DNA of 64,000 bases. Origin: a virus. A model generated the notes under the pieces. That model saw nothing but the letters and a program-made list of their open reading frames with translations, did not search any database and had not been told where the DNA came from. A program made the translations under genes and the position numbers. The stretch covers positions 1 through 64,000 of IMG/VR virus record IMGVR_UViG_3300047557_003310. The stretch is one strand, 5' to 3'. Shown in pieces: positions 1-64,000 of the stretch; position 1 is the first letter of the stretch; every line of letters starts with the position of its first letter.

Positions 1-22
1 CTTTACATGAAATAATAAACAT

Positions 23-43
23 AAGGATCGAAAGATCCTTTTT
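23..43 (+). terminator. Intrinsic terminator
   Basis: AAGGATC-GAAA-GATCCTT hairpin followed by a T run; near-copy with shared flanks at 1099-1121. Confidence 0.75.
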
Positions 44-67
44 ATTGTTTATACTTTATTATTTTGT

Positions 68-115
68 GACAGGGTTAGCGTGGCTCACTGATCGTCATAG
101 AGCTTCTTGCTCTCC
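68..115 (-). repeat. Conserved 48-bp element, copy 1 (candidate small RNA core)
   Basis: GACAGGGTTAGCGTGGCTCACTGATCGTCATAGAGCTTCTTGCTCTCC; leftward -10 TATAGT at 137-132. Confidence 0.9.
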
Positions 116-166
116 CCTTGTTGTTGATACAACTATAGGGCATCCAGGGTCTCATGGGGTGATGAG

Positions 167-188
167 TGGACAGTTGTTTAACTGGCTG
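167..188. promoter_or_regulatory. 22-bp early-promoter palindrome, copy 1
   Basis: TGGACAGTT-GTTT-AACTGGCTG between divergent -10-like boxes. Confidence 0.7.
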
Positions 189-251
189 ACATGTGGTTTT
201 TCTGAGTGATTTTGGTTTAATATGAACAAGTCGGAAATCCGTTTTCTTCTC

Positions 252-617
252 ATGACTGAACAGTATCATGGTCTCGGTGGTATCGAACTGATCGGAACTG
301 ATACCTTTAGGTATAAGGATCAAACGGCATTTCGTTATTGTTTCCAAACCTGGAAAGTCTTTAACATTGAGGAGAATGTGATTGATACTGATCGATTCTA
401 TGTGTGGGCTGATGCAGTAGATACAGCCTACAAGATTGCAGTGGAACATGTTTATCGTCCACTGAATGCACCTTATCATGAGGCAGTAGATTCAGGTGAA
501 GGTGGTGGTCGTTATGAAGTGAATCTCAATGAACAACATCGTGAAGTAGAGGTTGAAACTGATGAACAGTGGCACACTCTAATGTACGGTCATCGTGATG
601 ATTTTTACCTAGGTTAA
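252..617 (+). CDS. Hypothetical early protein (acidic, ~121 aa)
   Basis: ORF 222..617; ATG 252 preferred because ATG 222 overlaps the -10 box; followed by a hairpin terminator. Confidence 0.7.
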   Translation: MTEQYHGLGGIELIGTDTFRYKDQTAFRYCFQTWKVFNIEENVIDTDRFYVWADAVDTAYKIAVEHVYRPLNAPYHEAVDSGEGGGRYEVNLNEQHREVEVETDEQWHTLMYGHRDDFYLG

Positions 618-626
618 TAGTATTGC

Positions 627-666
627 TGGGAGTCTGACAGTATCACAGGCTCCCACAAGATTTTTA
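627..666 (+). terminator. Hairpin terminator
   Basis: TGGGAGTCTG...CAGGCTCCCA followed by a T-rich tract. Confidence 0.6.
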
Positions 667-713
667 TATTTTTTTCGTATTTTTTCGTTTTAATTTAGTA
701 TTTCGTATTTTTT

Positions 714-761
714 GGCAGGGTGATTGTGGCTTACTGATCGTCATCGAGCTTCTTGCTCTCC
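714..761 (-). repeat. Conserved 48-bp element, copy 2
   Basis: GGCAGGGTGATTGTGGCTTACTGATCGTCATCGAGCTTCTTGCTCTCC; leftward extended -10 TGG-TAGACT at 786-778. Confidence 0.9.
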
Positions 762-824
762 CTTGGTTGTTGAATACAGTCTACCATGCCATGAGACGCA
801 CAGACCACCTGATGACCATAAGGT

Positions 825-882
825 GTGCCACTTTTTTTCTGGCACAAGACGCTTGACCAGTTCCACAGGGGGATGAGAGACT
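825..882 (+). promoter_or_regulatory. Palindrome plus sigma70-like promoter
   Basis: GTGCCACTT-N3-TTCTGGCAC (825-845), TTGACC (853-858), GAGACT (877-882). Confidence 0.65.
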
Positions 883-907
883 ATAGAAGTCGAAAGGGAT
901 TCCACCC

Positions 908-1075
908 ATGGCAGTCGATTCGCTCTCCAAGACCATCTACCGTCAGCTGTTCACTGAAGAGCAATGGCTGATGATCTACATGATGATCGAAAATGCCTAC
1001 GATGATGATGTGTGGAGTCATGGCGATGCTGATGTCATTCGCAGAAAGATTCGCCTCTTATGTGATTTCATTTGA
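908..1075 (+). CDS. Small hypothetical early protein (55 aa)
   Basis: Translated by hand: MAVDSLSKTIYRQLFTEEQWLMIY...LCDFI*; lies between promoter and terminator, below the ORF-track cutoff. Confidence 0.75.
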   Translation: MAVDSLSKTIYRQLFTEEQWLMIYMMIENAYDDDVWSHGDADVIRRKIRLLCDFI

Positions 1076-1098
1076 TAATTATTAATAATAATTATCAT

Positions 1099-1121
1099 AA
1101 GGATCTTATGATCCTTTTTTT
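1099..1121 (+). terminator. Intrinsic terminator
   Basis: AAGGATC-TTAT-GATCCTT plus T run. Confidence 0.75.
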
Positions 1122-1145
1122 ATTCTTTATACTTAACTATTTCAT

Positions 1146-1193
1146 GGCAGGGTTAGCGTGGCTTACTTATCGTCAACGAGCTTCGTGCTCTCC
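1146..1193 (-). repeat. Conserved 48-bp element, copy 3
   Basis: GGCAGGGTTAGCGTGGCTTACTTATCGTCAACGAGCTTCGTGCTCTCC; leftward TGC-TAGACT at 1220-1212. Confidence 0.9.
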
Positions 1194-1256
1194 TCTTCTC
1201 TTGTTGCTAACAGTCTAGCAGGTCGTGGGGTCGTTTCAACCGATTCTGGTCAAATT

Positions 1257-1315
1257 GGGACAGTTCGACCACTGGCACAAGCTGGTTGGATCTGGTCGGC
1301 ATCTGGACCCATACT
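1257..1315 (+). promoter_or_regulatory. Palindrome plus sigma70-like promoter
   Basis: GGGACAGTT-CGAC-CACTGGCAC (1257-1278), TTGGAT (1286-1291), CATACT (1310-1315). Confidence 0.65.
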
Positions 1316-1340
1316 AGGTGAGTCCCAAGCAATCCGAGCC

Positions 1341-1820
1341 ATGCTCACCGGATCCGAACTCATCTCCAAGGTCACCGAGCTGCAGCAGCAGAACGCCACA
1401 CGTACTGACATTGTGCTTGGCTGCGGCTATGTCAAGCCTGACGGCAAGGCTGCCTATGTGGCCTTCTACGAAGCTCTGATCGAGGCTAAGACGCCACAAT
1501 GGCAAAAGCAAAAGGAAGAGATCGAGACAGAGATCGAGTTCGATGATGAGGAGCAAGAGGAGCAATTCCTGGAGCTTTGTGTCAATTATCCCCAGAAAGC
1601 TCTGGAGATTTACTATGAAAACATCGGCAACTTCGATGAGTTCGAAGAAGCTTACCAAGGAGAATACGATAGCGAGGCGCACTTTACTGAGGAAATTATC
1701 GCTGACATCTCTGAGCGTCAACTTCCCAGCTGGATTGTTGTAGATTATCAGGCAACATGGGATAGTTCAATGCGCTTTGATTACTGGGAGGAGGATAACT
1801 ACTTCTTCCAGAACATGTGA
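1341..1820 (+). CDS. Fusion of a cyanobacterial AbrB-like N-terminal domain and an ArdA-like antirestriction (DNA-mimic) domain
   Basis: N-term MLTGSELISKV...CGYV..DGK...AFYEALIEAK resembles the cyAbrB N-terminus; very acidic C-term FEEAYQGEYDSEAHF...LPSWIVVDYQA...DYWEEDNYFF resembles ArdA; ATG 1341 chosen downstream of the promoter. Confidence 0.65.
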   Translation: MLTGSELISKVTELQQQNATRTDIVLGCGYVKPDGKAAYVAFYEALIEAKTPQWQKQKEEIETEIEFDDEEQEEQFLELCVNYPQKALEIYYENIGNFDEFEEAYQGEYDSEAHFTEEIIADISERQLPSWIVVDYQATWDSSMRFDYWEEDNYFFQNM

Positions 1821-1827
1821 TAGATTT

Positions 1828-1854
1828 AGAGGGGAATCTTTCCCCTCTTTTTTT
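1828..1854 (+). terminator. Intrinsic terminator
   Basis: AGAGGGGAA-TCT-TTCCCCTCT plus T run. Confidence 0.85.
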
Positions 1855-1878
1855 ATACTTTTCTTTTTTATATTTCAT

Positions 1879-1926
1879 GGCAGGGTGACTGTGGCTTACT
1901 TTTCGTCATCGGCCTTCTTAGCCTCG
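1879..1926 (-). repeat. Conserved 48-bp element, copy 4
   Basis: GGCAGGGTGACTGTGGCTTACTTTTCGTCATCGGCCTTCTTAGCCTCG; leftward TGC-TAGAAT at 1951-1943. Confidence 0.9.
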
Positions 1927-1977
1927 GTTCGCTTGTGAGTTAATTCTAGCAGGCAGCCTCCCCAGCTATGGCCGCGG

Positions 1978-2037
1978 CAACCAGTTCGATCACTGGCACA
2001 AGGCGGCTAGACCGCTGGTTTTGGTGGCTGGTATCTT
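1978..2037 (+). promoter_or_regulatory. Palindrome plus sigma70-like promoter
   Basis: CAACCAGTT-CGAT-CACTGGCAC (1978-1999), TAGACC (2008-2013), TGG-TATCTT (2029-2037). Confidence 0.65.
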
Positions 2038-2062
2038 TAAGGAGTCGAGGCAATCAAGCCCA

Positions 2063-2524
2063 ATGAACACCGACCTCCAGGCCATCACTGCTCAACTCGC
2101 CACTGTAGCAGCATCGCTGAACACTCTACAAGAGGCTTTGGCATTGCTCCAGGAGCAGCAGGCATCCATCCCCACCAACAACGCTCTGGCGCCTTTCTCG
2201 GCTTTCCTGATGGTGGAGCTGACGCCTTACTTCGGTGGCACAATGGCCAAGGCAATTGTTGATAGTCTGAACCGCTGCAATCAACGCGGAGACTATCGCT
2301 ACTTCATCCCAATGTATGAAATCGCAGCTGATGATCTGCAAAAGCGTCAACTGCTGAAACTCGTTTCTGCTATTCATCGTTACAAATTCGTCTACAGTAA
2401 GCAACACAATCACCCCCAAAAGTATAGCCTCAAGTCTGACATTAAATACGCAAAAGCTTGTTCCCATTGTGGTGCACTTGCTTCTGTTCTTTATGATCGT
2501 CTCGTGAAAGAAGGTCTGTTCTGA
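2063..2524 (+). CDS. Hypothetical early protein (N-terminal coiled coil, CxxC near C-terminus)
   Basis: ORF 2021..2524; ATG 2063 lies downstream of the promoter. Confidence 0.75.
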   Translation: MNTDLQAITAQLATVAASLNTLQEALALLQEQQASIPTNNALAPFSAFLMVELTPYFGGTMAKAIVDSLNRCNQRGDYRYFIPMYEIAADDLQKRQLLKLVSAIHRYKFVYSKQHNHPQKYSLKSDIKYAKACSHCGALASVLYDRLVKEGLF

Positions 2525-2652
2525 TGAAGATCTTTGTCTTTGCACTGGTTGCTGTTACTTTCAGCAACACACTGGTTGCATCTTTCAAGGCAGCCAAAAC
2601 CTTAGATGCTAAGGTTGCAGATCTCACTTGTCAAGTTACCGAACGATGCTGA
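2524..2652 (+). CDS. Small hydrophobic protein (42 aa)
   Basis: TGATG-coupled to the upstream gene; MKIFVFALVAVTFSNTLVASF...ERC*. Confidence 0.6.
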   Translation: MKIFVFALVAVTFSNTLVASFKAAKTLDAKVADLTCQVTERC

Positions 2653-2702
2653 TCTTTCTTTCGATTGTTGTTCGCTTTCACTTTCACCATATAGGCTAAC
2701 CT

Positions 2703-2837
2703 ATGGAAATCATGCAAACTTATGACATCCACACCAAAGAATTGATGTGGGCATATAATGACGGAAAAACCATTTGGTATTTTCAGTCTCATGAAGTACA
2801 ACAGTTTCTTGATGTTCGCCACAGGATTCTTCGATGA
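2703..2837 (+). CDS. Small hypothetical protein (44 aa)
   Basis: MEIMQTYDIHTKELMWAYNDGKTIWYF...ILR*; ATGA overlap with the next ORF. Confidence 0.55.
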   Translation: MEIMQTYDIHTKELMWAYNDGKTIWYFQSHEVQQFLDVRHRILR

Positions 2838-2956
2838 TTGAACTACTCGCTGCTGCATTTATCATCGGTCAAGTAGAGATCGCTCCAGGTATTATCCGCA
2901 CAGAGTATCTCAATGAGGATCGTAAAGTTATCGTAGTGGAGGAAGATAGAGACTAG
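2834..2956 (+). CDS. Small hypothetical protein (40 aa)
   Basis: MIELLAAAFIIGQVEIAPGIIRTEYLNEDRKVIVVEEDRD*; followed by a terminator. Confidence 0.6.
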   Translation: MIELLAAAFIIGQVEIAPGIIRTEYLNEDRKVIVVEEDRD

Positions 2957-2981
2957 GTTTCACGGTGCAATAGGCTCACAC

Positions 2982-3009
2982 AGGGAGAGAGAAATCTCTC
3001 CCTTTTTTT
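2982..3009 (+). terminator. Intrinsic terminator
   Basis: AGGGAGAGA-GAAA-TCTCTCCCT plus T run. Confidence 0.85.
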
Positions 3010-3037
3010 ATATTTTTTTTCGTTTTTTCGTATTCTT

Positions 3038-3105
3038 GTGCCAGCTGGCGAACCGGTACAGGATCTCGTGAGATGCCTCCAGAAGCCCCCACAAGGCGCT
3101 ACAAT
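3038..3105 (+). promoter_or_regulatory. Palindrome plus -10 box (unit lacking the 48-bp element)
   Basis: GTGCCAGCT-GGCG-AACCGGTAC (3038-3059), TACAAT (3100-3105). Confidence 0.6.
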
Positions 3106-3130
3106 TACAGGGTCAACACAAAGACACCCC

Positions 3131-3349
3131 ATGGCCGCCATTATCCCCGATCCCTGCCGCAAGTGGGTCAAAGGCACTCCCTACCGTACCGTGTGCAATG
3201 AGGTCTCAAAGGATGGTACAGTGATCGGTATCGGCACTATTGAGATCTGGGACTACGCTCGCGCAGTCGGTGTGTGCTATGCTTCACCACTACCTAAGCG
3301 TAAAGAACCGGACATTGGTGATCTTTTTCTCGAAATGTTCGGTGCCTGA
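3131..3349 (+). CDS. Hypothetical early protein (72 aa)
   Basis: ORF 3038..3349; ATG 3131 lies downstream of the -10 box. Confidence 0.65.
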   Translation: MAAIIPDPCRKWVKGTPYRTVCNEVSKDGTVIGIGTIEIWDYARAVGVCYASPLPKRKEPDIGDLFLEMFGA

Positions 3350-3360
3350 TTGAGTCTTAT

Positions 3361-3388
3361 GGGGATGATACCTTATGATATCATCCTC
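3361..3388 (+). terminator. Hairpin, possible terminator
   Basis: GGGGATGATA...TATCATCCTC stem after the ORF; no adjacent T run. Confidence 0.45.
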
Positions 3389-3459
3389 ACATAAAAAACA
3401 AATTATAATTAAACAAATCTTATTATTCTTTTTTTATTCTTTATATCTTATTATTTTTT

Positions 3460-3507
3460 CGCAGGGTTAGCGTGGCTTACTTATCGTCAACGGCCTTCGT
3501 GGCCTCC
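3460..3507 (-). repeat. Conserved 48-bp element, copy 5
   Basis: CGCAGGGTTAGCGTGGCTTACTTATCGTCAACGGCCTTCGTGGCCTCC; leftward TAGAAT at 3528-3523. Confidence 0.9.
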
Positions 3508-3567
3508 TTTGCTTGTGAGATAATTCTACAGCATCGGGAGCCGATCCGCGAGACAATCCGCCAAATT

Positions 3568-3626
3568 AAGCCAGTTTGGCCACTGGCACAATGCGGCCAT
3601 GGCAGCTGGCGATCTGGGTTCAGAAT
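3568..3626 (+). promoter_or_regulatory. Palindrome plus -10 box
   Basis: AAGCCAGTT-TGGC-CACTGGCAC (3568-3589), CAGAAT (3621-3626). Confidence 0.6.
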
Positions 3627-3656
3627 GGCGGAGCAACCGCAACCAAGGGCGAAGCT

Positions 3657-3902
3657 GTGACCTACAACCCCACACGCGATGCCGCAACCGCCGAGCACTT
3701 CAGCCGCTGGGCTGCCGAGGCTAAAACTCTCGACGCCTATTCTCTCCAGTATGTAATTAAAGACTGCAGAGAGGCTGCAGAAGCTATGGCTGGCTGGAAT
3801 CCTGTCCGTGAGGGTTTCTACATCGATCAGATGCTAACCTATGCTGCAGAGCTTAACTTGCGCAACTCTAAGTTACCTTTCGGCTTGCGCCATCGCATCT
3901 GA
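3657..3902 (+). CDS. Hypothetical early protein (~81 aa)
   Basis: ORF 3576..3902; GTG 3657 is the first plausible start downstream of the promoter. Confidence 0.65.
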   Translation: MTYNPTRDAATAEHFSRWAAEAKTLDAYSLQYVIKDCREAAEAMAGWNPVREGFYIDQMLTYAAELNLRNSKLPFGLRHRI

Positions 3903-3966
3903 ATGTAGCTAACTCTCAGGGGGCAGAGTATAAAGTCCCCATGCAATCCCACCGCTATTCTTTATC

Positions 3967-4146
3967 ATGAGAATCCAAACTCCCTACAAATTCAGCAAAT
4001 TAGCTTACTTCGGACTTGACACAAAAGCTCGCGTGGGTGATGAGTATTTGGCAGCAGGAATCGGTAGGTTTTATGTCGGAATCTATCCGACATCTAGCGG
4101 CTTTGATCTATCCTGCGGCATCCTAGATCAAAACGGTTCACTGTAA
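3967..4146 (+). CDS. Small hypothetical protein (59 aa)
   Basis: MRIQTPYKFSKLAYFGLD...DQNGSL*; leader motif shared with ORFs at 4186 and 5324. Confidence 0.65.
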   Translation: MRIQTPYKFSKLAYFGLDTKARVGDEYLAAGIGRFYVGIYPTSSGFDLSCGILDQNGSL

Positions 4147-4185
4147 CTTTAAGCCTACATTCTCACCCCATCGCTTTAGATTCTC

Positions 4186-4347
4186 ATGACAATCCGCATC
4201 TCTTTCTTTGCACCTTACCCTCGCTTCAATGGCGAGAGAAGAACACAAGAATTCAAAACTATTTCAGAGGCTAGAAGTATGGTGAGCTTCTACAACTCTC
4301 TGGGGTTTTATGATGCAAAAGTCGAAACTTTTGCCGATAAAGTATAA
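4186..4347 (+). CDS. Small hypothetical protein (53 aa)
   Basis: MTIRISFFAPYPRFNGERRTQEFKTISEARSMVSFYNSLG...DKV*. Confidence 0.65.
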   Translation: MTIRISFFAPYPRFNGERRTQEFKTISEARSMVSFYNSLGFYDAKVETFADKV

Positions 4348-4412
4348 TTAAAGTTTTATGTCAGGGGCGGCTGGCCTGGCCCCCCTGGCATGGTAGGATT
4401 GGTGAAACCGGT

Positions 4413-4459
4413 AGAGGGTCCGAAGCCCAGCGACGAAAGTGAGCCACGCTTACCCTGCC
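4413..4459 (+). repeat. Conserved element, copy 6 (inverted, 47 bp)
   Basis: AGAGGGTCCGAAGCCCAGCGACGAAAGTGAGCCACGCTTACCCTGCC is the reverse complement of the consensus; preceded by TGG-TAGGAT (4391-4399). Confidence 0.9.
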
Positions 4460-4556
4460 ATGAAATAGTAGTGTGACGGATTGTTACGGTTTGGCGATTC
4501 GAGCCACGGTGCCGCCTTCCTAGGTCCTACATTGGCGGAGCCAATGCAATCGAGCC

Positions 4557-5258
4557 ATGCAAACCCTCACCGTCACCGCAACCAACCTTGGCAGCGTCAG
4601 CCGCGCCGATGACATTGCACGCGCCGCGCGTCACGCCGCATTGAGCGATCCTCGCGTGATGACCGTCACCGCTCGTGGGGAGGTTGTAACCTTTGAAAGC
4701 CGCCTGAGCGATGACGCTGCGCAGGATCTCCTGCAGTGGTGTTCTGGCCGCTTTGCAAAGTCGCTATGGCAGCAGTCTCACGAGCGTGGCCTGTCGCCAG
4801 CTCAGATGGCCTGGGCTCACAAGCTCTCCACTGATCTTCTGCAGGCAGAATCTGCGGAGGATGATAACAACGAGCCCCAGTTTGAGCGGCTCTTCAGTGT
4901 ATTTCAGGCTGCAAAGTCTCGCGGATTGAAGCGACTCACACTGCGTTTAAGCGGTGTAAATGTAAAGCCAAACCGTGACAATACGGCATTATGGGTCACT
5001 TCTCAGACTGAGACTGAGGAAGGTAATTATGGTCCTCAGCCAAAGTATCTCGGTAAAATTACACCTAACCGTTTAGATTCTCGCCTCTCTGATGATATCA
5101 AGGCGGTGCTTTTAGAGGCCGCCAGTGATCCTCTCACCGCCGCAGTTCGCTACGGTAAAGAGACTGGCAGCTGTTCATGTTGCGGTCGTGATCTAACCAA
5201 TCCCCAATCAATCGAGCTGGGAATCGGTCCTATCTGCCGTGAAAAGTTCGGCCTCTAG
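4557..5258 (+). CDS. DUF6011-type Zn-finger-like phage protein
   Basis: C-terminal CSCCGRDLTNPQSIELGIGPIC matches the CxxCGRxLT...S...GIGPxC signature. Confidence 0.7.
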   Translation: MQTLTVTATNLGSVSRADDIARAARHAALSDPRVMTVTARGEVVTFESRLSDDAAQDLLQWCSGRFAKSLWQQSHERGLSPAQMAWAHKLSTDLLQAESAEDDNNEPQFERLFSVFQAAKSRGLKRLTLRLSGVNVKPNRDNTALWVTSQTETEEGNYGPQPKYLGKITPNRLDSRLSDDIKAVLLEAASDPLTAAVRYGKETGSCSCCGRDLTNPQSIELGIGPICREKFGL

Positions 5259-5323
5259 GTATAACTAACCGACCTGGGCATGTCGTTAAACTGCCCCCAC
5301 AATCCCATCGCTATTTGATTCTC

Positions 5324-5650
5324 ATGATCAACAATCGCGGCACCATTGTTTACACTCCCAACAGTGCAGATCTGGTGAAAATTTACATCGAAGTGTGCGA
5401 GATTATCGTATGCTTTGCAGTCGCAATCGTGAAAGAATTGTTTACTCTAACTGTTCGCGCAGTTAGCTTCTGTGAGAAGTGGCAAGAATGGCGTGGTTTC
5501 TATCGCATTGGACCTGTAGAAGTCGGCTTTGATCTACAGCAACAGTGGGACGATTTAGAGGTAGTTTGGTTCACTTGGGATCTTAAAGAGGTTGGTTTCA
5601 GTATCTACTGGTGCCGTCAGGATGGCTGGCAGAAGGTAAGCTGGCACTAA
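5324..5650 (+). CDS. Hypothetical Trp-rich protein
   Basis: ORF 5315..5650; ATG 5324 follows the shared CCCATCGCT...TTCTCATG leader. Confidence 0.65.
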   Translation: MINNRGTIVYTPNSADLVKIYIEVCEIIVCFAVAIVKELFTLTVRAVSFCEKWQEWRGFYRIGPVEVGFDLQQQWDDLEVVWFTWDLKEVGFSIYWCRQDGWQKVSWH

Positions 5651-5724
5651 GATCTTATGGGGTGACAGTGTAATTAACTGTTACCCCACTAAGTATACCT
5701 AACTGTGGCGTATAATAGGTATAA

Positions 5725-5783
5725 AAGACAGTCGAAAAAGTGTCACAGGGACAGTTGACGGATCGTCCATGCCGTGGTAGGGT
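5725..5783 (+). promoter_or_regulatory. Palindrome plus sigma70-like promoter
   Basis: AAGACAGTC-GAAA-AAGTGTCAC (5725-5746), TTGACG (5755-5760), 17 bp, TAGGGT (5778-5783). Confidence 0.6.
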
Positions 5784-5914
5784 TGGGCCATGCGGGTAAA
5801 AAAGAATGGGACCCCATAAGCTATAAAGCTATCCACTCGCCTCATAAGTATCAAATACATAAAAAAATCAAAAAAACCCCATTCCAAATAAAATCCGCCG
5901 CCCATAAGAATCTT

Positions 5915-6127
5915 ATGAATAGTTCGAATCTGAAATTAAATCGAAAAACCATTAGACCCCAAAAAATCGCCGCCAGAAAAAATTCCCCAAAACCCCCCAC
6001 GCCATATTGGAATTTCTGGAAGGTTGTATTTGCTGGATGGTTAATTAGGTATCCAAAAACTTTTATGAAATTAATTGGATTACCGATTGGGTTTATTTTA
6101 GTGATGATATATAATGCGTCCAGATAA
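5915..6127 (+). CDS. Small membrane protein, cyanophage hypothetical
   Basis: PYWNFWKVVFAGWLIRYPK plus hydrophobic C-terminus; start uncertain. Confidence 0.6.
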   Translation: MNSSNLKLNRKTIRPQKIAARKNSPKPPTPYWNFWKVVFAGWLIRYPKTFMKLIGLPIGFILVMIYNASR

Positions 6128-6137
6128 AAAAATAAGG

Positions 6138-6323
6138 ATGAATAAATCATATCACATATATGTAAAAAGTGAATGCATATATCATTCCCTATCAGAAGAA
6201 GAATTCAATAGATTATGGGACTTCGTGCAAAAGCTGTCATGGCTTACTGATATCAATATGAATGATATACAGTATGAAGAAGTGACAACAAACAAAGAAT
6301 TAGTATTAAATTCATCACATTGA
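6138..6323 (+). CDS. Hypothetical protein
   Basis: ORF 6114..6323; MNKSYHIYVKSECIYHSLSEEEF start preferred. Confidence 0.65.
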   Translation: MNKSYHIYVKSECIYHSLSEEEFNRLWDFVQKLSWLTDINMNDIQYEEVTTNKELVLNSSH

Positions 6324-6348
6324 CAAATCATAAATAGAACGCTAAAAT
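6320..6348 (+). promoter_or_regulatory. Host-like sigma70 promoter with an embedded late-promoter-like CATAAATA
   Basis: TTGACA-17 bp-TAAAAT; CATAAATA at 6329-6336. Confidence 0.75.
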
Positions 6349-6371
6349 TGAATTGGAGTGTATTTTAATCC

Positions 6372-7142
6372 ATGGCAAAAGGTTTTACAGTAAAGGCAAA
6401 AGCGCCCATTCGTAACGAAGAACAAGAATGGGATTATGAAAAAATTAAAGAAAGAATGAAGGGCAAGAGCATTGTCTTTTGTCTACCAGGTAGAGGATGT
6501 TCATTTGCATTTCTAAAAGCATTTGTACAATTATGTTTTGATCTTGTACAAAATGGTATGAGTATTCAAATCTCACAAGACTATTCGAGTATGGTAAACT
6601 TTGCTCGTTGTAAGTGTCTTGGGGCAAATGTACTTCGTGGACCAAAGCAGATTCCCTGGGATGGAAAACTAAATTATGATTATCAACTTTGGATTGATAG
6701 TGATATTGTTTTCAATAGTGAGAAGTTTTGGCAACTTTGTGATCTTGCATTAAATGAAGAAGGTGAAGAAAAAGAAGTTGTTGCTGGTTGGTATGCAACC
6801 GAAGATGGTCGCACTACATCAGTTGCTCACTGGCTCGAAGAAGAAGAATTCCGTCAGAATGGTGGAGTCATGAATCATGAGACAGTAGAGAGCATCAGTA
6901 AGCGTCGTAAGCCATTTACAGTTGATTATACTGGATTTGGTTGGGTTCTGATTAAGAATGGTGTATTCGAAAATCTAGAGTATCCTTGGTTTGCACCTAA
7001 GATGCAAGTATTTGAATCTGGTGCTGTACAAGATATGTGTGGAGAAGATGTCTCATTCTGTCTCGATGCAAAAGAAGCAGGATTTGAGATTTGGTGTGAT
7101 CCTCGCATTCGCGTTGGTCACGAAAAGACTCGTGTGATCTGA
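6372..7142 (+). CDS. Glycosyltransferase-like (GT-A fold) protein
   Basis: LWIDSDIVF (DxD), TGFGWVLI, GEDVSFC and VGHEK motifs. Confidence 0.7.
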   Translation: MAKGFTVKAKAPIRNEEQEWDYEKIKERMKGKSIVFCLPGRGCSFAFLKAFVQLCFDLVQNGMSIQISQDYSSMVNFARCKCLGANVLRGPKQIPWDGKLNYDYQLWIDSDIVFNSEKFWQLCDLALNEEGEEKEVVAGWYATEDGRTTSVAHWLEEEEFRQNGGVMNHETVESISKRRKPFTVDYTGFGWVLIKNGVFENLEYPWFAPKMQVFESGAVQDMCGEDVSFCLDAKEAGFEIWCDPRIRVGHEKTRVI

Positions 7143-7148
7143 TGATTT

Positions 7149-7289
7149 ATGCTTAATATTTTGTATAAAGGAAGAAAAATTTATACAAACTTAACTGAAG
7201 AAGAGTCTACAGAGATTCTTCTTGAGTTAGCAGAAAAGTCTTACAATGGCGAAATTGATGCAAATGAAATTGAATTGGAGGAAATCTAA
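7149..7289 (+). CDS. Small acidic hypothetical protein (46 aa)
   Basis: MLNILYKGRKIYTNLTEEESTEILLELAE...EEI*; TAATG coupling to the next ORF. Confidence 0.65.
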   Translation: MLNILYKGRKIYTNLTEEESTEILLELAEKSYNGEIDANEIELEEI

Positions 7290-7432
7290 TGGCTAAAATC
7301 AAAAGTCTGAATGGATCAGATAAAATTGAATCCAAACCCAAGTCTACCCGTCAGGGTGATGGGAAACATACAAAATATTCTGCAACGAGCAGGAATAAGG
7401 CACGGAAACCATACCGAGGTCAAGGTAATTAA
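7289..7432 (+). CDS. Small basic hypothetical protein (47 aa)
   Basis: MAKIKSL...PKSTRQGDGKHTKYSATSRNKARKPYRGQGN*. Confidence 0.7.
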   Translation: MAKIKSLNGSDKIESKPKSTRQGDGKHTKYSATSRNKARKPYRGQGN

Positions 7433-7447
7433 ATAAAATATACACAT

Positions 7448-7470
7448 AAGAGCCATAAGGCTCTTTTTTT
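7448..7470 (+). terminator. Intrinsic terminator
   Basis: AAGAGCC-ATAA-GGCTCTT plus T run. Confidence 0.8.
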
Positions 7471-7923
7471 ATGTCTAAAAAAGAATATATTTTACAGTGG
7501 ATAGAGAGAATATCTGAGTTAAGACCTGAATTATCTGGGTTTTCTGTGTGTCCTTATGCTAAATTGGCCCTTTATGATGTAATTGAGGTAAATATAGAAA
7601 AAATTGAACCCGTCTTAGGTTATGATGCGATCATTTATGTTGTAGGAGATGATCTAAGTCCTTCTGAATTGGATAAATGGGTGGAATATTATGACAAAAA
7701 GTATGAAAATTGGACATTTTTCAAGGATTGTGCCGCATATTCCACTTTTATAGGTGAAATTCAGACAAATAATGGTAAGTATAACCTGATTTTAGCTCAA
7801 GAAAAGGAAAAATTAAGGAAGATTAGAGAAAAATTGAGTAAAACCGGTTATTATGACCATTGGAGCGAAGAATATTTGAAAGAAATTTTAAAAAACGATC
7901 TTGATCTTATAGATAATAAGTGA
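7471..7923 (+). CDS. Hypothetical protein (CPYA motif)
   Basis: 150-aa ORF on the coding strand. Confidence 0.7.
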   Translation: MSKKEYILQWIERISELRPELSGFSVCPYAKLALYDVIEVNIEKIEPVLGYDAIIYVVGDDLSPSELDKWVEYYDKKYENWTFFKDCAAYSTFIGEIQTNNGKYNLILAQEKEKLRKIREKLSKTGYYDHWSEEYLKEILKNDLDLIDNK

Positions 7924-7939
7924 AATATTACAAATTTTT

Positions 7940-8116
7940 ATGTCAGAAGATAAAAATTTAATTCGTGAAATCATAACAGATGATTATAAGCCCAAAAAGC
8001 ACAATTTTGATATGCAAAACGAGTTACATGAGAAGATAAGGAATGAAGATGACTATGATGATTGGGAATATGGTACAGAACCAGTCCCTTTAACCGAGTG
8101 GAAGACCAATAAATAG
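7940..8116 (+). CDS. Small acidic hypothetical protein (58 aa)
   Basis: MSEDKNLIREIITDD...DDYDDWEYGTEP...NK*. Confidence 0.65.
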   Translation: MSEDKNLIREIITDDYKPKKHNFDMQNELHEKIRNEDDYDDWEYGTEPVPLTEWKTNK

Positions 8117-8136
8117 GAAAAGAATCATCCAATGAG

Positions 8137-8538
8137 ATGCCACTAGAACGAGTAAGTAAGGGTTTTAAAGATATTAGCATGTCTTTTAAGGTAAATCCTT
8201 TTAATTATGATTTAATTGACATCAAAAATGAAACTGCAATTGCTCGTTCAATTCGAAATTTAGTATTAACTTCAAATGGTGAAAGATTTTTCAATCAAAA
8301 TCTTGGCTCAAGAGTAAATAAACTGTTATTCGAAAATATAGACTCAATAACTGGATCTATAATTGAAGATGAAATAAGAACTACGATTAGTAACTATGAG
8401 CCAAGGGTATCTTTAATCTCTGTCAATGCAACCCCAAATTATGATCAAAATGAATTTGAAGTAACAATAAAATATCAAATTATAGGAATTGATGTATTAC
8501 CGCAGCAATTAACATTTGCACTATTGCCAACAAGATAA
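8137..8538 (+). CDS. g25: Baseplate wedge subunit gp25
   Basis: IARSIRNLVLT..GERFF..LGS...YEPRV motif; directly upstream of g6; AATAAATA late-promoter-like box at 8108-8115. Confidence 0.9.
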   Translation: MPLERVSKGFKDISMSFKVNPFNYDLIDIKNETAIARSIRNLVLTSNGERFFNQNLGSRVNKLLFENIDSITGSIIEDEIRTTISNYEPRVSLISVNATPNYDQNEFEVTIKYQIIGIDVLPQQLTFALLPTR

Positions 8539-10464
8539 ATGTCGCTAGTAAATTTTACTAATTTAGATTTCGATCAAATAAAGACTTCAATTAGAGATTA
8601 TTTAAGGTCAAACTCTAATTTTAGTGATTATGATTTTGAGGGATCTAATTTATCTACAATTATTGATATTTTGGCATATAATACTTACATTACTTCATAT
8701 AATGCTAATATGATTAGTAATGAAGTTTTTATTGATTCCGCTACATTAAGAGAAAATGTGGTTTCGTTGGCAAAAAATATAGGATATTTACCGAAATCAA
8801 CAACTTCAGCAAGAGCTAGAATTAGTTTTTTTGTTAATACTATAAATGCATCTACACAATCGAACGCTTTAACATTAAAAAAAGGTGTAATTTGTACCTC
8901 TCCTAGTTCTACATCTTCTGGTTCCATTTCAAGCTATACTTTTTGTACCTTAGATGATATTACTGTACCAGTAATTGACAATATTGCACTATTTGAAGAT
9001 ATTGAAATTTATGAAGGTACATTTATTTCTACAAATTTTTTAGTAGATCCTTTAAATAAAAATCAAAAATTTATTTTAGATAATGCCAACATAGATACAT
9101 CAACAATTAAAGTTAGTGTTAAAGATACCCAACAAAGCTCAGTAAAAAGAAATTTTGCTTTTACTGACGATTTGGGTAGTGCAAAATCAACATCTAGAGT
9201 ATATTTTCTTCAAGAAATAGAAGACGAAAGATATGAAATACTTTTTGGTGATGGAATATTTGGAAGAAAATTAGAAGCTGGGAATTATATTGAAGTCTCA
9301 TATTTAATTTCCAATGGATCTAGTGCAAATAGAATTAGTAATTTTAGCTTTTTAGGTAGAATATTAGATGATAGTAATAGAATTATTCAAGGAGATTTTT
9401 CTTTAATCACTACAAATCAAATTTCAGATGGTGGTCAAGAAAAAGAATCAATAAGTTCAATTAAAAAATATGCCCCCAGAGTATATTCGGCTCAAAATAG
9501 AGCAGTAACAAATCTAGATTATGAATCAATTATAAGAAAAATTTACCCAGAAACTGATTCAGTAACTGCATATGGTGGAGAGGAGTTGGATCCACCACAG
9601 TATGGAAAAGTTTTCATTGCTATAAAGCCAAAATATGGAGAAACATTTTTATCAAATACCGTGAAAAATAATATTTTAAACGATCTAAAAAAATATAGTG
9701 TTGCTGGAATATTACCTCAAATTATAGATTTGAAATATCTTTATATTGAAACTGATTCAGATGTCTACTATGATAAAAATTTAACTCTAAATGTAAATGA
9801 CTTATCTACAACTATAAAACAAAATATTTCAAATTATTCCAAATCTAATGAATTAAATCAGTATGGTGCAAGATTTAAGTATAGTAAGTATCAAAAAATA
9901 ATCGATGATAGTAACGAGGCAATTACGTCTAATATTACAAGAATTTCAATTAGAAGAGATTTATTGATATCTATTAACCAACCAGCTACATATGAGATAT
10001 GTTTTGGTAATTCATTTTTTGTCAGAGATTGTGATGGATTTAATATTAGAAGTTCTGGCTTCAAAATAAATGACTTATCTGATACGGTTTATTTTACTGA
10101 CATCCCAAATCAAAGTGATAAATCAATTGGTGAATTAGTTTTATTTAAATTGACTGCTTCATCTGAACCAAAAATTTTAAGAAGAAATGTTGGCACAGTA
10201 AACTATGATAAAGGAGAAATTAACACATTTATATTAAACGTTGTATCAACTGATGCAACTTCTGGTGGAAATCCAATTATAGAATTGTCGGCAACACCAA
10301 AATCTAATGATGTAGTTGGACTACAAGATCTATATTTGCAACTAGATATTAATAGAGTATCAGTAAATATGGTGTCTGATGCAATCTCTTCTGGTGAATC
10401 AACATCTGGATCATCTTATACTTTTTCATCTAGCTATAAAGAAAACAACATCGTAAGAAAGTAA
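8539..10464 (+). CDS. g6: Baseplate wedge protein gp6
   Basis: LDFDQIK..., DYDFEGSNLS, FGDGIFG, QNRAVT..DY motifs. Confidence 0.92.
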   Translation: MSLVNFTNLDFDQIKTSIRDYLRSNSNFSDYDFEGSNLSTIIDILAYNTYITSYNANMISNEVFIDSATLRENVVSLAKNIGYLPKSTTSARARISFFVNTINASTQSNALTLKKGVICTSPSSTSSGSISSYTFCTLDDITVPVIDNIALFEDIEIYEGTFISTNFLVDPLNKNQKFILDNANIDTSTIKVSVKDTQQSSVKRNFAFTDDLGSAKSTSRVYFLQEIEDERYEILFGDGIFGRKLEAGNYIEVSYLISNGSSANRISNFSFLGRILDDSNRIIQGDFSLITTNQISDGGQEKESISSIKKYAPRVYSAQNRAVTNLDYESIIRKIYPETDSVTAYGGEELDPPQYGKVFIAIKPKYGETFLSNTVKNNILNDLKKYSVAGILPQIIDLKYLYIETDSDVYYDKNLTLNVNDLSTTIKQNISNYSKSNELNQYGARFKYSKYQKIIDDSNEAITSNITRISIRRDLLISINQPATYEICFGNSFFVRDCDGFNIRSSGFKINDLSDTVYFTDIPNQSDKSIGELVLFKLTASSEPKILRRNVGTVNYDKGEINTFILNVVSTDATSGGNPIIELSATPKSNDVVGLQDLYLQLDINRVSVNMVSDAISSGESTSGSSYTFSSSYKENNIVRK

Positions 10465-13400
10465 ATGATTAAGAAAAGAGTAAAAATATCATCTATTGTA
10501 GAAAATCAACTTCCTATTTTTGTTAGGGAAGAATTTCCACTGATTTCTGAATTTCTTAGTCAATATTATAAATCTTTAGATGGACAAGGATCAACTTATG
10601 ATATACTTCAAAATATAGATCAATATATTAAATTAGAAAATGTTACTAATTTAATAGAATCAACTCGTTTATCATCAGCTGTTGATTTATTTGATGCGAA
10701 TATAAATGTAGAATCTACTAGTGGATTCCCAGATAATAATGGGATAATTAGAATTGACGATGAAATTATTTTATATGAAAGTAAAACGGAATCACAATTT
10801 TTAAATTGTATTAGGGGATTCAGCGGAGTAACATCATATACTACCAGTAACAAACCAGAAGAGTTAACATTTTCCACATCTACAACTTCTAATCATTCAA
10901 ATGAATCAATTGTAGAAAATTTAAGTATTTTATTCTTAAAAGAATTTTTTGCCAAACTAAAAAAACAAATTATTCCTGGATTTGAAAATGTAAAATTTTA
11001 TTCTGATGGCGAATTAAAATTAAATGAAAACAATTTTATTATAAATTCAAAAAATTTCTATTCTACCAAAGGAACAGATACTTCATTTGAATTATTGTTT
11101 AAAGCACTATATGGCGACCCAGCAACAGTCATTAAACCTAGAGATTTTGTAATTAGACCATCAGACTCAAATTACAAAATAACAAAAAATTTAGTAGTAG
11201 AATCAATTGAAGGTGATGCAAATCAACTTTATAATAGGACTTTGTTCCAAAAACAATCTCAAGGATTGAAAGAAACTTTTGGGACTGTTACTAAAGTAGA
11301 GGAAATAATAAAAGATAATAATACTTATTATGTGTTAAGTTTAGACTTTGATTATGATAAAGACATTAGTGTTAGAGGATCAATATTTGGGGATTTTTCT
11401 ATTCACCCAAAAACTAAAGTCATAAGAAATACTAGAAGAAATTTACCTTCAATTGTAGTAGATTCGACCATAAATTTCCCTGAATCTGGCGAACTTATAG
11501 TAGAAACTGAATTTAGTACGAGTGTAGTTAAGTACAATTCAAAAAATATAAATCAATTCTTAGAATGTACGGGTGAAATAGACGATATAGATGTTGGCTC
11601 AAATGTATATCTAAATGTTTATGCATATTCTTTAGTAAATGATGCAGAAATAAAAGTCAGAATATTAGGTATTTTACAGGATATTGAAATTCCAAACAAT
11701 TCTAGATATTTTTCTAACGAACAATTTATAAAATTTAATACTTTAGGAAAATTACAAGATAATTTTAAATATAATGATTGGATAACAAATATTCCAGTCG
11801 AACATAAAGTTTCAAAATTTGAATACCTCGATAATTCAAAAATTAAAATTTATACAATAGATACAAACTTTGTTACTGTTTCTGATCAAATTTATATTGT
11901 ATTTTTTGATATTGATATTGATGATATCAATGAACAACCTTTTGAAGTTGAATCGGTTTCACAAGATAAAAAATCAATAATTGTAACAAATCCATATAGA
12001 ATTTCAAAAATATATTCAATAACAAAGTCAGTAAAAACGTATGTTAATAATTTTGGTGACGAAATTATTAGTGATGTACAAAATGTATACTCCGATAATT
12101 TAGATAATGTTTATGTGACCTCACAAGGGATTCCAGGATATGTAGATTATTCAATTGCAAAAAAGAATTTTTCAATAAATTTATTTGGCTTATTGAATTC
12201 AATAGAAGATGAAAAAATTGGAATAACAACTCAAATTAATAATTCCATTGTAGATATTGATATATCTGTAAATTCATCTCAAATACATGATTATAAAACT
12301 GGAGATTCCGTAGTTTACTTACAAAATCCAGTTACATATACTCTTGATGACGGCAGAACGATAGAGTTGAATGTATATAATCAACTTAATCACAATCAAA
12401 CTTACTATGTTGAAAGAATATCTGATAGTAAATTAAGACTATACAAAAGTAGATCCAACATATATTTTAATAGATATACTAATATTGAGTATAATAGGTT
12501 ATATTCACCAATAAACTTAAAGCAGGAATCATTTACTAATAATCAAAAAATTCAATTATTAAGTAATAATTATTTTTTACAAGATAACGACTTTGTATTA
12601 TTATTTGATGATGATAACAATATCGAAATTTGGTATTATACATACAGTCTAAATCAATGGGAACAGATAAAAGTAAATATTTCTGGCCAATTATTTAAGA
12701 GCGAGTATATAACTAATGAACAAAATAAAAAATTAAGTGGTTCAAATTTAATTAAAAAATTATCTGAGCCTAAAATTCCAGAAAAATTAGAAGAAACTAA
12801 TTTTGGTGCGACCGGAATATTAGCGAATGGTGTAGAAATATTAAATTACAAATCAAATGATTTCATTTATTATGGAGAGATTGAAAAAATAAATGTCATA
12901 TCACCAGGATCAGAATATGACGTGATCAATCTACCTTCACTTCAAATATCACCAGAAATTACTACTACGGATCCTTGTATTCCTTACCTGGAAGTAACCG
13001 GAGAATTGGTAAAAATTAATGTTTTAGATGGCGGATTTGACTTTTTAGATGAACCAAAAATAAAAATTTCTGGAGGAAATGGATCAGGAGCCGAAGTAAA
13101 AGCAAATTTAATTTCATTTAAACATGAGGTCAATTTAAATCCAACCGTAAAATTTGTAAATTTAGCAGAAAACACAATTTCATTCTCAACATATCATAAA
13201 TTTAGAGCCTATGAAGAAGTAATATATCAAACAAATAATCAGAAGGCTATAGGCGGTATATCTACTAATTCAGTATATTATGTTTCAGTTCAGGATGATC
13301 TAAAAATAAAGTTACACAATACTAAAGAAGATGCACTGGCTGGAATTGCAATTAGTTTAACTTCATATGGAGACGGATCACAAAAACTAATATCAAAAGA

Positions 13401-16400
13401 AGAAAAGAAAAAAATATCATCTGTTACGGTATTAAATTCAGGTAAAAATTATAAAAATAATACTGTTATAATAGCTTCATCTGGAATTAATACCTATGAT
13501 AGTACAATAACAGCGAATAATCATGGTTATGTTACTGGTGATATAGTTAAATATCAGTGCACCGAAACATATCCAGTAGGCTTAGGCGAAGAAAATTATT
13601 ATGTCACAAGAATAGATTACAATAATTTTAAATTATCTAATGTTGGTGTAGGAACTACAGCTAAAGATTTTTACTTTAAAACTAACCAATACGTAACTAT
13701 TTCTACATCTGGTATAGGAACACATACATTTAAACATGAACCAATAAGCTTAGAAGTATTAGGAAAAACTGGAATTTCTTCTTATTCCAGTAATTTATTT
13801 TTACCCAAATTAACTCCAGTTTTTAGAGGCTCAATCTCTAATGTTTACATTCAAAATGGTGGAATAGGGTATGGAAGTTCTGAAATATTAAACTATGAAA
13901 AACAACCATTTTTTACAATAAATTCTGGTAAAAATGCTCAATTTTTACCTAATGTTGTGGATGGAGTCATTAAAGATGTTTATGTCATAAATGGTGGAAG
14001 TGGCTACACTACCCCAGAATTAGTTATAACCGGCTCTGGTATTGGTTGCATCTTAAATCCAGTTGTGGATAATGGGGTGATTAAAAATGTAGTTGTAGTT
14101 AATGGAGGATCTGGATATCAAAAAAATAATACTTTAGTTGAGGCTATAACTTTTGGTAAGAATTCTTCATTTCAAGCGAAAATAAAATCTTGGAATGTTA
14201 ATTCTACGTTTAGAATAATTAATTCTAATAATTTGTTGTCTCCTGATGATGGAGTACTATCACCAGGGGAAAATAATAACTTAAAATATTCACATTTATA
14301 TTACCCAACCGAGCTTAGAAAAAAAGTATTTTCTAAATTTTTAGATGAAAATGGTAATCTTATATTCAGGTCTGATTATGAAAACAGTACTTCAAATATA
14401 AAATATCATTCTCCTATTGTAGGATGGGCTTATGATGGAAATCCAATATATGGACCATATGGATACTCAAATCCAATTAAGAAAAGTTCAATTAAAAAAA
14501 TAATATCTGGATATGAATTATTGCCATCTAGTAAAAGACCCCCACAAAAAAAAGGAGATAATATAATATTTCCAAATGGTTTTTTTGTAGATGATTATGT
14601 TTTTACTGGAAATGGAGATTTAGATGAAAATAATGGAAGGTATTGTGTAACACCAGAGTATCCGAATGGAACATATGCTTATTTCTGCACTGTATCTGAA
14701 AATGACGATTTTAAACCAGAATTTCCTTATATTATAGGAAAATATTTTAGATCCAAAAAAATAATAGAAAATTTCGACCCCAAGAGTAATCAAAATTCTT
14801 TTGATTACAACAATGTTCTTAGAAACACATATTTTTATTCATTAAAGGATTTAAATTCAAATTATAAATTTTTAAGCACTCCTAACCAAGATTTAAATCA
14901 AACCATAAAGATTAAATCTACATCATATGGAAAATTAAATTCAATCGGAATAATTACTGGTGGACAGAATTATTCCGTAGGAGATTATGTTAAATTTGAT
15001 AATTCATCCACTAATGGTTATGGGGCAAATGCTTCAGTAGACTATGTATTGGGTAAACCAGTAACCACATTACAAAATAATAAGTATACATTAAACAATA
15101 TAGAAATTTATTCGCAGTCAAATTATTATATTGGAATATCTACTGAAACTCATCAATTAAATGATTTGGATTTTGTCAATATTGTTGGCAAATTAAATCT
15201 TCCCGAATCTAAAAATATAAATGATTTTGTAAATGTTGGAGTAAGATCTCAATTTTTAACCCTAACAGAATCAGTTAATAGCACCAGTTCGACTGGAATT
15301 GTTACTATTTTTTCAGTTGAAGGCAATTTACAATTTCCCTTTTTACTAGAAAATGATTTTTATAAAATTGACGATGAAGTAATAAAAATACTTAAAATTG
15401 ATCAAAATGAGTCAAAAATAAAAGTTCTTAGGAATCCAACCGGATCCTCTCACACTGCAAAATCCAAATTAGTAGAACTAACTAGAAAATTCAACTTTAA
15501 TTTAAATAAACCATTCAATTCACAAACTTTAAATAGACAATATTATTTCAATCCAACCGAAAACGTTGGTTTTGGGACAACAACTGGATCAACAGTTTCA
15601 ATTAATTATACTGGAATTGGAACTACAAGCTTAAATATCCCTGCTGGTAGTTTTTATATTCCAAATAATGATTTAGATACTAATACGCCTTTAATTTATT
15701 CGCCAAATGGCGGTAATTCAATTAAAGTATCTAATGGTTCTAGTATATTTGATTTATCTAATTCAAAACAAATATATTCAATAAAATTATCTAATGATTT
15801 TATTGGTATATCTAGTAACAAGGTTTCAATTGGAACTGAAGGAAAGTATGTTGGAATTGGAACAACAACTACGTTTTTATACGTCACTGATTATGGTACA
15901 GGCAATTACCACAGTTTTAAAACTGATTATCCTAATGTAATTAAAGTTGATTTACAAAGAAATAATATTAGGGTTTCTACATCATCTACTCATGGATTAA
16001 GAGTGGGGGATTTGATATCAATTAATGTAAAATCTGGAATAACAACAACACTAAAACTAGAATATAATGAAGCAAACAGAAGATTAACCACAAATAAAAA
16101 ATATTTTTCCTCAATTAATACTGTTGATTCTACAATTGAAATAGTTGATCACAATTATTACAATGGACAACCAATAATTTATACTTCAAGTTCTCCATCA
16201 ATTGGGTTGGAAAATAATAGAATATATTATGTCATAGTTATAGACAAAGATAATTTAAATTTAGCTAGTAGCGAGTACAACTCTATCACATCAAATCAAA
16301 AAATTAATATTACATCGTCATCTTCTGGTTATCTATATGAAATAAATCCAAATATTAATATACTAAGAAATCAAAAAATTATATTTGATCTATCTGATAG

Positions 16401-18336
16401 TTCACTTTCCTTTAATGATGGGGTACAAAATTTATCTGCATTTGAATTTGATTTATATGAAGACATAAATTTCAACAAAAAATATTTTAACACTGTTAAA
16501 TTTGGTAATATTGGAATTGATGCTAATGCTAGATTGGAGTTGCAAGTAACTGATGAAACTCCACAAAAATTATATTATAATTTAAAACCAAAAACAAATA
16601 TAAATTTACCAAAAAATAAAGAACAAATTTACATTGATGAGTCAATATTTGATTACAATACGATTAATATTGTTTCTAGTGATTATTCTGGAGAGTATCC
16701 AATAGTTGGAATATCAAGCACTTCTTTTGATTATTGTTTGAGGAATACTTCAGAAACTAATTTGTATTCTTCCTTTAGTTCTGACATATCTTATTATACC
16801 AATTCAAAAACAGCTTATGGTGAAATAAAATCATTAAAAATCAATTCTCCTGGTCAATATTATGATAAGTTACCAGGAATAACATCAATAACAAGTAAAA
16901 CTGGAACTGATGCAGTTTTATATTCTATAAGTGATAGTATAGGCAAAATAAAATCCACAGATATTTTAGATTTTGGATATCAATATTCAATAGATCCGAC
17001 AGTCAAACCCACTTTAAGTCTACCTAGGATTTTAAGAATAGAACCATTTTCATCAATTGATCGAGTAGTAACCACATTTAAAGGTAGATTTTATAATTAT
17101 TCACCAAATTTAATTGTTATCGATTCTGTTACCAATCAAATTCAAGATACAGTTTTAAATTTCAACCATTTAAATGGAAAAGTTACAATAATTAAAAATT
17201 CTACTGGATTTAATAACGTCAAACCTCGTATTATACCAGTAAATAATTCAAATGGGATTGGAATAAATTCTATAACTTATGATGTTCCATTAAAAAGAGC
17301 AACTGCAACTCTTAATTATGATTTCACGGACCCAAATACTTTTCCAGTCGAAATTAATGATAAAATCATAGTAGAAAATACTTCCATATTACAACTGGAT
17401 CCAGATTTTGTACCAGATGGCACAACATATAAAGGATATAATTCTAGTGAATATAATTATTCTGAATTTAATGTTGTTGCTTTTTCTACTGCAATAAATG
17501 ATGATAGAGCATATATAACATTTTCTTTGGAGAATGTGGCAAATTCTAGTTTTGAATTAGGTACTTTCGATCCAGAAAAATCTAGAGGAAATATTGTTCC
17601 AGTAAAAAATATTCCAATTTTTGACCCAATAATAAAGAAAAATTCATATGTAATTGGAGAAAAAGTTGAATCTGATGGAAAACAAGGAGTAGTTAGTAAT
17701 TGGGATCCAAAAACAAATTATATCGAAATTGAAAGTGTAGACTCATTTAAATTAAATTCATTTTTAGTTGGAAAAACTAGTGGTTCAGTTGGAAAAATAG
17801 AAGAAACTATACAATTAGATTCTGTAGGTAAAGTCAATTATTATACAATTAAAAATGATGGATGGAAAAACCAAGTAGGATTTCTGAATGTCAATAGCCA
17901 AAGAATTCATGATAGTGATTATTATCAATATTTTTCATATTCAGTTAAATCTAGGACTCCTTTTGATCGGTGGGAAAGTGTTGTTTCATCTTTAAATCAT
18001 ACTTCTGGATTTAAAAAGTTTAGCGATTTATCTATCGAATCAGAAACTATTGGTGGAACTGGAATATCAACAGATCAAAATAATGGAAATATAGTTGCTG
18101 TAGCTGATCTAAATACCATTATAGATTTAGAAACTACCTATGATTTCGATCTTGGGTCAGAGGAAAATACATTTACTCTAAATTCCGAATTAATATCAGA
18201 TGAGATCACATTTAATTCAACTACGTTACAAGATTACTCACAATCAATTGGGAATAGAGTCTTGGTAATCGATGATATAAGTGGAGAATTTAATACAAAT
18301 AGAAAATCAACTTTTGTAACAGCAATAGACATTTAA
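10465..18336 (+). CDS. g7: Baseplate wedge initiator gp7-like protein, first part (contains a YHYH-like domain)
   Basis: QLPIFVREEFP and FYSTKGT..SF.LLFKALY N-terminus; HSPIVGWAYDGNPIYGPYG; YYQYFSYSVKS...NHTSGFK; located between g6 and g8. Confidence 0.75.
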   Translation: MIKKRVKISSIVENQLPIFVREEFPLISEFLSQYYKSLDGQGSTYDILQNIDQYIKLENVTNLIESTRLSSAVDLFDANINVESTSGFPDNNGIIRIDDEIILYESKTESQFLNCIRGFSGVTSYTTSNKPEELTFSTSTTSNHSNESIVENLSILFLKEFFAKLKKQIIPGFENVKFYSDGELKLNENNFIINSKNFYSTKGTDTSFELLFKALYGDPATVIKPRDFVIRPSDSNYKITKNLVVESIEGDANQLYNRTLFQKQSQGLKETFGTVTKVEEIIKDNNTYYVLSLDFDYDKDISVRGSIFGDFSIHPKTKVIRNTRRNLPSIVVDSTINFPESGELIVETEFSTSVVKYNSKNINQFLECTGEIDDIDVGSNVYLNVYAYSLVNDAEIKVRILGILQDIEIPNNSRYFSNEQFIKFNTLGKLQDNFKYNDWITNIPVEHKVSKFEYLDNSKIKIYTIDTNFVTVSDQIYIVFFDIDIDDINEQPFEVESVSQDKKSIIVTNPYRISKIYSITKSVKTYVNNFGDEIISDVQNVYSDNLDNVYVTSQGIPGYVDYSIAKKNFSINLFGLLNSIEDEKIGITTQINNSIVDIDISVNSSQIHDYKTGDSVVYLQNPVTYTLDDGRTIELNVYNQLNHNQTYYVERISDSKLRLYKSRSNIYFNRYTNIEYNRLYSPINLKQESFTNNQKIQLLSNNYFLQDNDFVLLFDDDNNIEIWYYTYSLNQWEQIKVNISGQLFKSEYITNEQNKKLSGSNLIKKLSEPKIPEKLEETNFGATGILANGVEILNYKSNDFIYYGEIEKINVISPGSEYDVINLPSLQISPEITTTDPCIPYLEVTGELVKINVLDGGFDFLDEPKIKISGGNGSGAEVKANLISFKHEVNLNPTVKFVNLAENTISFSTYHKFRAYEEVIYQTNNQKAIGGISTNSVYYVSVQDDLKIKLHNTKEDALAGIAISLTSYGDGSQKLISKEEKKKISSVTVLNSGKNYKNNTVIIASSGINTYDSTITANNHGYVTGDIVKYQCTETYPVGLGEENYYVTRIDYNNFKLSNVGVGTTAKDFYFKTNQYVTISTSGIGTHTFKHEPISLEVLGKTGISSYSSNLFLPKLTPVFRGSISNVYIQNGGIGYGSSEILNYEKQPFFTINSGKNAQFLPNVVDGVIKDVYVINGGSGYTTPELVITGSGIGCILNPVVDNGVIKNVVVVNGGSGYQKNNTLVEAITFGKNSSFQAKIKSWNVNSTFRIINSNNLLSPDDGVLSPGENNNLKYSHLYYPTELRKKVFSKFLDENGNLIFRSDYENSTSNIKYHSPIVGWAYDGNPIYGPYGYSNPIKKSSIKKIISGYELLPSSKRPPQKKGDNIIFPNGFFVDDYVFTGNGDLDENNGRYCVTPEYPNGTYAYFCTVSENDDFKPEFPYIIGKYFRSKKIIENFDPKSNQNSFDYNNVLRNTYFYSLKDLNSNYKFLSTPNQDLNQTIKIKSTSYGKLNSIGIITGGQNYSVGDYVKFDNSSTNGYGANASVDYVLGKPVTTLQNNKYTLNNIEIYSQSNYYIGISTETHQLNDLDFVNIVGKLNLPESKNINDFVNVGVRSQFLTLTESVNSTSSTGIVTIFSVEGNLQFPFLLENDFYKIDDEVIKILKIDQNESKIKVLRNPTGSSHTAKSKLVELTRKFNFNLNKPFNSQTLNRQYYFNPTENVGFGTTTGSTVSINYTGIGTTSLNIPAGSFYIPNNDLDTNTPLIYSPNGGNSIKVSNGSSIFDLSNSKQIYSIKLSNDFIGISSNKVSIGTEGKYVGIGTTTTFLYVTDYGTGNYHSFKTDYPNVIKVDLQRNNIRVSTSSTHGLRVGDLISINVKSGITTTLKLEYNEANRRLTTNKKYFSSINTVDSTIEIVDHNYYNGQPIIYTSSSPSIGLENNRIYYVIVIDKDNLNLASSEYNSITSNQKINITSSSSGYLYEINPNINILRNQKIIFDLSDSSLSFNDGVQNLSAFEFDLYEDINFNKKYFNTVKFGNIGIDANARLELQVTDETPQKLYYNLKPKTNINLPKNKEQIYIDESIFDYNTINIVSSDYSGEYPIVGISSTSFDYCLRNTSETNLYSSFSSDISYYTNSKTAYGEIKSLKINSPGQYYDKLPGITSITSKTGTDAVLYSISDSIGKIKSTDILDFGYQYSIDPTVKPTLSLPRILRIEPFSSIDRVVTTFKGRFYNYSPNLIVIDSVTNQIQDTVLNFNHLNGKVTIIKNSTGFNNVKPRIIPVNNSNGIGINSITYDVPLKRATATLNYDFTDPNTFPVEINDKIIVENTSILQLDPDFVPDGTTYKGYNSSEYNYSEFNVVAFSTAINDDRAYITFSLENVANSSFELGTFDPEKSRGNIVPVKNIPIFDPIIKKNSYVIGEKVESDGKQGVVSNWDPKTNYIEIESVDSFKLNSFLVGKTSGSVGKIEETIQLDSVGKVNYYTIKNDGWKNQVGFLNVNSQRIHDSDYYQYFSYSVKSRTPFDRWESVVSSLNHTSGFKKFSDLSIESETIGGTGISTDQNNGNIVAVADLNTIIDLETTYDFDLGSEENTFTLNSELISDEITFNSTTLQDYSQSIGNRVLVIDDISGEFNTNRKSTFVTAIDI

Positions 18337-18342
18337 TACAAA

Positions 18343-21300
18343 ATGGCAAAAACGAGAGCCCTAAAATTCTTTCTAACAGTTCAAAGTGACATAGACGATT
18401 CTAATGTACAATCTTCTATAGTAACTTTAATAAACAATGGCTCACAACTTACTACAAATGACTATGCTAAGCTTTATAGCAAAGAGGACTTAGGGAATTA
18501 TTCTATATCTATAGTTGGAGATCAAGCAATTTTAGAATTTTTTCCAGTAGATGGAAAAATCAATGATTATTCTTATGGTTATGTCTACTACGACACAAAA
18601 AAATTTATAACTGAATCTTCTAGTTTTGATGTTAGTGACAGTGTAAGTATAGCATCATCAAATACTGTTGTATCAGCTGGTACAACAGGAACTATTGTAA
18701 TTTTGCCAGAAAAGTTTAGTTCTTCGAAAGTAGTATTGGAAATTTCTGGAGATGATGAGTCATTTGAGTTTAATGAAATAAATTTAACTGAAGATAAAGA
18801 TGGAAATTTATTTTTTGCAGAGTATGGAAGATTAAACATAAATTCCAATTCATTGACCGGTATTGGAACTTATTATACTTACAAAGAAGGAAATAATATT
18901 AAAATAGATTTTTCTCCTTTTGACACTAGCCAAAATTATACTTGTAATGCTGTATCTGTTTCATTGGCAAAAACTGAGTATTCCGCATCTGGACAAAAAC
19001 AATTAAAATTTGCCAATTTATCTAGTAACAAAGTTTCTTTTGCTTCTACTGATTCTCCTGTTATAACAAAAATAATAGAGCATACATTAGAGTATCAGTC
19101 TGCATACTATTTGATACAAGTTAATGATTTAACTAATAATAGAATAGATTTCTCGGAATTGTTTACTGCAAACAATTTAACTCAATCTTTAGGGGTACAG
19201 TATGGTAGAATAGTTAGTGATATAAATTTGGGAGAGTTTGAAATTAACACTTCTGGAACATTTGAAGTATTTTTTACCCCTATACCAAATGCAGATCTTG
19301 AAGTTTTAATATTTCAACAAACATTAGGGTTTACGCCATTTTCAAATGCACCAAAAGTAATCAATTTAAAAAATTCTCAAATAGTAACTTCTGTCAGTAA
19401 AGTTGGAATAAATGATGAAAACAATAATAGAACTAATTTTAATTTAGAACATAAAAATTTACCTATATTTGAAAGGGCATTTGATGGTAGTGATCCATTT
19501 AATGTTAGATTACAAGAAAATTCAATATATTTACCAAATCACTTTTTTGTTACTGGAGAAAAGGTTCTATACAGATCAGAAGAGTTTAATAGAACATCAA
19601 ATGTAAACTCAATAGGAATAGCTGCAACATTTGTTTCTGGGATTGGAATAACAAACAAATTACCACCTGAGGCATACATTTATAAATTTGACAATTCTAG
19701 GGTAGGATTATGTTCAAGTCCAGAATATGCTCTATTGACTCCACCAATATTGTTTGACTTTGTTAGTTTGGGGACAGGAGTAGATCATTATATTACAGCT
19801 ACAAATCAAAATTCTAAATGTTTAATAGCGATTGATAATGTAATTCAATCTCCAATAGTAGGATTATCCGTGACATCGAATATTATCAGTGACATTAAAG
19901 TAACTGATAATATTTTAGTTTTCTCTGGGATATCTTCTTTCTTTGGTGGGGATCTAATTAAGATTAATGACGAAATAATGTCAATTGAATCAGTTGGAGT
20001 TGGTAGCACTGGATATGTCGGTGTAAGACGATCTTTACTTGGAACTGGGATATCATCTCATTTTTCTGGAGATCTGGTTAGAAAAATGAAAGGAAATTAC
20101 AATATCGTGGATAATGTAATTCATTTTTCTGAAGCCCCATATGGTCCATTCCCAGCGGAAGATGAATTCAAAGATTCTGAATCAATTTCGTTAGAAACCC
20201 TATCAAAATCTAAATTTCAGGGTAGAACTTTTATTAGATCGGCTGATCCCTTTGTATTAGAGGATACGTATAATCGAAATTATGTTTTTGATGATATATC
20301 AGAAGATTTTAATTCATTGCAAAAAACATTTGAATTAAAACAATCATTTTCATCTTTAGTGGGTGTGTCAAATAATATTCCCTTAGTTTTAATAAATAAT
20401 ATATTACAAATCCCAACCGAAGATTTTAATGTAGAGGAAGTGGGACCTAAAACTGAAATAGAATTTACAGGAACTGCAACTTCTATTTCATATGATCCAA
20501 ATAATGCAAGTATTCCAAGAGGAGGAATTATATTATCAATAGGATCTAGTTCTGGATTTGGATATCAACCTTTAATTTCAGCTGGAGGTACGGTCACTGT
20601 ATCATCAGCTGGGACTATACAAAGTATAAGTATTGGAAATAGTGGATCTGGTTATAGAAGAGATTATCAGCTTGTAAGGGTTGGAGTACAAACTTTTGAT
20701 TCATTTTTAGCAAATATTCAATTTATAGGAACAGCAACCGTCCAAAATGGAAGTATTGTTGGAGTTTCAATTACAAACCCTGGGATTGGATACACATCAT
20801 ATCCAAAAATTTATACAACAAAAACCAATAATTTAGTTTCATCTGGATCTACAATAATATTTTTAGAAGATTTATCCAAGATTCCAATTTCAAATGGAAT
20901 TATTGAAATAAATTCAATATTAAATAATGTCCCAATAGTAGGAATAGGTAGTACATTTGTTTTAGTTTCTACCGCAAATTCTCCATCGTCTACAATTTCT
21001 GCAAATACTTTAGTGGAAATAAAAGAATATGATCCACCAAAAGTTATTTTTGATGAACCTCTTTCTTATTCTGACATACCTCTAGTGTATTCTGGGGCAA
21101 CTGGAGTTGGAACTGAAGCCACCATAGATGTGATAGTTGGACAAGGATCTAGTGTAATAGATTTTAAGATTAAAAATTTTGGATATAATTATAAATTAAA
21201 CGACAGTTTGACATTACCAATATCTGGTCCTATTGGAATCCCAACTACATCATCATATCAAAAATTTATTTTAAATGTAGTAAAGACTTATAATGATGCA

Positions 21301-22845
21301 TTTTCATCTTGGTCAGTAGGAAGTTTAAGATTATTAGATGACATTTCATATTTAATTAATAACAAAAAAAGAACTTTCCCTTTAATGTATCAAGGAAATA
21401 GATTTTCTATAACATCAAAACCAGGCTCCAACATTGATATACAATCAACATTATTGGTTTTTATTAATGAAGTTTTACAGGAACCTGGAGTTGGTTATAT
21501 TTTTAATGGTGGTAGTACTATAACGTTTTCTGAACCACTAAAAAGATATGTAAATGGAGATTCAGATAAAGTAAAATTAATATTTTACAGGGGCACTGAG
21601 GGAATAGACGTATTGGATGTAGATATATTAGAAACGGTAAAGCCGGGTGATGTTATTAAACTAGATAGTGAAACTTACTCAAACCAACAAGATGAAAGGC
21701 AAGTTGAAGATATTTTAAGCGTTGATATAGCCAGAACAAATGTATACAAAGGCAGAGGAATATCGGAAGACAGTCAATTATTGAGACCAATAAATTGGAC
21801 TAGACAAAAAAATGATCTTTTTATAGATGGAACAAAAGTAACAAAGGATAGGACAATATATGAACCTCTAGTATTCCCAACAACAGGCATAATAAAAACG
21901 GTCGGTATTGGATCAACTCAGATTTTTGTACAAAATGTGAAAACTTTTTTTGATAATAAGAAAGAAAATAATAACACGCCTTTAAAAAACACAATACAAA
22001 TTATATCATTGGATAACTTGGTGTCAGCTTCTGCAACTGCAACCATCAATTCAAATGGTGAAGTTTCATCTATAAACATAGTGAACTCTGGTAACGGTTA
22101 TTTACAAGCGCCAAAAGTAGTAATTCAAAACCCTATAGGTATAGGATCGACCGCTATTGTAACTTCAAACATATCAAATAAAAAAGTTACTTCTTTCAAT
22201 ATTACTGGAATTGGCTCTGGATATTCGACTACTAAACCTCCATTAGTTTTAATAGAACCGCCTACACCCCAAACTGAAATTATATCCGCTGTTACATATA
22301 AAGGAGATTTTGGCATAATTACTGGAATTGCCACTACATCTATAACTGGAGTGGCTCAAACTGGACTAATATTTGATTTATTAATAGAAAAAGATTCATT
22401 TTTAAGAGATTCTACTTTTGTTGATGTCCCAATTTTAACTAGTAATATAAAACAAAATTATTATTTTGAAGTAAATAATAGTAATATTGGAAATGGGTTG
22501 GAATCTTTGTCGTCGAATGGATCAACAATTGGAATAGGGACAACTGCACTTGATAATGTATATGAAGTCATGTCAGTGTCAATTGCCCAAACTAGCGCAT
22601 ATGGAATAGGTATAACCGATGTGGCTAAAGTTGTAGTTAGTGTAAAAGATTATAACGGCATATCTGGACTTGGCTTCAGTGGGTATTATGGAAATTATAA
22701 TTGGGGCTTAATAGAATTTACGTCAAATAGGAGAGTTGCTCCAAAACAATTTGATGTAGGGTCAAATTATGGAGTAACTGGACTAAATACCAGTCCAACA
22801 GTAAGAAGAAGAGCACCATTAAAATATTTTAATTACTTAACATAA
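18343..22845 (+). CDS. Large virion structural protein (probable gp7 continuation)
   Basis: 1500 aa, GxGY beta-repeats, same frame as the upstream ORF. Confidence 0.7.
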   Translation: MAKTRALKFFLTVQSDIDDSNVQSSIVTLINNGSQLTTNDYAKLYSKEDLGNYSISIVGDQAILEFFPVDGKINDYSYGYVYYDTKKFITESSSFDVSDSVSIASSNTVVSAGTTGTIVILPEKFSSSKVVLEISGDDESFEFNEINLTEDKDGNLFFAEYGRLNINSNSLTGIGTYYTYKEGNNIKIDFSPFDTSQNYTCNAVSVSLAKTEYSASGQKQLKFANLSSNKVSFASTDSPVITKIIEHTLEYQSAYYLIQVNDLTNNRIDFSELFTANNLTQSLGVQYGRIVSDINLGEFEINTSGTFEVFFTPIPNADLEVLIFQQTLGFTPFSNAPKVINLKNSQIVTSVSKVGINDENNNRTNFNLEHKNLPIFERAFDGSDPFNVRLQENSIYLPNHFFVTGEKVLYRSEEFNRTSNVNSIGIAATFVSGIGITNKLPPEAYIYKFDNSRVGLCSSPEYALLTPPILFDFVSLGTGVDHYITATNQNSKCLIAIDNVIQSPIVGLSVTSNIISDIKVTDNILVFSGISSFFGGDLIKINDEIMSIESVGVGSTGYVGVRRSLLGTGISSHFSGDLVRKMKGNYNIVDNVIHFSEAPYGPFPAEDEFKDSESISLETLSKSKFQGRTFIRSADPFVLEDTYNRNYVFDDISEDFNSLQKTFELKQSFSSLVGVSNNIPLVLINNILQIPTEDFNVEEVGPKTEIEFTGTATSISYDPNNASIPRGGIILSIGSSSGFGYQPLISAGGTVTVSSAGTIQSISIGNSGSGYRRDYQLVRVGVQTFDSFLANIQFIGTATVQNGSIVGVSITNPGIGYTSYPKIYTTKTNNLVSSGSTIIFLEDLSKIPISNGIIEINSILNNVPIVGIGSTFVLVSTANSPSSTISANTLVEIKEYDPPKVIFDEPLSYSDIPLVYSGATGVGTEATIDVIVGQGSSVIDFKIKNFGYNYKLNDSLTLPISGPIGIPTTSSYQKFILNVVKTYNDAFSSWSVGSLRLLDDISYLINNKKRTFPLMYQGNRFSITSKPGSNIDIQSTLLVFINEVLQEPGVGYIFNGGSTITFSEPLKRYVNGDSDKVKLIFYRGTEGIDVLDVDILETVKPGDVIKLDSETYSNQQDERQVEDILSVDIARTNVYKGRGISEDSQLLRPINWTRQKNDLFIDGTKVTKDRTIYEPLVFPTTGIIKTVGIGSTQIFVQNVKTFFDNKKENNNTPLKNTIQIISLDNLVSASATATINSNGEVSSINIVNSGNGYLQAPKVVIQNPIGIGSTAIVTSNISNKKVTSFNITGIGSGYSTTKPPLVLIEPPTPQTEIISAVTYKGDFGIITGIATTSITGVAQTGLIFDLLIEKDSFLRDSTFVDVPILTSNIKQNYYFEVNNSNIGNGLESLSSNGSTIGIGTTALDNVYEVMSVSIAQTSAYGIGITDVAKVVVSVKDYNGISGLGFSGYYGNYNWGLIEFTSNRRVAPKQFDVGSNYGVTGLNTSPTVRRRAPLKYFNYLT

Positions 22846-22866
22846 ATAATATTAAAAAATAGATAA

Positions 22867-24447
22867 ATGTCAGCAATTATAACTGATCAAATTAGAATCT
22901 TAAACTCAAAAAGTTTTATAGATTCCGCAAAATCTGGTAAAAATAATCTATATGCGTTTGTTGGGTTACCAAACGCTTCTGAATATAATCAATTTTGGGA
23001 TAGTTCTCCACCACCACCAAAAGATTCATTTGATGATGAAAATGACTATTGGGATAGTATGATTTCATTAAAAAGAATAAATCCAGATCGTGATATCAGA
23101 AGTGTAATTAATAAAGTAGTTTGGGAGTCTGGTACTACTTATGATATGTACAGACACAATATAACAAGAAACAATTTATCAAAGCCATCACAAAAAACGA
23201 GTTTATATCAATCAAATTATTATGTTTTAACTAAAGATTATAGAGTGTATATTTGTCTGAATAACGGTTCATCCCCAGACAATCCAGAGGGAATTCCATC
23301 TCTATCTGAACCTAATTTTATAGACTTGGAGCCAAAAATTACAGAAGATGGATATACTTGGAAATATTTGTACACTTTAAATATAGAAGATGTAATAAAA
23401 TTTGATTCTATAAATTTCATGCCGGTTCCTAGTGATTGGGAAACCTCTATAAATTATGAACAAATACGATTAAATGCGACAAATGGTGGTCAAATTAAAG
23501 TTGCAACCATTACCAATTTCGGTCAAAATTTGGGGTCTCCAAACGTCTATTCGGATTTACCAATTCTTGGCGATGGAAATGGGGCAAAAGTTAGTATAGT
23601 AGTAGGAAATGAAGAAAAAATTACTTCTATATTCGTAACAGATGGAGGAAATGGATATACTTATGGTAAAGTTGATTTATCTTCAATTTCATTTCCTTCT
23701 AATGCAGTCCTACCAAGATTTGACGTAATCATACCGCCAAAAGGAGGACATGGTTATGACATATATAATGAACTTGGTGCCTACAATTTGTTAATTTATT
23801 CTAGATTTGAAAATGATTCGACGAATCCAGATTTTATAACTGGAAATCAAATTGCTAGAATAGGAATAATTAATAATCCATTGAGCTTTAATTCTGATAC
23901 TATTTTGGATAAAGAAAGAGCAAGTTCGGTATATGCTTTAAAATTAATAGGAAAAAATTCAGTACAAGACTACGAAGAAGCTACAATAATACCAGATTCT
24001 ATAATAACTCAAACCGTAGGAACAGGAATTACAGCTGTAGGTAGAGTCATATCTTATGATAATAAAACTGGCGTTTTAAAATACTGGCAAGACAGGTCTT
24101 TATATGGATTTAATTTAGGAGGTGAATATAATGAAAATAGAACTAGAAAATCAGATGTAGTCTCTCTATATGGAGACGATAAAGTAGAATTTACATCTAC
24201 TATTTTATCTGGCGGTTCATTAGATATTAGTGGATTTAATTTAAGTTTAAAAATAGACAACTCTTACACTGGTATAACAACGGTAATAAATAATGTTACT
24301 TATAATTTGGGGCAAAATTTTATTTCAGGTACATCAAATCCAGAAGTAAAGCCACATTCTGGGGATATCATTTATGTTGATAATAGACCATCAATAACTA
24401 GGTCTCCAAATCAAAAAGAAGATATAAAAGTAATCTTGCAGTTCTAA
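22867..24447 (+). CDS. g8: Baseplate wedge protein gp8
   Basis: MSAIITDQIR, W.SGTTYDMY, DGYTWKYLY, and C-terminal SGDIIYVDNR..ITR..NQKEDIKVILQF. Confidence 0.88.
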   Translation: MSAIITDQIRILNSKSFIDSAKSGKNNLYAFVGLPNASEYNQFWDSSPPPPKDSFDDENDYWDSMISLKRINPDRDIRSVINKVVWESGTTYDMYRHNITRNNLSKPSQKTSLYQSNYYVLTKDYRVYICLNNGSSPDNPEGIPSLSEPNFIDLEPKITEDGYTWKYLYTLNIEDVIKFDSINFMPVPSDWETSINYEQIRLNATNGGQIKVATITNFGQNLGSPNVYSDLPILGDGNGAKVSIVVGNEEKITSIFVTDGGNGYTYGKVDLSSISFPSNAVLPRFDVIIPPKGGHGYDIYNELGAYNLLIYSRFENDSTNPDFITGNQIARIGIINNPLSFNSDTILDKERASSVYALKLIGKNSVQDYEEATIIPDSIITQTVGTGITAVGRVISYDNKTGVLKYWQDRSLYGFNLGGEYNENRTRKSDVVSLYGDDKVEFTSTILSGGSLDISGFNLSLKIDNSYTGITTVINNVTYNLGQNFISGTSNPEVKPHSGDIIYVDNRPSITRSPNQKEDIKVILQF

Positions 24448-24462
24448 TAAATTAGGATAATC

Positions 24463-27400
24463 ATGCCACAAAAAACCAATTTAAATGTATTCCCATATTT
24501 TGATGACTACAATCAAGATAATATCTACCATAAGGTACTATTTAAACCTGGTTATCCAATACAGGCAAGAGAGTTAACCACTCTACAAAGCATACTTCAA
24601 ACTCAAATTGAAAGATTTGGAAATTGGGCATTCCAAGAGGGAAGTCCAGTAATACCTGGAAAAATAGTATACAATGATAGATATTATGCTGTAGAATTAA
24701 AAAATTCTTTTAATGGCATTAATATTAATCAATATTTGTCCTCTATTATTGGAACGACTATTAGAGGAGAAAAAAGCGGAGTTAGAGCTAAAGTAATATC
24801 TGCTATAAGTGATAAAATATCTGTAAGAAATAATACTACAATTTATGTCAATTTTATTGACTCCGATTTTGAAACCTCAGAATACATGGGATTTTCAGAT
24901 GGTGAAAATCTACTACTAGAACAAAATGTAACTGCTTATATTACAATAGATCCAGATTCAATTATAAACTTACAGGCAAATGAAGCATTCGCTTCCACGA
25001 TTGATGTATCATGTAATTCAGTTGGATCTACTTTATTAGTTGAGTCTGGTGTATATTTTATAAGAGGATATTTTGTAAAAAATGATAGTCAATTTATATT
25101 ATTGGATCAGTATGGAAATTTTCCTTCATATAAGGTGGGATTTTTAGTAACAGAAGACATAATTACATCTGAAGATGACAATTCATTGAATGATAATGCC
25201 AAAGGATTTTTAAATTATGCTGCTCCAGGCGCAGATAGGTTTGCAATTTCATTAGTTCTTACTAAAATAGCACCAGACGAAGAAATACCAGAAAACTTTA
25301 TACAACTTGTAGAAATAATAGATGGTATTGTAAGATCTATACAAAGAGACCCCAGATTAAATGAATTAGGTAAAGAATTAGCAAGAAGAACTTATGATGA
25401 ATCTGGAGATTATTACGTAAAACCTCCAACTATAACAGTAGAAGAATCATTAAATAATTTACTTGGAAATGATGGAATTTATAGTGGAAATCAACTAACA
25501 TTTAATGGAAATGTACCATCTGAAGATCTTGGTGTTTATAGCATTTCTCCACTAAAGGCATATGTTAAGGGTTATGAAGTTGAAACTGTTTCATCTACTC
25601 TTTTGGATTTTAAAAAAGCCAGAACTACAAAAAGATTAGAGAATCAAAGTATATTATACAACACTGGATCAACCATAAGCTTAAACAGAGTATATGGATC
25701 TCCAGTTATAGGGATTTCTACCACTTACACAATTAGTTTAAGAGATGAGAGAAAAGGAACCAATTCTGGTATATCTGTTGGAAAAGAAATAGGAGTAGCT
25801 AGAGTATACGATTTTGCATTAGAGTCTGGATCATATAATTCTAGTCTACCAGACGTAAATCAATGGGAAATAAACGTTTATGATGTACAAACATTTACAG
25901 AAATATCTGTAAATGAAACAATAACATTAAATGAATCTACTTATGTAAAAGGAAAGTCTAGTGGAGCAGTAGGATACTTAAAATATGGAGTTTCAAATTC
26001 TGGCATATTGACTGCATACAATACAAGTGGATTTTTTATAAGTGGGGAGAAAATAATTTTTAATGGTGTAGAAGACGAAAAAACAAGAGTAACAACTTCA
26101 GTTAAAAGTTACACGTTAGATCAAGTAAAATCTTTATATGGAATTGTTGGAGTCGCAAATACATTTTCTGCCGACATTGTTCAAATTAAAAAAAGACCTT
26201 TTGGAATAGCAGATATATCACCGTTAAGTTCAGGCATATCGACTATAAGTGTAACAAGTGCTCAATTTCCTGGAGTCGTAAAAATCAATGATTTGGTTTC
26301 ATATACAATACCAGGAAAATCTGATGTAACTTATTCTAAAGTTCAAACTGTAAATCCAACATCACTAGTTGTAGTAGGAGTAACCACTGTAAATGGAATT
26401 TGCGATGGAGCACTGCCAAATTCCAGTACTACAGTAACCGATCTTTCTTTATTGGGATCAAATTCGCTATCTGTTTTGGACGAAAAGCTATACACAATTT
26501 TACCAAAGTCAAATATTAGTAATGTAGATTTGAGCAATTCTTCTTTAACAATAAGAAAACAATTTGACGTAACTATCACATCAAATTCTACCGGTAATGT
26601 AGTTGCATCAGATAACGAAAAGTTTTTACCTTTTGATGAAGAAAGATATGTTTTAATTACAAGTAATGGAACAATAGAAAGACTTAGTAGTGATAAATTT
26701 GATTCCACTAGTTACAGTTCTTCTGGTGGTTCTATCATAAAATTTAATGGCTTAGAAACTACGTCAGGAAATGCGAGGTTGATTGCCACATTAACTAAAT
26801 CTAAATTAAGTCAAAAAATAAAAAATAAATCTATTGTTAAATCAATAATAATCGATAAATCTAAATTAGTTGGCTCTGGAATTGGAGAAACAACTTTAAA
26901 CAATGGGCTAGTATATGGAAATTATCCATATGGGACAAGAGTTGAAGATGAAGAATTATGTTTGTTGAGGCCAGATGTAGTTGGAATTTATGGAATATTT
27001 GAACTGAATGACACCTCTAATTTGTCATCGGATCCAAAAGCCCCCAGATTAACACTATCAAATATAAGCGGAAATTCAGCTAGTACTAATGATTTTAATG
27101 TTGGTGAAACTTTAATAGGTGAGATTAGTAGTGCGGTTGCAGTTTGTGTTGGAAAGATAAATTCAAGCACAATAGAATTTACTTATCTTAATTCTGAAAC
27201 ATTTATAATTGGAGAAAGTATAAAATTCAAAAATTCTTTAGTATCTGCTTCGGTGAATTCTATAGAAATTGGTGATAAAAATATAACTTCAAATTATGTT
27301 TTAGATGATGGCCAAAGAAATAACATGTATGACTATTCTAGAATAATTAGAAAAAGTCAATATAAAGAACCAATAAGAAAAATAAAAATATATTTTGAAT

Positions 27401-30069
27401 CATCAGAATATAGTTCATCGGACACTGGAGATATAACCACTGTAAATTCATATCAAAATTTTGATTACTCTCAAATTCCAAGTGTAAATCAAAACAGAAA
27501 TAGTGATATTATTGACATAAGACCAAAAGTATCCCCATATGTCGTTGCTGAAAATCAAAAATCTCCTTTTGAATTTTCTTCTAGAAATTTTTCAGTAGAA
27601 TATAACAATTCATCAAAATACATACTTGCATCCGATGAATCTATAATTTGTTCTTATTCATATTATTTGCCTAGAATTGACAGTATTTACTTATCTAAAG
27701 ATGGGATATTTCAAGTAAGAGTTGGAGATCCATCAGATGATCCACAATTACCAATTCCATTGGATGAATCAATTGAAATTGCAAGGGCATTTATACCAGC
27801 ATATACTTTTAATACCACTGACATTAGTATAACAAGAAATGAATATAAACGCTATACAATGTCAGATATTGGATCTCTCGAACAAAGAATAAAAAATTTA
27901 GAATATTATACATCTTTGTCTCTATTAGAAAAAGATACAGCTAGTTTAGTAATATTAGATCAAAATGGAAATACTAGATTTAAATCTGGATTTTTTGTTG
28001 ATAATTTTACTACGACAATATATCAACAAAAAGATACGATTGTAAAAAATAGTATCAATGTAAATTTATCAGAACTTAGACCTACTCATTATACTACGAA
28101 TTGTGATTTGGTTATAGGTGAAACTTCTTTGATTCTGGATAAAAATAATTCTGTTGACATAGAATATTCTGAAGATTTCATATCCACAAATATAAAAAAA
28201 ACTGGAAATGTTGTAACTTTAGATTATGATGAAGTGGTAGAAAATACGCAACAATTTTCTACAAGAGTAGTTGATGTATTTCCATATGAAACTTCTGAAT
28301 ATAATGGGAGTATAATACTTAATCCATCATCAGATGTGTGGATTAGTCAAAATAAAGTAAAACCAAATTCAATTCAATTAAATGGAGATTTGACTGAAAA
28401 TGACGCTCAAATTGAGGTGACTCAAGATAATCAAGAGACGGGATTTAACCCAGTTGAGTGGAACTCTAGTTCAAAGTATTGGAAATACAACCAAAAACCA
28501 CAAAAATCACAAACATTTAATCCAAAATCTAGTAAAAATAATACAAATAAAGGAAAATATTTTGTAGATAATGATATAAAAACATCTACAAAAAAACAAA
28601 ATATTAATGCAATAAAAACATCATCTTCATTTAATTCTTTGCCTAAAATTGGCAATTCTGAACAAATATCATCGACGACTTCTGTTATCTCTAATGAATT
28701 AATTCCATACATGAGAAGTAGAAACATTGAATTTAAAGCCGAAAGATTAAAACCATTCACTAGAATGTATCCATTTTTTGATTCAAAAAATGTCAATGAA
28801 TACATAATTCCAAAATTAATAGAAATTAGCATGGTGAATGGTAAATTTGTAGCTGGAGAAGTTGTAATTTGTAGAATTCAACCTAAATCTGGAGCATGGA
28901 TTGGTGATGGATCTAAAAAATCAGGTAGATTTAAACAAATATTTTCGAGAGATGGGAATCCAATTAATAATTTATCGGATGTTAAAAACGTAATCCCATA
29001 CCAATTAATATCTTCTGGGATATCAACTAATTCTTCATCGTATTTTAAACAATCCCAATTAATTAATAATTTTTCTAATACGATGCGTTTTTCTGGACCT
29101 TTATCTAGATTTAGGATATGTGCCCCAAATCATAAAATAGGACCATATAATAGTCCAACTAAGAAATATTATGCAAATCCGTATGATAGATCACAGGTAA
29201 TATCAGATTCATATTCAACTACTTCAACTATTTTAAATATTGATACATTTAGTTTATCTTATTCTGGACAGTCTAATTTGTATGGTTATATTAGAATTGG
29301 AATGCAGTTAGTTGGAGAAACGAGTGGTGCGATAGCAACCGTTACTGACATTAAATTAGTTACAGATGAAGTTGGTTCATTGATTGGATCTTTTAAAATA
29401 CCAAATAATGAAAAAAATAGATTTACCGCTGGAGAAAAAGTTTTTAGATTATCTAATAGTAGTGTAAATGATTTTACTCCAGGCGTAGTATTCAGTTCCG
29501 CAGAAGAAAAGTTTTATGCTCAAGGTACATTAAATTCTATACAAGAAACTGTTTTGTCAGTTAGTAAACCAAGAATTGCTCCAGAAATACCAACACCTCC
29601 ACCGCCTTCTGTTGGTCCTTCCGTATATGCACCACCACCATCAACTCCATCTCAGCCATCATCTCCTTCTGCGCCAAAACCTGTCAATGTTGCTCCAACA
29701 GCTAATCCAGTACCTTCTAGTCCACCACCTACAAAAATAAATTTTGGATCACCAGTATATGCAAATGCCGCTCAAAATAGACTGGTAAATGCAGCAAATG
29801 ATGTTCTTCCAGGAAATTATAAAAACATAGAACAAGTTGCAAAAGAATTGGGGATTAAGGTGAATTATAGTGATGGTGGAAATGTTACTCAAAAAAGTGG
29901 AGATAAAATAACTGCTGCGTTGCAATCTCAGGGTGCTAACATAGTTCCTGGACCTGGATCTAAGCCAGATAAAAATTCTAATACTGGCAGCAACGATAAG
30001 AAATCAGAAGGTAAATCAGAAAGTAAATCTGATAGTAAAGGATCCGATGGTAAACCAAGAGCACGATAG
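24463..30069 (+). CDS. VrlC/DUF4815-like large virion structural protein, first part
   Basis: NLNVFPYFDDY, KVLFKPGYPIQARELTTLQS, AAPGADR, RFKSGFFVDNF, PYMRSRNI motifs. Confidence 0.8.
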   Translation: MPQKTNLNVFPYFDDYNQDNIYHKVLFKPGYPIQARELTTLQSILQTQIERFGNWAFQEGSPVIPGKIVYNDRYYAVELKNSFNGININQYLSSIIGTTIRGEKSGVRAKVISAISDKISVRNNTTIYVNFIDSDFETSEYMGFSDGENLLLEQNVTAYITIDPDSIINLQANEAFASTIDVSCNSVGSTLLVESGVYFIRGYFVKNDSQFILLDQYGNFPSYKVGFLVTEDIITSEDDNSLNDNAKGFLNYAAPGADRFAISLVLTKIAPDEEIPENFIQLVEIIDGIVRSIQRDPRLNELGKELARRTYDESGDYYVKPPTITVEESLNNLLGNDGIYSGNQLTFNGNVPSEDLGVYSISPLKAYVKGYEVETVSSTLLDFKKARTTKRLENQSILYNTGSTISLNRVYGSPVIGISTTYTISLRDERKGTNSGISVGKEIGVARVYDFALESGSYNSSLPDVNQWEINVYDVQTFTEISVNETITLNESTYVKGKSSGAVGYLKYGVSNSGILTAYNTSGFFISGEKIIFNGVEDEKTRVTTSVKSYTLDQVKSLYGIVGVANTFSADIVQIKKRPFGIADISPLSSGISTISVTSAQFPGVVKINDLVSYTIPGKSDVTYSKVQTVNPTSLVVVGVTTVNGICDGALPNSSTTVTDLSLLGSNSLSVLDEKLYTILPKSNISNVDLSNSSLTIRKQFDVTITSNSTGNVVASDNEKFLPFDEERYVLITSNGTIERLSSDKFDSTSYSSSGGSIIKFNGLETTSGNARLIATLTKSKLSQKIKNKSIVKSIIIDKSKLVGSGIGETTLNNGLVYGNYPYGTRVEDEELCLLRPDVVGIYGIFELNDTSNLSSDPKAPRLTLSNISGNSASTNDFNVGETLIGEISSAVAVCVGKINSSTIEFTYLNSETFIIGESIKFKNSLVSASVNSIEIGDKNITSNYVLDDGQRNNMYDYSRIIRKSQYKEPIRKIKIYFESSEYSSSDTGDITTVNSYQNFDYSQIPSVNQNRNSDIIDIRPKVSPYVVAENQKSPFEFSSRNFSVEYNNSSKYILASDESIICSYSYYLPRIDSIYLSKDGIFQVRVGDPSDDPQLPIPLDESIEIARAFIPAYTFNTTDISITRNEYKRYTMSDIGSLEQRIKNLEYYTSLSLLEKDTASLVILDQNGNTRFKSGFFVDNFTTTIYQQKDTIVKNSINVNLSELRPTHYTTNCDLVIGETSLILDKNNSVDIEYSEDFISTNIKKTGNVVTLDYDEVVENTQQFSTRVVDVFPYETSEYNGSIILNPSSDVWISQNKVKPNSIQLNGDLTENDAQIEVTQDNQETGFNPVEWNSSSKYWKYNQKPQKSQTFNPKSSKNNTNKGKYFVDNDIKTSTKKQNINAIKTSSSFNSLPKIGNSEQISSTTSVISNELIPYMRSRNIEFKAERLKPFTRMYPFFDSKNVNEYIIPKLIEISMVNGKFVAGEVVICRIQPKSGAWIGDGSKKSGRFKQIFSRDGNPINNLSDVKNVIPYQLISSGISTNSSSYFKQSQLINNFSNTMRFSGPLSRFRICAPNHKIGPYNSPTKKYYANPYDRSQVISDSYSTTSTILNIDTFSLSYSGQSNLYGYIRIGMQLVGETSGAIATVTDIKLVTDEVGSLIGSFKIPNNEKNRFTAGEKVFRLSNSSVNDFTPGVVFSSAEEKFYAQGTLNSIQETVLSVSKPRIAPEIPTPPPPSVGPSVYAPPPSTPSQPSSPSAPKPVNVAPTANPVPSSPPPTKINFGSPVYANAAQNRLVNAANDVLPGNYKNIEQVAKELGIKVNYSDGGNVTQKSGDKITAALQSQGANIVPGPGSKPDKNSNTGSNDKKSEGKSESKSDSKGSDGKPRAR

Positions 30070-30107
30070 ATTCTAAAACAGAAATAAATAAAAAAAAGAT
30101 CACATCA

Positions 30108-32567
30108 ATGGAAATAAAAAGTCCTTTAGCACAATCATTTTATATAGTTCCAAGTTCGGGGATATTTGCAACATCAATTGATTTATATTTTTATTCTAAA
30201 GCAGTAACTTCACAACCAGTTACTGTGCAGTTGAGACCCATGAAGTTGGGAGTGCCTGATAATATAATATACCCATATAGTGAGGTAACTTTATATCCAG
30301 ATGATGTTTCGACATCAGAGGATGCAAGTGTTGCTACTAATTTTAAATTTCCATCTCCCGTATACCTCTCCGGAGAAACTTATCATGCAGTAGTGATCAT
30401 ATCAAACTCCTCTGATTATAAAGTGTGGGCATCCAGACTTGGAGAAATAGATGTAACAAATTTAAACTCAGATAACTCTAAGGAAATTTTAACTACAAAA
30501 CAAGTTGATTTTGGATCATTATTTTTATCGCAAAGTGGATCAACTTGGACTGCAAGCCAATATGACGATTTGAAATATACTTTAAAAAGAGCACAATTTA
30601 AAATAGATAATATAGGAAATATAAATTTCTACAATTCTGATTTGGATTCTGATCAATCTGCCGCATCCTTATTAAAAGATTCGTTAGAATTCAATGCTAA
30701 AAAAATTAGAGTAGGATTATCAAAAACTGTATCTGATTTAAATTTAACTTTTGGTAATACTATAACGCAATCCATTACTAATGCGAGTGGAAATTTTGTT
30801 GGATATGGTGGTTCTTCTTTTGGCAATTTGAGTATAATAGACGACGGTGAATCATATGAAAATGGTTCATATTCTAATGTCCCATTAATTAGTTTAACTG
30901 GGAGTGGAAAAAATGCAACTGTAAATTTAACTATTTCTGGTGGATCAGTTGTTTCTTCTGGGGCAACTATTTCTTCTGGTGGAGTAGGATATAAAGTTGG
31001 GGATTTATTGACGGTCAATCCACCTGGAACCAATAAATTAGGAAGAAATATAAGATTATCAGTATCTCAAATTTCAGCCTACAATGAATTAATAATAGAC
31101 CAAGTTCAAGGTAATTTTGAAACTGGAATTGGAAAAACAATAAGATATACTAATAATTCTGGGACAACATTAGATTTGAATGGAAATGGATCAAATGTTT
31201 TATTGGATTCTGCTCCAATAGAACTAAATGATGGTAGACACATTAAAGTAAATCATTTTAATCATGGTATGCATTCCGGCAGCGATGTAGTGAAAATTTC
31301 AAATGCTATGTCTGATATAAATCCAACTACATTATCAATAGATTATGGTGCTGCTGCAACTTCAGTAATTACTTTGGAAGATGTCACTAACTTTTCTTCT
31401 TTTGAAAGTTTACCAGTTTCTGTTGATAATCCTGGATACATTTTAATTGGACAAGAAATAATTTCTTATACTTCATTATCTGGAAATAATTTATCTGGAA
31501 TAACAAGGGGAATAGATGGAACTAAATCAGAATCATATGAAGTCGGAGATTCCGTATACAAATATGAATTGAATGGGATATCATTAAGAAGAATTAATAA
31601 AATTCATCAACTTTCTGATGCTACAGTTTCTGATCCAATAGGTTTAGACTATTACACAGTAAAGTTATTGATGAATTCAAATGGAAAAGATAGAACTACT
31701 ACAAGTCCTCTTTATATAAAAGAGAGCAAATCAACTGGAGGACTAAATGTAATCGCCACAAAAAATATACAGTATAGTATAATTACTCCAAATATGGAGG
31801 TATTTTCTCCCGCTAATACTGAGGTATCCTCTACTATACGAACAATATCTGGAAAAAGTATAGATGGAAATGAGACTCCTTTTGTAGACCAAGGCTTTGA
31901 AGAAGCCTCTTTAAATGTCGCAAATTATTTGCCTTCCAACAGAATTATATGTTCGACATTAAATGAAAACTCTAAATTAACTACATTACCTGGCAATAAG
32001 TCATTTTGTTTAAATGTAACATTATCCTCTAATAATTCATATTTGTCTCCGGTTTTATCGGCAATAGAAAGATCATCTGTGATATTAACTTCAAATAGAG
32101 TAGATAACAAAATAAAAGATTTCACTACAGACGATAGAGTTGCATCCTTAACTGATGATCCATCATCATTTGTGTATGCGACGAAACCTATACTTTTAGA
32201 AAATCCTGCTCAAACTTTAAAGGTCATTTTATCTGCATATGTCAATGTAAATAGTGACATAAGATTATTATACTCAGTTTCAAATGATACAAATTTAAAT
32301 TTAAATTATTTCCCGTTTCCTGGATATTCAAATTTAAATAATGGAGTGACAATTGACGTATCGAAGAATGATGGCACACCAGATAAAAAGCCAATAAAAA
32401 CAGATATATTAATTCAAGATGGGACCGAAACTCCTTTTGTTGATTATGAATTTACTGCTGAATCAATAGGACCGTTTAAATCATTTAGTATAAAAATAAT
32501 TGGAACTTCAACTAATCAAACATATCCACCTAGAATAAGAGATCTTCGTATAATTGCAGTAGATTAA
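30108..32567 (+). CDS. VrlC/DUF4815-like structural protein, second part
   Basis: Begins PLAQSF...SIDLYF, contains GSLFLSQ..TW..QYDDLKY, ends PRIRDLRIIA; AATAAATA at 30083-30090. Confidence 0.75.
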   Translation: MEIKSPLAQSFYIVPSSGIFATSIDLYFYSKAVTSQPVTVQLRPMKLGVPDNIIYPYSEVTLYPDDVSTSEDASVATNFKFPSPVYLSGETYHAVVIISNSSDYKVWASRLGEIDVTNLNSDNSKEILTTKQVDFGSLFLSQSGSTWTASQYDDLKYTLKRAQFKIDNIGNINFYNSDLDSDQSAASLLKDSLEFNAKKIRVGLSKTVSDLNLTFGNTITQSITNASGNFVGYGGSSFGNLSIIDDGESYENGSYSNVPLISLTGSGKNATVNLTISGGSVVSSGATISSGGVGYKVGDLLTVNPPGTNKLGRNIRLSVSQISAYNELIIDQVQGNFETGIGKTIRYTNNSGTTLDLNGNGSNVLLDSAPIELNDGRHIKVNHFNHGMHSGSDVVKISNAMSDINPTTLSIDYGAAATSVITLEDVTNFSSFESLPVSVDNPGYILIGQEIISYTSLSGNNLSGITRGIDGTKSESYEVGDSVYKYELNGISLRRINKIHQLSDATVSDPIGLDYYTVKLLMNSNGKDRTTTSPLYIKESKSTGGLNVIATKNIQYSIITPNMEVFSPANTEVSSTIRTISGKSIDGNETPFVDQGFEEASLNVANYLPSNRIICSTLNENSKLTTLPGNKSFCLNVTLSSNNSYLSPVLSAIERSSVILTSNRVDNKIKDFTTDDRVASLTDDPSSFVYATKPILLENPAQTLKVILSAYVNVNSDIRLLYSVSNDTNLNLNYFPFPGYSNLNNGVTIDVSKNDGTPDKKPIKTDILIQDGTETPFVDYEFTAESIGPFKSFSIKIIGTSTNQTYPPRIRDLRIIAVD

Positions 32568-32568
32568 T

Positions 32569-32790
32569 ATGTATTATAAAGTCAGGGGCAATTCCAACTT
32601 AGTGAGAGATCCAAATACAAATGCCATATTGAATATAAATTCTACTGAATATGACAACTACAAAAAAATAAAGGAAAATAAAGATAAAGAGCAAAAAAAA
32701 CTACATCAGTTAGAATCAGATGTCAATCAAATAAAAAGCGATATTGATCTCATAAAAAAATTATTACTGGAGATTAAAAATGAATCCTGA
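32569..32790 (+). CDS. Small coiled-coil hypothetical protein
   Basis: LVRDPNTNAILNIN motif typical of this position in T4-like cyanophages. Confidence 0.75.
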   Translation: MYYKVRGNSNLVRDPNTNAILNINSTEYDNYKKIKENKDKEQKKLHQLESDVNQIKSDIDLIKKLLLEIKNES

Positions 32791-32944
32791 AAAAATTATA
32801 TTAGAGGATTTCAATAAAATGTTTGAATACGAAAAAGTATCTAGAGATATAGATAGTATAGAAGATCTTGAAACTTTGAAAATCTTTGCTAAATCATACG
32901 TTAAATTATATCTAAAACAACAAGAAATAGTATCTAAATTTTAA
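32780..32944 (+). CDS. Small helical hypothetical protein (54 aa)
   Basis: MNPEKIILEDFNKMFEYEKVSRDIDSIEDLETLKIFAKSYVKLYLKQQEIVSKF*; fills the gap before g13. Confidence 0.7.
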   Translation: MNPEKIILEDFNKMFEYEKVSRDIDSIEDLETLKIFAKSYVKLYLKQQEIVSKF

Positions 32945-32945
32945 A

Positions 32946-33761
32946 ATGGCACAACCATCTACTAGACAAGAATTAATTGATTATTGTTTGAGAAAATTGG
33001 GTGCACCAGTATTAGAAATTAATGTCGCACAGGAACAAGTTGAAGATTTAGTAGATGATGCAGTTCAATTTTTCCAAGAACGTCATTTTGATGGTGTATC
33101 TCCAGTGTTGTTAAAGTATGAGATAACTCAAGAAGATATAGACAGAGGCAGAGGAAAGTCTGGAGTAGGGATAACAACAGTAACAGGAAATAAGACGTAT
33201 GAATATGAAGAAACTGCAAATTACCTTCAGATACCTTCTTATGTGATTGGAGTAAATAAAATATTTCAATTTGAAGGATCAAATAGCATTTCCAGTGGAA
33301 TGTTTAGTATAAAATATCAATTATTTTTGAATGATATCTATTATTGGGGATCTACTGAACTTCTTACATATTCAATGGTAAAAACTTATCTTGAAGATTT
33401 AAATTGGTTATTAACTACACAAAAACAAGTAAGATTTAATAAAAGAGAAGATAAATTATATCTAGATATTGATTGGTCGAGTTTGACAGTTGGACAAACA
33501 ATAATAATTGATTGCTATAGAGCACTAAACCCAGCAGAATCCACTAAAGTATGGAATGATTCATTTTTAAAGCAATATTTGACCGCTTTAATTAAAAGAC
33601 AATGGGGACAAAATTTAATTAAATTTAGAGGAGTCAAATTGCCTGGTGGAATTGAATTAGATGGTAGACCAATATATGACGATGCGCAAAGAGAAATAGA
33701 TATATTAATGGAAAGAATGTCTAGTACATATGAACTTCCACCACTAGACATGATAGGATAA
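32946..33761 (+). CDS. g13: Neck protein gp13
   Basis: LIDYCLRKLGAPVLEINV; KRQWGQNL.KF.GV.LPGG. Confidence 0.93.
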   Translation: MAQPSTRQELIDYCLRKLGAPVLEINVAQEQVEDLVDDAVQFFQERHFDGVSPVLLKYEITQEDIDRGRGKSGVGITTVTGNKTYEYEETANYLQIPSYVIGVNKIFQFEGSNSISSGMFSIKYQLFLNDIYYWGSTELLTYSMVKTYLEDLNWLLTTQKQVRFNKREDKLYLDIDWSSLTVGQTIIIDCYRALNPAESTKVWNDSFLKQYLTALIKRQWGQNLIKFRGVKLPGGIELDGRPIYDDAQREIDILMERMSSTYELPPLDMIG

Positions 33762-33764
33762 TAT

Positions 33765-35138
33765 ATGTTAAATCCATTTTTTCTACAAGGCTCAAAAGCT
33801 GAGCAAGGTCTCATTCAAGATCTTATAAATGAACAATTAAAAATGTATGGAGTAGATGTTTATTATTTACCTAGAAAATATTTAACTAAAAATACTGTTA
33901 TTAAAGAAGTAATAGAGTCTGAATTTAATGGTGCGTATCCTATTGAAGCTTATGTTGATACTTATGATGGATATGAAGGGGCTGGAACATTATTAACTAA
34001 GTTTGGTGTTCAACCATATACTGATCTAACTTTAATAATATCAAAAGAACGCTATGAAAATTATATTTTACCTTTAATTCAAGATCAATCAAATATAGAA
34101 TTGGCAACTAGACCAAAAGAAGGAGATTTAATATATTTTCCACTTGGAGACAGATTATTTGAAATTAAATTTGTTGAACACGAAATTCCATTTTACCAAC
34201 TACAAAAAACATATGTTTACACGCTTAGATGCGAATTATTCCGATATGAAGATGAATTAATAAACACTGGAATATCTTTTATTGATGATAATGTAGAAAA
34301 CCAAGGGTATATTCAAACATTTGATATGGTTGGTACTGGAGTATCTGCGACTGCTATAGCATCAATAGTAAATGGTGGGGTTACATTTATACAAGTAACA
34401 AATAGAGGAGATGGATACAAAACAGCACCTCAGGTCAAAATAGCTCCTCCAATTTTAGGTCAAACTGCAATTGGTATTGCATCTATGATTGGTGGTATAG
34501 TAGATTTATGTGAACCAGATGCAACTTTATTGAGAGTCCAAGCAGTAGAAATATCAAATCCTGGATTTGGGTACACTAGTCCGCCTAGTGTTGGATTCTA
34601 CGGTGGTGGTGGTGATGGAGCAACAGCTGTTGCAACAATCGGTGATGGTATCGTTGGAGTGGTAACAATAACAAATGGTGGATCTGGATATTCGGATCCA
34701 CCAAATGTTCAGTTTATTGGTGCATGTACCGTACCAGCTCAAGCTAGAGCAATAATACAAGATGGAGTTGTGACAAGAATTGGAGTTACAACTTCCGGAA
34801 TTGGTTATATAGAACCACCATTGATACAAATTTCAAGTCCATATATGGTAGGTATTGGTACATATGTATACAATGAAACAGTGGTTGGTTCTATTAGTGG
34901 AAATACCGCTAGGGTGAAATCTTGGTCATCTTCTACCAATAAACTGGAGTTGTCAAATATAACTGGAGATTTTAAGCCAGGGGAAACATTAGTTGGAGCA
35001 GCATCTAGTGCAGCATATCAGATAAGAAAAATTACTGATGATAATGTATTTGATAAGTTTTCTGAAAACAAAGAAATTCAAATAGAATCAGAGCAAATTA
35101 TTGACTTTAGTGAATCAAATCCATTTGGTACACCTTAA
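33765..35138 (+). CDS. g14: Neck protein gp14
   Basis: EQLKMYGVDVYYLPR, RPKEGDLIYFP, DFSESNPFG. Confidence 0.92.
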   Translation: MLNPFFLQGSKAEQGLIQDLINEQLKMYGVDVYYLPRKYLTKNTVIKEVIESEFNGAYPIEAYVDTYDGYEGAGTLLTKFGVQPYTDLTLIISKERYENYILPLIQDQSNIELATRPKEGDLIYFPLGDRLFEIKFVEHEIPFYQLQKTYVYTLRCELFRYEDELINTGISFIDDNVENQGYIQTFDMVGTGVSATAIASIVNGGVTFIQVTNRGDGYKTAPQVKIAPPILGQTAIGIASMIGGIVDLCEPDATLLRVQAVEISNPGFGYTSPPSVGFYGGGGDGATAVATIGDGIVGVVTITNGGSGYSDPPNVQFIGACTVPAQARAIIQDGVVTRIGVTTSGIGYIEPPLIQISSPYMVGIGTYVYNETVVGSISGNTARVKSWSSSTNKLELSNITGDFKPGETLVGAASSAAYQIRKITDDNVFDKFSENKEIQIESEQIIDFSESNPFGTP

Positions 35139-35184
35139 TAAATATATAAATCGTTAAATAGTATATTATAAGGGTTTACTGACA

Positions 35185-36189
35185 ATGTTTGAATATTTTT
35201 ATCACGAAATCATAAGAAAAACTGTAGTTGCATTTGGTACACTTTTTAATGGAATAACAGTAAAGCATAAAAATAACAATGATGATGTCGTCTCAGTATT
35301 AAAAGTTCCTTTGGCATATTCGCCAACTCAAAAGTTTCTAGCTAGACTGGAACAAGTTCCAGATTTAAATAAACCAGTTCAAATTACATTACCTAGAATG
35401 TCATTTGAACTTATAGGAATGTCATATGACACTACAAGAAAATTAACAACAACTCAAACATTTTTAACAAAAGATGTAAATAACAATGAAATAAGAAAGG
35501 CATATATGCCTGTTCCATATAATTTAAATTTTGAATTGAGTATTTTTACAAAATTAAATGAAGATATGCTTCAAATTATTGAGCAAATTGTTCCATATTT
35601 TCAACCAAATTACAACTTAACTGTGGATTTAGTAAAAGAAATAGGAGAAAAAAGAGATGTTCAGATTGTTTTAGATAACATTTCGATGACAGATAATTAC
35701 GAAGGAGATTACACAGAAAGAAGAGCATTAATATATACCTTGAAATTTACTGCTAAAACTTTCCTATTTGGTCCAGTATCTTCCAATTCTGTATCTTCCG
35801 AAATTATCAAAAAGGTGTCTATTGGGTTTGCTGCTGGGGATTCATCTGGTTTGGCAAGAAGAGAAGTCGTATATAGTGTGGAACCTAAAGCGATTCAAAG
35901 TTATTCTGGAACTGTAACAACCACATTAACTAAAGACATAAGTAAAATTGATACATTAATTGAGGTTGCAAATTCAACGGGAATAACTGTTGGATCCTTC
36001 TTAGATATAAACAAAGAGGAAATTTATGTCGAATCTATTAGTGGAAATACATTGAGTGTAAGGAGAGGTCAGGATTCTACAGTAGTGTTGGATCACATTT
36101 CTGGCTCAGATGTTAAACTGATTACTTCTGCAGATGATTTACTAATAAAGCCTGGTGACGATTTTGGATTTTCCGGTTCTTTAGATTAA
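35185..36189 (+). CDS. g15: Tail sheath stabilizer/terminator gp15
   Basis: YFYHEIIRK..VAFGTLFN, LPRMSFE, QIIEQIVPYFQP. Confidence 0.92.
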   Translation: MFEYFYHEIIRKTVVAFGTLFNGITVKHKNNNDDVVSVLKVPLAYSPTQKFLARLEQVPDLNKPVQITLPRMSFELIGMSYDTTRKLTTTQTFLTKDVNNNEIRKAYMPVPYNLNFELSIFTKLNEDMLQIIEQIVPYFQPNYNLTVDLVKEIGEKRDVQIVLDNISMTDNYEGDYTERRALIYTLKFTAKTFLFGPVSSNSVSSEIIKKVSIGFAAGDSSGLARREVVYSVEPKAIQSYSGTVTTTLTKDISKIDTLIEVANSTGITVGSFLDINKEEIYVESISGNTLSVRRGQDSTVVLDHISGSDVKLITSADDLLIKPGDDFGFSGSLD

Positions 36190-36198
36190 GGAGTTATC

Positions 36199-36654
36199 AT
36201 GAGAATGACTAAAAAATTCGATAAATTAAATGAAGCATTTAATATCGAAAATGGACCTTCTGAAATTAAGGCAGAAGTAGTAGAAACCGCTATTGTAGAA
36301 TCTCCAGCTAAAAATATAAATTCTGCAATGGACGATATAAAAAAAGATTATGAATATACTCGTGGGAATTTATATTCTATTATAGAAAAAGGACAAGAAG
36401 CAATTAATAATGTCCTAGAATTGGCACAGGAGACTGATGCTCCTAGAGCATATGAAGTTGTTGGACAACTAATAAAAAATGTTTCTGATGCAACTGACAA
36501 ACTCATTGATCTTCAGAAAAAAATAAAAGATCTAGATGAAGTTAAGCAACAGAAAGGTCCAACAAATGTTACTAATGCTTTATTTGTTGGATCCACTGCA
36601 GAGTTGTCAAAAATGTTGAAAAGTCAGTTAAAAGACATCGACGAAGATAAATAA
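36199..36654 (+). CDS. g16: Terminase small subunit gp16
   Basis: DYEYTRGNL, PRAYEV, NALFVGSTAEL. Confidence 0.9.
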   Translation: MRMTKKFDKLNEAFNIENGPSEIKAEVVETAIVESPAKNINSAMDDIKKDYEYTRGNLYSIIEKGQEAINNVLELAQETDAPRAYEVVGQLIKNVSDATDKLIDLQKKIKDLDEVKQQKGPTNVTNALFVGSTAELSKMLKSQLKDIDEDK

Positions 36655-36680
36655 AAATAAATGCTTAAACTGCAGTAGAA

Positions 36681-38279
36681 ATGAAAAAGATACAAGAAGA
36701 TCACAAAGAAATTGCTAGTGGCAAAAAGAAAGATGATGAAGGCTATATGGCAGGGATTGAATTGGATTCAATCGAAAGAGCTGTAAAGAATTTAAGAAAA
36801 GCAATCAAGAGTAGTGATACTCAATTACCTGCTTGGGTACAATCTAAAATTACCAGAGCAGCTGATTATATTGATACTGCAGCAGAATATCTTCAAAGTG
36901 ATGAACAATTAAATGAAATCTCATTTGAAGTCAACAGAGATACACATAAAAAAGAGACAAAAAAAACTAAAGCAACTGGCATAATAGATAAACCAGGAAC
37001 TCCTGGAGAAGAAGCAGCAGCAAAAAATATAGTAAGAAAAATGGGAGGAACTGGTGCTAAAGCAGTTCCTCAATATAATCTCTTGCCACCAAGAAATGAA
37101 GAGATTTCTTTAGTAGATAAAATATTATCTGAAATGGGTTGTGGATGCAATAAAACAAAAAAGGGAAAAAAGTGCCCTGAGCATGGATATAAAGATTGTT
37201 CATCCATGCACGAAGAAAAGGACCCAAAAGGTCCAGTTCAGGCATATAAGTCTCCTGAAGAAATTGCAAAAAAGCATGGGGTTTCATTAGATGAGATAAA
37301 TACCCAATTAAAGATGGGAATTAAAGTAGAAGGAGAACATACTTCAGACAAGACTGCTGCAAGAATTACTGCACTTCAACATTTAGATGAAGTACCAGAT
37401 TACTATACAAAGTTAAAAAAAGTAGAGACTCAAAAAGAAAGTAAGATAGTAAGAGACATGTTTGGTAATGCTTCTTATGAATTTATTGATCTGATTACTG
37501 CAGATCCATTAATCAAAGAAGCAAAAAAATCTAAGAGTGATCCTTGTTGGGATGGATACAAAAGAAAAAAGGGAACAAAAAAGTATGAAGAGGGATCATG
37601 TGTTGAAGTAGAAGAAAATGTATCCCCTCAAGTGTTAGAGGCACAAAAAAAACTAAATAACGCTCAAATTCAATTAGCTAATGCAAAAAAGAAGGAGCTA
37701 TCTAAAACTGGAACTTCTACTGAATTGTCAGAAACGACAATTCCTACTCAATATGGACACAACTTTTCTGTTACTTTAATGTGGAGAGCAAAATATTACA
37801 ATATTCAAATGTTCTTCCCACAAATAAGAATGCCTAATAGAAGAGAAATAACAGACGAAGCAAATAAAGTTTATCCAAATTGTAAAGTTATTACATATGC
37901 TCCAAGTAGAATACAACAAAATCTTCCTATAATCCAAGTACCAGATAAAAGATCAAAAAATTATCTTATGAATAACGGTACAATAGGAGAGGGGGTTGAA
38001 ATAGTAGAATCAAAAAAGTCTGAAATGGCTTGCAATAAGCCAAAGTCTGAACCACATGGATCAGGAGAAACTGGAAAATCACATGTGGTAAAGGCATGTG
38101 AAGATGGAGAAGAAAAATTGATTCGTTTTGGACAACTGGGAGTCAAAGGTTCTCCTAAGAAAAAAGGAGAGTCTAAACAATACGCAATGCGTCGTCATAT
38201 GTTCCAAACCAGACACGCCAAGAATATTGCTCAAGGAAAAATGTCTGCTGCTTATTGGGCAAATAAAGTTAAGTGGTAA
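36681..38279 (+). CDS. Multi-module hypothetical protein (probable internal head protein)
   Basis: Charged modules PAWVQSKIT, GIKVEGEH...QHLDEVPDYYTKL, PCWDGYK, KLIRFGQ...SAAYWANKVKW; late-type TAAATA upstream. Confidence 0.7.
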   Translation: MKKIQEDHKEIASGKKKDDEGYMAGIELDSIERAVKNLRKAIKSSDTQLPAWVQSKITRAADYIDTAAEYLQSDEQLNEISFEVNRDTHKKETKKTKATGIIDKPGTPGEEAAAKNIVRKMGGTGAKAVPQYNLLPPRNEEISLVDKILSEMGCGCNKTKKGKKCPEHGYKDCSSMHEEKDPKGPVQAYKSPEEIAKKHGVSLDEINTQLKMGIKVEGEHTSDKTAARITALQHLDEVPDYYTKLKKVETQKESKIVRDMFGNASYEFIDLITADPLIKEAKKSKSDPCWDGYKRKKGTKKYEEGSCVEVEENVSPQVLEAQKKLNNAQIQLANAKKKELSKTGTSTELSETTIPTQYGHNFSVTLMWRAKYYNIQMFFPQIRMPNRREITDEANKVYPNCKVITYAPSRIQQNLPIIQVPDKRSKNYLMNNGTIGEGVEIVESKKSEMACNKPKSEPHGSGETGKSHVVKACEDGEEKLIRFGQLGVKGSPKKKGESKQYAMRRHMFQTRHAKNIAQGKMSAAYWANKVKW

Positions 38280-38296
38280 ATTTATATTAATTTTTT

Positions 38297-39946
38297 ATGG
38301 CTGAAGAACATTATCTTGGTAATCCGCTCCTAAAAAAAGCAAATACCCAAATTGAATTTACAGAAGAACAAATCGTTGAATTTGCAAGATGTGCTCAAGA
38401 TCCAGTATATTTTGCTAACAATTATATACAAATTGTGACTCTTGATCATGGTTTACAACCGTTTGAAATGTATCCATTTCAGGAAAGGATGTTAAATTCT
38501 TTCCATAAAAATAGATTTAACATTTGTAAACTTCCTAGGCAGTCCGGTAAATCAACTACCGTAGTATCGTATCTTCTACATTATGCAATTTTTAATGACA
38601 ATGTAAATATTGCTATTCTTGCCAACAAGGCACAGACAGCAAGAGATCTACTTGGTCGTTTACAAACTGGATATGAAAATTTACCTAGATGGCTACAGCA
38701 AGGAATCTGTTCTTGGAATAAAGGTTCATTAGAACTGGAAAATGGTTCTAAAATATTTGCTGCCTCAACTTCAGCATCATCTGTCCGAGGTAGCACATAC
38801 AATATTATCTTCTTGGACGAATTTGCTTTCGTTCCAAATCAAGTTGCAGATTCTTTCTTTAGTTCAGTATATCCTACGATTACTTCTGGTAAATCATCAA
38901 AAGTTATTGTTGTTTCTACTCCTAAAGGACTTAATCACTTTTATAAATTATGGGATGATGCGAAGAAAACTAAGAATGAGTATGTCCCAATTGAAGTATT
39001 TTGGACTGATGTTCCAGGAAGAGACGAAGAATTTAAGAAAACAACAATTGCTAACACAAGCGAGAGTCAGTGGAGACAAGAATTTGAATGTGAATTCCTT
39101 GGCTCAGTTGATACACTAATATCTGGCGCAAAATTAGCAACTCTAGTTCAAGATAGACCGAAGACATCAAATGCTGGTCTTGATGTGTATGAAGATCCAA
39201 TAGAAGATCATCAATATGTAATTACTGTCGATGTAGCAAGAGGAGTTGAAATCGATTACTCAGCATTTATAGTATTTGATATAACTACTTTTCCATATAA
39301 AGTCGTGGCAAAGTATAGAAATAATGAAATAAAGCCTATGATGTTCCCATATGTCATAAAAGACGCCGGAAAGGCTTACAACAGCTCCTATGTGCTGTGT
39401 GAAGTGAATGATGTGGGGGATCAGGTAGCTGCTGCATTACATTACGATTTAGAGTATCCTAATGTATTGATGTGTTCTATGCGTGGTAGAGCTGGGCAGA
39501 TTGTTGGACAAGGTTTTTCTGGTAAGAAAACCCAGATGGGAGTCAAGATGTCAAAAACAGTCAAGAAAGTTGGCTGTTTAAATTTGAAGGCAATTATAGA
39601 AGAAGAAAAGTTATTAGTCAGTGACTATGATATTATATCAGAATTAACTACATTTGTCCAGAAATATAATTCATTTGAAGCTGAAGAAGGATGCAATGAT
39701 GACTTAGCCATGTGTCTTGTTATATTTGCATGGTTAATAGTACAAGACTATTTTAAAGAGATGACGGACAATGATGTCCGTAAAAAATTATACGAAGAAC
39801 AACAGAATCAACTAGAACAAGATATGGCACCTTTTGGATTCATAGTGGATGGTACAGAATCTGAAAATTTTGTTGATAATGAAGGAACGAGATGGTTTAC
39901 GGATGAATATGGAGATATGTCTTATATGTGGGAATACAATTTTTAA
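38297..39946 (+). CDS. g17: Terminase large subunit gp17
   Basis: PRQSGKST Walker A, IIFLDEFAF Walker B, DVARG and DDLAM nuclease motifs. Confidence 0.97.
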   Translation: MAEEHYLGNPLLKKANTQIEFTEEQIVEFARCAQDPVYFANNYIQIVTLDHGLQPFEMYPFQERMLNSFHKNRFNICKLPRQSGKSTTVVSYLLHYAIFNDNVNIAILANKAQTARDLLGRLQTGYENLPRWLQQGICSWNKGSLELENGSKIFAASTSASSVRGSTYNIIFLDEFAFVPNQVADSFFSSVYPTITSGKSSKVIVVSTPKGLNHFYKLWDDAKKTKNEYVPIEVFWTDVPGRDEEFKKTTIANTSESQWRQEFECEFLGSVDTLISGAKLATLVQDRPKTSNAGLDVYEDPIEDHQYVITVDVARGVEIDYSAFIVFDITTFPYKVVAKYRNNEIKPMMFPYVIKDAGKAYNSSYVLCEVNDVGDQVAAALHYDLEYPNVLMCSMRGRAGQIVGQGFSGKKTQMGVKMSKTVKKVGCLNLKAIIEEEKLLVSDYDIISELTTFVQKYNSFEAEEGCNDDLAMCLVIFAWLIVQDYFKEMTDNDVRKKLYEEQQNQLEQDMAPFGFIVDGTESENFVDNEGTRWFTDEYGDMSYMWEYNF

Positions 39947-39972
39947 TTCAATGTCATGTAAATAAAGTTTTT

Positions 39973-39980
39973 CATAAATA
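39973..39980 (+). promoter_or_regulatory. T4-type late promoter
   Basis: CATAAATA upstream of g18. Confidence 0.65.
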
Positions 39981-40015
39981 TTTTTTAGAGAAACTGATTT
40001 TTTAGGGAGAAAAAT

Positions 40016-42199
40016 ATGGCGACTCCTCAATTATCTCCAGGCGTACTTGTCAGAGAGGTTGATTTAACTGTAGGAAGAGCTGACAATGTACTCGATAATA
40101 TTGGAGCAATTGCAGGGCCATTTGCAATAGGACCTGTTGATGATCCAGTTGATATTACTACAGAGCAAGAGTTAATTAATGTATTTGGTAAGCCAAGTTC
40201 AACAGATGCTCAATATGAATATTGGATGAGCGCATCTTCATTCTTGTCTTACGGTGGAGTTCTTAAAGTAGTAAGAACTTCAGGAAGCAATCTAGTAAAT
40301 GCAAATGCTGCGAGATTAGCAAGCGGTATTTCAACAGTTGGTGTACCTAGTCTGCTCATTAAAAACTTTGACGAGTATGAATCACTGTATTCTACAACAG
40401 ACAATGTGGAGTTTGTTTTTGCCGCAAAAACACCAGGAACATGGTCAAACAATCTTAAAGTTTGCGTAATTGATGATAAAGCAGACCAAATTCTCAAAGT
40501 GGGTTCAGCAGTTACAACGGCTCAAGTTGGATATGCTGTAACTACAAATTTAAGTAATATTACTGTTGCTGGCGTTGGCTCTACTTCTCAATTCACAGGT
40601 TATTTGAAGTCTATTATAACTGGAATAAACACAATAAGTCAAACTGTAGATGTAAAAATTACATCAATAGTATCAAATGGTGGGGTTGAAACTCCAGTAG
40701 ACTATGCAGAGAAAAACCAGTTAAGGTCATTCTTACTTGGAAATACAGTAGCAATTAGCAGTACTTCTTCTAGTGGTTTAGGTTCAACTACTCTTTCTGG
40801 CGCAGATGCGATTTTAGATTGGTATGACCAACAAACTTTAGGACTAACAAATAGCACAATCTATTGGAGTTCTTTGGCACCAAAGCCAACAACAAACCAA
40901 TATGTTGCTGAAAGAAAAGGAAGAAATGATGCAATTCATATTGCAATAGTGGACGATACTGGTAGTGTAACCGGAATTCAAGGTAACTTAGTAGAAAAGC
41001 ATTTATTCTTATCTAAGGCAACTGATACAATTTCTGCAGTAAATTCACCCCAAAAGCTCTGGTGGAAGGAATATCTTGCTCAAAATTCAAACTATGTTTA
41101 TGTTGGAGATAATCCTTCAGATGGCGATAACAATGAAACTACATATCAAACAGGATTTTCTAGCGGCTTTGTTGGATTAACTACAGCAAGAGGACAATGG
41201 AATTCTCCTGCTCAAGATAAAGTTTACGGCGCTATTGGTAATGTAACTTATACATTATCTGGAGGGAAGGATTATGGTCAAAATAATGGAATGGCAGCCA
41301 CTTTAGGCGATTTATCAACTTCATATAGACTTTTCTCCAATAAAGATGAAGTTGCTGTTGATTATTTGATAATGGGACCAGGTTTACTTGATAAGTCATT
41401 ATCACAAGCAAAAGCCCAAGAATTGATTTCAATTGCTTCAGCTAGAAAAGATTGTATTGCAGTAATTTCTCCACATAGAGAAGATGTTGTCAATAGAACA
41501 AATACTGAAGATCAAACAAATGAAATTATAGAGTTCTTTAGTCCTCTATCTTCTTCTTCTTATGCTGTATTTGATACTGGTTACAAGTACACATATGATA
41601 GATTCAACAATAAATTCCGTTGGATTCCATGTAACCCAGACATTGCTGGATTGATGGTTAGAACTTCTTTAAATTCTTATCCATGGTATTCACCAGCTGG
41701 ACAACAGAGAGGAGTTCTTAATAATGCAATTAAATTAGCATACAATCCCTCTAAAGCACAAAGAGATAGACTATATCCAATTAGAGTAAATTCCATTGTA
41801 AATCAACCTGGAATTGGCATAATTCTATTTGGTGATAAAACTGCTCTTGGTTATGCTTCTGCATTTGATCGAATTAATGTTCGTAGATTGTTCTTGACTG
41901 TCGAACAAGCACTAGAAAGAACTGCTCAAGCTCAGTTGTTTGAATTGAATGATTCTTTAACTCGTGCAAACTTTGTGAATATTGTGGAACCATATTTACG
42001 AGATGTACAAGCAAAAAGAGGAGTATATGATTTCAGAGTAATATGTGATGAGACTAATAACACTCCTGATGTAATTGACAACAATGAATTTAGAGCTGAT
42101 ATTTTCTTAAAACCAACCAAGTCAATTAATTATGTCACACTTACATTTGTGGCTACTCGAACTGGAGTTAGCTTCGAAGAAGTTACTGGTAGGGTTTAA
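40016..42199 (+). CDS. g18: Tail sheath protein gp18
   Basis: LSPGVLVREVD, PWYSPAG, FDRINVRRLF, KSINYVTLTFVATRTG. Confidence 0.97.
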   Translation: MATPQLSPGVLVREVDLTVGRADNVLDNIGAIAGPFAIGPVDDPVDITTEQELINVFGKPSSTDAQYEYWMSASSFLSYGGVLKVVRTSGSNLVNANAARLASGISTVGVPSLLIKNFDEYESLYSTTDNVEFVFAAKTPGTWSNNLKVCVIDDKADQILKVGSAVTTAQVGYAVTTNLSNITVAGVGSTSQFTGYLKSIITGINTISQTVDVKITSIVSNGGVETPVDYAEKNQLRSFLLGNTVAISSTSSSGLGSTTLSGADAILDWYDQQTLGLTNSTIYWSSLAPKPTTNQYVAERKGRNDAIHIAIVDDTGSVTGIQGNLVEKHLFLSKATDTISAVNSPQKLWWKEYLAQNSNYVYVGDNPSDGDNNETTYQTGFSSGFVGLTTARGQWNSPAQDKVYGAIGNVTYTLSGGKDYGQNNGMAATLGDLSTSYRLFSNKDEVAVDYLIMGPGLLDKSLSQAKAQELISIASARKDCIAVISPHREDVVNRTNTEDQTNEIIEFFSPLSSSSYAVFDTGYKYTYDRFNNKFRWIPCNPDIAGLMVRTSLNSYPWYSPAGQQRGVLNNAIKLAYNPSKAQRDRLYPIRVNSIVNQPGIGIILFGDKTALGYASAFDRINVRRLFLTVEQALERTAQAQLFELNDSLTRANFVNIVEPYLRDVQAKRGVYDFRVICDETNNTPDVIDNNEFRADIFLKPTKSINYVTLTFVATRTGVSFEEVTGRV

Positions 42200-42236
42200 T
42201 TTAGATATAAATTAATTACAAAAGGAGGAATTAAAA

Positions 42237-42875
42237 ATGTCACAGTTAAGAACAATCACTCAGTTTAAAGAAAGACTAGCTGGTGGTGGCGCTCGTCCTA
42301 ATCTATTTGAAGTAAGTATTCCATCATTCCCTGCGCCAATTCAAAATTTTTGGTCTAGTGGAGCTGGTGGAGAAGCTGAAACATTTAGCTTTTTATGTAA
42401 GTCAGCAGCATTACCAGCTTCTAATGTAAATCCAATCGATGTGCCATTTAGAGGTCGTATTTTAAAAGTTGCTGGAGACAGAACTTTTGATCCATGGACA
42501 GTTACTATCATAAATGATGAGGACTTCAAATTGAGAACCGGATTTGAAAAATGGATGAATCACATCAATAAATTGGAAAATGCAACTGGCGCAACTAGCC
42601 CAGAATCTTATATGACTGATGCTTATGTATATCAACTTGGAAGAGGAAAAACTAAAAACTCTGAATCAAATTATGGAGATAGAACTGGTGGAGCACTTAC
42701 TCCACTAAGAACATATAAATTCTATAGTATTTTCCCAACTAACGTAAGTCAGATTGATTTATCATATGATACAAGTGATGACATAGAAACTTATACAGTT
42801 GAATTCCAAATTCTTTACTGGACTGCCGGTGAAGGTACTACAGATCAATCTGGATCTAGTAATATTGTTAAGTAA
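42237..42875 (+). CDS. g19: Tail tube protein gp19
   Basis: GGARPNLFEV, VPFRGRILKVAGDRTF..WTVT. Confidence 0.96.
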   Translation: MSQLRTITQFKERLAGGGARPNLFEVSIPSFPAPIQNFWSSGAGGEAETFSFLCKSAALPASNVNPIDVPFRGRILKVAGDRTFDPWTVTIINDEDFKLRTGFEKWMNHINKLENATGATSPESYMTDAYVYQLGRGKTKNSESNYGDRTGGALTPLRTYKFYSIFPTNVSQIDLSYDTSDDIETYTVEFQILYWTAGEGTTDQSGSSNIVK

Positions 42876-42904
42876 TAAATAAAGGATAACTAAAAAAATA
42901 AATT

Positions 42905-44584
42905 ATGGCAAGACTATTTGGTTTTTCTATTGAAGATTCGGAAAAACTATCACCTTCTGTGGTATCCCCCGTCCCACCTAATGATGAGGATGGGGTTGAC
43001 CATTATTTAACTAGTGGTTTTTTCGGATCATATGTAGACATTGAAGGTGTATATAGAACAGAATTTGATTTAATAAAAAGATATAGAGAAATGGCACTAC
43101 ATCCAGAAGTGGACAGTGCCATTGAAGATATTGTAAACGAAGCTATTGTATCAGATACTAACGACTCACCTATTCAAATTGAATTGTCAAATTTGAATGC
43201 TAGTGATGGAATAAAGCAAAGAATAAGAGAAGAATTTAAATATATACTTGAACTATTAGATTTCAATAAAAAAGCACACGAAATTTATAGAAATTGGTAT
43301 GTTGATGGGAGACTTTATTACCATAAAGTAATAGATCTAAAAAAACCCCAGGATGGAATTCAGGAGTTGAGATATATTGACTCCATGAAAATGAGATATG
43401 TAAGGCAAGAAAAAAAATCAAAAAAAGATCAAAATCAACCTAGAACTAGTGGGTTAGTTGGCGACGAAAACCCAATGAACTTTAAGTTCCCAGAGATAGA
43501 AGAATATTTTATATATGACCCTAAAAGTTCATATCCCATTGGAGCAAGTGCCGCTAATATGGGAATGGCATCTTCTGATAAAGGAGTTAAAATTGCAAAA
43601 GATGCTATAACTTATTGTACTTCTGGGCTAGTAGATAGAAATAAAGGAACTACACTTTCTTATTTAAATAAGGCAATAAAAGCTCTCAATCAATTGAGAA
43701 TGATTGAAGATTCATTGGTAATCTATAGATTATCTCGTGCACCGGAGCGTCGTATTTTTTACATTGATGTTGGCAATCTACCAAAAATAAAGGCAGAACA
43801 ATATCTTCGTGATGTCATGATGCGCTATAGGAATAAACTAGTGTACGATGCATCAACTGGCGAAATCAGAGATGATAAAAAGTTCATGAGTATGTTGGAA
43901 GATTTTTGGTTACCTCGTCGTGAAGGTGGCAGAGGAACTCAAATTGATACTTTACCTGGTGGACAAAATCTTGGAGAGATTACTGATATAAATTACTTCC
44001 AATCTAAATTATACAAAGCATTAAATGTTCCTTCATCTAGAATTGATGGTGAAGGTGGGTTCAATCTAGGTAGATCATCAGAAATCTTAAGAGACGAATT
44101 AAAATTTAGTAAATTTGTAGGAAGATTGAGAAAAAGATTTTCTAACATGTTCAGTGATATGTTAAGGACTCAACTAATTCTAAAAAATATAATTACTCCA
44201 GAAGATTGGGATTTAATGAGTGAGCACATACAATATGATTTCTTATATGACAATCATTTTGCGGAGCTAAAAGAGTCAGAATTAATGACAGATAGATTGA
44301 ATATGCTATCAATGGCTGAGCCATATATTGGAAAGTATTATTCTCAAGACTATGTGAGAAGAAATATATTGAGACAAACTGACCAAGAAATAGTAGAGCA
44401 GGATCAAATAATAAAGAAAGAAATAGAAGACGGAATTATTCCTGATCCAAATCAACCTGTTGATCCAGCTACTGGAATGCCTTTAGATGGAGGAGACAAT
44501 ATACAAGGAGAAATGGGAAAAGTTCCAATTGAACCACAAGCAAATGAAAAAGCAGTCGAACCACCAACTGGTGGTGAAATTTAA
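42905..44584 (+). CDS. g20: Portal vertex protein gp20
   Basis: YRLSRAPERRIFYIDVGNLP, EDFWLPRREGGRGT. Confidence 0.98.
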   Translation: MARLFGFSIEDSEKLSPSVVSPVPPNDEDGVDHYLTSGFFGSYVDIEGVYRTEFDLIKRYREMALHPEVDSAIEDIVNEAIVSDTNDSPIQIELSNLNASDGIKQRIREEFKYILELLDFNKKAHEIYRNWYVDGRLYYHKVIDLKKPQDGIQELRYIDSMKMRYVRQEKKSKKDQNQPRTSGLVGDENPMNFKFPEIEEYFIYDPKSSYPIGASAANMGMASSDKGVKIAKDAITYCTSGLVDRNKGTTLSYLNKAIKALNQLRMIEDSLVIYRLSRAPERRIFYIDVGNLPKIKAEQYLRDVMMRYRNKLVYDASTGEIRDDKKFMSMLEDFWLPRREGGRGTQIDTLPGGQNLGEITDINYFQSKLYKALNVPSSRIDGEGGFNLGRSSEILRDELKFSKFVGRLRKRFSNMFSDMLRTQLILKNIITPEDWDLMSEHIQYDFLYDNHFAELKESELMTDRLNMLSMAEPYIGKYYSQDYVRRNILRQTDQEIVEQDQIIKKEIEDGIIPDPNQPVDPATGMPLDGGDNIQGEMGKVPIEPQANEKAVEPPTGGEI

Positions 44585-44622
44585 TCTCTAAATAATTAAA
44601 AATATATTAAAATTTTAAAATT

Positions 44623-44772
44623 ATGGATGAACTAATGGACATGGTTGCTTCTGATGAATCACCTTCTCAGATCAGCGACAAAATAAAGGAATTACTATTT
44701 GCAAAATCAGCAGAAAAAATAGATTCATATAGACCACAAGTAGCTGCTTCTTTATTCGGAGAAAACGAATAA
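44623..44772 (+). CDS. Small protein, gp67-like by position (49 aa)
   Basis: MDELMDMVASDESPSQISDKIKELLFAKSAEKID...LFGENE*; between g20 and g21. Confidence 0.65.
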   Translation: MDELMDMVASDESPSQISDKIKELLFAKSAEKIDSYRPQVAASLFGENE

Positions 44773-44806
44773 TAATAAATAACTAAATCGAATCAAAAAC
44801 AAAATA

Positions 44807-45073
44807 ATGCAAAGAACTAAAATTCTTTCTGATATAGTAACAATTCCAACTACTGCTGGTACAGCATCTAGTATTTCTTCTGCAACTTGCGTTAGATTGC
44901 ACAATAATACTAGTGGAATAGTTACAGTAAGTATATCAACATCTGTTGGTGCTGGAACAACATATAGTTTTAGTATTCCTGGTAATTCCGTTGAATTCCT
45001 AGAGAAACTACCAACTGATGTAATTTATGCAACCTCTGGAATAAAAGTAAACAAAGTAGCATTTACAAACTAA
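44807..45073 (+). CDS. Hypothetical virion protein
   Basis: 88-aa ORF in the head module; AATAAATA at 44774-44781. Confidence 0.7.
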   Translation: MQRTKILSDIVTIPTTAGTASSISSATCVRLHNNTSGIVTVSISTSVGAGTTYSFSIPGNSVEFLEKLPTDVIYATSGIKVNKVAFTN

Positions 45074-45077
45074 AGCT

Positions 45078-45722
45078 ATGAAACTAATCACGGAAGAAAT
45101 TTCTAAAGTAAAATTTATTACTGAGGAAAAAAATGGTAAAAAATCTCTCTACATAGAGGGAATTTTTTTACAAGCAGATATAAAAAATCGTAATGGTAGA
45201 TGTTACCCAATGGAAACTCTTTCCAGGGAAGTAACAAGATATAGTGACAATTATATCCAAAAAGGTAGAGCTTTAGGTGAATTAGGACACCCAGATGGAC
45301 CAACAGTAAATCTGGATAGAGTTTCACATATGATTACCTCTCTAAGAGAAGATGGTAATAATTTTATAGGAAAAGCTAAAATCTTAGATACCCCAATGGG
45401 TAAAATTGCTTCTTCACTTATATCGGAAGGAGTAAAATTGGGAGTTTCTTCTCGTGGAATTGGATCACTAGTTGAAAGAAATGGAGTTCGTTATGTTTCA
45501 GATGACTTTATGTTAGCAACTGCTGCTGATATAGTTGCTGATCCATCTGCTCCAGATGCATTTGTAAACGGAATTATGGAAGGCGTTGAATGGATATACG
45601 ATGTATCAAGGAATTCTTGGTTATTAGAAAACACTAAGAAAAAGATAAATCATCTAGTTGACACTAGACAACTAGATGAAAGAAAAATTGAATTATTTGA
45701 TCAATTTTTAAATTCTTTGTAA
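45078..45722 (+). CDS. g21: Prohead protease gp21
   Basis: ALGELGHP, GVSSRGIGS, DIVADPSAPDA. Confidence 0.96.
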   Translation: MKLITEEISKVKFITEEKNGKKSLYIEGIFLQADIKNRNGRCYPMETLSREVTRYSDNYIQKGRALGELGHPDGPTVNLDRVSHMITSLREDGNNFIGKAKILDTPMGKIASSLISEGVKLGVSSRGIGSLVERNGVRYVSDDFMLATAADIVADPSAPDAFVNGIMEGVEWIYDVSRNSWLLENTKKKINHLVDTRQLDERKIELFDQFLNSL

Positions 45723-45732
45723 TTTCATAAAT

Positions 45733-45740
45733 TATAAATA
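45733..45740 (+). promoter_or_regulatory. T4-type late promoter
   Basis: Exact TATAAATA upstream of g22/g23. Confidence 0.8.
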
Positions 45741-45778
45741 AATATAGATTTAATAAAAAGGTAAATCGGAGAGTTCAA

Positions 45779-46963
45779 ATGTCTCGTGGAAAAAACTTAC
45801 AAGAAATGGAAGTAGGCACAAAGCAATCCAAATCTGCTGTAAATGCAAGTGCTAAACCAGCAGAGCCAATGCCACATCTAACCACAGGTATTCCTGATGG
45901 CCAAAGTGCAACTGGATGGGAAGACCTTGGTGGTCCTACACCAGAAAACTATAAATCAGATGATGACTCAGCTAAGATCAAAGACCCAGCTGCTACACTC
46001 AAGAGTGTAAGTGATGTAGTAAATGCAAAGGCACATGCAGCTGATGCCATGCAAAAAATGGCTATGAAAGAAGAAGCTGATGAGGAAGATGAAGATATTC
46101 TAGATGAATCAGAAGATCTAGAAGAAGTAGAAGAAATTAATGAAGAAGATGAATCTGACGAAGAAGAGTCAGATGAAGGTGAGGACGAAGAAGAGGAAGA
46201 AGAGGAAGAAGAGCTAGAAGAAGAATTTGATGTAGAGGAAGACGTTCAAGCTCTCGTTGAGGGCGAAGAACTCTCAGAAGAATTTAAAGATAAAGCAAAG
46301 CTAATTTTTGAATCTGCACTTCGTTCTAAAGTAAATGAAATTCGTGTTGCTCTAGAAGAGCAATATGAGGAAGCATATGAGCAAAGACTCTGCGAAGAAG
46401 TAGAGTTGATGAAGGAAACTCTAGAGGATCGTATTGATTCATATCTAGAGTATGTTGCTGATGAGTGGATGCAAGAGAATACTCTTGCAATTGAATATGG
46501 AATTAAAGAGCAACTAAGTGAATCATTCTTGACTAACCTCAAGAATCTTTTTGAAGATCATTATGTACAACTCCCTGAAGAAAAATATGATGTACTTGAG
46601 AATATGGTAGAAAAACTTGATGAAATGGAGACAAAACTCAACGAGCAGATTGAAAGAAATATTCAACTCAACAAGCGTCTCTCAGAGTCGGTTGCTGATA
46701 GAATCTTTGATGAAGTATCTGGTGGTCTAGCTACTACTCAGAAAGAAAAGCTCGCTTCACTTGCCGAAAGTGTTGAGTTTGAAAGTGAAGTAAAATATCG
46801 TGAAAAATTGGAGACTTTAAAGGAATCATATTTTCCAACAAAATCAACATCTCCAGTAGCTCAACCTGAAACTCTTTCAGAAGGAGTAGTTTCATTGACT
46901 GAAGATTATTCTCCTTCAATGAACACTTATATGAAAGCCCTTTCTATGTTGGCCAAAAACTGA
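45779..46963 (+). CDS. g22: Prohead core scaffold gp22
   Basis: Glu-rich coiled coil, LSEEFKDKA..IFE, YLEYVADEW; between g21 and g23. Confidence 0.92.
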   Translation: MSRGKNLQEMEVGTKQSKSAVNASAKPAEPMPHLTTGIPDGQSATGWEDLGGPTPENYKSDDDSAKIKDPAATLKSVSDVVNAKAHAADAMQKMAMKEEADEEDEDILDESEDLEEVEEINEEDESDEEESDEGEDEEEEEEEEELEEEFDVEEDVQALVEGEELSEEFKDKAKLIFESALRSKVNEIRVALEEQYEEAYEQRLCEEVELMKETLEDRIDSYLEYVADEWMQENTLAIEYGIKEQLSESFLTNLKNLFEDHYVQLPEEKYDVLENMVEKLDEMETKLNEQIERNIQLNKRLSESVADRIFDEVSGGLATTQKEKLASLAESVEFESEVKYREKLETLKESYFPTKSTSPVAQPETLSEGVVSLTEDYSPSMNTYMKALSMLAKN

Positions 46964-47016
46964 TTTTAATATTAAATCAAACAAAAACAAACACATTTTT
47001 TAAGAGGTAAACGCAA

Positions 47017-48450
47017 ATGTTCCAATCCGAGCATCTGCAAGAAAAGTGGGCACCGCTTCTCAACTATGATGGTCTTGATCCAATCAAAGATTCTCATCGT
47101 AAAGCAGTAACCGCTGTCTTGCTCGAAAACCAAGAAAAATTCCTTAGAGAAGAACAAGCTTTCTCTAGTGGTGTACTAATGGAGTCACCAACCAACTCAG
47201 GCAATGCTCCTGGTGGTTATGGCGCTTACAGTAGTGTCGGTAGTGGCGCTGCTGCTGGTGGTCCTGTTGCTGGTTTCGATCCAGTTCTAATCAGCTTGAT
47301 TCGTCGTTCAATGCCCAACTTGGTGGCATACGATCTCGCTGGTGTTCAACCAATGACCGGTCCTACCGGACTTATCTTCGCAATGCGCTCTCGTTATAAT
47401 TCCCAAACTGGTGATGAAGCATTCTACAACGAAGTAAATACAGCCTTCTCTGGAACCAACGCAAATAGAAGTGCTACCAATGCTACCGATGCCGTTGCTG
47501 GTATGGGTACTACTGGTGGAACACAAACTGGTAGCAATCCTGGCATTCTAAATCCAGTTGGTACTGCTTCTTCACTTGGCTACAATGTAGGTCAAGGTAT
47601 GAAGACTGGTGACGCAGAAGGTCTAGGTTCAGGCGATTCTGGAACAGGTCAGTTCAACGAAATGGCCTTCTCAATTGAGAAGATTCTTGTTGAAGCAAAG
47701 TCAAGAGCACTAAAGGCCGAGTATAGCTTAGAGCTAGCACAAGACCTCAAGGCAATCCACGGTCTGAATGCTGAAGCGGAATTAGCAAATATTCTCTCAA
47801 CCGAGATTCTTGCTGAAATCAACCGCGAAGTAATCAGAACCATCTATAAGGTTGCTGAGCAAGGTGCTGCCACTAATACAGCAACTGCTGGTGTATTCGA
47901 CCTAGACATCGACTCCAATGGCCGTTGGTCAGTTGAGAAGTTCAAGGGTCTACTATTCCAAATCGAGCGTGATGCAAACGCAATTGCAATCAGAACTCGT
48001 AGAGGAAAGGGTAATGTAATCATGTGTTCATCTGATGTTGCATCAGCTCTAACCATGGCTGGCGTACTCGATTACACTCCTGCCCTAAATGCTAACCTAA
48101 ACGTAGATGACACCGGCAACACTTTTGCTGGCGTTCTAATGGGTAAGTATCGCGTATATATCGATCCTTATTCTGGTGGAACCAATCCTGGTGCTGATGG
48201 TGGTCAGTACTATGTTGTTGGTTATAAGGGAACCTCACCTTATGATGCAGGTCTCTTCTATTGTCCTTATGTTCCTCTCCAAATGGTTCGTGCCGTTGGT
48301 GAGAACACCTTCCAGCCTAAGATCGGCTTTAAGACTCGCTACGGAATGGTAGCAAATCCATTTGCCGAAGGTGCAGAAAAGGGTCTCGGTGCGCTAACCA
48401 TCAACGCAAACCGCTACTACAGAAGAGTACAGGTCAAAAACCTAATGTGA
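47017..48450 (+). CDS. g23: Major capsid protein gp23
   Basis: GVQPMTGPTGLIFAMR, KSRALKAEYSLELAQDLKAIHG, FQPKIGFKTRYG. Confidence 0.99.
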   Translation: MFQSEHLQEKWAPLLNYDGLDPIKDSHRKAVTAVLLENQEKFLREEQAFSSGVLMESPTNSGNAPGGYGAYSSVGSGAAAGGPVAGFDPVLISLIRRSMPNLVAYDLAGVQPMTGPTGLIFAMRSRYNSQTGDEAFYNEVNTAFSGTNANRSATNATDAVAGMGTTGGTQTGSNPGILNPVGTASSLGYNVGQGMKTGDAEGLGSGDSGTGQFNEMAFSIEKILVEAKSRALKAEYSLELAQDLKAIHGLNAEAELANILSTEILAEINREVIRTIYKVAEQGAATNTATAGVFDLDIDSNGRWSVEKFKGLLFQIERDANAIAIRTRRGKGNVIMCSSDVASALTMAGVLDYTPALNANLNVDDTGNTFAGVLMGKYRVYIDPYSGGTNPGADGGQYYVVGYKGTSPYDAGLFYCPYVPLQMVRAVGENTFQPKIGFKTRYGMVANPFAEGAEKGLGALTINANRYYRRVQVKNLM

Positions 48451-48472
48451 TTTAGATATAAAAAATATCTCC

Positions 48473-48500
48473 AAAGGGGACCGAAAGGTCCTCTTTTTTT
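48473..48500 (+). terminator. Terminator after g23
   Basis: GGGGACC-GAAA-GGTCCTC plus T run. Confidence 0.85.
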
Positions 48501-48505
48501 ATGTC

Positions 48506-48513
48506 TATAAATA
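48506..48513 (+). promoter_or_regulatory. T4-type late promoter
   Basis: Exact TATAAATA upstream of g3. Confidence 0.75.
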
Positions 48514-48522
48514 GTTCAAAAA

Positions 48523-49095
48523 ATGACCGGAAACGCATACAGTAACCAAATACAAAATAGAAATTTTTTACTGCCAACGCAGTTTAAATTTACTATAACT
48601 AGATCTCCAAAAGTTGCATTTTTTTCCAATACAGCAAATATACCGGCATTAAGTCTGGGTATAGCAAATCAACCAAGTTATTTGAGAGACATTCCACAAC
48701 CAGGAGATAAAATAAAATTTGAAGACTTTAATCTTCGTTTTATGGTCGATGAAAGTTTAGAAAATTATATGGAAATACAAAATTGGATTAGAGGTTTAGG
48801 TTATCCGGAGTCTTTGGATCAAATATATATATTACAAAGACAAAATCAAAAAGTAGAAACAAATATAAATTCAGAACTAAATTTGTATTCAGATGGAACG
48901 TTACAAGTTTTAACTAGCAATCAAAGACCAAACTTCCAAGTAAAATTTTATGATTTATTTCCATATGATTTGACTACACTATTATTTGATGCCACCGATA
49001 ATGATGCAGAATTCTTTACGGCAGAAGTAAAATTTAAGTATACTTACTATGAAATAACTGATAACAAAGGAAATCCTCTTTATGAATATCAATGA
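48523..49095 (+). CDS. g3: Tail completion/tube terminator gp3-like
   Basis: NFL.PTQFKF, F.VDE.LENY.EI..W, FKYTYY; cyanophage synteny g23-g3-uvsY-uvsW. Confidence 0.8.
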   Translation: MTGNAYSNQIQNRNFLLPTQFKFTITRSPKVAFFSNTANIPALSLGIANQPSYLRDIPQPGDKIKFEDFNLRFMVDESLENYMEIQNWIRGLGYPESLDQIYILQRQNQKVETNINSELNLYSDGTLQVLTSNQRPNFQVKFYDLFPYDLTTLLFDATDNDAEFFTAEVKFKYTYYEITDNKGNPLYEYQ

Positions 49096-49510
49096 AATAC
49101 AAAGCATGTGGGATCAAGATTCTAAAATAGATATAGACAATTTACATGTAGAATCTTTAAATATACCAAAATTGCACTCAAAATATTACGAGCTCTTTAA
49201 TAATATACTTCTATTAAAGAAAAAAGCGCAAGAAGAAAAGAATAAAATAAAGCACAAAAAATACGAGTATTATACCGGCAAAGCAAATCCAGAGGAATAC
49301 CAAGAGTCATATCAAAAAAGAATAAGAGACAAAGAACATTTAAATAGCTGCCTAAGTGCAGATGAAGATATTTCAAAAGTATCTTTAAAGATAGAATACT
49401 ATGATGCAATGTTGAATTATCTTAGTGATATTTTAAAAATGATTCATAGTAGAACATATCAAATAAAAAATTCAATTGAGTACCAAAAATATATTTCTGG
49501 ATATGGCTGA
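49082..49510 (+). CDS. uvsY: Recombination mediator UvsY
   Basis: W.QDSKID...LHSKYY, YYTGKA, R.YQIKNSIE. Confidence 0.85.
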   Translation: MNINEIQSMWDQDSKIDIDNLHVESLNIPKLHSKYYELFNNILLLKKKAQEEKNKIKHKKYEYYTGKANPEEYQESYQKRIRDKEHLNSCLSADEDISKVSLKIEYYDAMLNYLSDILKMIHSRTYQIKNSIEYQKYISGYG

Positions 49511-50978
49511 TGTTACTATTTTAAAAAAAAATGAAGTTTTTATAAAATTACAGTGTGAACCACATGTTTTATATGAACTTCAACCATATTTCACTTTTGA
49601 AGTTGAAAGCGCAAAATTTATGCCACAGTTTAGAAAAACTGGTTGGGACGGAACTATACACTTATTATCAATATCAACTGGTGAAATATATGCTGGATTA
49701 TTAGACAAAGTAATATCTAAAATAAAATCTCTAGGATATACATATGAATTCCAAGAAAATAAGTATTATGGACTTCCATTTGAAATAAATGATGAAATAA
49801 CTTTAGATGGTGTAAAAGGATACATGTCTGCAATATGTTTTTTTACACCATATGATTATCAAATAAATGCTGTATATGAATGTCTAAGATTCAATAGAAA
49901 AACAATTATATCTCCAACTGCATCTGGAAAATCATTGATAATATATTCGATTTCTAGATACTATGCTAGCAAAGGGCTAAAAATATTAATAATATTTCCA
50001 ACTACATCATTAATTCACCAAATGTCAAAAGACTTCAATGAATATGGTTGGGAATCAGAAAAATATTGTCATATGATATATTCTGGAAAAGAAAAAAATA
50101 ATAACTTGCCAATTACATTATCTACATGGCAATCCATATACAAAATGGAAAAATCTTTTTTCGAAAAGTTTGATTGTGTGATAGTTGATGAAGGTCATCA
50201 GGCAAAATCTAAGTCCTTAATTGATATCATGAAAAAATGCCATCATGCAAAATATAGATTTGCCTTTACTGGTACATTATCTAATGGGGGAAAGGATTCC
50301 CAAACGCATGAATGGGTGATTTCTGGATTATTTGGACCAACATATAAAACAATCAATACTAAAGAGATGATAGATAAAGGTAGAGCATCTCAGTTGGATA
50401 TACATTGTTTGGTTTTAAAACATTCTCCACAAAAATTTGATCAGTATGAAGATGAAATTCAATTTATAATTGGCAACGAAAAAAGAAATAATTTTATTAA
50501 AAATTTAGCATTAGATTTAAAAGGAAATAGTTTAATTTTATTTGCCAGGGTCGAATCACATGGAGAACCTTTATATCAATTGATAAATAATCACAGTGAA
50601 AAAAATAGAAAAGTATTTTTTGTTCATGGCGGTGTCGATGTGAATGACAGAGAAGAAGTAAGAGAAATTACTGAAAGAGAAAATAATGCGATTATAGTTG
50701 CAAGTTATGGAGTTTTTAGTACTGGAATTTCTATTAGAAATTTACACAATATAATATTTGCATCTCCAAGTAAATCTAGAATTAGAAATCTACAAAGTAT
50801 TGGAAGAGTATTAAGAAAAGGGAACAATAAAGACAGAGCTACATTATATGATATATCAGATGATTGTACTTTTAATGGAAAGAAAAACTACACTCTAAAT
50901 CATTTTATAGAGAGAGTCAAGCTATATAACCAAGAAGAATTTAATTATGAAATTATACCCATAAATTTAAAAGAATAA
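49503..50978 (+). CDS. uvsW: DNA helicase UvsW
   Basis: SPTASGKS, DEGH, TGT, QSIGRVLR SF2 motifs. Confidence 0.95.
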   Translation: MADVTILKKNEVFIKLQCEPHVLYELQPYFTFEVESAKFMPQFRKTGWDGTIHLLSISTGEIYAGLLDKVISKIKSLGYTYEFQENKYYGLPFEINDEITLDGVKGYMSAICFFTPYDYQINAVYECLRFNRKTIISPTASGKSLIIYSISRYYASKGLKILIIFPTTSLIHQMSKDFNEYGWESEKYCHMIYSGKEKNNNLPITLSTWQSIYKMEKSFFEKFDCVIVDEGHQAKSKSLIDIMKKCHHAKYRFAFTGTLSNGGKDSQTHEWVISGLFGPTYKTINTKEMIDKGRASQLDIHCLVLKHSPQKFDQYEDEIQFIIGNEKRNNFIKNLALDLKGNSLILFARVESHGEPLYQLINNHSEKNRKVFFVHGGVDVNDREEVREITERENNAIIVASYGVFSTGISIRNLHNIIFASPSKSRIRNLQSIGRVLRKGNNKDRATLYDISDDCTFNGKKNYTLNHFIERVKLYNQEEFNYEIIPINLKE

Positions 50979-51382
50979 TGGAAGAGGATTTTTATGCTAG
51001 TATAAAATTAATCAGTGGAGAAGAGTTATTTGCGAAAGTAATTCCATCCCAAGAAAATAAAAAATCTATTTTGATAGTTTCTGATCCTGTAATTTTAACA
51101 GAAGTAAAGACGAGAGGCGGAATCGCGTATAAGATAGAACAATGGATGAAAACCTCAGATGATGATATATTTGTAATTGATATGAAAAATATAATTACAA
51201 TTAGTGAAACCTTTGATATCGATATGATTACAATGCATCAAAAATTTGTTAGACATAAACAATATGAAAAACAAAATTCAGAATTTGGTATTAATTATTT
51301 TAAAATAACAAAAGAAATGGGATATATTTCTAATGTAGATGAAGCTAAAAAGATATTAGAAAAAATATTTAATAATTTATAA
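50978..51382 (+). CDS. Conserved hypothetical protein (T4-like cyanophage)
   Basis: YASIKLISGEELFA motif; between uvsW and g55. Confidence 0.75.
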   Translation: MEEDFYASIKLISGEELFAKVIPSQENKKSILIVSDPVILTEVKTRGGIAYKIEQWMKTSDDDIFVIDMKNIITISETFDIDMITMHQKFVRHKQYEKQNSEFGINYFKITKEMGYISNVDEAKKILEKIFNNL

Positions 51383-51527
51383 ATTGTTTTTCCTTCGGAA
51401 AAACATTCTCTAAAGAGAATATATTCTTTATTGTTATTAATAATTAATAAAGACTAATTATTCATCAAAGCCGACAAAGCAGATCCTACTCACTTTTTCT
51501 TACTTTGTCAAGTCCCCTATTTAGGTA

Positions 51528-51556
51528 TTGCCTTTTATATGATCGTATGTTATAAT
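51528..51556 (+). promoter_or_regulatory. sigma70-like promoter for g55
   Basis: TTGCCT-17 bp-TATAAT with TG extension. Confidence 0.75.
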
Positions 51557-51583
51557 TTCTATACATATTATTTGTAAGTATCC

Positions 51584-52081
51584 ATGATAACAACAGCCGT
51601 CATGACAAAACGAAAGCGTAGTGTTCACTATGTTAATAATAAGGAATTCTTGGCTGCTTTAGTGGAATATCGCATTTTAGTAAAATTAGCGAAAGAAAAA
51701 GACCAACCGCAGCCAAGAATTCCAAATTATATAGGAGAATGCTTTTTAAAGATTGCCACTCACTTGTCATTTAAACCAAATTTTGTCAATTATATGTTTA
51801 AAGATGATATGATTTGTGATGGAATTGAAAATTGTATTCAGTATGTTCTAAATTTTGATCCGGAAAAATCACAGAACCCATTTGCATATTTCACTCAAGT
51901 TATACATTATGCTTTTTTAAGACGAATACAAAAAGAAAAAAGACAATTAGAAATAAAGGGTAAAATATTAGAAAGATCTGGATTTGATCAGGTTTTTGTG
52001 GACGATAATACTTTGGATGTGTGTAATTATAGTGATTATAATTCAATAAAAGATAATGTTCATTCAAAATTAAGGTATTGA
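51584..52081 (+). CDS. g55: Late-transcription sigma factor gp55
   Basis: HYVNNKEF, YIGECFLKIA, NPFAYFTQ...AFLRRIQKEK. Confidence 0.96.
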   Translation: MITTAVMTKRKRSVHYVNNKEFLAALVEYRILVKLAKEKDQPQPRIPNYIGECFLKIATHLSFKPNFVNYMFKDDMICDGIENCIQYVLNFDPEKSQNPFAYFTQVIHYAFLRRIQKEKRQLEIKGKILERSGFDQVFVDDNTLDVCNYSDYNSIKDNVHSKLRY

Positions 52082-52092
52082 TTTAATATACT

Positions 52093-53130
52093 ATGTTAGT
52101 TGCATTAATTACTGATACTCATTGGGGAGCAAGAAAGTCTTCTAAGTTGTTTCAAGACTATTTTGAGCAATTCTATAAAAATATTTTTTTTCCTAAATTA
52201 GAAGAACTTAATATTGAGACTGTAGTTCATCTTGGTGATGCATTTGATAACAGAAAATCAATTGATTTATTTGGTTTGGAATGGACTAAAAGAGTGGTGT
52301 TAGATCCACTTAGCAAATATAATGTACATTTAATCAGTGGAAATCATGATGTATATTTTAAATCTACTAATCGTATAAATTCACCAGATTTGCTTCTTTC
52401 GGAGTATCCAAATATAAAGGTTTATTCAAATCCAACTGAAATTGATATTCATGGACTTAATACAGTTCTCGTGCCTTGGATAAATCAAGAAAATGAGATT
52501 GAGGTTATAAATTTAATCAATCAAACTAAATCGAACATTCTTATGGGTCATTTGGAATTGAACGGTTTTGTTGCACATAAAGGACATACAATGGAAGATG
52601 GTAGAGACCCATCTATGTTCAATAAATTTAAAAAAGTTTTTTCTGGACATTACCATACTAGATCCGATAACGGAAAAATATATTATATGGGAAATCCATA
52701 CGAAATATATTTTAATGATGTTGACGAAGTTAGAGGATTTGTTATTTTAGATACAGAAACTTTAGAGCATTATTATATTGATAATCCATATAAAATGCAC
52801 TACAATTTATATTATGAAGATACACCACATCAAACTCTAAATTCTAAAAATTTTGAGAACAAAATAATTAAAGTAATAGTTAGAAAAAAAACAAAAGTAA
52901 AATTATTTGAAAGCTATATCGATAAAATTCTTAAATCTAATGTTGCTGAATTAAAAATAGTAGAAAATCATATTTCAGTAGATACGGAAGAATTTGACGT
53001 TTCATTAGAAAATGAAGACACACTATCTTTACTACAAAGATTCATTGATGAAAGTGAAATGGAATTAAATAAAGATATGATAAAAAATATCTTAAAAGAT
53101 GTTTACAGAGAGGCTTGCGAGATGGTATAA
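52093..53130 (+). CDS. g47: Recombination endonuclease gp47 (Mre11/SbcD-like)
   Basis: DTHWG, GDAFDNR, GNHD, SGHYH phosphoesterase motifs. Confidence 0.95.
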   Translation: MLVALITDTHWGARKSSKLFQDYFEQFYKNIFFPKLEELNIETVVHLGDAFDNRKSIDLFGLEWTKRVVLDPLSKYNVHLISGNHDVYFKSTNRINSPDLLLSEYPNIKVYSNPTEIDIHGLNTVLVPWINQENEIEVINLINQTKSNILMGHLELNGFVAHKGHTMEDGRDPSMFNKFKKVFSGHYHTRSDNGKIYYMGNPYEIYFNDVDEVRGFVILDTETLEHYYIDNPYKMHYNLYYEDTPHQTLNSKNFENKIIKVIVRKKTKVKLFESYIDKILKSNVAELKIVENHISVDTEEFDVSLENEDTLSLLQRFIDESEMELNKDMIKNILKDVYREACEMV

Positions 53131-53390
53131 TGTTTTTGATAACACTAGACGGAAGAGAAACTGATGGAGCATATTCCGTGATGAATGAAGACGGAAAAAA
53201 AGTAGTCTTCTTTTTCCAAGAAGAAGACGATGCTGTTCGTTATGCTTTAATGCTAGAAGAGTCCGGTATGCCAGAAACTCATGTTATAGAATATGATGAT
53301 CAAATTTTAATAAAAACATGTGAGGTTACTGGAAATCTCTATACCGTTATTACACCCAATGATATTGTTATTCCACCCAAAGGTATATGA
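53130..53390 (+). CDS. Conserved hypothetical protein (DUF3110-like)
   Basis: GAYS...FQEEDDAVRYALMLE; TAATG-coupled. Confidence 0.65.
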   Translation: MFLITLDGRETDGAYSVMNEDGKKVVFFFQEEDDAVRYALMLEESGMPETHVIEYDDQILIKTCEVTGNLYTVITPNDIVIPPKGI

Positions 53391-55111
53391 TCATATTTAA
53401 AAAAGTAAAATTTAAAAATTTTCTTTCTTTTGGTAATACTTTTACTGAAATTAATCTGGATAAAAATGGCAACACTTGCATTCTAGGTAAAAATGGAAGT
53501 GGCAAAAGTTCATTTATGGATGCAATTACTTATGGGTTATTTGGGAAATCTTATCGTTTAGTAAATAAGCCACAATTAATCAATTCAATTAACGAAAAGG
53601 AGTGTTTGGTTGAAATTGAATTTAGAATTGGCACAGTAAATTGGAAAGTAAGAAGAGGACAGAAGCCAAATATATTTGAAATATATAAAGAACAAACTTT
53701 GTTGGATCAAAACGCATCTTCAGTAGATCAACAAAAATGGTTCGAGCAAAATATATTAAAAATAAATTATAAGTCATTTACTCAAATTGTAATCTTGGGT
53801 AATAGTAACTTTACTCCGTTTATGCAACTACCAGCAGCAAGTAGGAGAGAAGTCATTGAAGAATTGTTAGATATTAAAATATTTTCTTCGATGAATTCTG
53901 TTGTTAAAGATAAAATAAAATCATTAAAAGAAGAAGTAAAGGTACTAGAAATAAAAAAAGATTTACTAGAAGATAAAGTTAAAATGCAAATCAATTTTAT
54001 TGATGATGTAGAAAAAACTGGGAAAGATGAAATTTTAAATAAATTAGACAAAATTAAAAAATTAGAATCTTATATCAACGACGTAGACTCAGAAAATAGT
54101 AATTTAATTTCACAGGTAGAAGATTTAAATTTAAAATTAAAAGATTATACTGGAGCATCAGATAAACTTAAAAAATTAGGAACAATTAAGGGAAAATTAG
54201 CACAAAAAGTTTCTACTGTAACTAGTAATCACAAATTTTTTCTTGATACTTCTACTTGTCCAACTTGTACTCAGTCTATAAATGATGATTTGAAGCAAGA
54301 AAAAATTGGAGAATGTCAAACTTCCATAGATGAATTAAAATTAGCATATGAACATATTAAACAATCTATGGAAGAAGAAGAAGTAAGAGAAAAAAATTTC
54401 TCACAAATATCCAATAATATAATTAGTTTAAATCATAGAATTTCTCAAAATAATTTAAAACAATCTCAAAGTAAAACTCAAATCAAAGATATTAGTACAG
54501 AAATTAAAGAAATAAAAGAAAGATTACAAAATAAAAATGCCGAACACCAAAAACTAAATCAACTTGAATCGGAATTAAAGCAAATAAAAAAAGAATACTT
54601 AGATAAGAAACAAAATATACATTATACTGAATATGTTTCTATTATGCTAAAAGATGGAGGAGTCAAATCTAAAATAATTAAAAAATACTTACCATTAATC
54701 AATCAACAAGTTAACAAATATTTGAAAATGATGGATTTTTACATCAATTTCAATTTAGATGAAGAATTTAATGAATCAATTTGTACTCCAATATATGAAG
54801 ATTTTAGTTACTCTTCATTCTCTGAAGGCCAAAGACAAAGAATTAATTTAGCGTTACTTTTTACTTGGAGGGATCTAGCAAAAATTAAAAATTCAACTAA
54901 TGTTAATATTTTAGTGTTGGATGAAGTATTCGATTCTTCTTTGGATTCAGCTGGAACTGATGATTTTTTAAGAATCATTAAAACAGTCATAAAAGATTCT
55001 ACGATTTTTGTTATTTCACATAAAGACGGAATACAAGATAAATTTAATAATGTGATAGAATTTGAAAAGAAAGGAAATTTTTCTACTATGAAATTGGATT
55101 GTGCCAGTTAA
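53387..55111 (+). CDS. g46: Recombination ATPase gp46 (Rad50/SbcC-like)
   Basis: GKNGSGKS, CPTC zinc hook, FSEGQ signature, LDEVFDSSLD. Confidence 0.96.
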   Translation: MIIFKKVKFKNFLSFGNTFTEINLDKNGNTCILGKNGSGKSSFMDAITYGLFGKSYRLVNKPQLINSINEKECLVEIEFRIGTVNWKVRRGQKPNIFEIYKEQTLLDQNASSVDQQKWFEQNILKINYKSFTQIVILGNSNFTPFMQLPAASRREVIEELLDIKIFSSMNSVVKDKIKSLKEEVKVLEIKKDLLEDKVKMQINFIDDVEKTGKDEILNKLDKIKKLESYINDVDSENSNLISQVEDLNLKLKDYTGASDKLKKLGTIKGKLAQKVSTVTSNHKFFLDTSTCPTCTQSINDDLKQEKIGECQTSIDELKLAYEHIKQSMEEEEVREKNFSQISNNIISLNHRISQNNLKQSQSKTQIKDISTEIKEIKERLQNKNAEHQKLNQLESELKQIKKEYLDKKQNIHYTEYVSIMLKDGGVKSKIIKKYLPLINQQVNKYLKMMDFYINFNLDEEFNESICTPIYEDFSYSSFSEGQRQRINLALLFTWRDLAKIKNSTNVNILVLDEVFDSSLDSAGTDDFLRIIKTVIKDSTIFVISHKDGIQDKFNNVIEFEKKGNFSTMKLDCAS

Positions 55112-55157
55112 ATTTGTGTCTTTCAAACCACCATTTGGTGGTTTTTTTGTGTATAAT
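55101..55157 (+). promoter_or_regulatory. Degenerate early palindrome, hairpin and -10 box
   Basis: GTGCCAGTT-AAAT-TTGTGTCTT (55101-55122), AAACCACC/GGTGGTTT hairpin, TATAAT (55152-55157). Confidence 0.6.
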
Positions 55158-55179
55158 AATTCCACATTAAATTAATTTC

Positions 55180-57291
55180 ATGAAACCAAAGCACGAAATC
55201 TACGGTAATCTCGCTCGTCTTCTTGCTACTGAGAATCTTGACATTGTACACAAAAATGTAGAAACTGCATCATTTAATGTAGATAGCAGAACCCTGACTC
55301 TTCCGATTTGGGATAAAGCTTCTGATACTGTATATCAGCTTTTGCTTAGTCATGAAGCTGGTCATGCAATCTATACTTCTACAGAAGATTGGTCAAAATT
55401 GACTGATGTTCCAATGCAATTTTTGAATGTAACAGAAGATGTTAGGATTGAAAAGTTGATGAAGCGTAGATATCCTGGACTCAAAAAGACATTTTTTAAT
55501 GGATATAAAGAATTGAATGATGAAGATTTTTTTGGAATTGCAGATGATGATATTACAGAATATAATTTTGCAGATAAAGTAAATCTATATTTTAAAATTG
55601 GAAACTTCATAAATTTACAATTTACCGAAATTGAAACAAAAATTTTGGATCAAATCCAAGAGGCTGAAACTTTTACTGATGCAATTAAAGCAGCAGAAGT
55701 TCTTTACGAGTATTGCAAAAAGGAAGAAAGTAAAATTGATAATATTACAAAGGATCTAACGCAATCTGGTTCACTTTCATCTGATTATAGTGAAAATCAA
55801 CAACAAAATCAAAACGAAGAAATCAATTCAGAATCTTCATCTTCAGATGATAGTAAAAAGAGCAGTAGTAATAATGATATTCCCAACTCAAGTAAAGAAG
55901 ACTCTAACACGAATGAAAAGAAAAATAATGACTACGATTCTTCTTTGGGCTCAAACTACATTAAAACTGCCAATTCCTTCTCGAAGGCAGTGAATAATTT
56001 GCGTGATACTGATAATAAGGATATTGCATATTTGGAAGTACCAAAGTTAAATCTCGATCAAGTAGTAGTCAAGACAAAAAAAATTCATTCTTTGTGCCAA
56101 AGGTATTGGGATGAACATTCAGACTCGTGTGATTTTTCAGCTGTGGATGCTGATTATATCAAATTTAAAAATTCTGCAAAGAAAGAAGTAAATTATTTGG
56201 TAAAAGAATTTGAATGTAAAAAAGCTGCAGATGCCTACTCCAAATCATCTGAATCTAAAACCGGAGTTTTGGATTGTAGTTCTCTTTATTCCTACAAATA
56301 CAATGAAGATATTTTCAAAAAAATCATCACGGTACCAGAAGGTAAAAATCATGGATTGATTTTTATTTTAGATTGGTCTGGATCAATGGACACGGTAATC
56401 TTAGAGACATGCCGTCAACTTTTTAATTTGATTTGGTTCTGTAAGAGATCTTCAATTCCTTTTGAAGTATATGCATTTACAAATTCCTGGTCATATTCTT
56501 ATGGTAAATGTCTAGGAGCAGAGAACGATACAATTTTAGTTGATGGCAATTTTAATTTACTGAATTTTATTTCTAGTTCTGTAAATTCTACTACTTTAGA
56601 GCAACATATGAAAAATATGTATAGACTTGCTTACTACTTTAGTCATGCAACAAATTACAACATACCTTCACAATTATCTTTATCTGGGACTCCACTGAAT
56701 GAAACTATGATCGCTTTACATCAAATCATTCCAGAATTCCAGAAAAAAACCAAAGTACAAAAAGTACAATGTGTAGTTTTAACTGATGGAGAAGCTAGTG
56801 CACTTAATCGTGTCAATTTTTATGAAGGCAAAAAATGTAGCTCAATAATTGGAAATAATTGTTTTCTTCGAGATAGGAATTTAAAAACAACTTATAACTT
56901 TCCTCGTTATTCTTATTATGCAAGTCACAAATTTACTGATGTCCTCCTGAAACATTTGAAAGATGTGTTCCCTTCAGTTAACTTCATTGGAATTCGACTT
57001 CTAACCAATGGAGAAATTGTAAGTTTTGTGAAACAACATATGGAAGATTGCACACTTGAACAGCATGGTAAAATTATGTCAGATTGGAAAAAATACAAGT
57101 CATGTTCTTTGGCTTTATCTGGTTATGATTGTTACTTTGGAATTCATTCCAGTTCTTTGGGGAACAATTCTGAGTTTGAAGTGAGCGAATCTCCATCTAT
57201 CGTTGACATTAGAAATGCATTCAAAAAATCACTGCAATCCAAAAAAATGAATAAAAAGATTCTTTCTCAATTCGTAGATTTGATCGCCTAA
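55180..57291 (+). CDS. CobT-like protein: HExxH metallopeptidase-like domain plus VWA domain
   Basis: HEAGH, EDVRIE, MIDAS DWSGS, GTPL and LTDGEA motifs. Confidence 0.8.
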   Translation: MKPKHEIYGNLARLLATENLDIVHKNVETASFNVDSRTLTLPIWDKASDTVYQLLLSHEAGHAIYTSTEDWSKLTDVPMQFLNVTEDVRIEKLMKRRYPGLKKTFFNGYKELNDEDFFGIADDDITEYNFADKVNLYFKIGNFINLQFTEIETKILDQIQEAETFTDAIKAAEVLYEYCKKEESKIDNITKDLTQSGSLSSDYSENQQQNQNEEINSESSSSDDSKKSSSNNDIPNSSKEDSNTNEKKNNDYDSSLGSNYIKTANSFSKAVNNLRDTDNKDIAYLEVPKLNLDQVVVKTKKIHSLCQRYWDEHSDSCDFSAVDADYIKFKNSAKKEVNYLVKEFECKKAADAYSKSSESKTGVLDCSSLYSYKYNEDIFKKIITVPEGKNHGLIFILDWSGSMDTVILETCRQLFNLIWFCKRSSIPFEVYAFTNSWSYSYGKCLGAENDTILVDGNFNLLNFISSSVNSTTLEQHMKNMYRLAYYFSHATNYNIPSQLSLSGTPLNETMIALHQIIPEFQKKTKVQKVQCVVLTDGEASALNRVNFYEGKKCSSIIGNNCFLRDRNLKTTYNFPRYSYYASHKFTDVLLKHLKDVFPSVNFIGIRLLTNGEIVSFVKQHMEDCTLEQHGKIMSDWKKYKSCSLALSGYDCYFGIHSSSLGNNSEFEVSESPSIVDIRNAFKKSLQSKKMNKKILSQFVDLIA

Positions 57292-57347
57292 TCCAATTTT
57301 TAAACCGTCCATGGGCTTACCTCTTTTTCCCATGGACTTGCTATAAT
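57290..57347 (+). promoter_or_regulatory. Degenerate early palindrome, hairpin and -10 box
   Basis: AATCCAATT-TTTA-AACCGTCCA (57290-57311), GTCCATGGG/CCCATGGAC inverted repeat, TGC-TATAAT (57339-57347). Confidence 0.55.
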
Positions 57348-57369
57348 TAAAAAGTTCCAAATCCAAACC

Positions 57370-58482
57370 ATGAAATTGAAAATGACTGAGAACAACATTA
57401 TTTCAGATCTCCTTGATATGTTCGGTAGTAATATTACTTCTGCAGAAATTAAAGCTTATTGTGCAATGAAAGATGTTTCATATCCTACTGTAACTCGTCG
57501 ATTGGAAAAGTATAAGTCTGGTCATGGTAAATGGAATTTAGAAGTCACATTAGAAGCTATTGATTCAATCGAAAAATCATATTCTGCTCCAGCGGTTGAA
57601 CCAGAAGTAGAAAAAAATCTTATTCCAGAACGAGATCCTAATTTTGTTTCTTTTGGTAATTTTTCTGATATTAAGAAAGTAATTTCATCTGGCATCTTTT
57701 ACCCAGTGTTTATTACTGGTCTATCTGGTAATGGTAAAACTATGGCAGTTGAGCAAGCATGTGCTCAACTTAAACGAGAATTGATTCGATTCAATGTAAC
57801 TGTAGAAACAGATTCTGATGATTTGATTGGAGGGTTTCGTCTTCAAAATGGAGATACAGTTTGGCACAATGGTCCTGTAGTTGAAGCAATGGAACGAGGT
57901 GCAATTCTACTTCTTGATGAATGTGATCTAGCCTCCAATAAGATCATGGTTCTACAGTCTGTGCTAGAAGGCAAACCACTGTTTCTTAAAAAGATTGGTA
58001 AAGTCATTCATCCTAAGCAAGGTTTTAATATTATTGCCACCGCTAACACAAAAGGTAAAGGTTCAGATGACGGAAGATTCATTGGAACTAATGTACTTAA
58101 TGAAGCGTTTCTAGAAAGGTTTAGTGTTACTTTTGAACAACAATACCCAACAACCTCAGTAGAAATTAAGATTCTCACAAAACTAGCAAAATCTATTGGT
58201 CTTGATGATCAGGATGATTTTATTCGTAAACTTGTTAATTGGAGTGATACAATCCGTAAAACATTTTTTGATGGTGGAATCGATGAAGTTATTTCCACTC
58301 GTCGTTTAATCCATCTTCTGAAAGCTTATGTGATCTTTAATAATAAAGTAAAAGCAATCAAATATAGTATTGCTCGATTTGACGAAGAAACTAAATCTTC
58401 TTTCATGGAGCTTTATGAAAAGATTGATGAAGACTTTGTGATTAATCAAACTGAAGAGGTTGACTCAGAGGAAACTATCTGA
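57370..58482 (+). CDS. cobS: CobS-like MoxR-family AAA+ ATPase
   Basis: GLSGNGKT, LLLDE, TANTKGKGSDDGRF, NEAFLERF, STRRL. Confidence 0.88.
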   Translation: MKLKMTENNIISDLLDMFGSNITSAEIKAYCAMKDVSYPTVTRRLEKYKSGHGKWNLEVTLEAIDSIEKSYSAPAVEPEVEKNLIPERDPNFVSFGNFSDIKKVISSGIFYPVFITGLSGNGKTMAVEQACAQLKRELIRFNVTVETDSDDLIGGFRLQNGDTVWHNGPVVEAMERGAILLLDECDLASNKIMVLQSVLEGKPLFLKKIGKVIHPKQGFNIIATANTKGKGSDDGRFIGTNVLNEAFLERFSVTFEQQYPTTSVEIKILTKLAKSIGLDDQDDFIRKLVNWSDTIRKTFFDGGIDEVISTRRLIHLLKAYVIFNNKVKAIKYSIARFDEETKSSFMELYEKIDEDFVINQTEEVDSEETI

Positions 58483-58515
58483 TATAATTGAGGGAGGTAA
58501 TATTCCTCCCTTTTT
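58460..58515 (+). promoter_or_regulatory. sigma70-like promoter abutting a terminator hairpin
   Basis: TTGACT-17 bp-TATAAT (58460-58488), then AGGGAGG...CCTCCCT plus T run. Confidence 0.75.
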
Positions 58516-58518
58516 AAC

Positions 58519-58935
58519 ATGAAACAAAATGATTTTTCATTAATCCCAGCCATTAATGATCCAAATGAAAAAAGTATATTGTTTAATGTAGACGACAAAA
58601 TTATTTTTGATTTTAATGCACTAGAGGACAATAAAATGTATACATCTGAATCCACTAACAACTTTTGGAAATATAATGAAGACAAAATACTGAAACAACT
58701 AGAGGAGTATATTAAAGGTACATATCGTCAACATTATGTTGATCGAACTGGAGGTGGAACCGAACAAACCTTAGATAAGATTAAACATAATCGTCGTGAA
58801 GGATTTTGCGCAGGTAATGTCACAAAATATATTGATAGGTATGATACTAAAGGAACACCTAGAGCAGACTTATTCAAGGTACTCCACTATACTATTCTCC
58901 TAATTAATCATCTTAATCTAATTGAAAACAAATGA
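58519..58935 (+). CDS. Conserved hypothetical protein (DUF3310-like)
   Basis: KYNEDKIL..YI..TY.QHY, FCAGNVTKY..RY..KG...DL.K.LHY. Confidence 0.7.
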   Translation: MKQNDFSLIPAINDPNEKSILFNVDDKIIFDFNALEDNKMYTSESTNNFWKYNEDKILKQLEEYIKGTYRQHYVDRTGGGTEQTLDKIKHNRREGFCAGNVTKYIDRYDTKGTPRADLFKVLHYTILLINHLNLIENK

Positions 58936-59600
58936 AACTTTCTAGTGACACTCTTATTATTCTAAAGAACTTTGCTTCCATTAATCAATCGATTTTTGTT
59001 AGAAAAGGAAATAACCTTCGCACAATGTCAGTGATGAAAAATGTCTTGGCAGAGGCAGTTGTAGAGGAAGAATTTCCCAAAAATTTTGCTATTTACGATT
59101 TAAATCAATTCCTGAATGGGATTAGTCTACATGACAACCCAGAATTAGACTTCTCAAATGATTCTTATTTGAATATTTTAGAAGGAAAAAGGAAAGTGAA
59201 ATATTTCTTTGCTGATCCTTCTGTGATTGTGTCTCCACCAGAAAAGGAGATCAAATTACCAACAGATGATGTAAAATTCGAATTGGAGCATTCTCAACTA
59301 GAAAAACTACTTAAAGCATCTGCAGTATATCAACTTCCAGATCTTGCAGCAGTTGGAGAAAATGGGACAATTAGTTTAGTAGTTAGGGATAAGAAGAATG
59401 ATACTTCTAATGAGTTTTCTATTGTAGTTGGTGAGACCGAGAACGTATTTACATTCAACTTTAAAGTTGAAAATATTAAGATTCTCCCAGGTGCATATAA
59501 TGTTTGTATCTCCAATAAACTTTTATCTAGATTTGAGAGTAAATCAAGAAATGTTAAGTACCACATTGCTCTAGAGCCAGATTCGACCTACATGGATTAA
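58932..59600 (+). CDS. g45: Sliding clamp gp45
   Basis: MKLS..T..ILKNFASINQS, FAIYDLNQFL, IALEPDS. Confidence 0.95.
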   Translation: MKLSSDTLIILKNFASINQSIFVRKGNNLRTMSVMKNVLAEAVVEEEFPKNFAIYDLNQFLNGISLHDNPELDFSNDSYLNILEGKRKVKYFFADPSVIVSPPEKEIKLPTDDVKFELEHSQLEKLLKASAVYQLPDLAAVGENGTISLVVRDKKNDTSNEFSIVVGETENVFTFNFKVENIKILPGAYNVCISNKLLSRFESKSRNVKYHIALEPDSTYMD

Positions 59601-59617
59601 GAATAAGATATTACATC

Positions 59618-60130
59618 ATGAACATCTTTGTGACTTCTCCTTGGCCTGCCGAAAGTGCCATTTGTCTCCCAGACAAGCACATCGTCAAGATGCCCCTAGA
59701 GTGCTGCCAAATGCTCTCTATTGTTGCATCAGAAAAATGGGGACACGGGTACGGCACTCTTCCTAAGGCAGATGGAACGCCTTACAAAACCGAGAAAGGA
59801 GCATTCCGCAATCATCCCTGTACCAAGTGGGCAATGGAAAGTATCCATAATGCCTACTGGCTAATCAAGTGGGGTTTAAATTTGTCCGATGAATACTGCC
59901 TGCGGTATAATAAAACTCATTCTTGCTATAAAACTCTTGTAGATGCTTTCTACTTGTTCCCTAAAGGTAAGATTACAGAAGTAACTCCATTTGCTCGCGC
60001 AATGCCAGATGAGTATAAACTTGACACAAGCATTGACACTTTTACTGCTTACAAGATGTATATCGCATCCAAACCTTGGGTTGCATCTAATTATCTTCGT
60101 ATGCCGCAACGAAAACCTGATTGGATTTAA
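59618..60130 (+). CDS. Pyrimidine-dimer DNA glycosylase (DenV/PDG-family-like)
   Basis: MNIFVT...DKHIVKMPLE..QMLS, HPCT.W, EY..RY.K.H, AMPD. Confidence 0.75.
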   Translation: MNIFVTSPWPAESAICLPDKHIVKMPLECCQMLSIVASEKWGHGYGTLPKADGTPYKTEKGAFRNHPCTKWAMESIHNAYWLIKWGLNLSDEYCLRYNKTHSCYKTLVDAFYLFPKGKITEVTPFARAMPDEYKLDTSIDTFTAYKMYIASKPWVASNYLRMPQRKPDWI

Positions 60131-60136
60131 TTAATT

Positions 60137-60292
60137 ATGGGATATTTTAAATTGTCATTTATGTTATGGAAAGAACTGATGCTTTTTGATGGTACAGTTC
60201 CTGGGTTTTATTTCTCTGATTGCTATTATGATTTCTGGGATTATTTGAATTATTCTTATGTTATCGGTGAAGTAAAGAATTATGGCAAGTGA
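60137..60292 (+). CDS. Small aromatic-rich hypothetical protein (51 aa)
   Basis: MGYFKLSFMLWKELMLFDG...YDFWDYLNY...GK*. Confidence 0.55.
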   Translation: MGYFKLSFMLWKELMLFDGTVPGFYFSDCYYDFWDYLNYSYVIGEVKNYGK

Positions 60293-60332
60293 ATTTGTTC
60301 TAACGGAAGAATAAAGGCCGCAAGTGACTGTA
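60282..60332 (+). pseudogene. Possible relic 5' end of another g44 allele
   Basis: Reads MASEFVLTEE*RPQV, resembling the clamp-loader start M..F...EKYRPQ. Confidence 0.45.
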
Positions 60333-60360
60333 ACTCTATTTAAAAAATTTTCTTAATATT

Positions 60361-61299
60361 ATGGTACGTGATTTTATTTTTGTTGAAAAATATGCTCCAC
60401 AAAAAGTTAAAGACTGTATTCTACCGGATTCTCTGAAAAAGTTTTTTACAGAAATAAGGGAATCAACCAAAGTTCCTAATATGATTCTTTCTGGTCCACC
60501 TGGAATTGGGAAGACATCTACTATTAAAGCATTGGCAAATGAATTAGAAAGAGATTTTATGGTAATAAATGGATCGGATGAACGATCTATTGATGTGATT
60601 AGAAATAAAGTTAAAAATTATGCTTCTACTTTGTCATTGTCAACTACAGGTAAAAAAATACTTTTAATAGATGAAGCAGACAATTTAACTCACGACGCTC
60701 AACTTGCATTAAGAGCTTCTATCGAAGACCTACAAAAGAATTGTACATTTATTTTTACGTGTAATTATAAAAATAAATTAATTCCACCTATTCATTCTCG
60801 TGCTGCTGCTATTGACTTTTCTATTCCACCAAAGGAAAAGCCAAAATTAGCGGCAGATTTTATGAAAAGAATTCTTCTCATTTTAGATACAGAGAAAATA
60901 GAATATGAAACTTCTGTTTTAGTTGCGATTATTAATAAGTATTTTCCAGATTTTAGGAGAACACTCAACGAAATTCAAAGATATTCTTCTAGTGGAAAAA
61001 TAGATTCTGGAATTTTAGCGCAAATTTCTGATATAAAAATTTCTAATTTAATTAAAAATTTGAAGGATAAAAATTTTACTGAAGTTAGAAAGTGGGTGAT
61101 TCAAAATATGGATAATGATCCAAATAAAATTTTGCGAAAGATTTATGATAATTTATATGAATCTGCTGTAGAATCTACTATACCATCTGCTATTTTAATT
61201 ATTTCTAAGTATCAGTATAGAAGTGCATTTGTAGCGGATAACGAGATTAATCTTCTTGCTTGTCTAACTGAAATTATGTGTGAAGTAGAATGGAAGTAA
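60361..61299 (+). CDS. g44: Clamp loader large subunit gp44
   Basis: VEKYAPQ, GPPGIGKT, IDEAD, HSR, FPDFRR. Confidence 0.95.
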   Translation: MVRDFIFVEKYAPQKVKDCILPDSLKKFFTEIRESTKVPNMILSGPPGIGKTSTIKALANELERDFMVINGSDERSIDVIRNKVKNYASTLSLSTTGKKILLIDEADNLTHDAQLALRASIEDLQKNCTFIFTCNYKNKLIPPIHSRAAAIDFSIPPKEKPKLAADFMKRILLILDTEKIEYETSVLVAIINKYFPDFRRTLNEIQRYSSSGKIDSGILAQISDIKISNLIKNLKDKNFTEVRKWVIQNMDNDPNKILRKIYDNLYESAVESTIPSAILIISKYQYRSAFVADNEINLLACLTEIMCEVEWK

Positions 61300-61682
61300 A
61301 TTATGAACTTAAAGATTGGATGAATTCAATTAATTTTACTAAAGAAAATTTAATTGAATCTAATCCAGAAAACATAAAATCATATCCACCTTATATTATA
61401 AATAAGTGCTTGTCCTCTCATATTGATAGCATATTATTTGCAAATGAGATGAATATTAGTAATAATCTTGATAAAGATATGCAGTATTTATTTTATCTAA
61501 ATAGTTTGAGAAAAAAGAAGAGATATTCTTCTTGGATCACTAAAAATAAGGTAGAAAATTTAGAATATATAAAAAAATATTATGGTTATAATGATGAGAA
61601 AGCTTCTCAAATTCTAAATATTTTAACTAAAGATCAAATTAATTTTATTAAAAAAAGACTTGATATCGGTGGAACGAAATGA
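61290..61682 (+). CDS. g62: Clamp loader small subunit gp62
   Basis: YPPYIINKCLS, ANEMN, LRKKKRYS.W, YYGYN.EKA. Confidence 0.92.
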   Translation: MEVNYELKDWMNSINFTKENLIESNPENIKSYPPYIINKCLSSHIDSILFANEMNISNNLDKDMQYLFYLNSLRKKKRYSSWITKNKVENLEYIKKYYGYNDEKASQILNILTKDQINFIKKRLDIGGTK

Positions 61683-62116
61683 CTACTATCAATGAACCCC
61701 AAGTAAACTGGACTCCAGATATGATGGTTGAGGTTACTTTATCTGAGCCAGATGATTTTTTGAAGGTTAGAGAAACACTTACTAGAATTGGTGTTGCATC
61801 AAGAAAAGAAAAAAAATTGTATCAATCTGTACATATTTTACACAAACAAGGTAGATACTATCTTGTTAGTTTTAAAGAATTGTTTGCTTTGGATGGTAAG
61901 CACGCAAATCTAACTGTTAATGATGTACAACGTAGAAATCGTATTATTAAACTTCTTTCTGATTGGGGTTTAGTTTCTGTAGTAAATCCAGATAAAGTAT
62001 CTGATATTGCTCCTTTAAATCAGATAAAGGTTTTACCTTACAAAGAAAAAGACGAATGGATACTAGAAGCAAAGTATTCTATTGGATCAAAAAAGAAAGT
62101 TGTAGAAACCGATTGA
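61679..62116 (+). CDS. regA: Translational repressor RegA
   Basis: DDFLKVRETLTRIGVAS, HILHKQGRYY, FKELFALDG. Confidence 0.96.
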   Translation: MTTINEPQVNWTPDMMVEVTLSEPDDFLKVRETLTRIGVASRKEKKLYQSVHILHKQGRYYLVSFKELFALDGKHANLTVNDVQRRNRIIKLLSDWGLVSVVNPDKVSDIAPLNQIKVLPYKEKDEWILEAKYSIGSKKKVVETD

Positions 62117-62224
62117 TTTTTTAGGGAGTTCCGTACTTCCATTTTTTATGTTCTCCAATATATAATTTAAGTGTTGGATGCTTCGGGTTCAACACTTTTA
62201 ACTTGCTTAAAAAGGAGAAACAAC

Positions 62225-62656
62225 ATGAACACAATAGTTAGGTACAATACTGGGAATATCCAGAAGTTCTTAAATGATATAGATAAGTATTCAATTGGAA
62301 TGGACGAATGGTTCCATAGATTTTCTGCCTTACACCAAACAGAATCAAATTATCCACCATATAATGTAATAAAGGAAAGTAATACGGAATTTAGATTAGA
62401 GGTAGCTCTTGCTGGATTTACCAAAAATCAAATTACTGTATATACTGAAAATAATAAACTTTTTGTTGAAGGAACAAAAGAAAACGACAATCAAAAGGAA
62501 TATGTCCATCAAGGATTGGCACAAAGAGCCTTTACTCGTGCCTGGACAATATCAGATGATGTCGAAGTGAAACAAGTTACTTTTGATAATGGCCTACTAA
62601 ACATTGAATTAGTAAAAGTGATTCCAGAACATCAAAAGAAAAAAGTTTGGTTTTAA
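62225..62656 (+). CDS. hsp20: Small heat-shock protein Hsp20 (IbpA-like)
   Basis: NYPPYNV, ALAGF, GLAQRAF, NGLL.I.L...PE; SD AAGGAG before ATG 62225. Confidence 0.93.
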   Translation: MNTIVRYNTGNIQKFLNDIDKYSIGMDEWFHRFSALHQTESNYPPYNVIKESNTEFRLEVALAGFTKNQITVYTENNKLFVEGTKENDNQKEYVHQGLAQRAFTRAWTISDDVEVKQVTFDNGLLNIELVKVIPEHQKKKVWF

Positions 62657-62671
62657 TTGAATCAAATTTAC

Positions 62672-62712
62672 GGGAGAGGTCGGTTGACTTCTCCCTTTTT
62701 TATTGCTATAAT
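62672..62712 (+). terminator. Terminator with an embedded sigma70-like promoter
   Basis: GGGAGAGGTC-GGTT-GACTTCTCCC plus T run; TTGACT (62684-62689), 17 bp, TATAAT (62707-62712). Confidence 0.8.
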
Positions 62713-62737
62713 GGATTGGACAGCTGCTTATTGAATT

Positions 62738-63034
62738 ATGGATGAAGAGATTATTGAAATTTATGATACTGTATCCATTATTGTTTTGCATACAAATCAG
62801 GTACTGATATCGAAAATTGAAGAAGTGTCAGCTGATATTGGAGAACCAAACTGTAGATTGATTGATCCATATGTAATTAATTACGATAAAGTAACTCAAA
62901 GTGCAACTCTTACTCAATGGTTGATTCCATACACTAGTCAAAATGTTTTTATGATTAGCTCAGATAAAATTTTGACAATATCTGAACCCAAACAACAAAT
63001 TCTAGATAAGTATAACAATTTGGTAAATAGCTGA
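62738..63034 (+). CDS. Conserved hypothetical protein
   Basis: DIGEPNCRLIDPY motif; between hsp20 and g43. Confidence 0.75.
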   Translation: MDEEIIEIYDTVSIIVLHTNQVLISKIEEVSADIGEPNCRLIDPYVINYDKVTQSATLTQWLIPYTSQNVFMISSDKILTISEPKQQILDKYNNLVNS

Positions 63035-64000
63035 TGCGTTGGTATACTAATGTAAAACAACTTGGGAATCGAATCTATGTTCGTGGTTATGATAATGGAG
63101 AACACTTTAAAGATGTAGTTGAATATAAGCCAACATTCTATGTAAAGACTGATAAGAAGAGTGAATATAAAACTCTTGATGGATCATATGTTAAAATGAT
63201 CCATCCTGGTACAATCAAAGAGTCTAAAGAGTTTGTTTCCAAATATAAGAATGTAGATGGATTTGAAATATTTGGAAATGAGACTTTTATCTACCAGTAC
63301 ATCTCTGATAATTATAGCGAAGATCAAATTGACTACGACATAACCAAAATTAAGATCTTTGCAATTGATATTGAGTGTGCATCTGAAAATGGATTCCCAG
63401 ATCCAAAGACATGCGATGAAGAGATTCTGTTAATTACAATTCAAGATTATACAACTAAAAAAATCTTTACTTGGGGAACTAGAAAATTCTCAGAAAATTT
63501 AAATGACCACAAGTATTTTTATTGTCATGACGAAGCGCATCTACTTAATTCTTTTCTAAACTACTGGCAAGAGAACACACCAGAAATCGTTACTGGATGG
63601 AATTGTCTCTATTATGACTTCCCATATATTATTGGAAGAATGTATAGATTGCTTGGGACGAAGGAGACTAAAAAGATGTCTCCTTATGGTTGGATTTCAG
63701 ATAGACAAGCTGAAGTTAGAAAAGATGAATTCCAAACAGTCTATGATATTTTTGGAGTTTCAATTGTAGATTATTTTGATCTTTATAAGAAGTATTCGTT
63801 TAAAAAGCCTGAAAACTTTAGACTGGATACTATTGCATTTAATGAACTAGGTCAAAATAAACTAGATCATAGTGAGTATGAGACATTCAAAGATTTTTAC
63901 GATAAAGACTGGAATACATTTGTAAAATATAATGTAATTGATACTGAGCTCGTAAATAAGTTAGAGGACAAACTCCACATGATTGAATTGGCGATCATGC
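63034..64000 (+). CDS. g43: DNA polymerase gp43, 5' part (truncated by window end)
   Basis: Open frame from TGATG at 63034: MRWYTNV..., exonuclease motifs AIDIEC, TGWN...DFPY, YNVIDTELV; absent from the ORF track because no stop occurs in the window. Confidence 0.93.
   Translation, partial: MRWYTNVKQLGNRIYVRGYDNGEHFKDVVEYKPTFYVKTDKKSEYKTLDGSYVKMIHPGTIKESKEFVSKYKNVDGFEIFGNETFIYQYISDNYSEDQIDYDITKIKIFAIDIECASENGFPDPKTCDEEILLITIQDYTTKKIFTWGTRKFSENLNDHKYFYCHDEAHLLNSFLNYWQENTPEIVTGWNCLYYDFPYIIGRMYRLLGTKETKKMSPYGWISDRQAEVRKDEFQTVYDIFGVSIVDYFDLYKKYSFKKPENFRLDTIAFNELGQNKLDHSEYETFKDFYDKDWNTFVKYNVIDTELVNKLEDKLHMIELAIM

What the first reader, a model, noticed from the sequence alone, without database searches (positions are those of the whole stretch)
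68..4468. Six dispersed copies of a conserved, promoter-driven structured element: a candidate multicopy phage small RNA family
Seen in sequence: a 47-48 bp element at 68, 714, 1146, 1879, 3460 and, inverted, 4413-4459. Invariant blocks are CAGGGT-N4-GTGGCTYACT-N1-2-TCGTC followed by a 4-bp hairpin. In the opposite orientation it reads GA-[stem]-NNGAA-[stem]-NNN-GACGA-NN-AGURAGCCAC-N4-ACCCUG. The stem covaries across copies: GAGC/GCUC (three copies), GGCC/GGCC, GGCU/GGCC and GGGU/GCCC. The last two pair as U-G wobbles only in this orientation, which argues for an RNA on that strand. Every copy has a -10 box (TATAGT, TAGACT, TAGACT, TAGAAT, TAGAAT, TAGGAT; four with a TGn extension) about 15-20 bp upstream in the same orientation. 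The -10 box flips with the inverted copy. No ORF is conserved. Inference: an early ~60-110 nt non-coding RNA made from six separate promoters. Possible roles are a protein decoy or sponge (anti-defence or anti-RNAP), or a boxB/boxA-like antitermination signal. I do not recognise it as a named Rfam family.
Basis: partly seen in the sequence, partly recalled or inferred. Interest (0 to 1): 0.9.

Follow-up and report, generated by a model that had tools for sequence, protein, structure and literature searches.

The report
Multi-copy cyanophage early small RNA gene
A lake virus of cyanobacteria carries seven copies of a short promoter-equipped non-coding unit with a small conserved hairpin, mostly pointing against its early genes; it looks like an undescribed small RNA family whose expression and job are still untested.

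Summary
The motif occurs 6 times in the window (0.01 expected), and a 7th copy lies 557 bases upstream in the same record.

The virus is a T4-like cyanomyovirus known from freshwater-labelled metagenomes. Related viral contigs carry 7-12 copies each. Diverged versions occur in a second uncultured lineage and in the cultured lake phage Synechococcus phage B23.

Two lines of evidence place the functional molecule on the strand opposite to the genes:
- All 256 of 256 hairpin cells pair on that strand, 30 of them as G-U. Those 30 would be C-A mismatches on the gene strand.
- A TAnnnT -10 box lies 13-21 nt upstream of the hairpin in 61 of 62 copies, with a TGn extension in 45.

Each unit sits in a PeSL-like cassette: terminator, RNA unit, conserved motif, gene promoter, small orphan gene.

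There is no Rfam match. No RNA data were available, the 3' end is unclear and the function is unknown. The nut/boxB idea is not supported.

Verdict: a likely new phage non-coding RNA family, of moderate to high interest.

The parts
53..137 (-). RNA unit copy 1: -10 TATAGT at 132-137, hairpin at 100-112, conserved core at 70-96, AU-rich tail to 53
   Evidence: model R1 84.6 bits
699..783 (-). RNA unit copy 2: TGgTAGACT with -10 at 778-783, hairpin at 746-758
   Evidence: R1 80 bits
1131..1217 (-). RNA unit copy 3: TGcTAGACT with -10 at 1212-1217 (TTGAAA 16 nt upstream), hairpin at 1178-1190
   Evidence: R1 93 bits
1864..1948 (-). RNA unit copy 4: TGcTAGAAT with -10 at 1943-1948, hairpin at 1911-1923 (GGCU/GGCC, with a U-G pair)
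   Evidence: R1 80 bits
3445..3528 (-). RNA unit copy 5: -10 TAGAAT at 3523-3528, hairpin at 3492-3504
   Evidence: R1 86.5 bits
4391..4474 (+). RNA unit copy 6, inverted so that it reads with the genes: TGgTAGGAT with -10 at 4394-4399, hairpin at 4416-4428 (GGGU/GCCC). It is followed by the DUF6011-type gene at 4557-5258.
   Evidence: R1 75.6 bits. The same position about 4 kb upstream of gp6 is seen in L158, L161 and L162.
23..40 (+). Terminator stem-loop of the upstream gene. It also scores as a terminator on the - strand, so it could end copy 1's RNA.
1099..1116 (+). Terminator stem-loop ahead of copy 3 (gene strand)
1828..1848 (+). Terminator stem-loop ahead of copy 4 (gene strand)
4361..4388 (+). 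G+C-rich hairpin that closes the preceding gene block, just upstream of copy 6's -10 box
   Evidence: read from the sequence; not scored by the scan
1272..1280 (+). CTGGCACAA motif between the two divergent promoters. It also occurs at 839-847, 1993-2001 and 3583-3591 (+) and at 3036-3044 (-). At 826-849 it is part of a palindrome TGTGCCA-N10-TGGCACA.
   Evidence: TGGCACAA is found in 29 of 64 downstream flanks
2029..2047 (+). Example of the gene-side promoter: TGgTATCTT with -10 at 2032-2037, then GGAGTCG at 2041-2047. The ATG is at 2063.
   Evidence: read from the sequence; inferred, not tested

Best explanation
Each copy is a small transcription unit read by the host RNA polymerase from an extended -10 promoter (TGnTAnnnT) on the strand opposite to the early genes.

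Its RNA has four parts:
- about 15 purine-rich bases at the 5' end;
- a 4-bp hairpin whose sequence varies while its pairing is kept;
- about 40 conserved, unpaired bases (GAYGACGA-N1-2-AGURAGCCAC-N4-AYCCUGCC-AURAAAUA);
- an A-rich tail, which is the antisense of the upstream gene's terminator U-tract.

The unit is one half of a repeated early-gene cassette, ordered as terminator stem-loop, RNA unit, shared motif or palindrome, gene-side promoter, short leader and small orphan gene. Recombination between cassettes shuffles genes, as it does at the PeSL cassettes of T4-type phages.

Seen in sequence comparisons here: the repeat, the strand-specific covarying hairpin, the conserved -10 box, the cassette order, and the spread of the family across three lineages.

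Inferred:
- That the RNA is made early.
- That it acts as an RNA in trans. My odds are about 55%: the 7-12 promoter-equipped copies would give a high dose, and the invariant unpaired tract ending in CCUGC would bind a conserved host or core-phage partner.
- That the copy number came from cassette duplication.

Which partner it binds is unknown.
For: Repeat and family:
- 6 matches against 0.01 expected; 7 copies in the record.
- 80 model matches at 70-96 bits in 16 of 23 fetched viral loci, with nothing between 70 bits and the E 0.01 cut-off.

Hairpin:
- 256 of 256 cells pair. Two pairs show double changes (GC 34/AU 30; GC 38/CG 26). There are 30 G-U cells. 0 of 500 shuffles reach the observed percentage paired or covariation score, and slid registers give 19-48% paired.
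- All four pairs form in 64 of 64 copies on this strand, against 35 of 64 on the gene strand.
- In 15 diverged copies a hairpin at the same place is more stable on this strand in 14.
- In the model-fitted wider alignment, 232 of 232 cells pair, 29 of them G-U.

Promoter:
- TAnnnT lies 13-21 nt upstream of the stem in 61 of 62 copies, with TGn in 45.
- The T, A and T of the hexamer are invariant in 29 of 29 sequences from three subfamilies, while the flanks vary.

The unit stands on its own:
- It is found inverted at the array end in G000, L158, L161 and L162.
- It is found in tandem, without a partner gene promoter, in L225.
- A cassette at 2982-3130 has a terminator and gene promoter but no unit.

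Gene shuffling: a variant contig in run X2 joins 1281 to 2008, both breakpoints lying at the shared CACTGGCACAAG motif.

No known RNA family matches and there is no tRNA or tmRNA.
Against: - No transcript has been seen for any copy, so the promoter and strand are inferred from sequence alone.
- Only one 4-bp helix is supported. RNAalifold finds nothing else, which is thin for a structured RNA.
- Folding energy does not favour this strand in the main clade: mean -5.13 against -4.82 kcal/mol, lower on this strand in 29 copies, on the other in 31, equal in 4. The other strand gains UUCG-type loops.
- A canonical terminator on the RNA's strand follows only 21 of 62 copies, against 38 of 62 on the gene strand. 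A discrete small RNA is therefore not assured.
- The many copies are related by descent and gene conversion, so cell counts overstate the number of independent events.
- A -10-like TATTAT lies 7 nt from CAGG on the gene strand in all subfamilies (25 or 34 of 62 depending on register). Transcription of the other strand is not excluded.
- No target signal was found among the phage's own start regions.
Confidence: 0.55

Rival explanations
1. The unit is a promoter plus conserved 5' leader that heads long transcripts, not a discrete small RNA. The six leftward copies would send antisense transcription through the upstream early genes, causing interference and double-stranded RNA, as an insulator or a shut-off. 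The one rightward copy would feed the next gene block.
For: - Only 21 of 62 copies have a canonical terminator on that strand.
- The inverted copy (4391-4474) and the tandem copies in L225 have none.
- The single inverted copy always lies at the array end facing the DUF6011 gene and gp6, in G000, L158, L161 and L162. L225 has the same synteny.
- Cyanobacteria lack Rho (recalled, not tested).
Against: - About a third of the copies do have a two-way terminator.
- The downstream genes of the inverted copies have their own promoter-like boxes.
- Both promoters of a cassette look like the same host-type class, so no timing switch is evident.
- There are no expression data.
Confidence: 0.2
2. The conserved block works as DNA. 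It would be a protein-binding or recombination site of a mobile regulatory cassette (PeSL-like), and the hairpin and -10 box would be by-products of common descent.
For: - Cassette position between orphan genes in a hyperplastic region.
- A strain variant whose junction lies at a cassette motif.
- Assembly contigs break at the repeats.
- PeSLs are documented as recombination points (PMC4122927: abstract, introduction and one passage read).
Against: - A DNA duplex site does not explain compensatory changes that keep pairing in 256 of 256 cells, or G-U pairs on one strand only.
- It also does not explain a hairpin of changed sequence and loop at the same place in two diverged subfamilies.
- The variant junction lies at the CACTGGCACAAG motif, not in the RNA unit.
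Confidence: 0.1
3. The functional molecule is the gene-strand RNA: a conserved 5' leader of early mRNAs started from an AT-rich promoter just upstream of CAGGGT. It could form a convergent sense/antisense pair with the other strand's RNA.
For: - TATTAT-like hexamers lie 7 nt upstream of CAGG in all three subfamilies.
- A terminator and T-tract directly upstream mean that each gene needs a new start.
- UUCG-type loops are stable on this strand.
Against: - The hexamer fits TAnnnT in only 25 or 34 of 62 copies, against 61 of 62 for the other strand's box.
- 30 hairpin cells are C-A or A-C mismatches on this strand, so only 35 of 64 copies keep four pairs.
- A better promoter-like box lies closer to most genes.
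- The inverted copy would fire this RNA into no gene.
Confidence: 0.08
4. The units are R-loop replication origins of the T4 oriF/oriG kind: a promoter whose purine-rich transcript invades the AT-rich, easily melted DNA just downstream and primes DNA synthesis.
For: - The promoter is followed within about 75 nt by a 30-40 bp stretch that is almost all A/T.
- The RNA is 62.5% purine.
- The T4 precedent is recalled, not read here.
Against: - 7-12 clustered copies is unlike the T4 origins.
- The inverted copies and the tandem L225 copies lack the AT-rich stretch.
- An origin model does not need a conserved hairpin or the CCUGC tract.
Confidence: 0.05

Closest known systems
PeSL cassettes (promoter-early stem-loop) of T4-type phages RB49/phi1, PST/T4 and nt-1/KVP40 (PMC2839356: search listing and abstract only; PMC4122927: abstract, introduction and one passage read)
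   Same: Repeated composite regulatory cassettes between small orphan genes in the hyperplastic regions of T4-like myoviruses. Each has a terminator stem-loop followed by host-type promoter signals. Related strains differ by gene gain or loss with junctions in the cassette (one case here).
   Different: A PeSL is a stem-loop followed directly by a -35/N17/-10 promoter reading into the next gene. Here the best-kept -10 box reads the other way and heads a conserved stretch of about 70 nt with a covarying hairpin. The gene's own promoter lies about 100-150 nt further on. PMC4122927 does not mention cyanophages (0 occurrences).
Phage cis-antisense small RNAs with their own promoter: lambda OOP, P22 Sar (recalled, not read here)
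   Same: A short non-coding RNA from its own promoter, convergent with an upstream phage gene and ending near that gene's terminator.
   Different: Those are single-copy and act by pairing with the overlapped mRNA. Here there are 7-12 near-identical copies beside unrelated genes. The conserved part lies outside the upstream mRNA, and one copy faces the other way.
Cis-acting antitermination RNAs: lambda nut (boxA/boxB) and HK022 put (recalled)
   Same: A small hairpin-containing RNA element just downstream of an early promoter. The inverted copy sits ahead of a gene block.
   Different: The loops are NNGAA (AAGAA, CCGAA, ACGAA, CCUAA), or 4-7 nt of other sequence in the diverged subfamilies, not a GNRA-like pentaloop. 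No boxA was seen. There is one 4-bp helix rather than the two put stem-loops. Six of seven copies face away from genes.
Multi-copy cyanobacterial small RNA families such as Yfr2-5 (recalled; represented in Rfam)
   Same: Several dispersed, promoter-equipped copies of a short RNA with a conserved unpaired motif.
   Different: There is no Rfam match at E up to 10. The motif differs. The copies are phage-borne and embedded in gene cassettes.

Membership tests
PeSL cassette | Lies between small, mostly orphan ORFs of a hyperplastic region of a T4-like myovirus | tested here: met
   The baseplate gp6/gp7/gp8 PHROG hits mark a T4-like virus. Of 10 small ORFs, 7 have no PHROG family, 1 is anti-restriction-like and 1 is DUF6011-like. 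All 35 ORFs of 150 aa or more lie on one strand.
PeSL cassette | Terminator stem-loop at the upstream edge of the cassette | tested here: met
   A gene-strand terminator lies within 150 nt upstream in 38 of 62 copies by a strict rule. In the window these are 23-40, 1099-1116 and 1828-1848.
PeSL cassette | Sigma-70-type early promoter (-35, N17, -10) directly after the stem-loop, reading into the next gene | tested here: not met
   The scan finds one such site next to a unit (28-55), and the total of 7 sites is no more than in shuffles (mean 6.4). The invariant -10 box reads the other way. Gene-side boxes lie further downstream.
PeSL cassette | Gene gain or loss between close relatives with junctions in the cassette | tested here: met
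   There is one case. A contig of run X2 joins 1281 to 2008 with 5 letters between, both ends at the CACTGGCACAAG motif, which removes the anti-restriction-like gene and one unit.
Any Rfam 15 family (including CRISPR-DR, Yfr, riboswitch and ribozyme models) | Covariance-model match at or near the gathering score | tested here: not met
   In window 1-6000 at E up to 10 there are 8 weak matches, none on a unit. In 141 bases around copy 3, with laxer filters, there are 4 matches, all on the terminator or AT-rich part and at 13.3 bits or less.
lambda nut (boxA/boxB) | boxB hairpin with a GNRA-like pentaloop, a boxA motif, sense orientation ahead of an operon | tested here: not met
   The loops are CCGAA in 22 copies, AAGAA in 21, ACGAA in 20 and CCTAA in 1. 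Six of 7 copies face away from genes. The boxA consensus is recalled and was looked for only by eye.
Discrete terminator-ended small RNA | Own promoter, plus an intrinsic terminator on the same strand within about 150 nt | tested here: inconclusive
   A promoter box is present in 61 of 62 copies. A terminator on that strand is present in 21 of 62. No RNA data are available.
T4 oriF/oriG-type origin | Promoter followed by an AT-rich unwinding element; a persistent R-loop | not testable with these tools
   An AT-rich stretch is present after most copies but absent after the inverted and tandem copies. The R-loop cannot be tested.

The most novel reading that the evidence does not exclude
The unit is a class-marking promoter-leader that runs the phage's switch out of early expression. 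The leftward copies would drive terminator-passing antisense transcription through the early orphan genes and silence them. The single copy that always faces the next gene block (the DUF6011 gene, then the baseplate genes) would turn that block on. All of this would hinge on one conserved nascent RNA (hairpin plus CCUGC tract) that modifies or escorts the host polymerase.

This would give T4-like cyanophages a mechanism for the early-to-middle transition. They are said to lack MotA/AsiA (recalled). No match to either Pfam family was found in G000, G001 or B23, but no positive control rang in those searches.
Probability: 0.12. Interest if true: 0.85.

Novelty: new variant of a known kind. Interest (0 to 1): 0.6.

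Why it matters
Phage-encoded regulatory RNAs are few, and almost none are known for the T4-like cyanophages that kill a large share of aquatic picocyanobacteria.

A non-coding unit kept in 7-12 promoter-equipped copies, with parts invariant across viruses whose baseplate gp6 proteins are only about 55% identical, points to a partner that matters early in infection. That partner could be a host factor being titrated, a defence sensor, or the polymerase itself.

The unit also extends the PeSL idea. Here the gene-shuffling junctions of a T4-like genome carry a functional RNA gene and not only signals.

One member, phage B23, is in culture with its host, so the question can be tested directly.

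Tried and rejected
RNA evidence. No listed holder of the stretch is on record as RNA. When two metatranscriptome-labelled runs (X21, X22) were laid, each gave one short low-identity piece and no cover of any unit. This says nothing about expression.

Host mimicry. I gave 100 of those 120 loci to model R1. The best match was 21.4 bits, against 70-96 bits for the family. None of the listed records was cyanobacterial. The question of whether the host carries a look-alike or a target therefore stays open, because no cyanobacterial genome could be reached.

Known phages. Megablast of window 1-6000 and blastn of one cassette against 50,697 phage records found nothing.

Targets in the phage. Duplex folding of one unit's RNA against 111 gene-start regions gave a best energy of -27.5 kcal/mol, while mononucleotide-shuffled RNAs gave a best mean of -29.8. 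There is no signal, and the method is crude.

Second helix. GURAGC/GCUNAC around the CAC is broken by the AGUC and AAUC variants and was rejected. A closing helix between the 5' purine tract and CCCUG exists only in some leader types and was also rejected.

Other readings rejected:
- N4-type hairpin promoter for a virion polymerase: the giant ORFs are baseplate proteins, not polymerases.
- Sigma-54 reading of TGGCAC: the spacing and the -12 box do not fit (read by eye).
- Mini-ORF AUG-AAA-UAG: the start is not conserved.
- Co-occurrence with the DUF6011 gene: it is present in G001 but absent from B23.

Literature. Six full-text searches found no description of this element.
- Doron et al. 2016 (Syn9 transcriptome) and Dreher et al. 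2011 (S-CRM01) are not held.
- Supplements are closed, so a listing of such an RNA there cannot be excluded.
- The B3/B23 genome announcement (PMC7171214, whole text read) does not mention it.

Full report
Observation. The 20-base pattern CAGGGT-N4-GTGGCTYACT occurs at window 70, 716, 1148, 1881 and 3462 on the + strand and at 4438-4457 on the - strand. All matches are perfect, against 0.01 expected, and 0 of 100 shuffles reach six. The window is G000:C1:4177-68176 of a 100,590-base viral record, and a seventh copy lies at C1:3619. A covariance model built from the family (R1) finds exactly these seven copies in the record, at 75.6-93 bits.

Context.
- All 35 ORFs of 150 aa or more lie on the + strand.
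- ORFs at 8.5-30 kb match the baseplate wedge families of T4-like phages: gp6 (phrog_219, 1.1e-197), giant gp7-like proteins, and gp8.
- The nearest cultured phages by gp6 are Synechococcus myoviruses of the Kyanoviridae, at 54.5% identity or less.
- Three runs from two studies, labelled freshwater metagenome, hold 0.96 of the sampled words. One of them covered 30 of 30 bins when laid, although it may be the source sample.
- The first 5 kb is an array of small + strand ORFs. Of 10 tested, 7 have no PHROG family, one has a weak hit, one matches an anti-restriction family (1.1e-07), and the 233-aa ORF at 4557-5258 matches a family of unknown function that GenBank annotators call DUF6011.
- That this region is "early" is an inference from its layout and from T4.

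The family.
- The same pattern occurs in 23 loci of IMG/VR.
- R1 confirms 16 of those loci, from 12 contigs, with 80 matches at 70-96 bits. Nothing lies between 70 bits and the E 0.01 cut-off. The other 7 loci are chance pattern matches.
- Contigs that span the array hold 7-12 copies.
- I collected 64 distinct copies and aligned them as read on the gene-opposite strand (A1).

Hairpin and strand.
- On that strand the four pairs form in 256 of 256 cells.
- Pair 2 is GC in 34 copies and AU in 30. Pair 3 is GC in 38 and CG in 26. The outer and inner pairs add 6 and 24 G-U cells.
- 0 of 500 shuffles reach the observed percentage paired or covariation score, and slid registers give 19-48% paired. 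RNAalifold predicts the same helix and nothing else.
- The 30 G-U cells are C-A or A-C on the gene strand. Four pairs therefore form in 64 of 64 copies on one strand and in 35 of 64 on the other.
- Seven stem types occur: GAGC/GCUC 30, GGCU/GGCC 16, GGGU/GCCC 7, GGCC/GGCU 5, GGCC/GGCC 4, GGGC/GCCC 1 and GGCU/GGCU 1.
- Against this reading, folding energy of the hairpin region does not separate the strands in this clade: mean -5.13 against -4.82 kcal/mol, lower on the gene-opposite strand in 29 copies, on the gene strand in 31, equal in 4. The gene strand gets UUCG-type loops.
- The copies are kin, so the cell counts are not independent events.

Promoter.
- A TAnnnT hexamer lies 13-21 nt upstream of the stem in 61 of 62 copies with enough flank: TAGACT 30, TAGGAT 14, TAGAAT 9, TATTCT 3, TATGAT 3 and TATAGT 2. 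TGn precedes it in 45 copies.
- In an alignment of 29 sequences from three subfamilies, the T, A and T of this hexamer are invariant while neighbouring columns vary.
- On the gene strand, a hexamer at a fixed register ahead of CAGGGT fits TAnnnT in 25 or 34 of 62 copies. This is weaker, but it recurs as TATTAT-N7-CAGG in all subfamilies, so I cannot exclude a convergent start.

Cassette anatomy, read along the gene strand:
- a terminator stem-loop of the upstream gene, strict in 38 of 62 copies;
- a long T-rich tail (TTTTTTTATTCTTTATAC);
- TATTATTTYATGG;
- the conserved block and the hairpin;
- a pyrimidine tract;
- the -10 box of the opposite strand;
- about 40 nt of variable sequence;
- a motif CCAGTT-N-CACTGGCACAAG, or a palindrome TGTGCCA-N10-TGGCACA (TGGCACAA is present in 29 of 64 flanks);
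- -35 and -10-like boxes, often TGnTATCTT;
- GGAGTCG, a short leader and the ATG.

The unit and the gene therefore appear to be read divergently. The gene-side promoter is read by eye. My crude regular expression caught it in only 14-27 of 48 cassettes. A cassette at 2982-3130 has the terminator and gene-side signals but no unit.

The RNA's own strand has a canonical terminator after only 21 of 62 copies. In the window that applies to copy 1 only. The 3' end is therefore open.

Orientation. In G000 six units point against the genes. The seventh (4391-4474) points with them. It lies just after a G+C-rich hairpin and 100 nt ahead of the DUF6011 gene. The three closest gp6-bearing loci show the same inverted copy about 4 kb upstream of gp6 (L158, L161, L162). 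The diverged lineage L225 has the same synteny with its DUF6011 homologue.

Wider distribution.
- Of 80 loci fetched through gp6 (55-80% identity), R1 matched 4: L158, L161, L162 and, weakly but many times, L225. Many of these loci hold too little upstream DNA to judge.
- L225 carries 8-11 diverged copies at 18-42 bits.
- Among four cultured Synechococcus myoviruses, R1 matched only phage B23.
- A broader model, R2, finds 7 copies in B23. All are on the gene-opposite strand, in the gaps of an orphan-gene array just upstream of gp25/gp6.
- R2 finds none in S-CRM01, Syn9 or S-PM2, and one marginal 26-bit match in P-SSM2.

What is conserved across the three subfamilies: the -10 box, a CAACAA/CACAAG purine-rich start, a short hairpin, a GA-GA A-rich linker, and CCUGC.
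- The hairpin changes stem and loop between subfamilies, for example GGGG/CCCU, GCGG/CCGC, AGCC/GGCU and CGC/GCG. It is more stable on this strand in 14 of 15 diverged copies.
- The AGURAGCCAC block is specific to the G000 clade.
- In the model-fitted alignment of 60 distinct rows, 232 of 232 cells pair and 29 are G-U. That alignment leans toward the modelled structure.

Comparison with what is known.
- No Rfam family matches and there is no tRNA or tmRNA.
- The closest described system is the PeSL cassette of T4-type phages: a stem-loop plus an early promoter in hyperplastic regions, acting as a point of gene exchange (PMC4122927: abstract, introduction and one passage read; PMC2839356: abstract only).
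- Three PeSL features are met here and one is not: the promoter that directly follows the stem-loop and reads into the gene.
- One strain variant in run X2 joins 1281 to 2008, at the shared CACTGGCACAAG motif. It loses the anti-restriction-like gene and one unit. This is the PeSL kind of shuffling.
- The nut and put models fail on loop type, helix number and orientation.

Mechanism. The evidence best fits a short non-coding unit transcribed by the host polymerase, with selection acting on the RNA.
- That it acts in trans, at high dose, through its invariant unpaired tract is my preferred reading. The unit keeps its form whether it is divergent from a gene, in tandem or inverted. Its invariance across viruses that differ widely elsewhere suggests a conserved partner.
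- The main rival is that it is the 5' leader of longer transcripts, which would be antisense for most copies. The scarcity of terminators on its strand keeps that reading alive.
- A purely DNA role, a gene-strand leader and an R-loop origin are each less likely, for the reasons given under the rivals.

An earlier agent of this scan reached the same description on other DNA (e1-5340282, seen after my own analysis). That is not independent evidence.

Noticed in passing
window 826-849, 1262-1282, 1982-2003, 3571-3592 (+) and 3036-3044 (-): A conserved motif, CCAGTT-N6-CACTGGCACAAG or the palindrome TGTGCCA-N10-TGGCACA, sits between the two divergent promoters of most cassettes. It is likely an operator for an unidentified regulator. 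A second class of cassettes, in L010, L022 and L225, has CGTAACAACACTTAACATTCC-like sequence in its place.
   Followed up: partly
window 1281-2008: A contig in DNA run X2, about 86% identical over its first piece, joins 1281 to 2008 with 5 letters between. It skips the anti-restriction-like gene and unit copy 4. Assembly contigs of that run also start or stop at the repeats (1149, 3463, 3490).
   Followed up: partly
window 1341-1820: The 159-aa acidic ORF matches an anti-restriction PHROG (phrog_36653, 1.1e-07) over residues 90-157.
   Followed up: partly
window 4557-5258: This 233-aa protein has a C-terminal CxxC...GPxC motif (phrog_4046; annotated elsewhere as DUF6011). Homologues occur in 665 phage records, mostly Mycobacterium and Pseudomonas phages. 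It always lies just downstream of the inverted RNA unit in this clade and in L225, but it is absent from B23.
   Followed up: partly
window 2041-2062 and equivalent places: The early mRNA leaders share GGAGTCG at the presumed start and a small GGGATTCC..CCC hairpin just before the ATG. Several read GTCGTCAGGGAT, which echoes the TCGTC and CAGGG blocks of the unit.
   Followed up: no
window 10465-18336: A 2623-aa baseplate or virion protein carries a YHYH domain (PF14240, 1.8e-22) at residues 1313-1412. It is followed by 1500-aa and 1868-aa (DUF4815) proteins.
   Followed up: no
G000 whole record: A search for the photosystem reaction-centre family PF00124 found nothing in the 100,590 bases held. 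The two may refer to different pieces.
   Followed up: no
AY939844.2 (P-SSM2) 66474-66555, - strand: A single marginal match of the broad model R2 (26.3 bits, E 0.0026) in a marine Prochlorococcus phage. It was not inspected.
   Followed up: no
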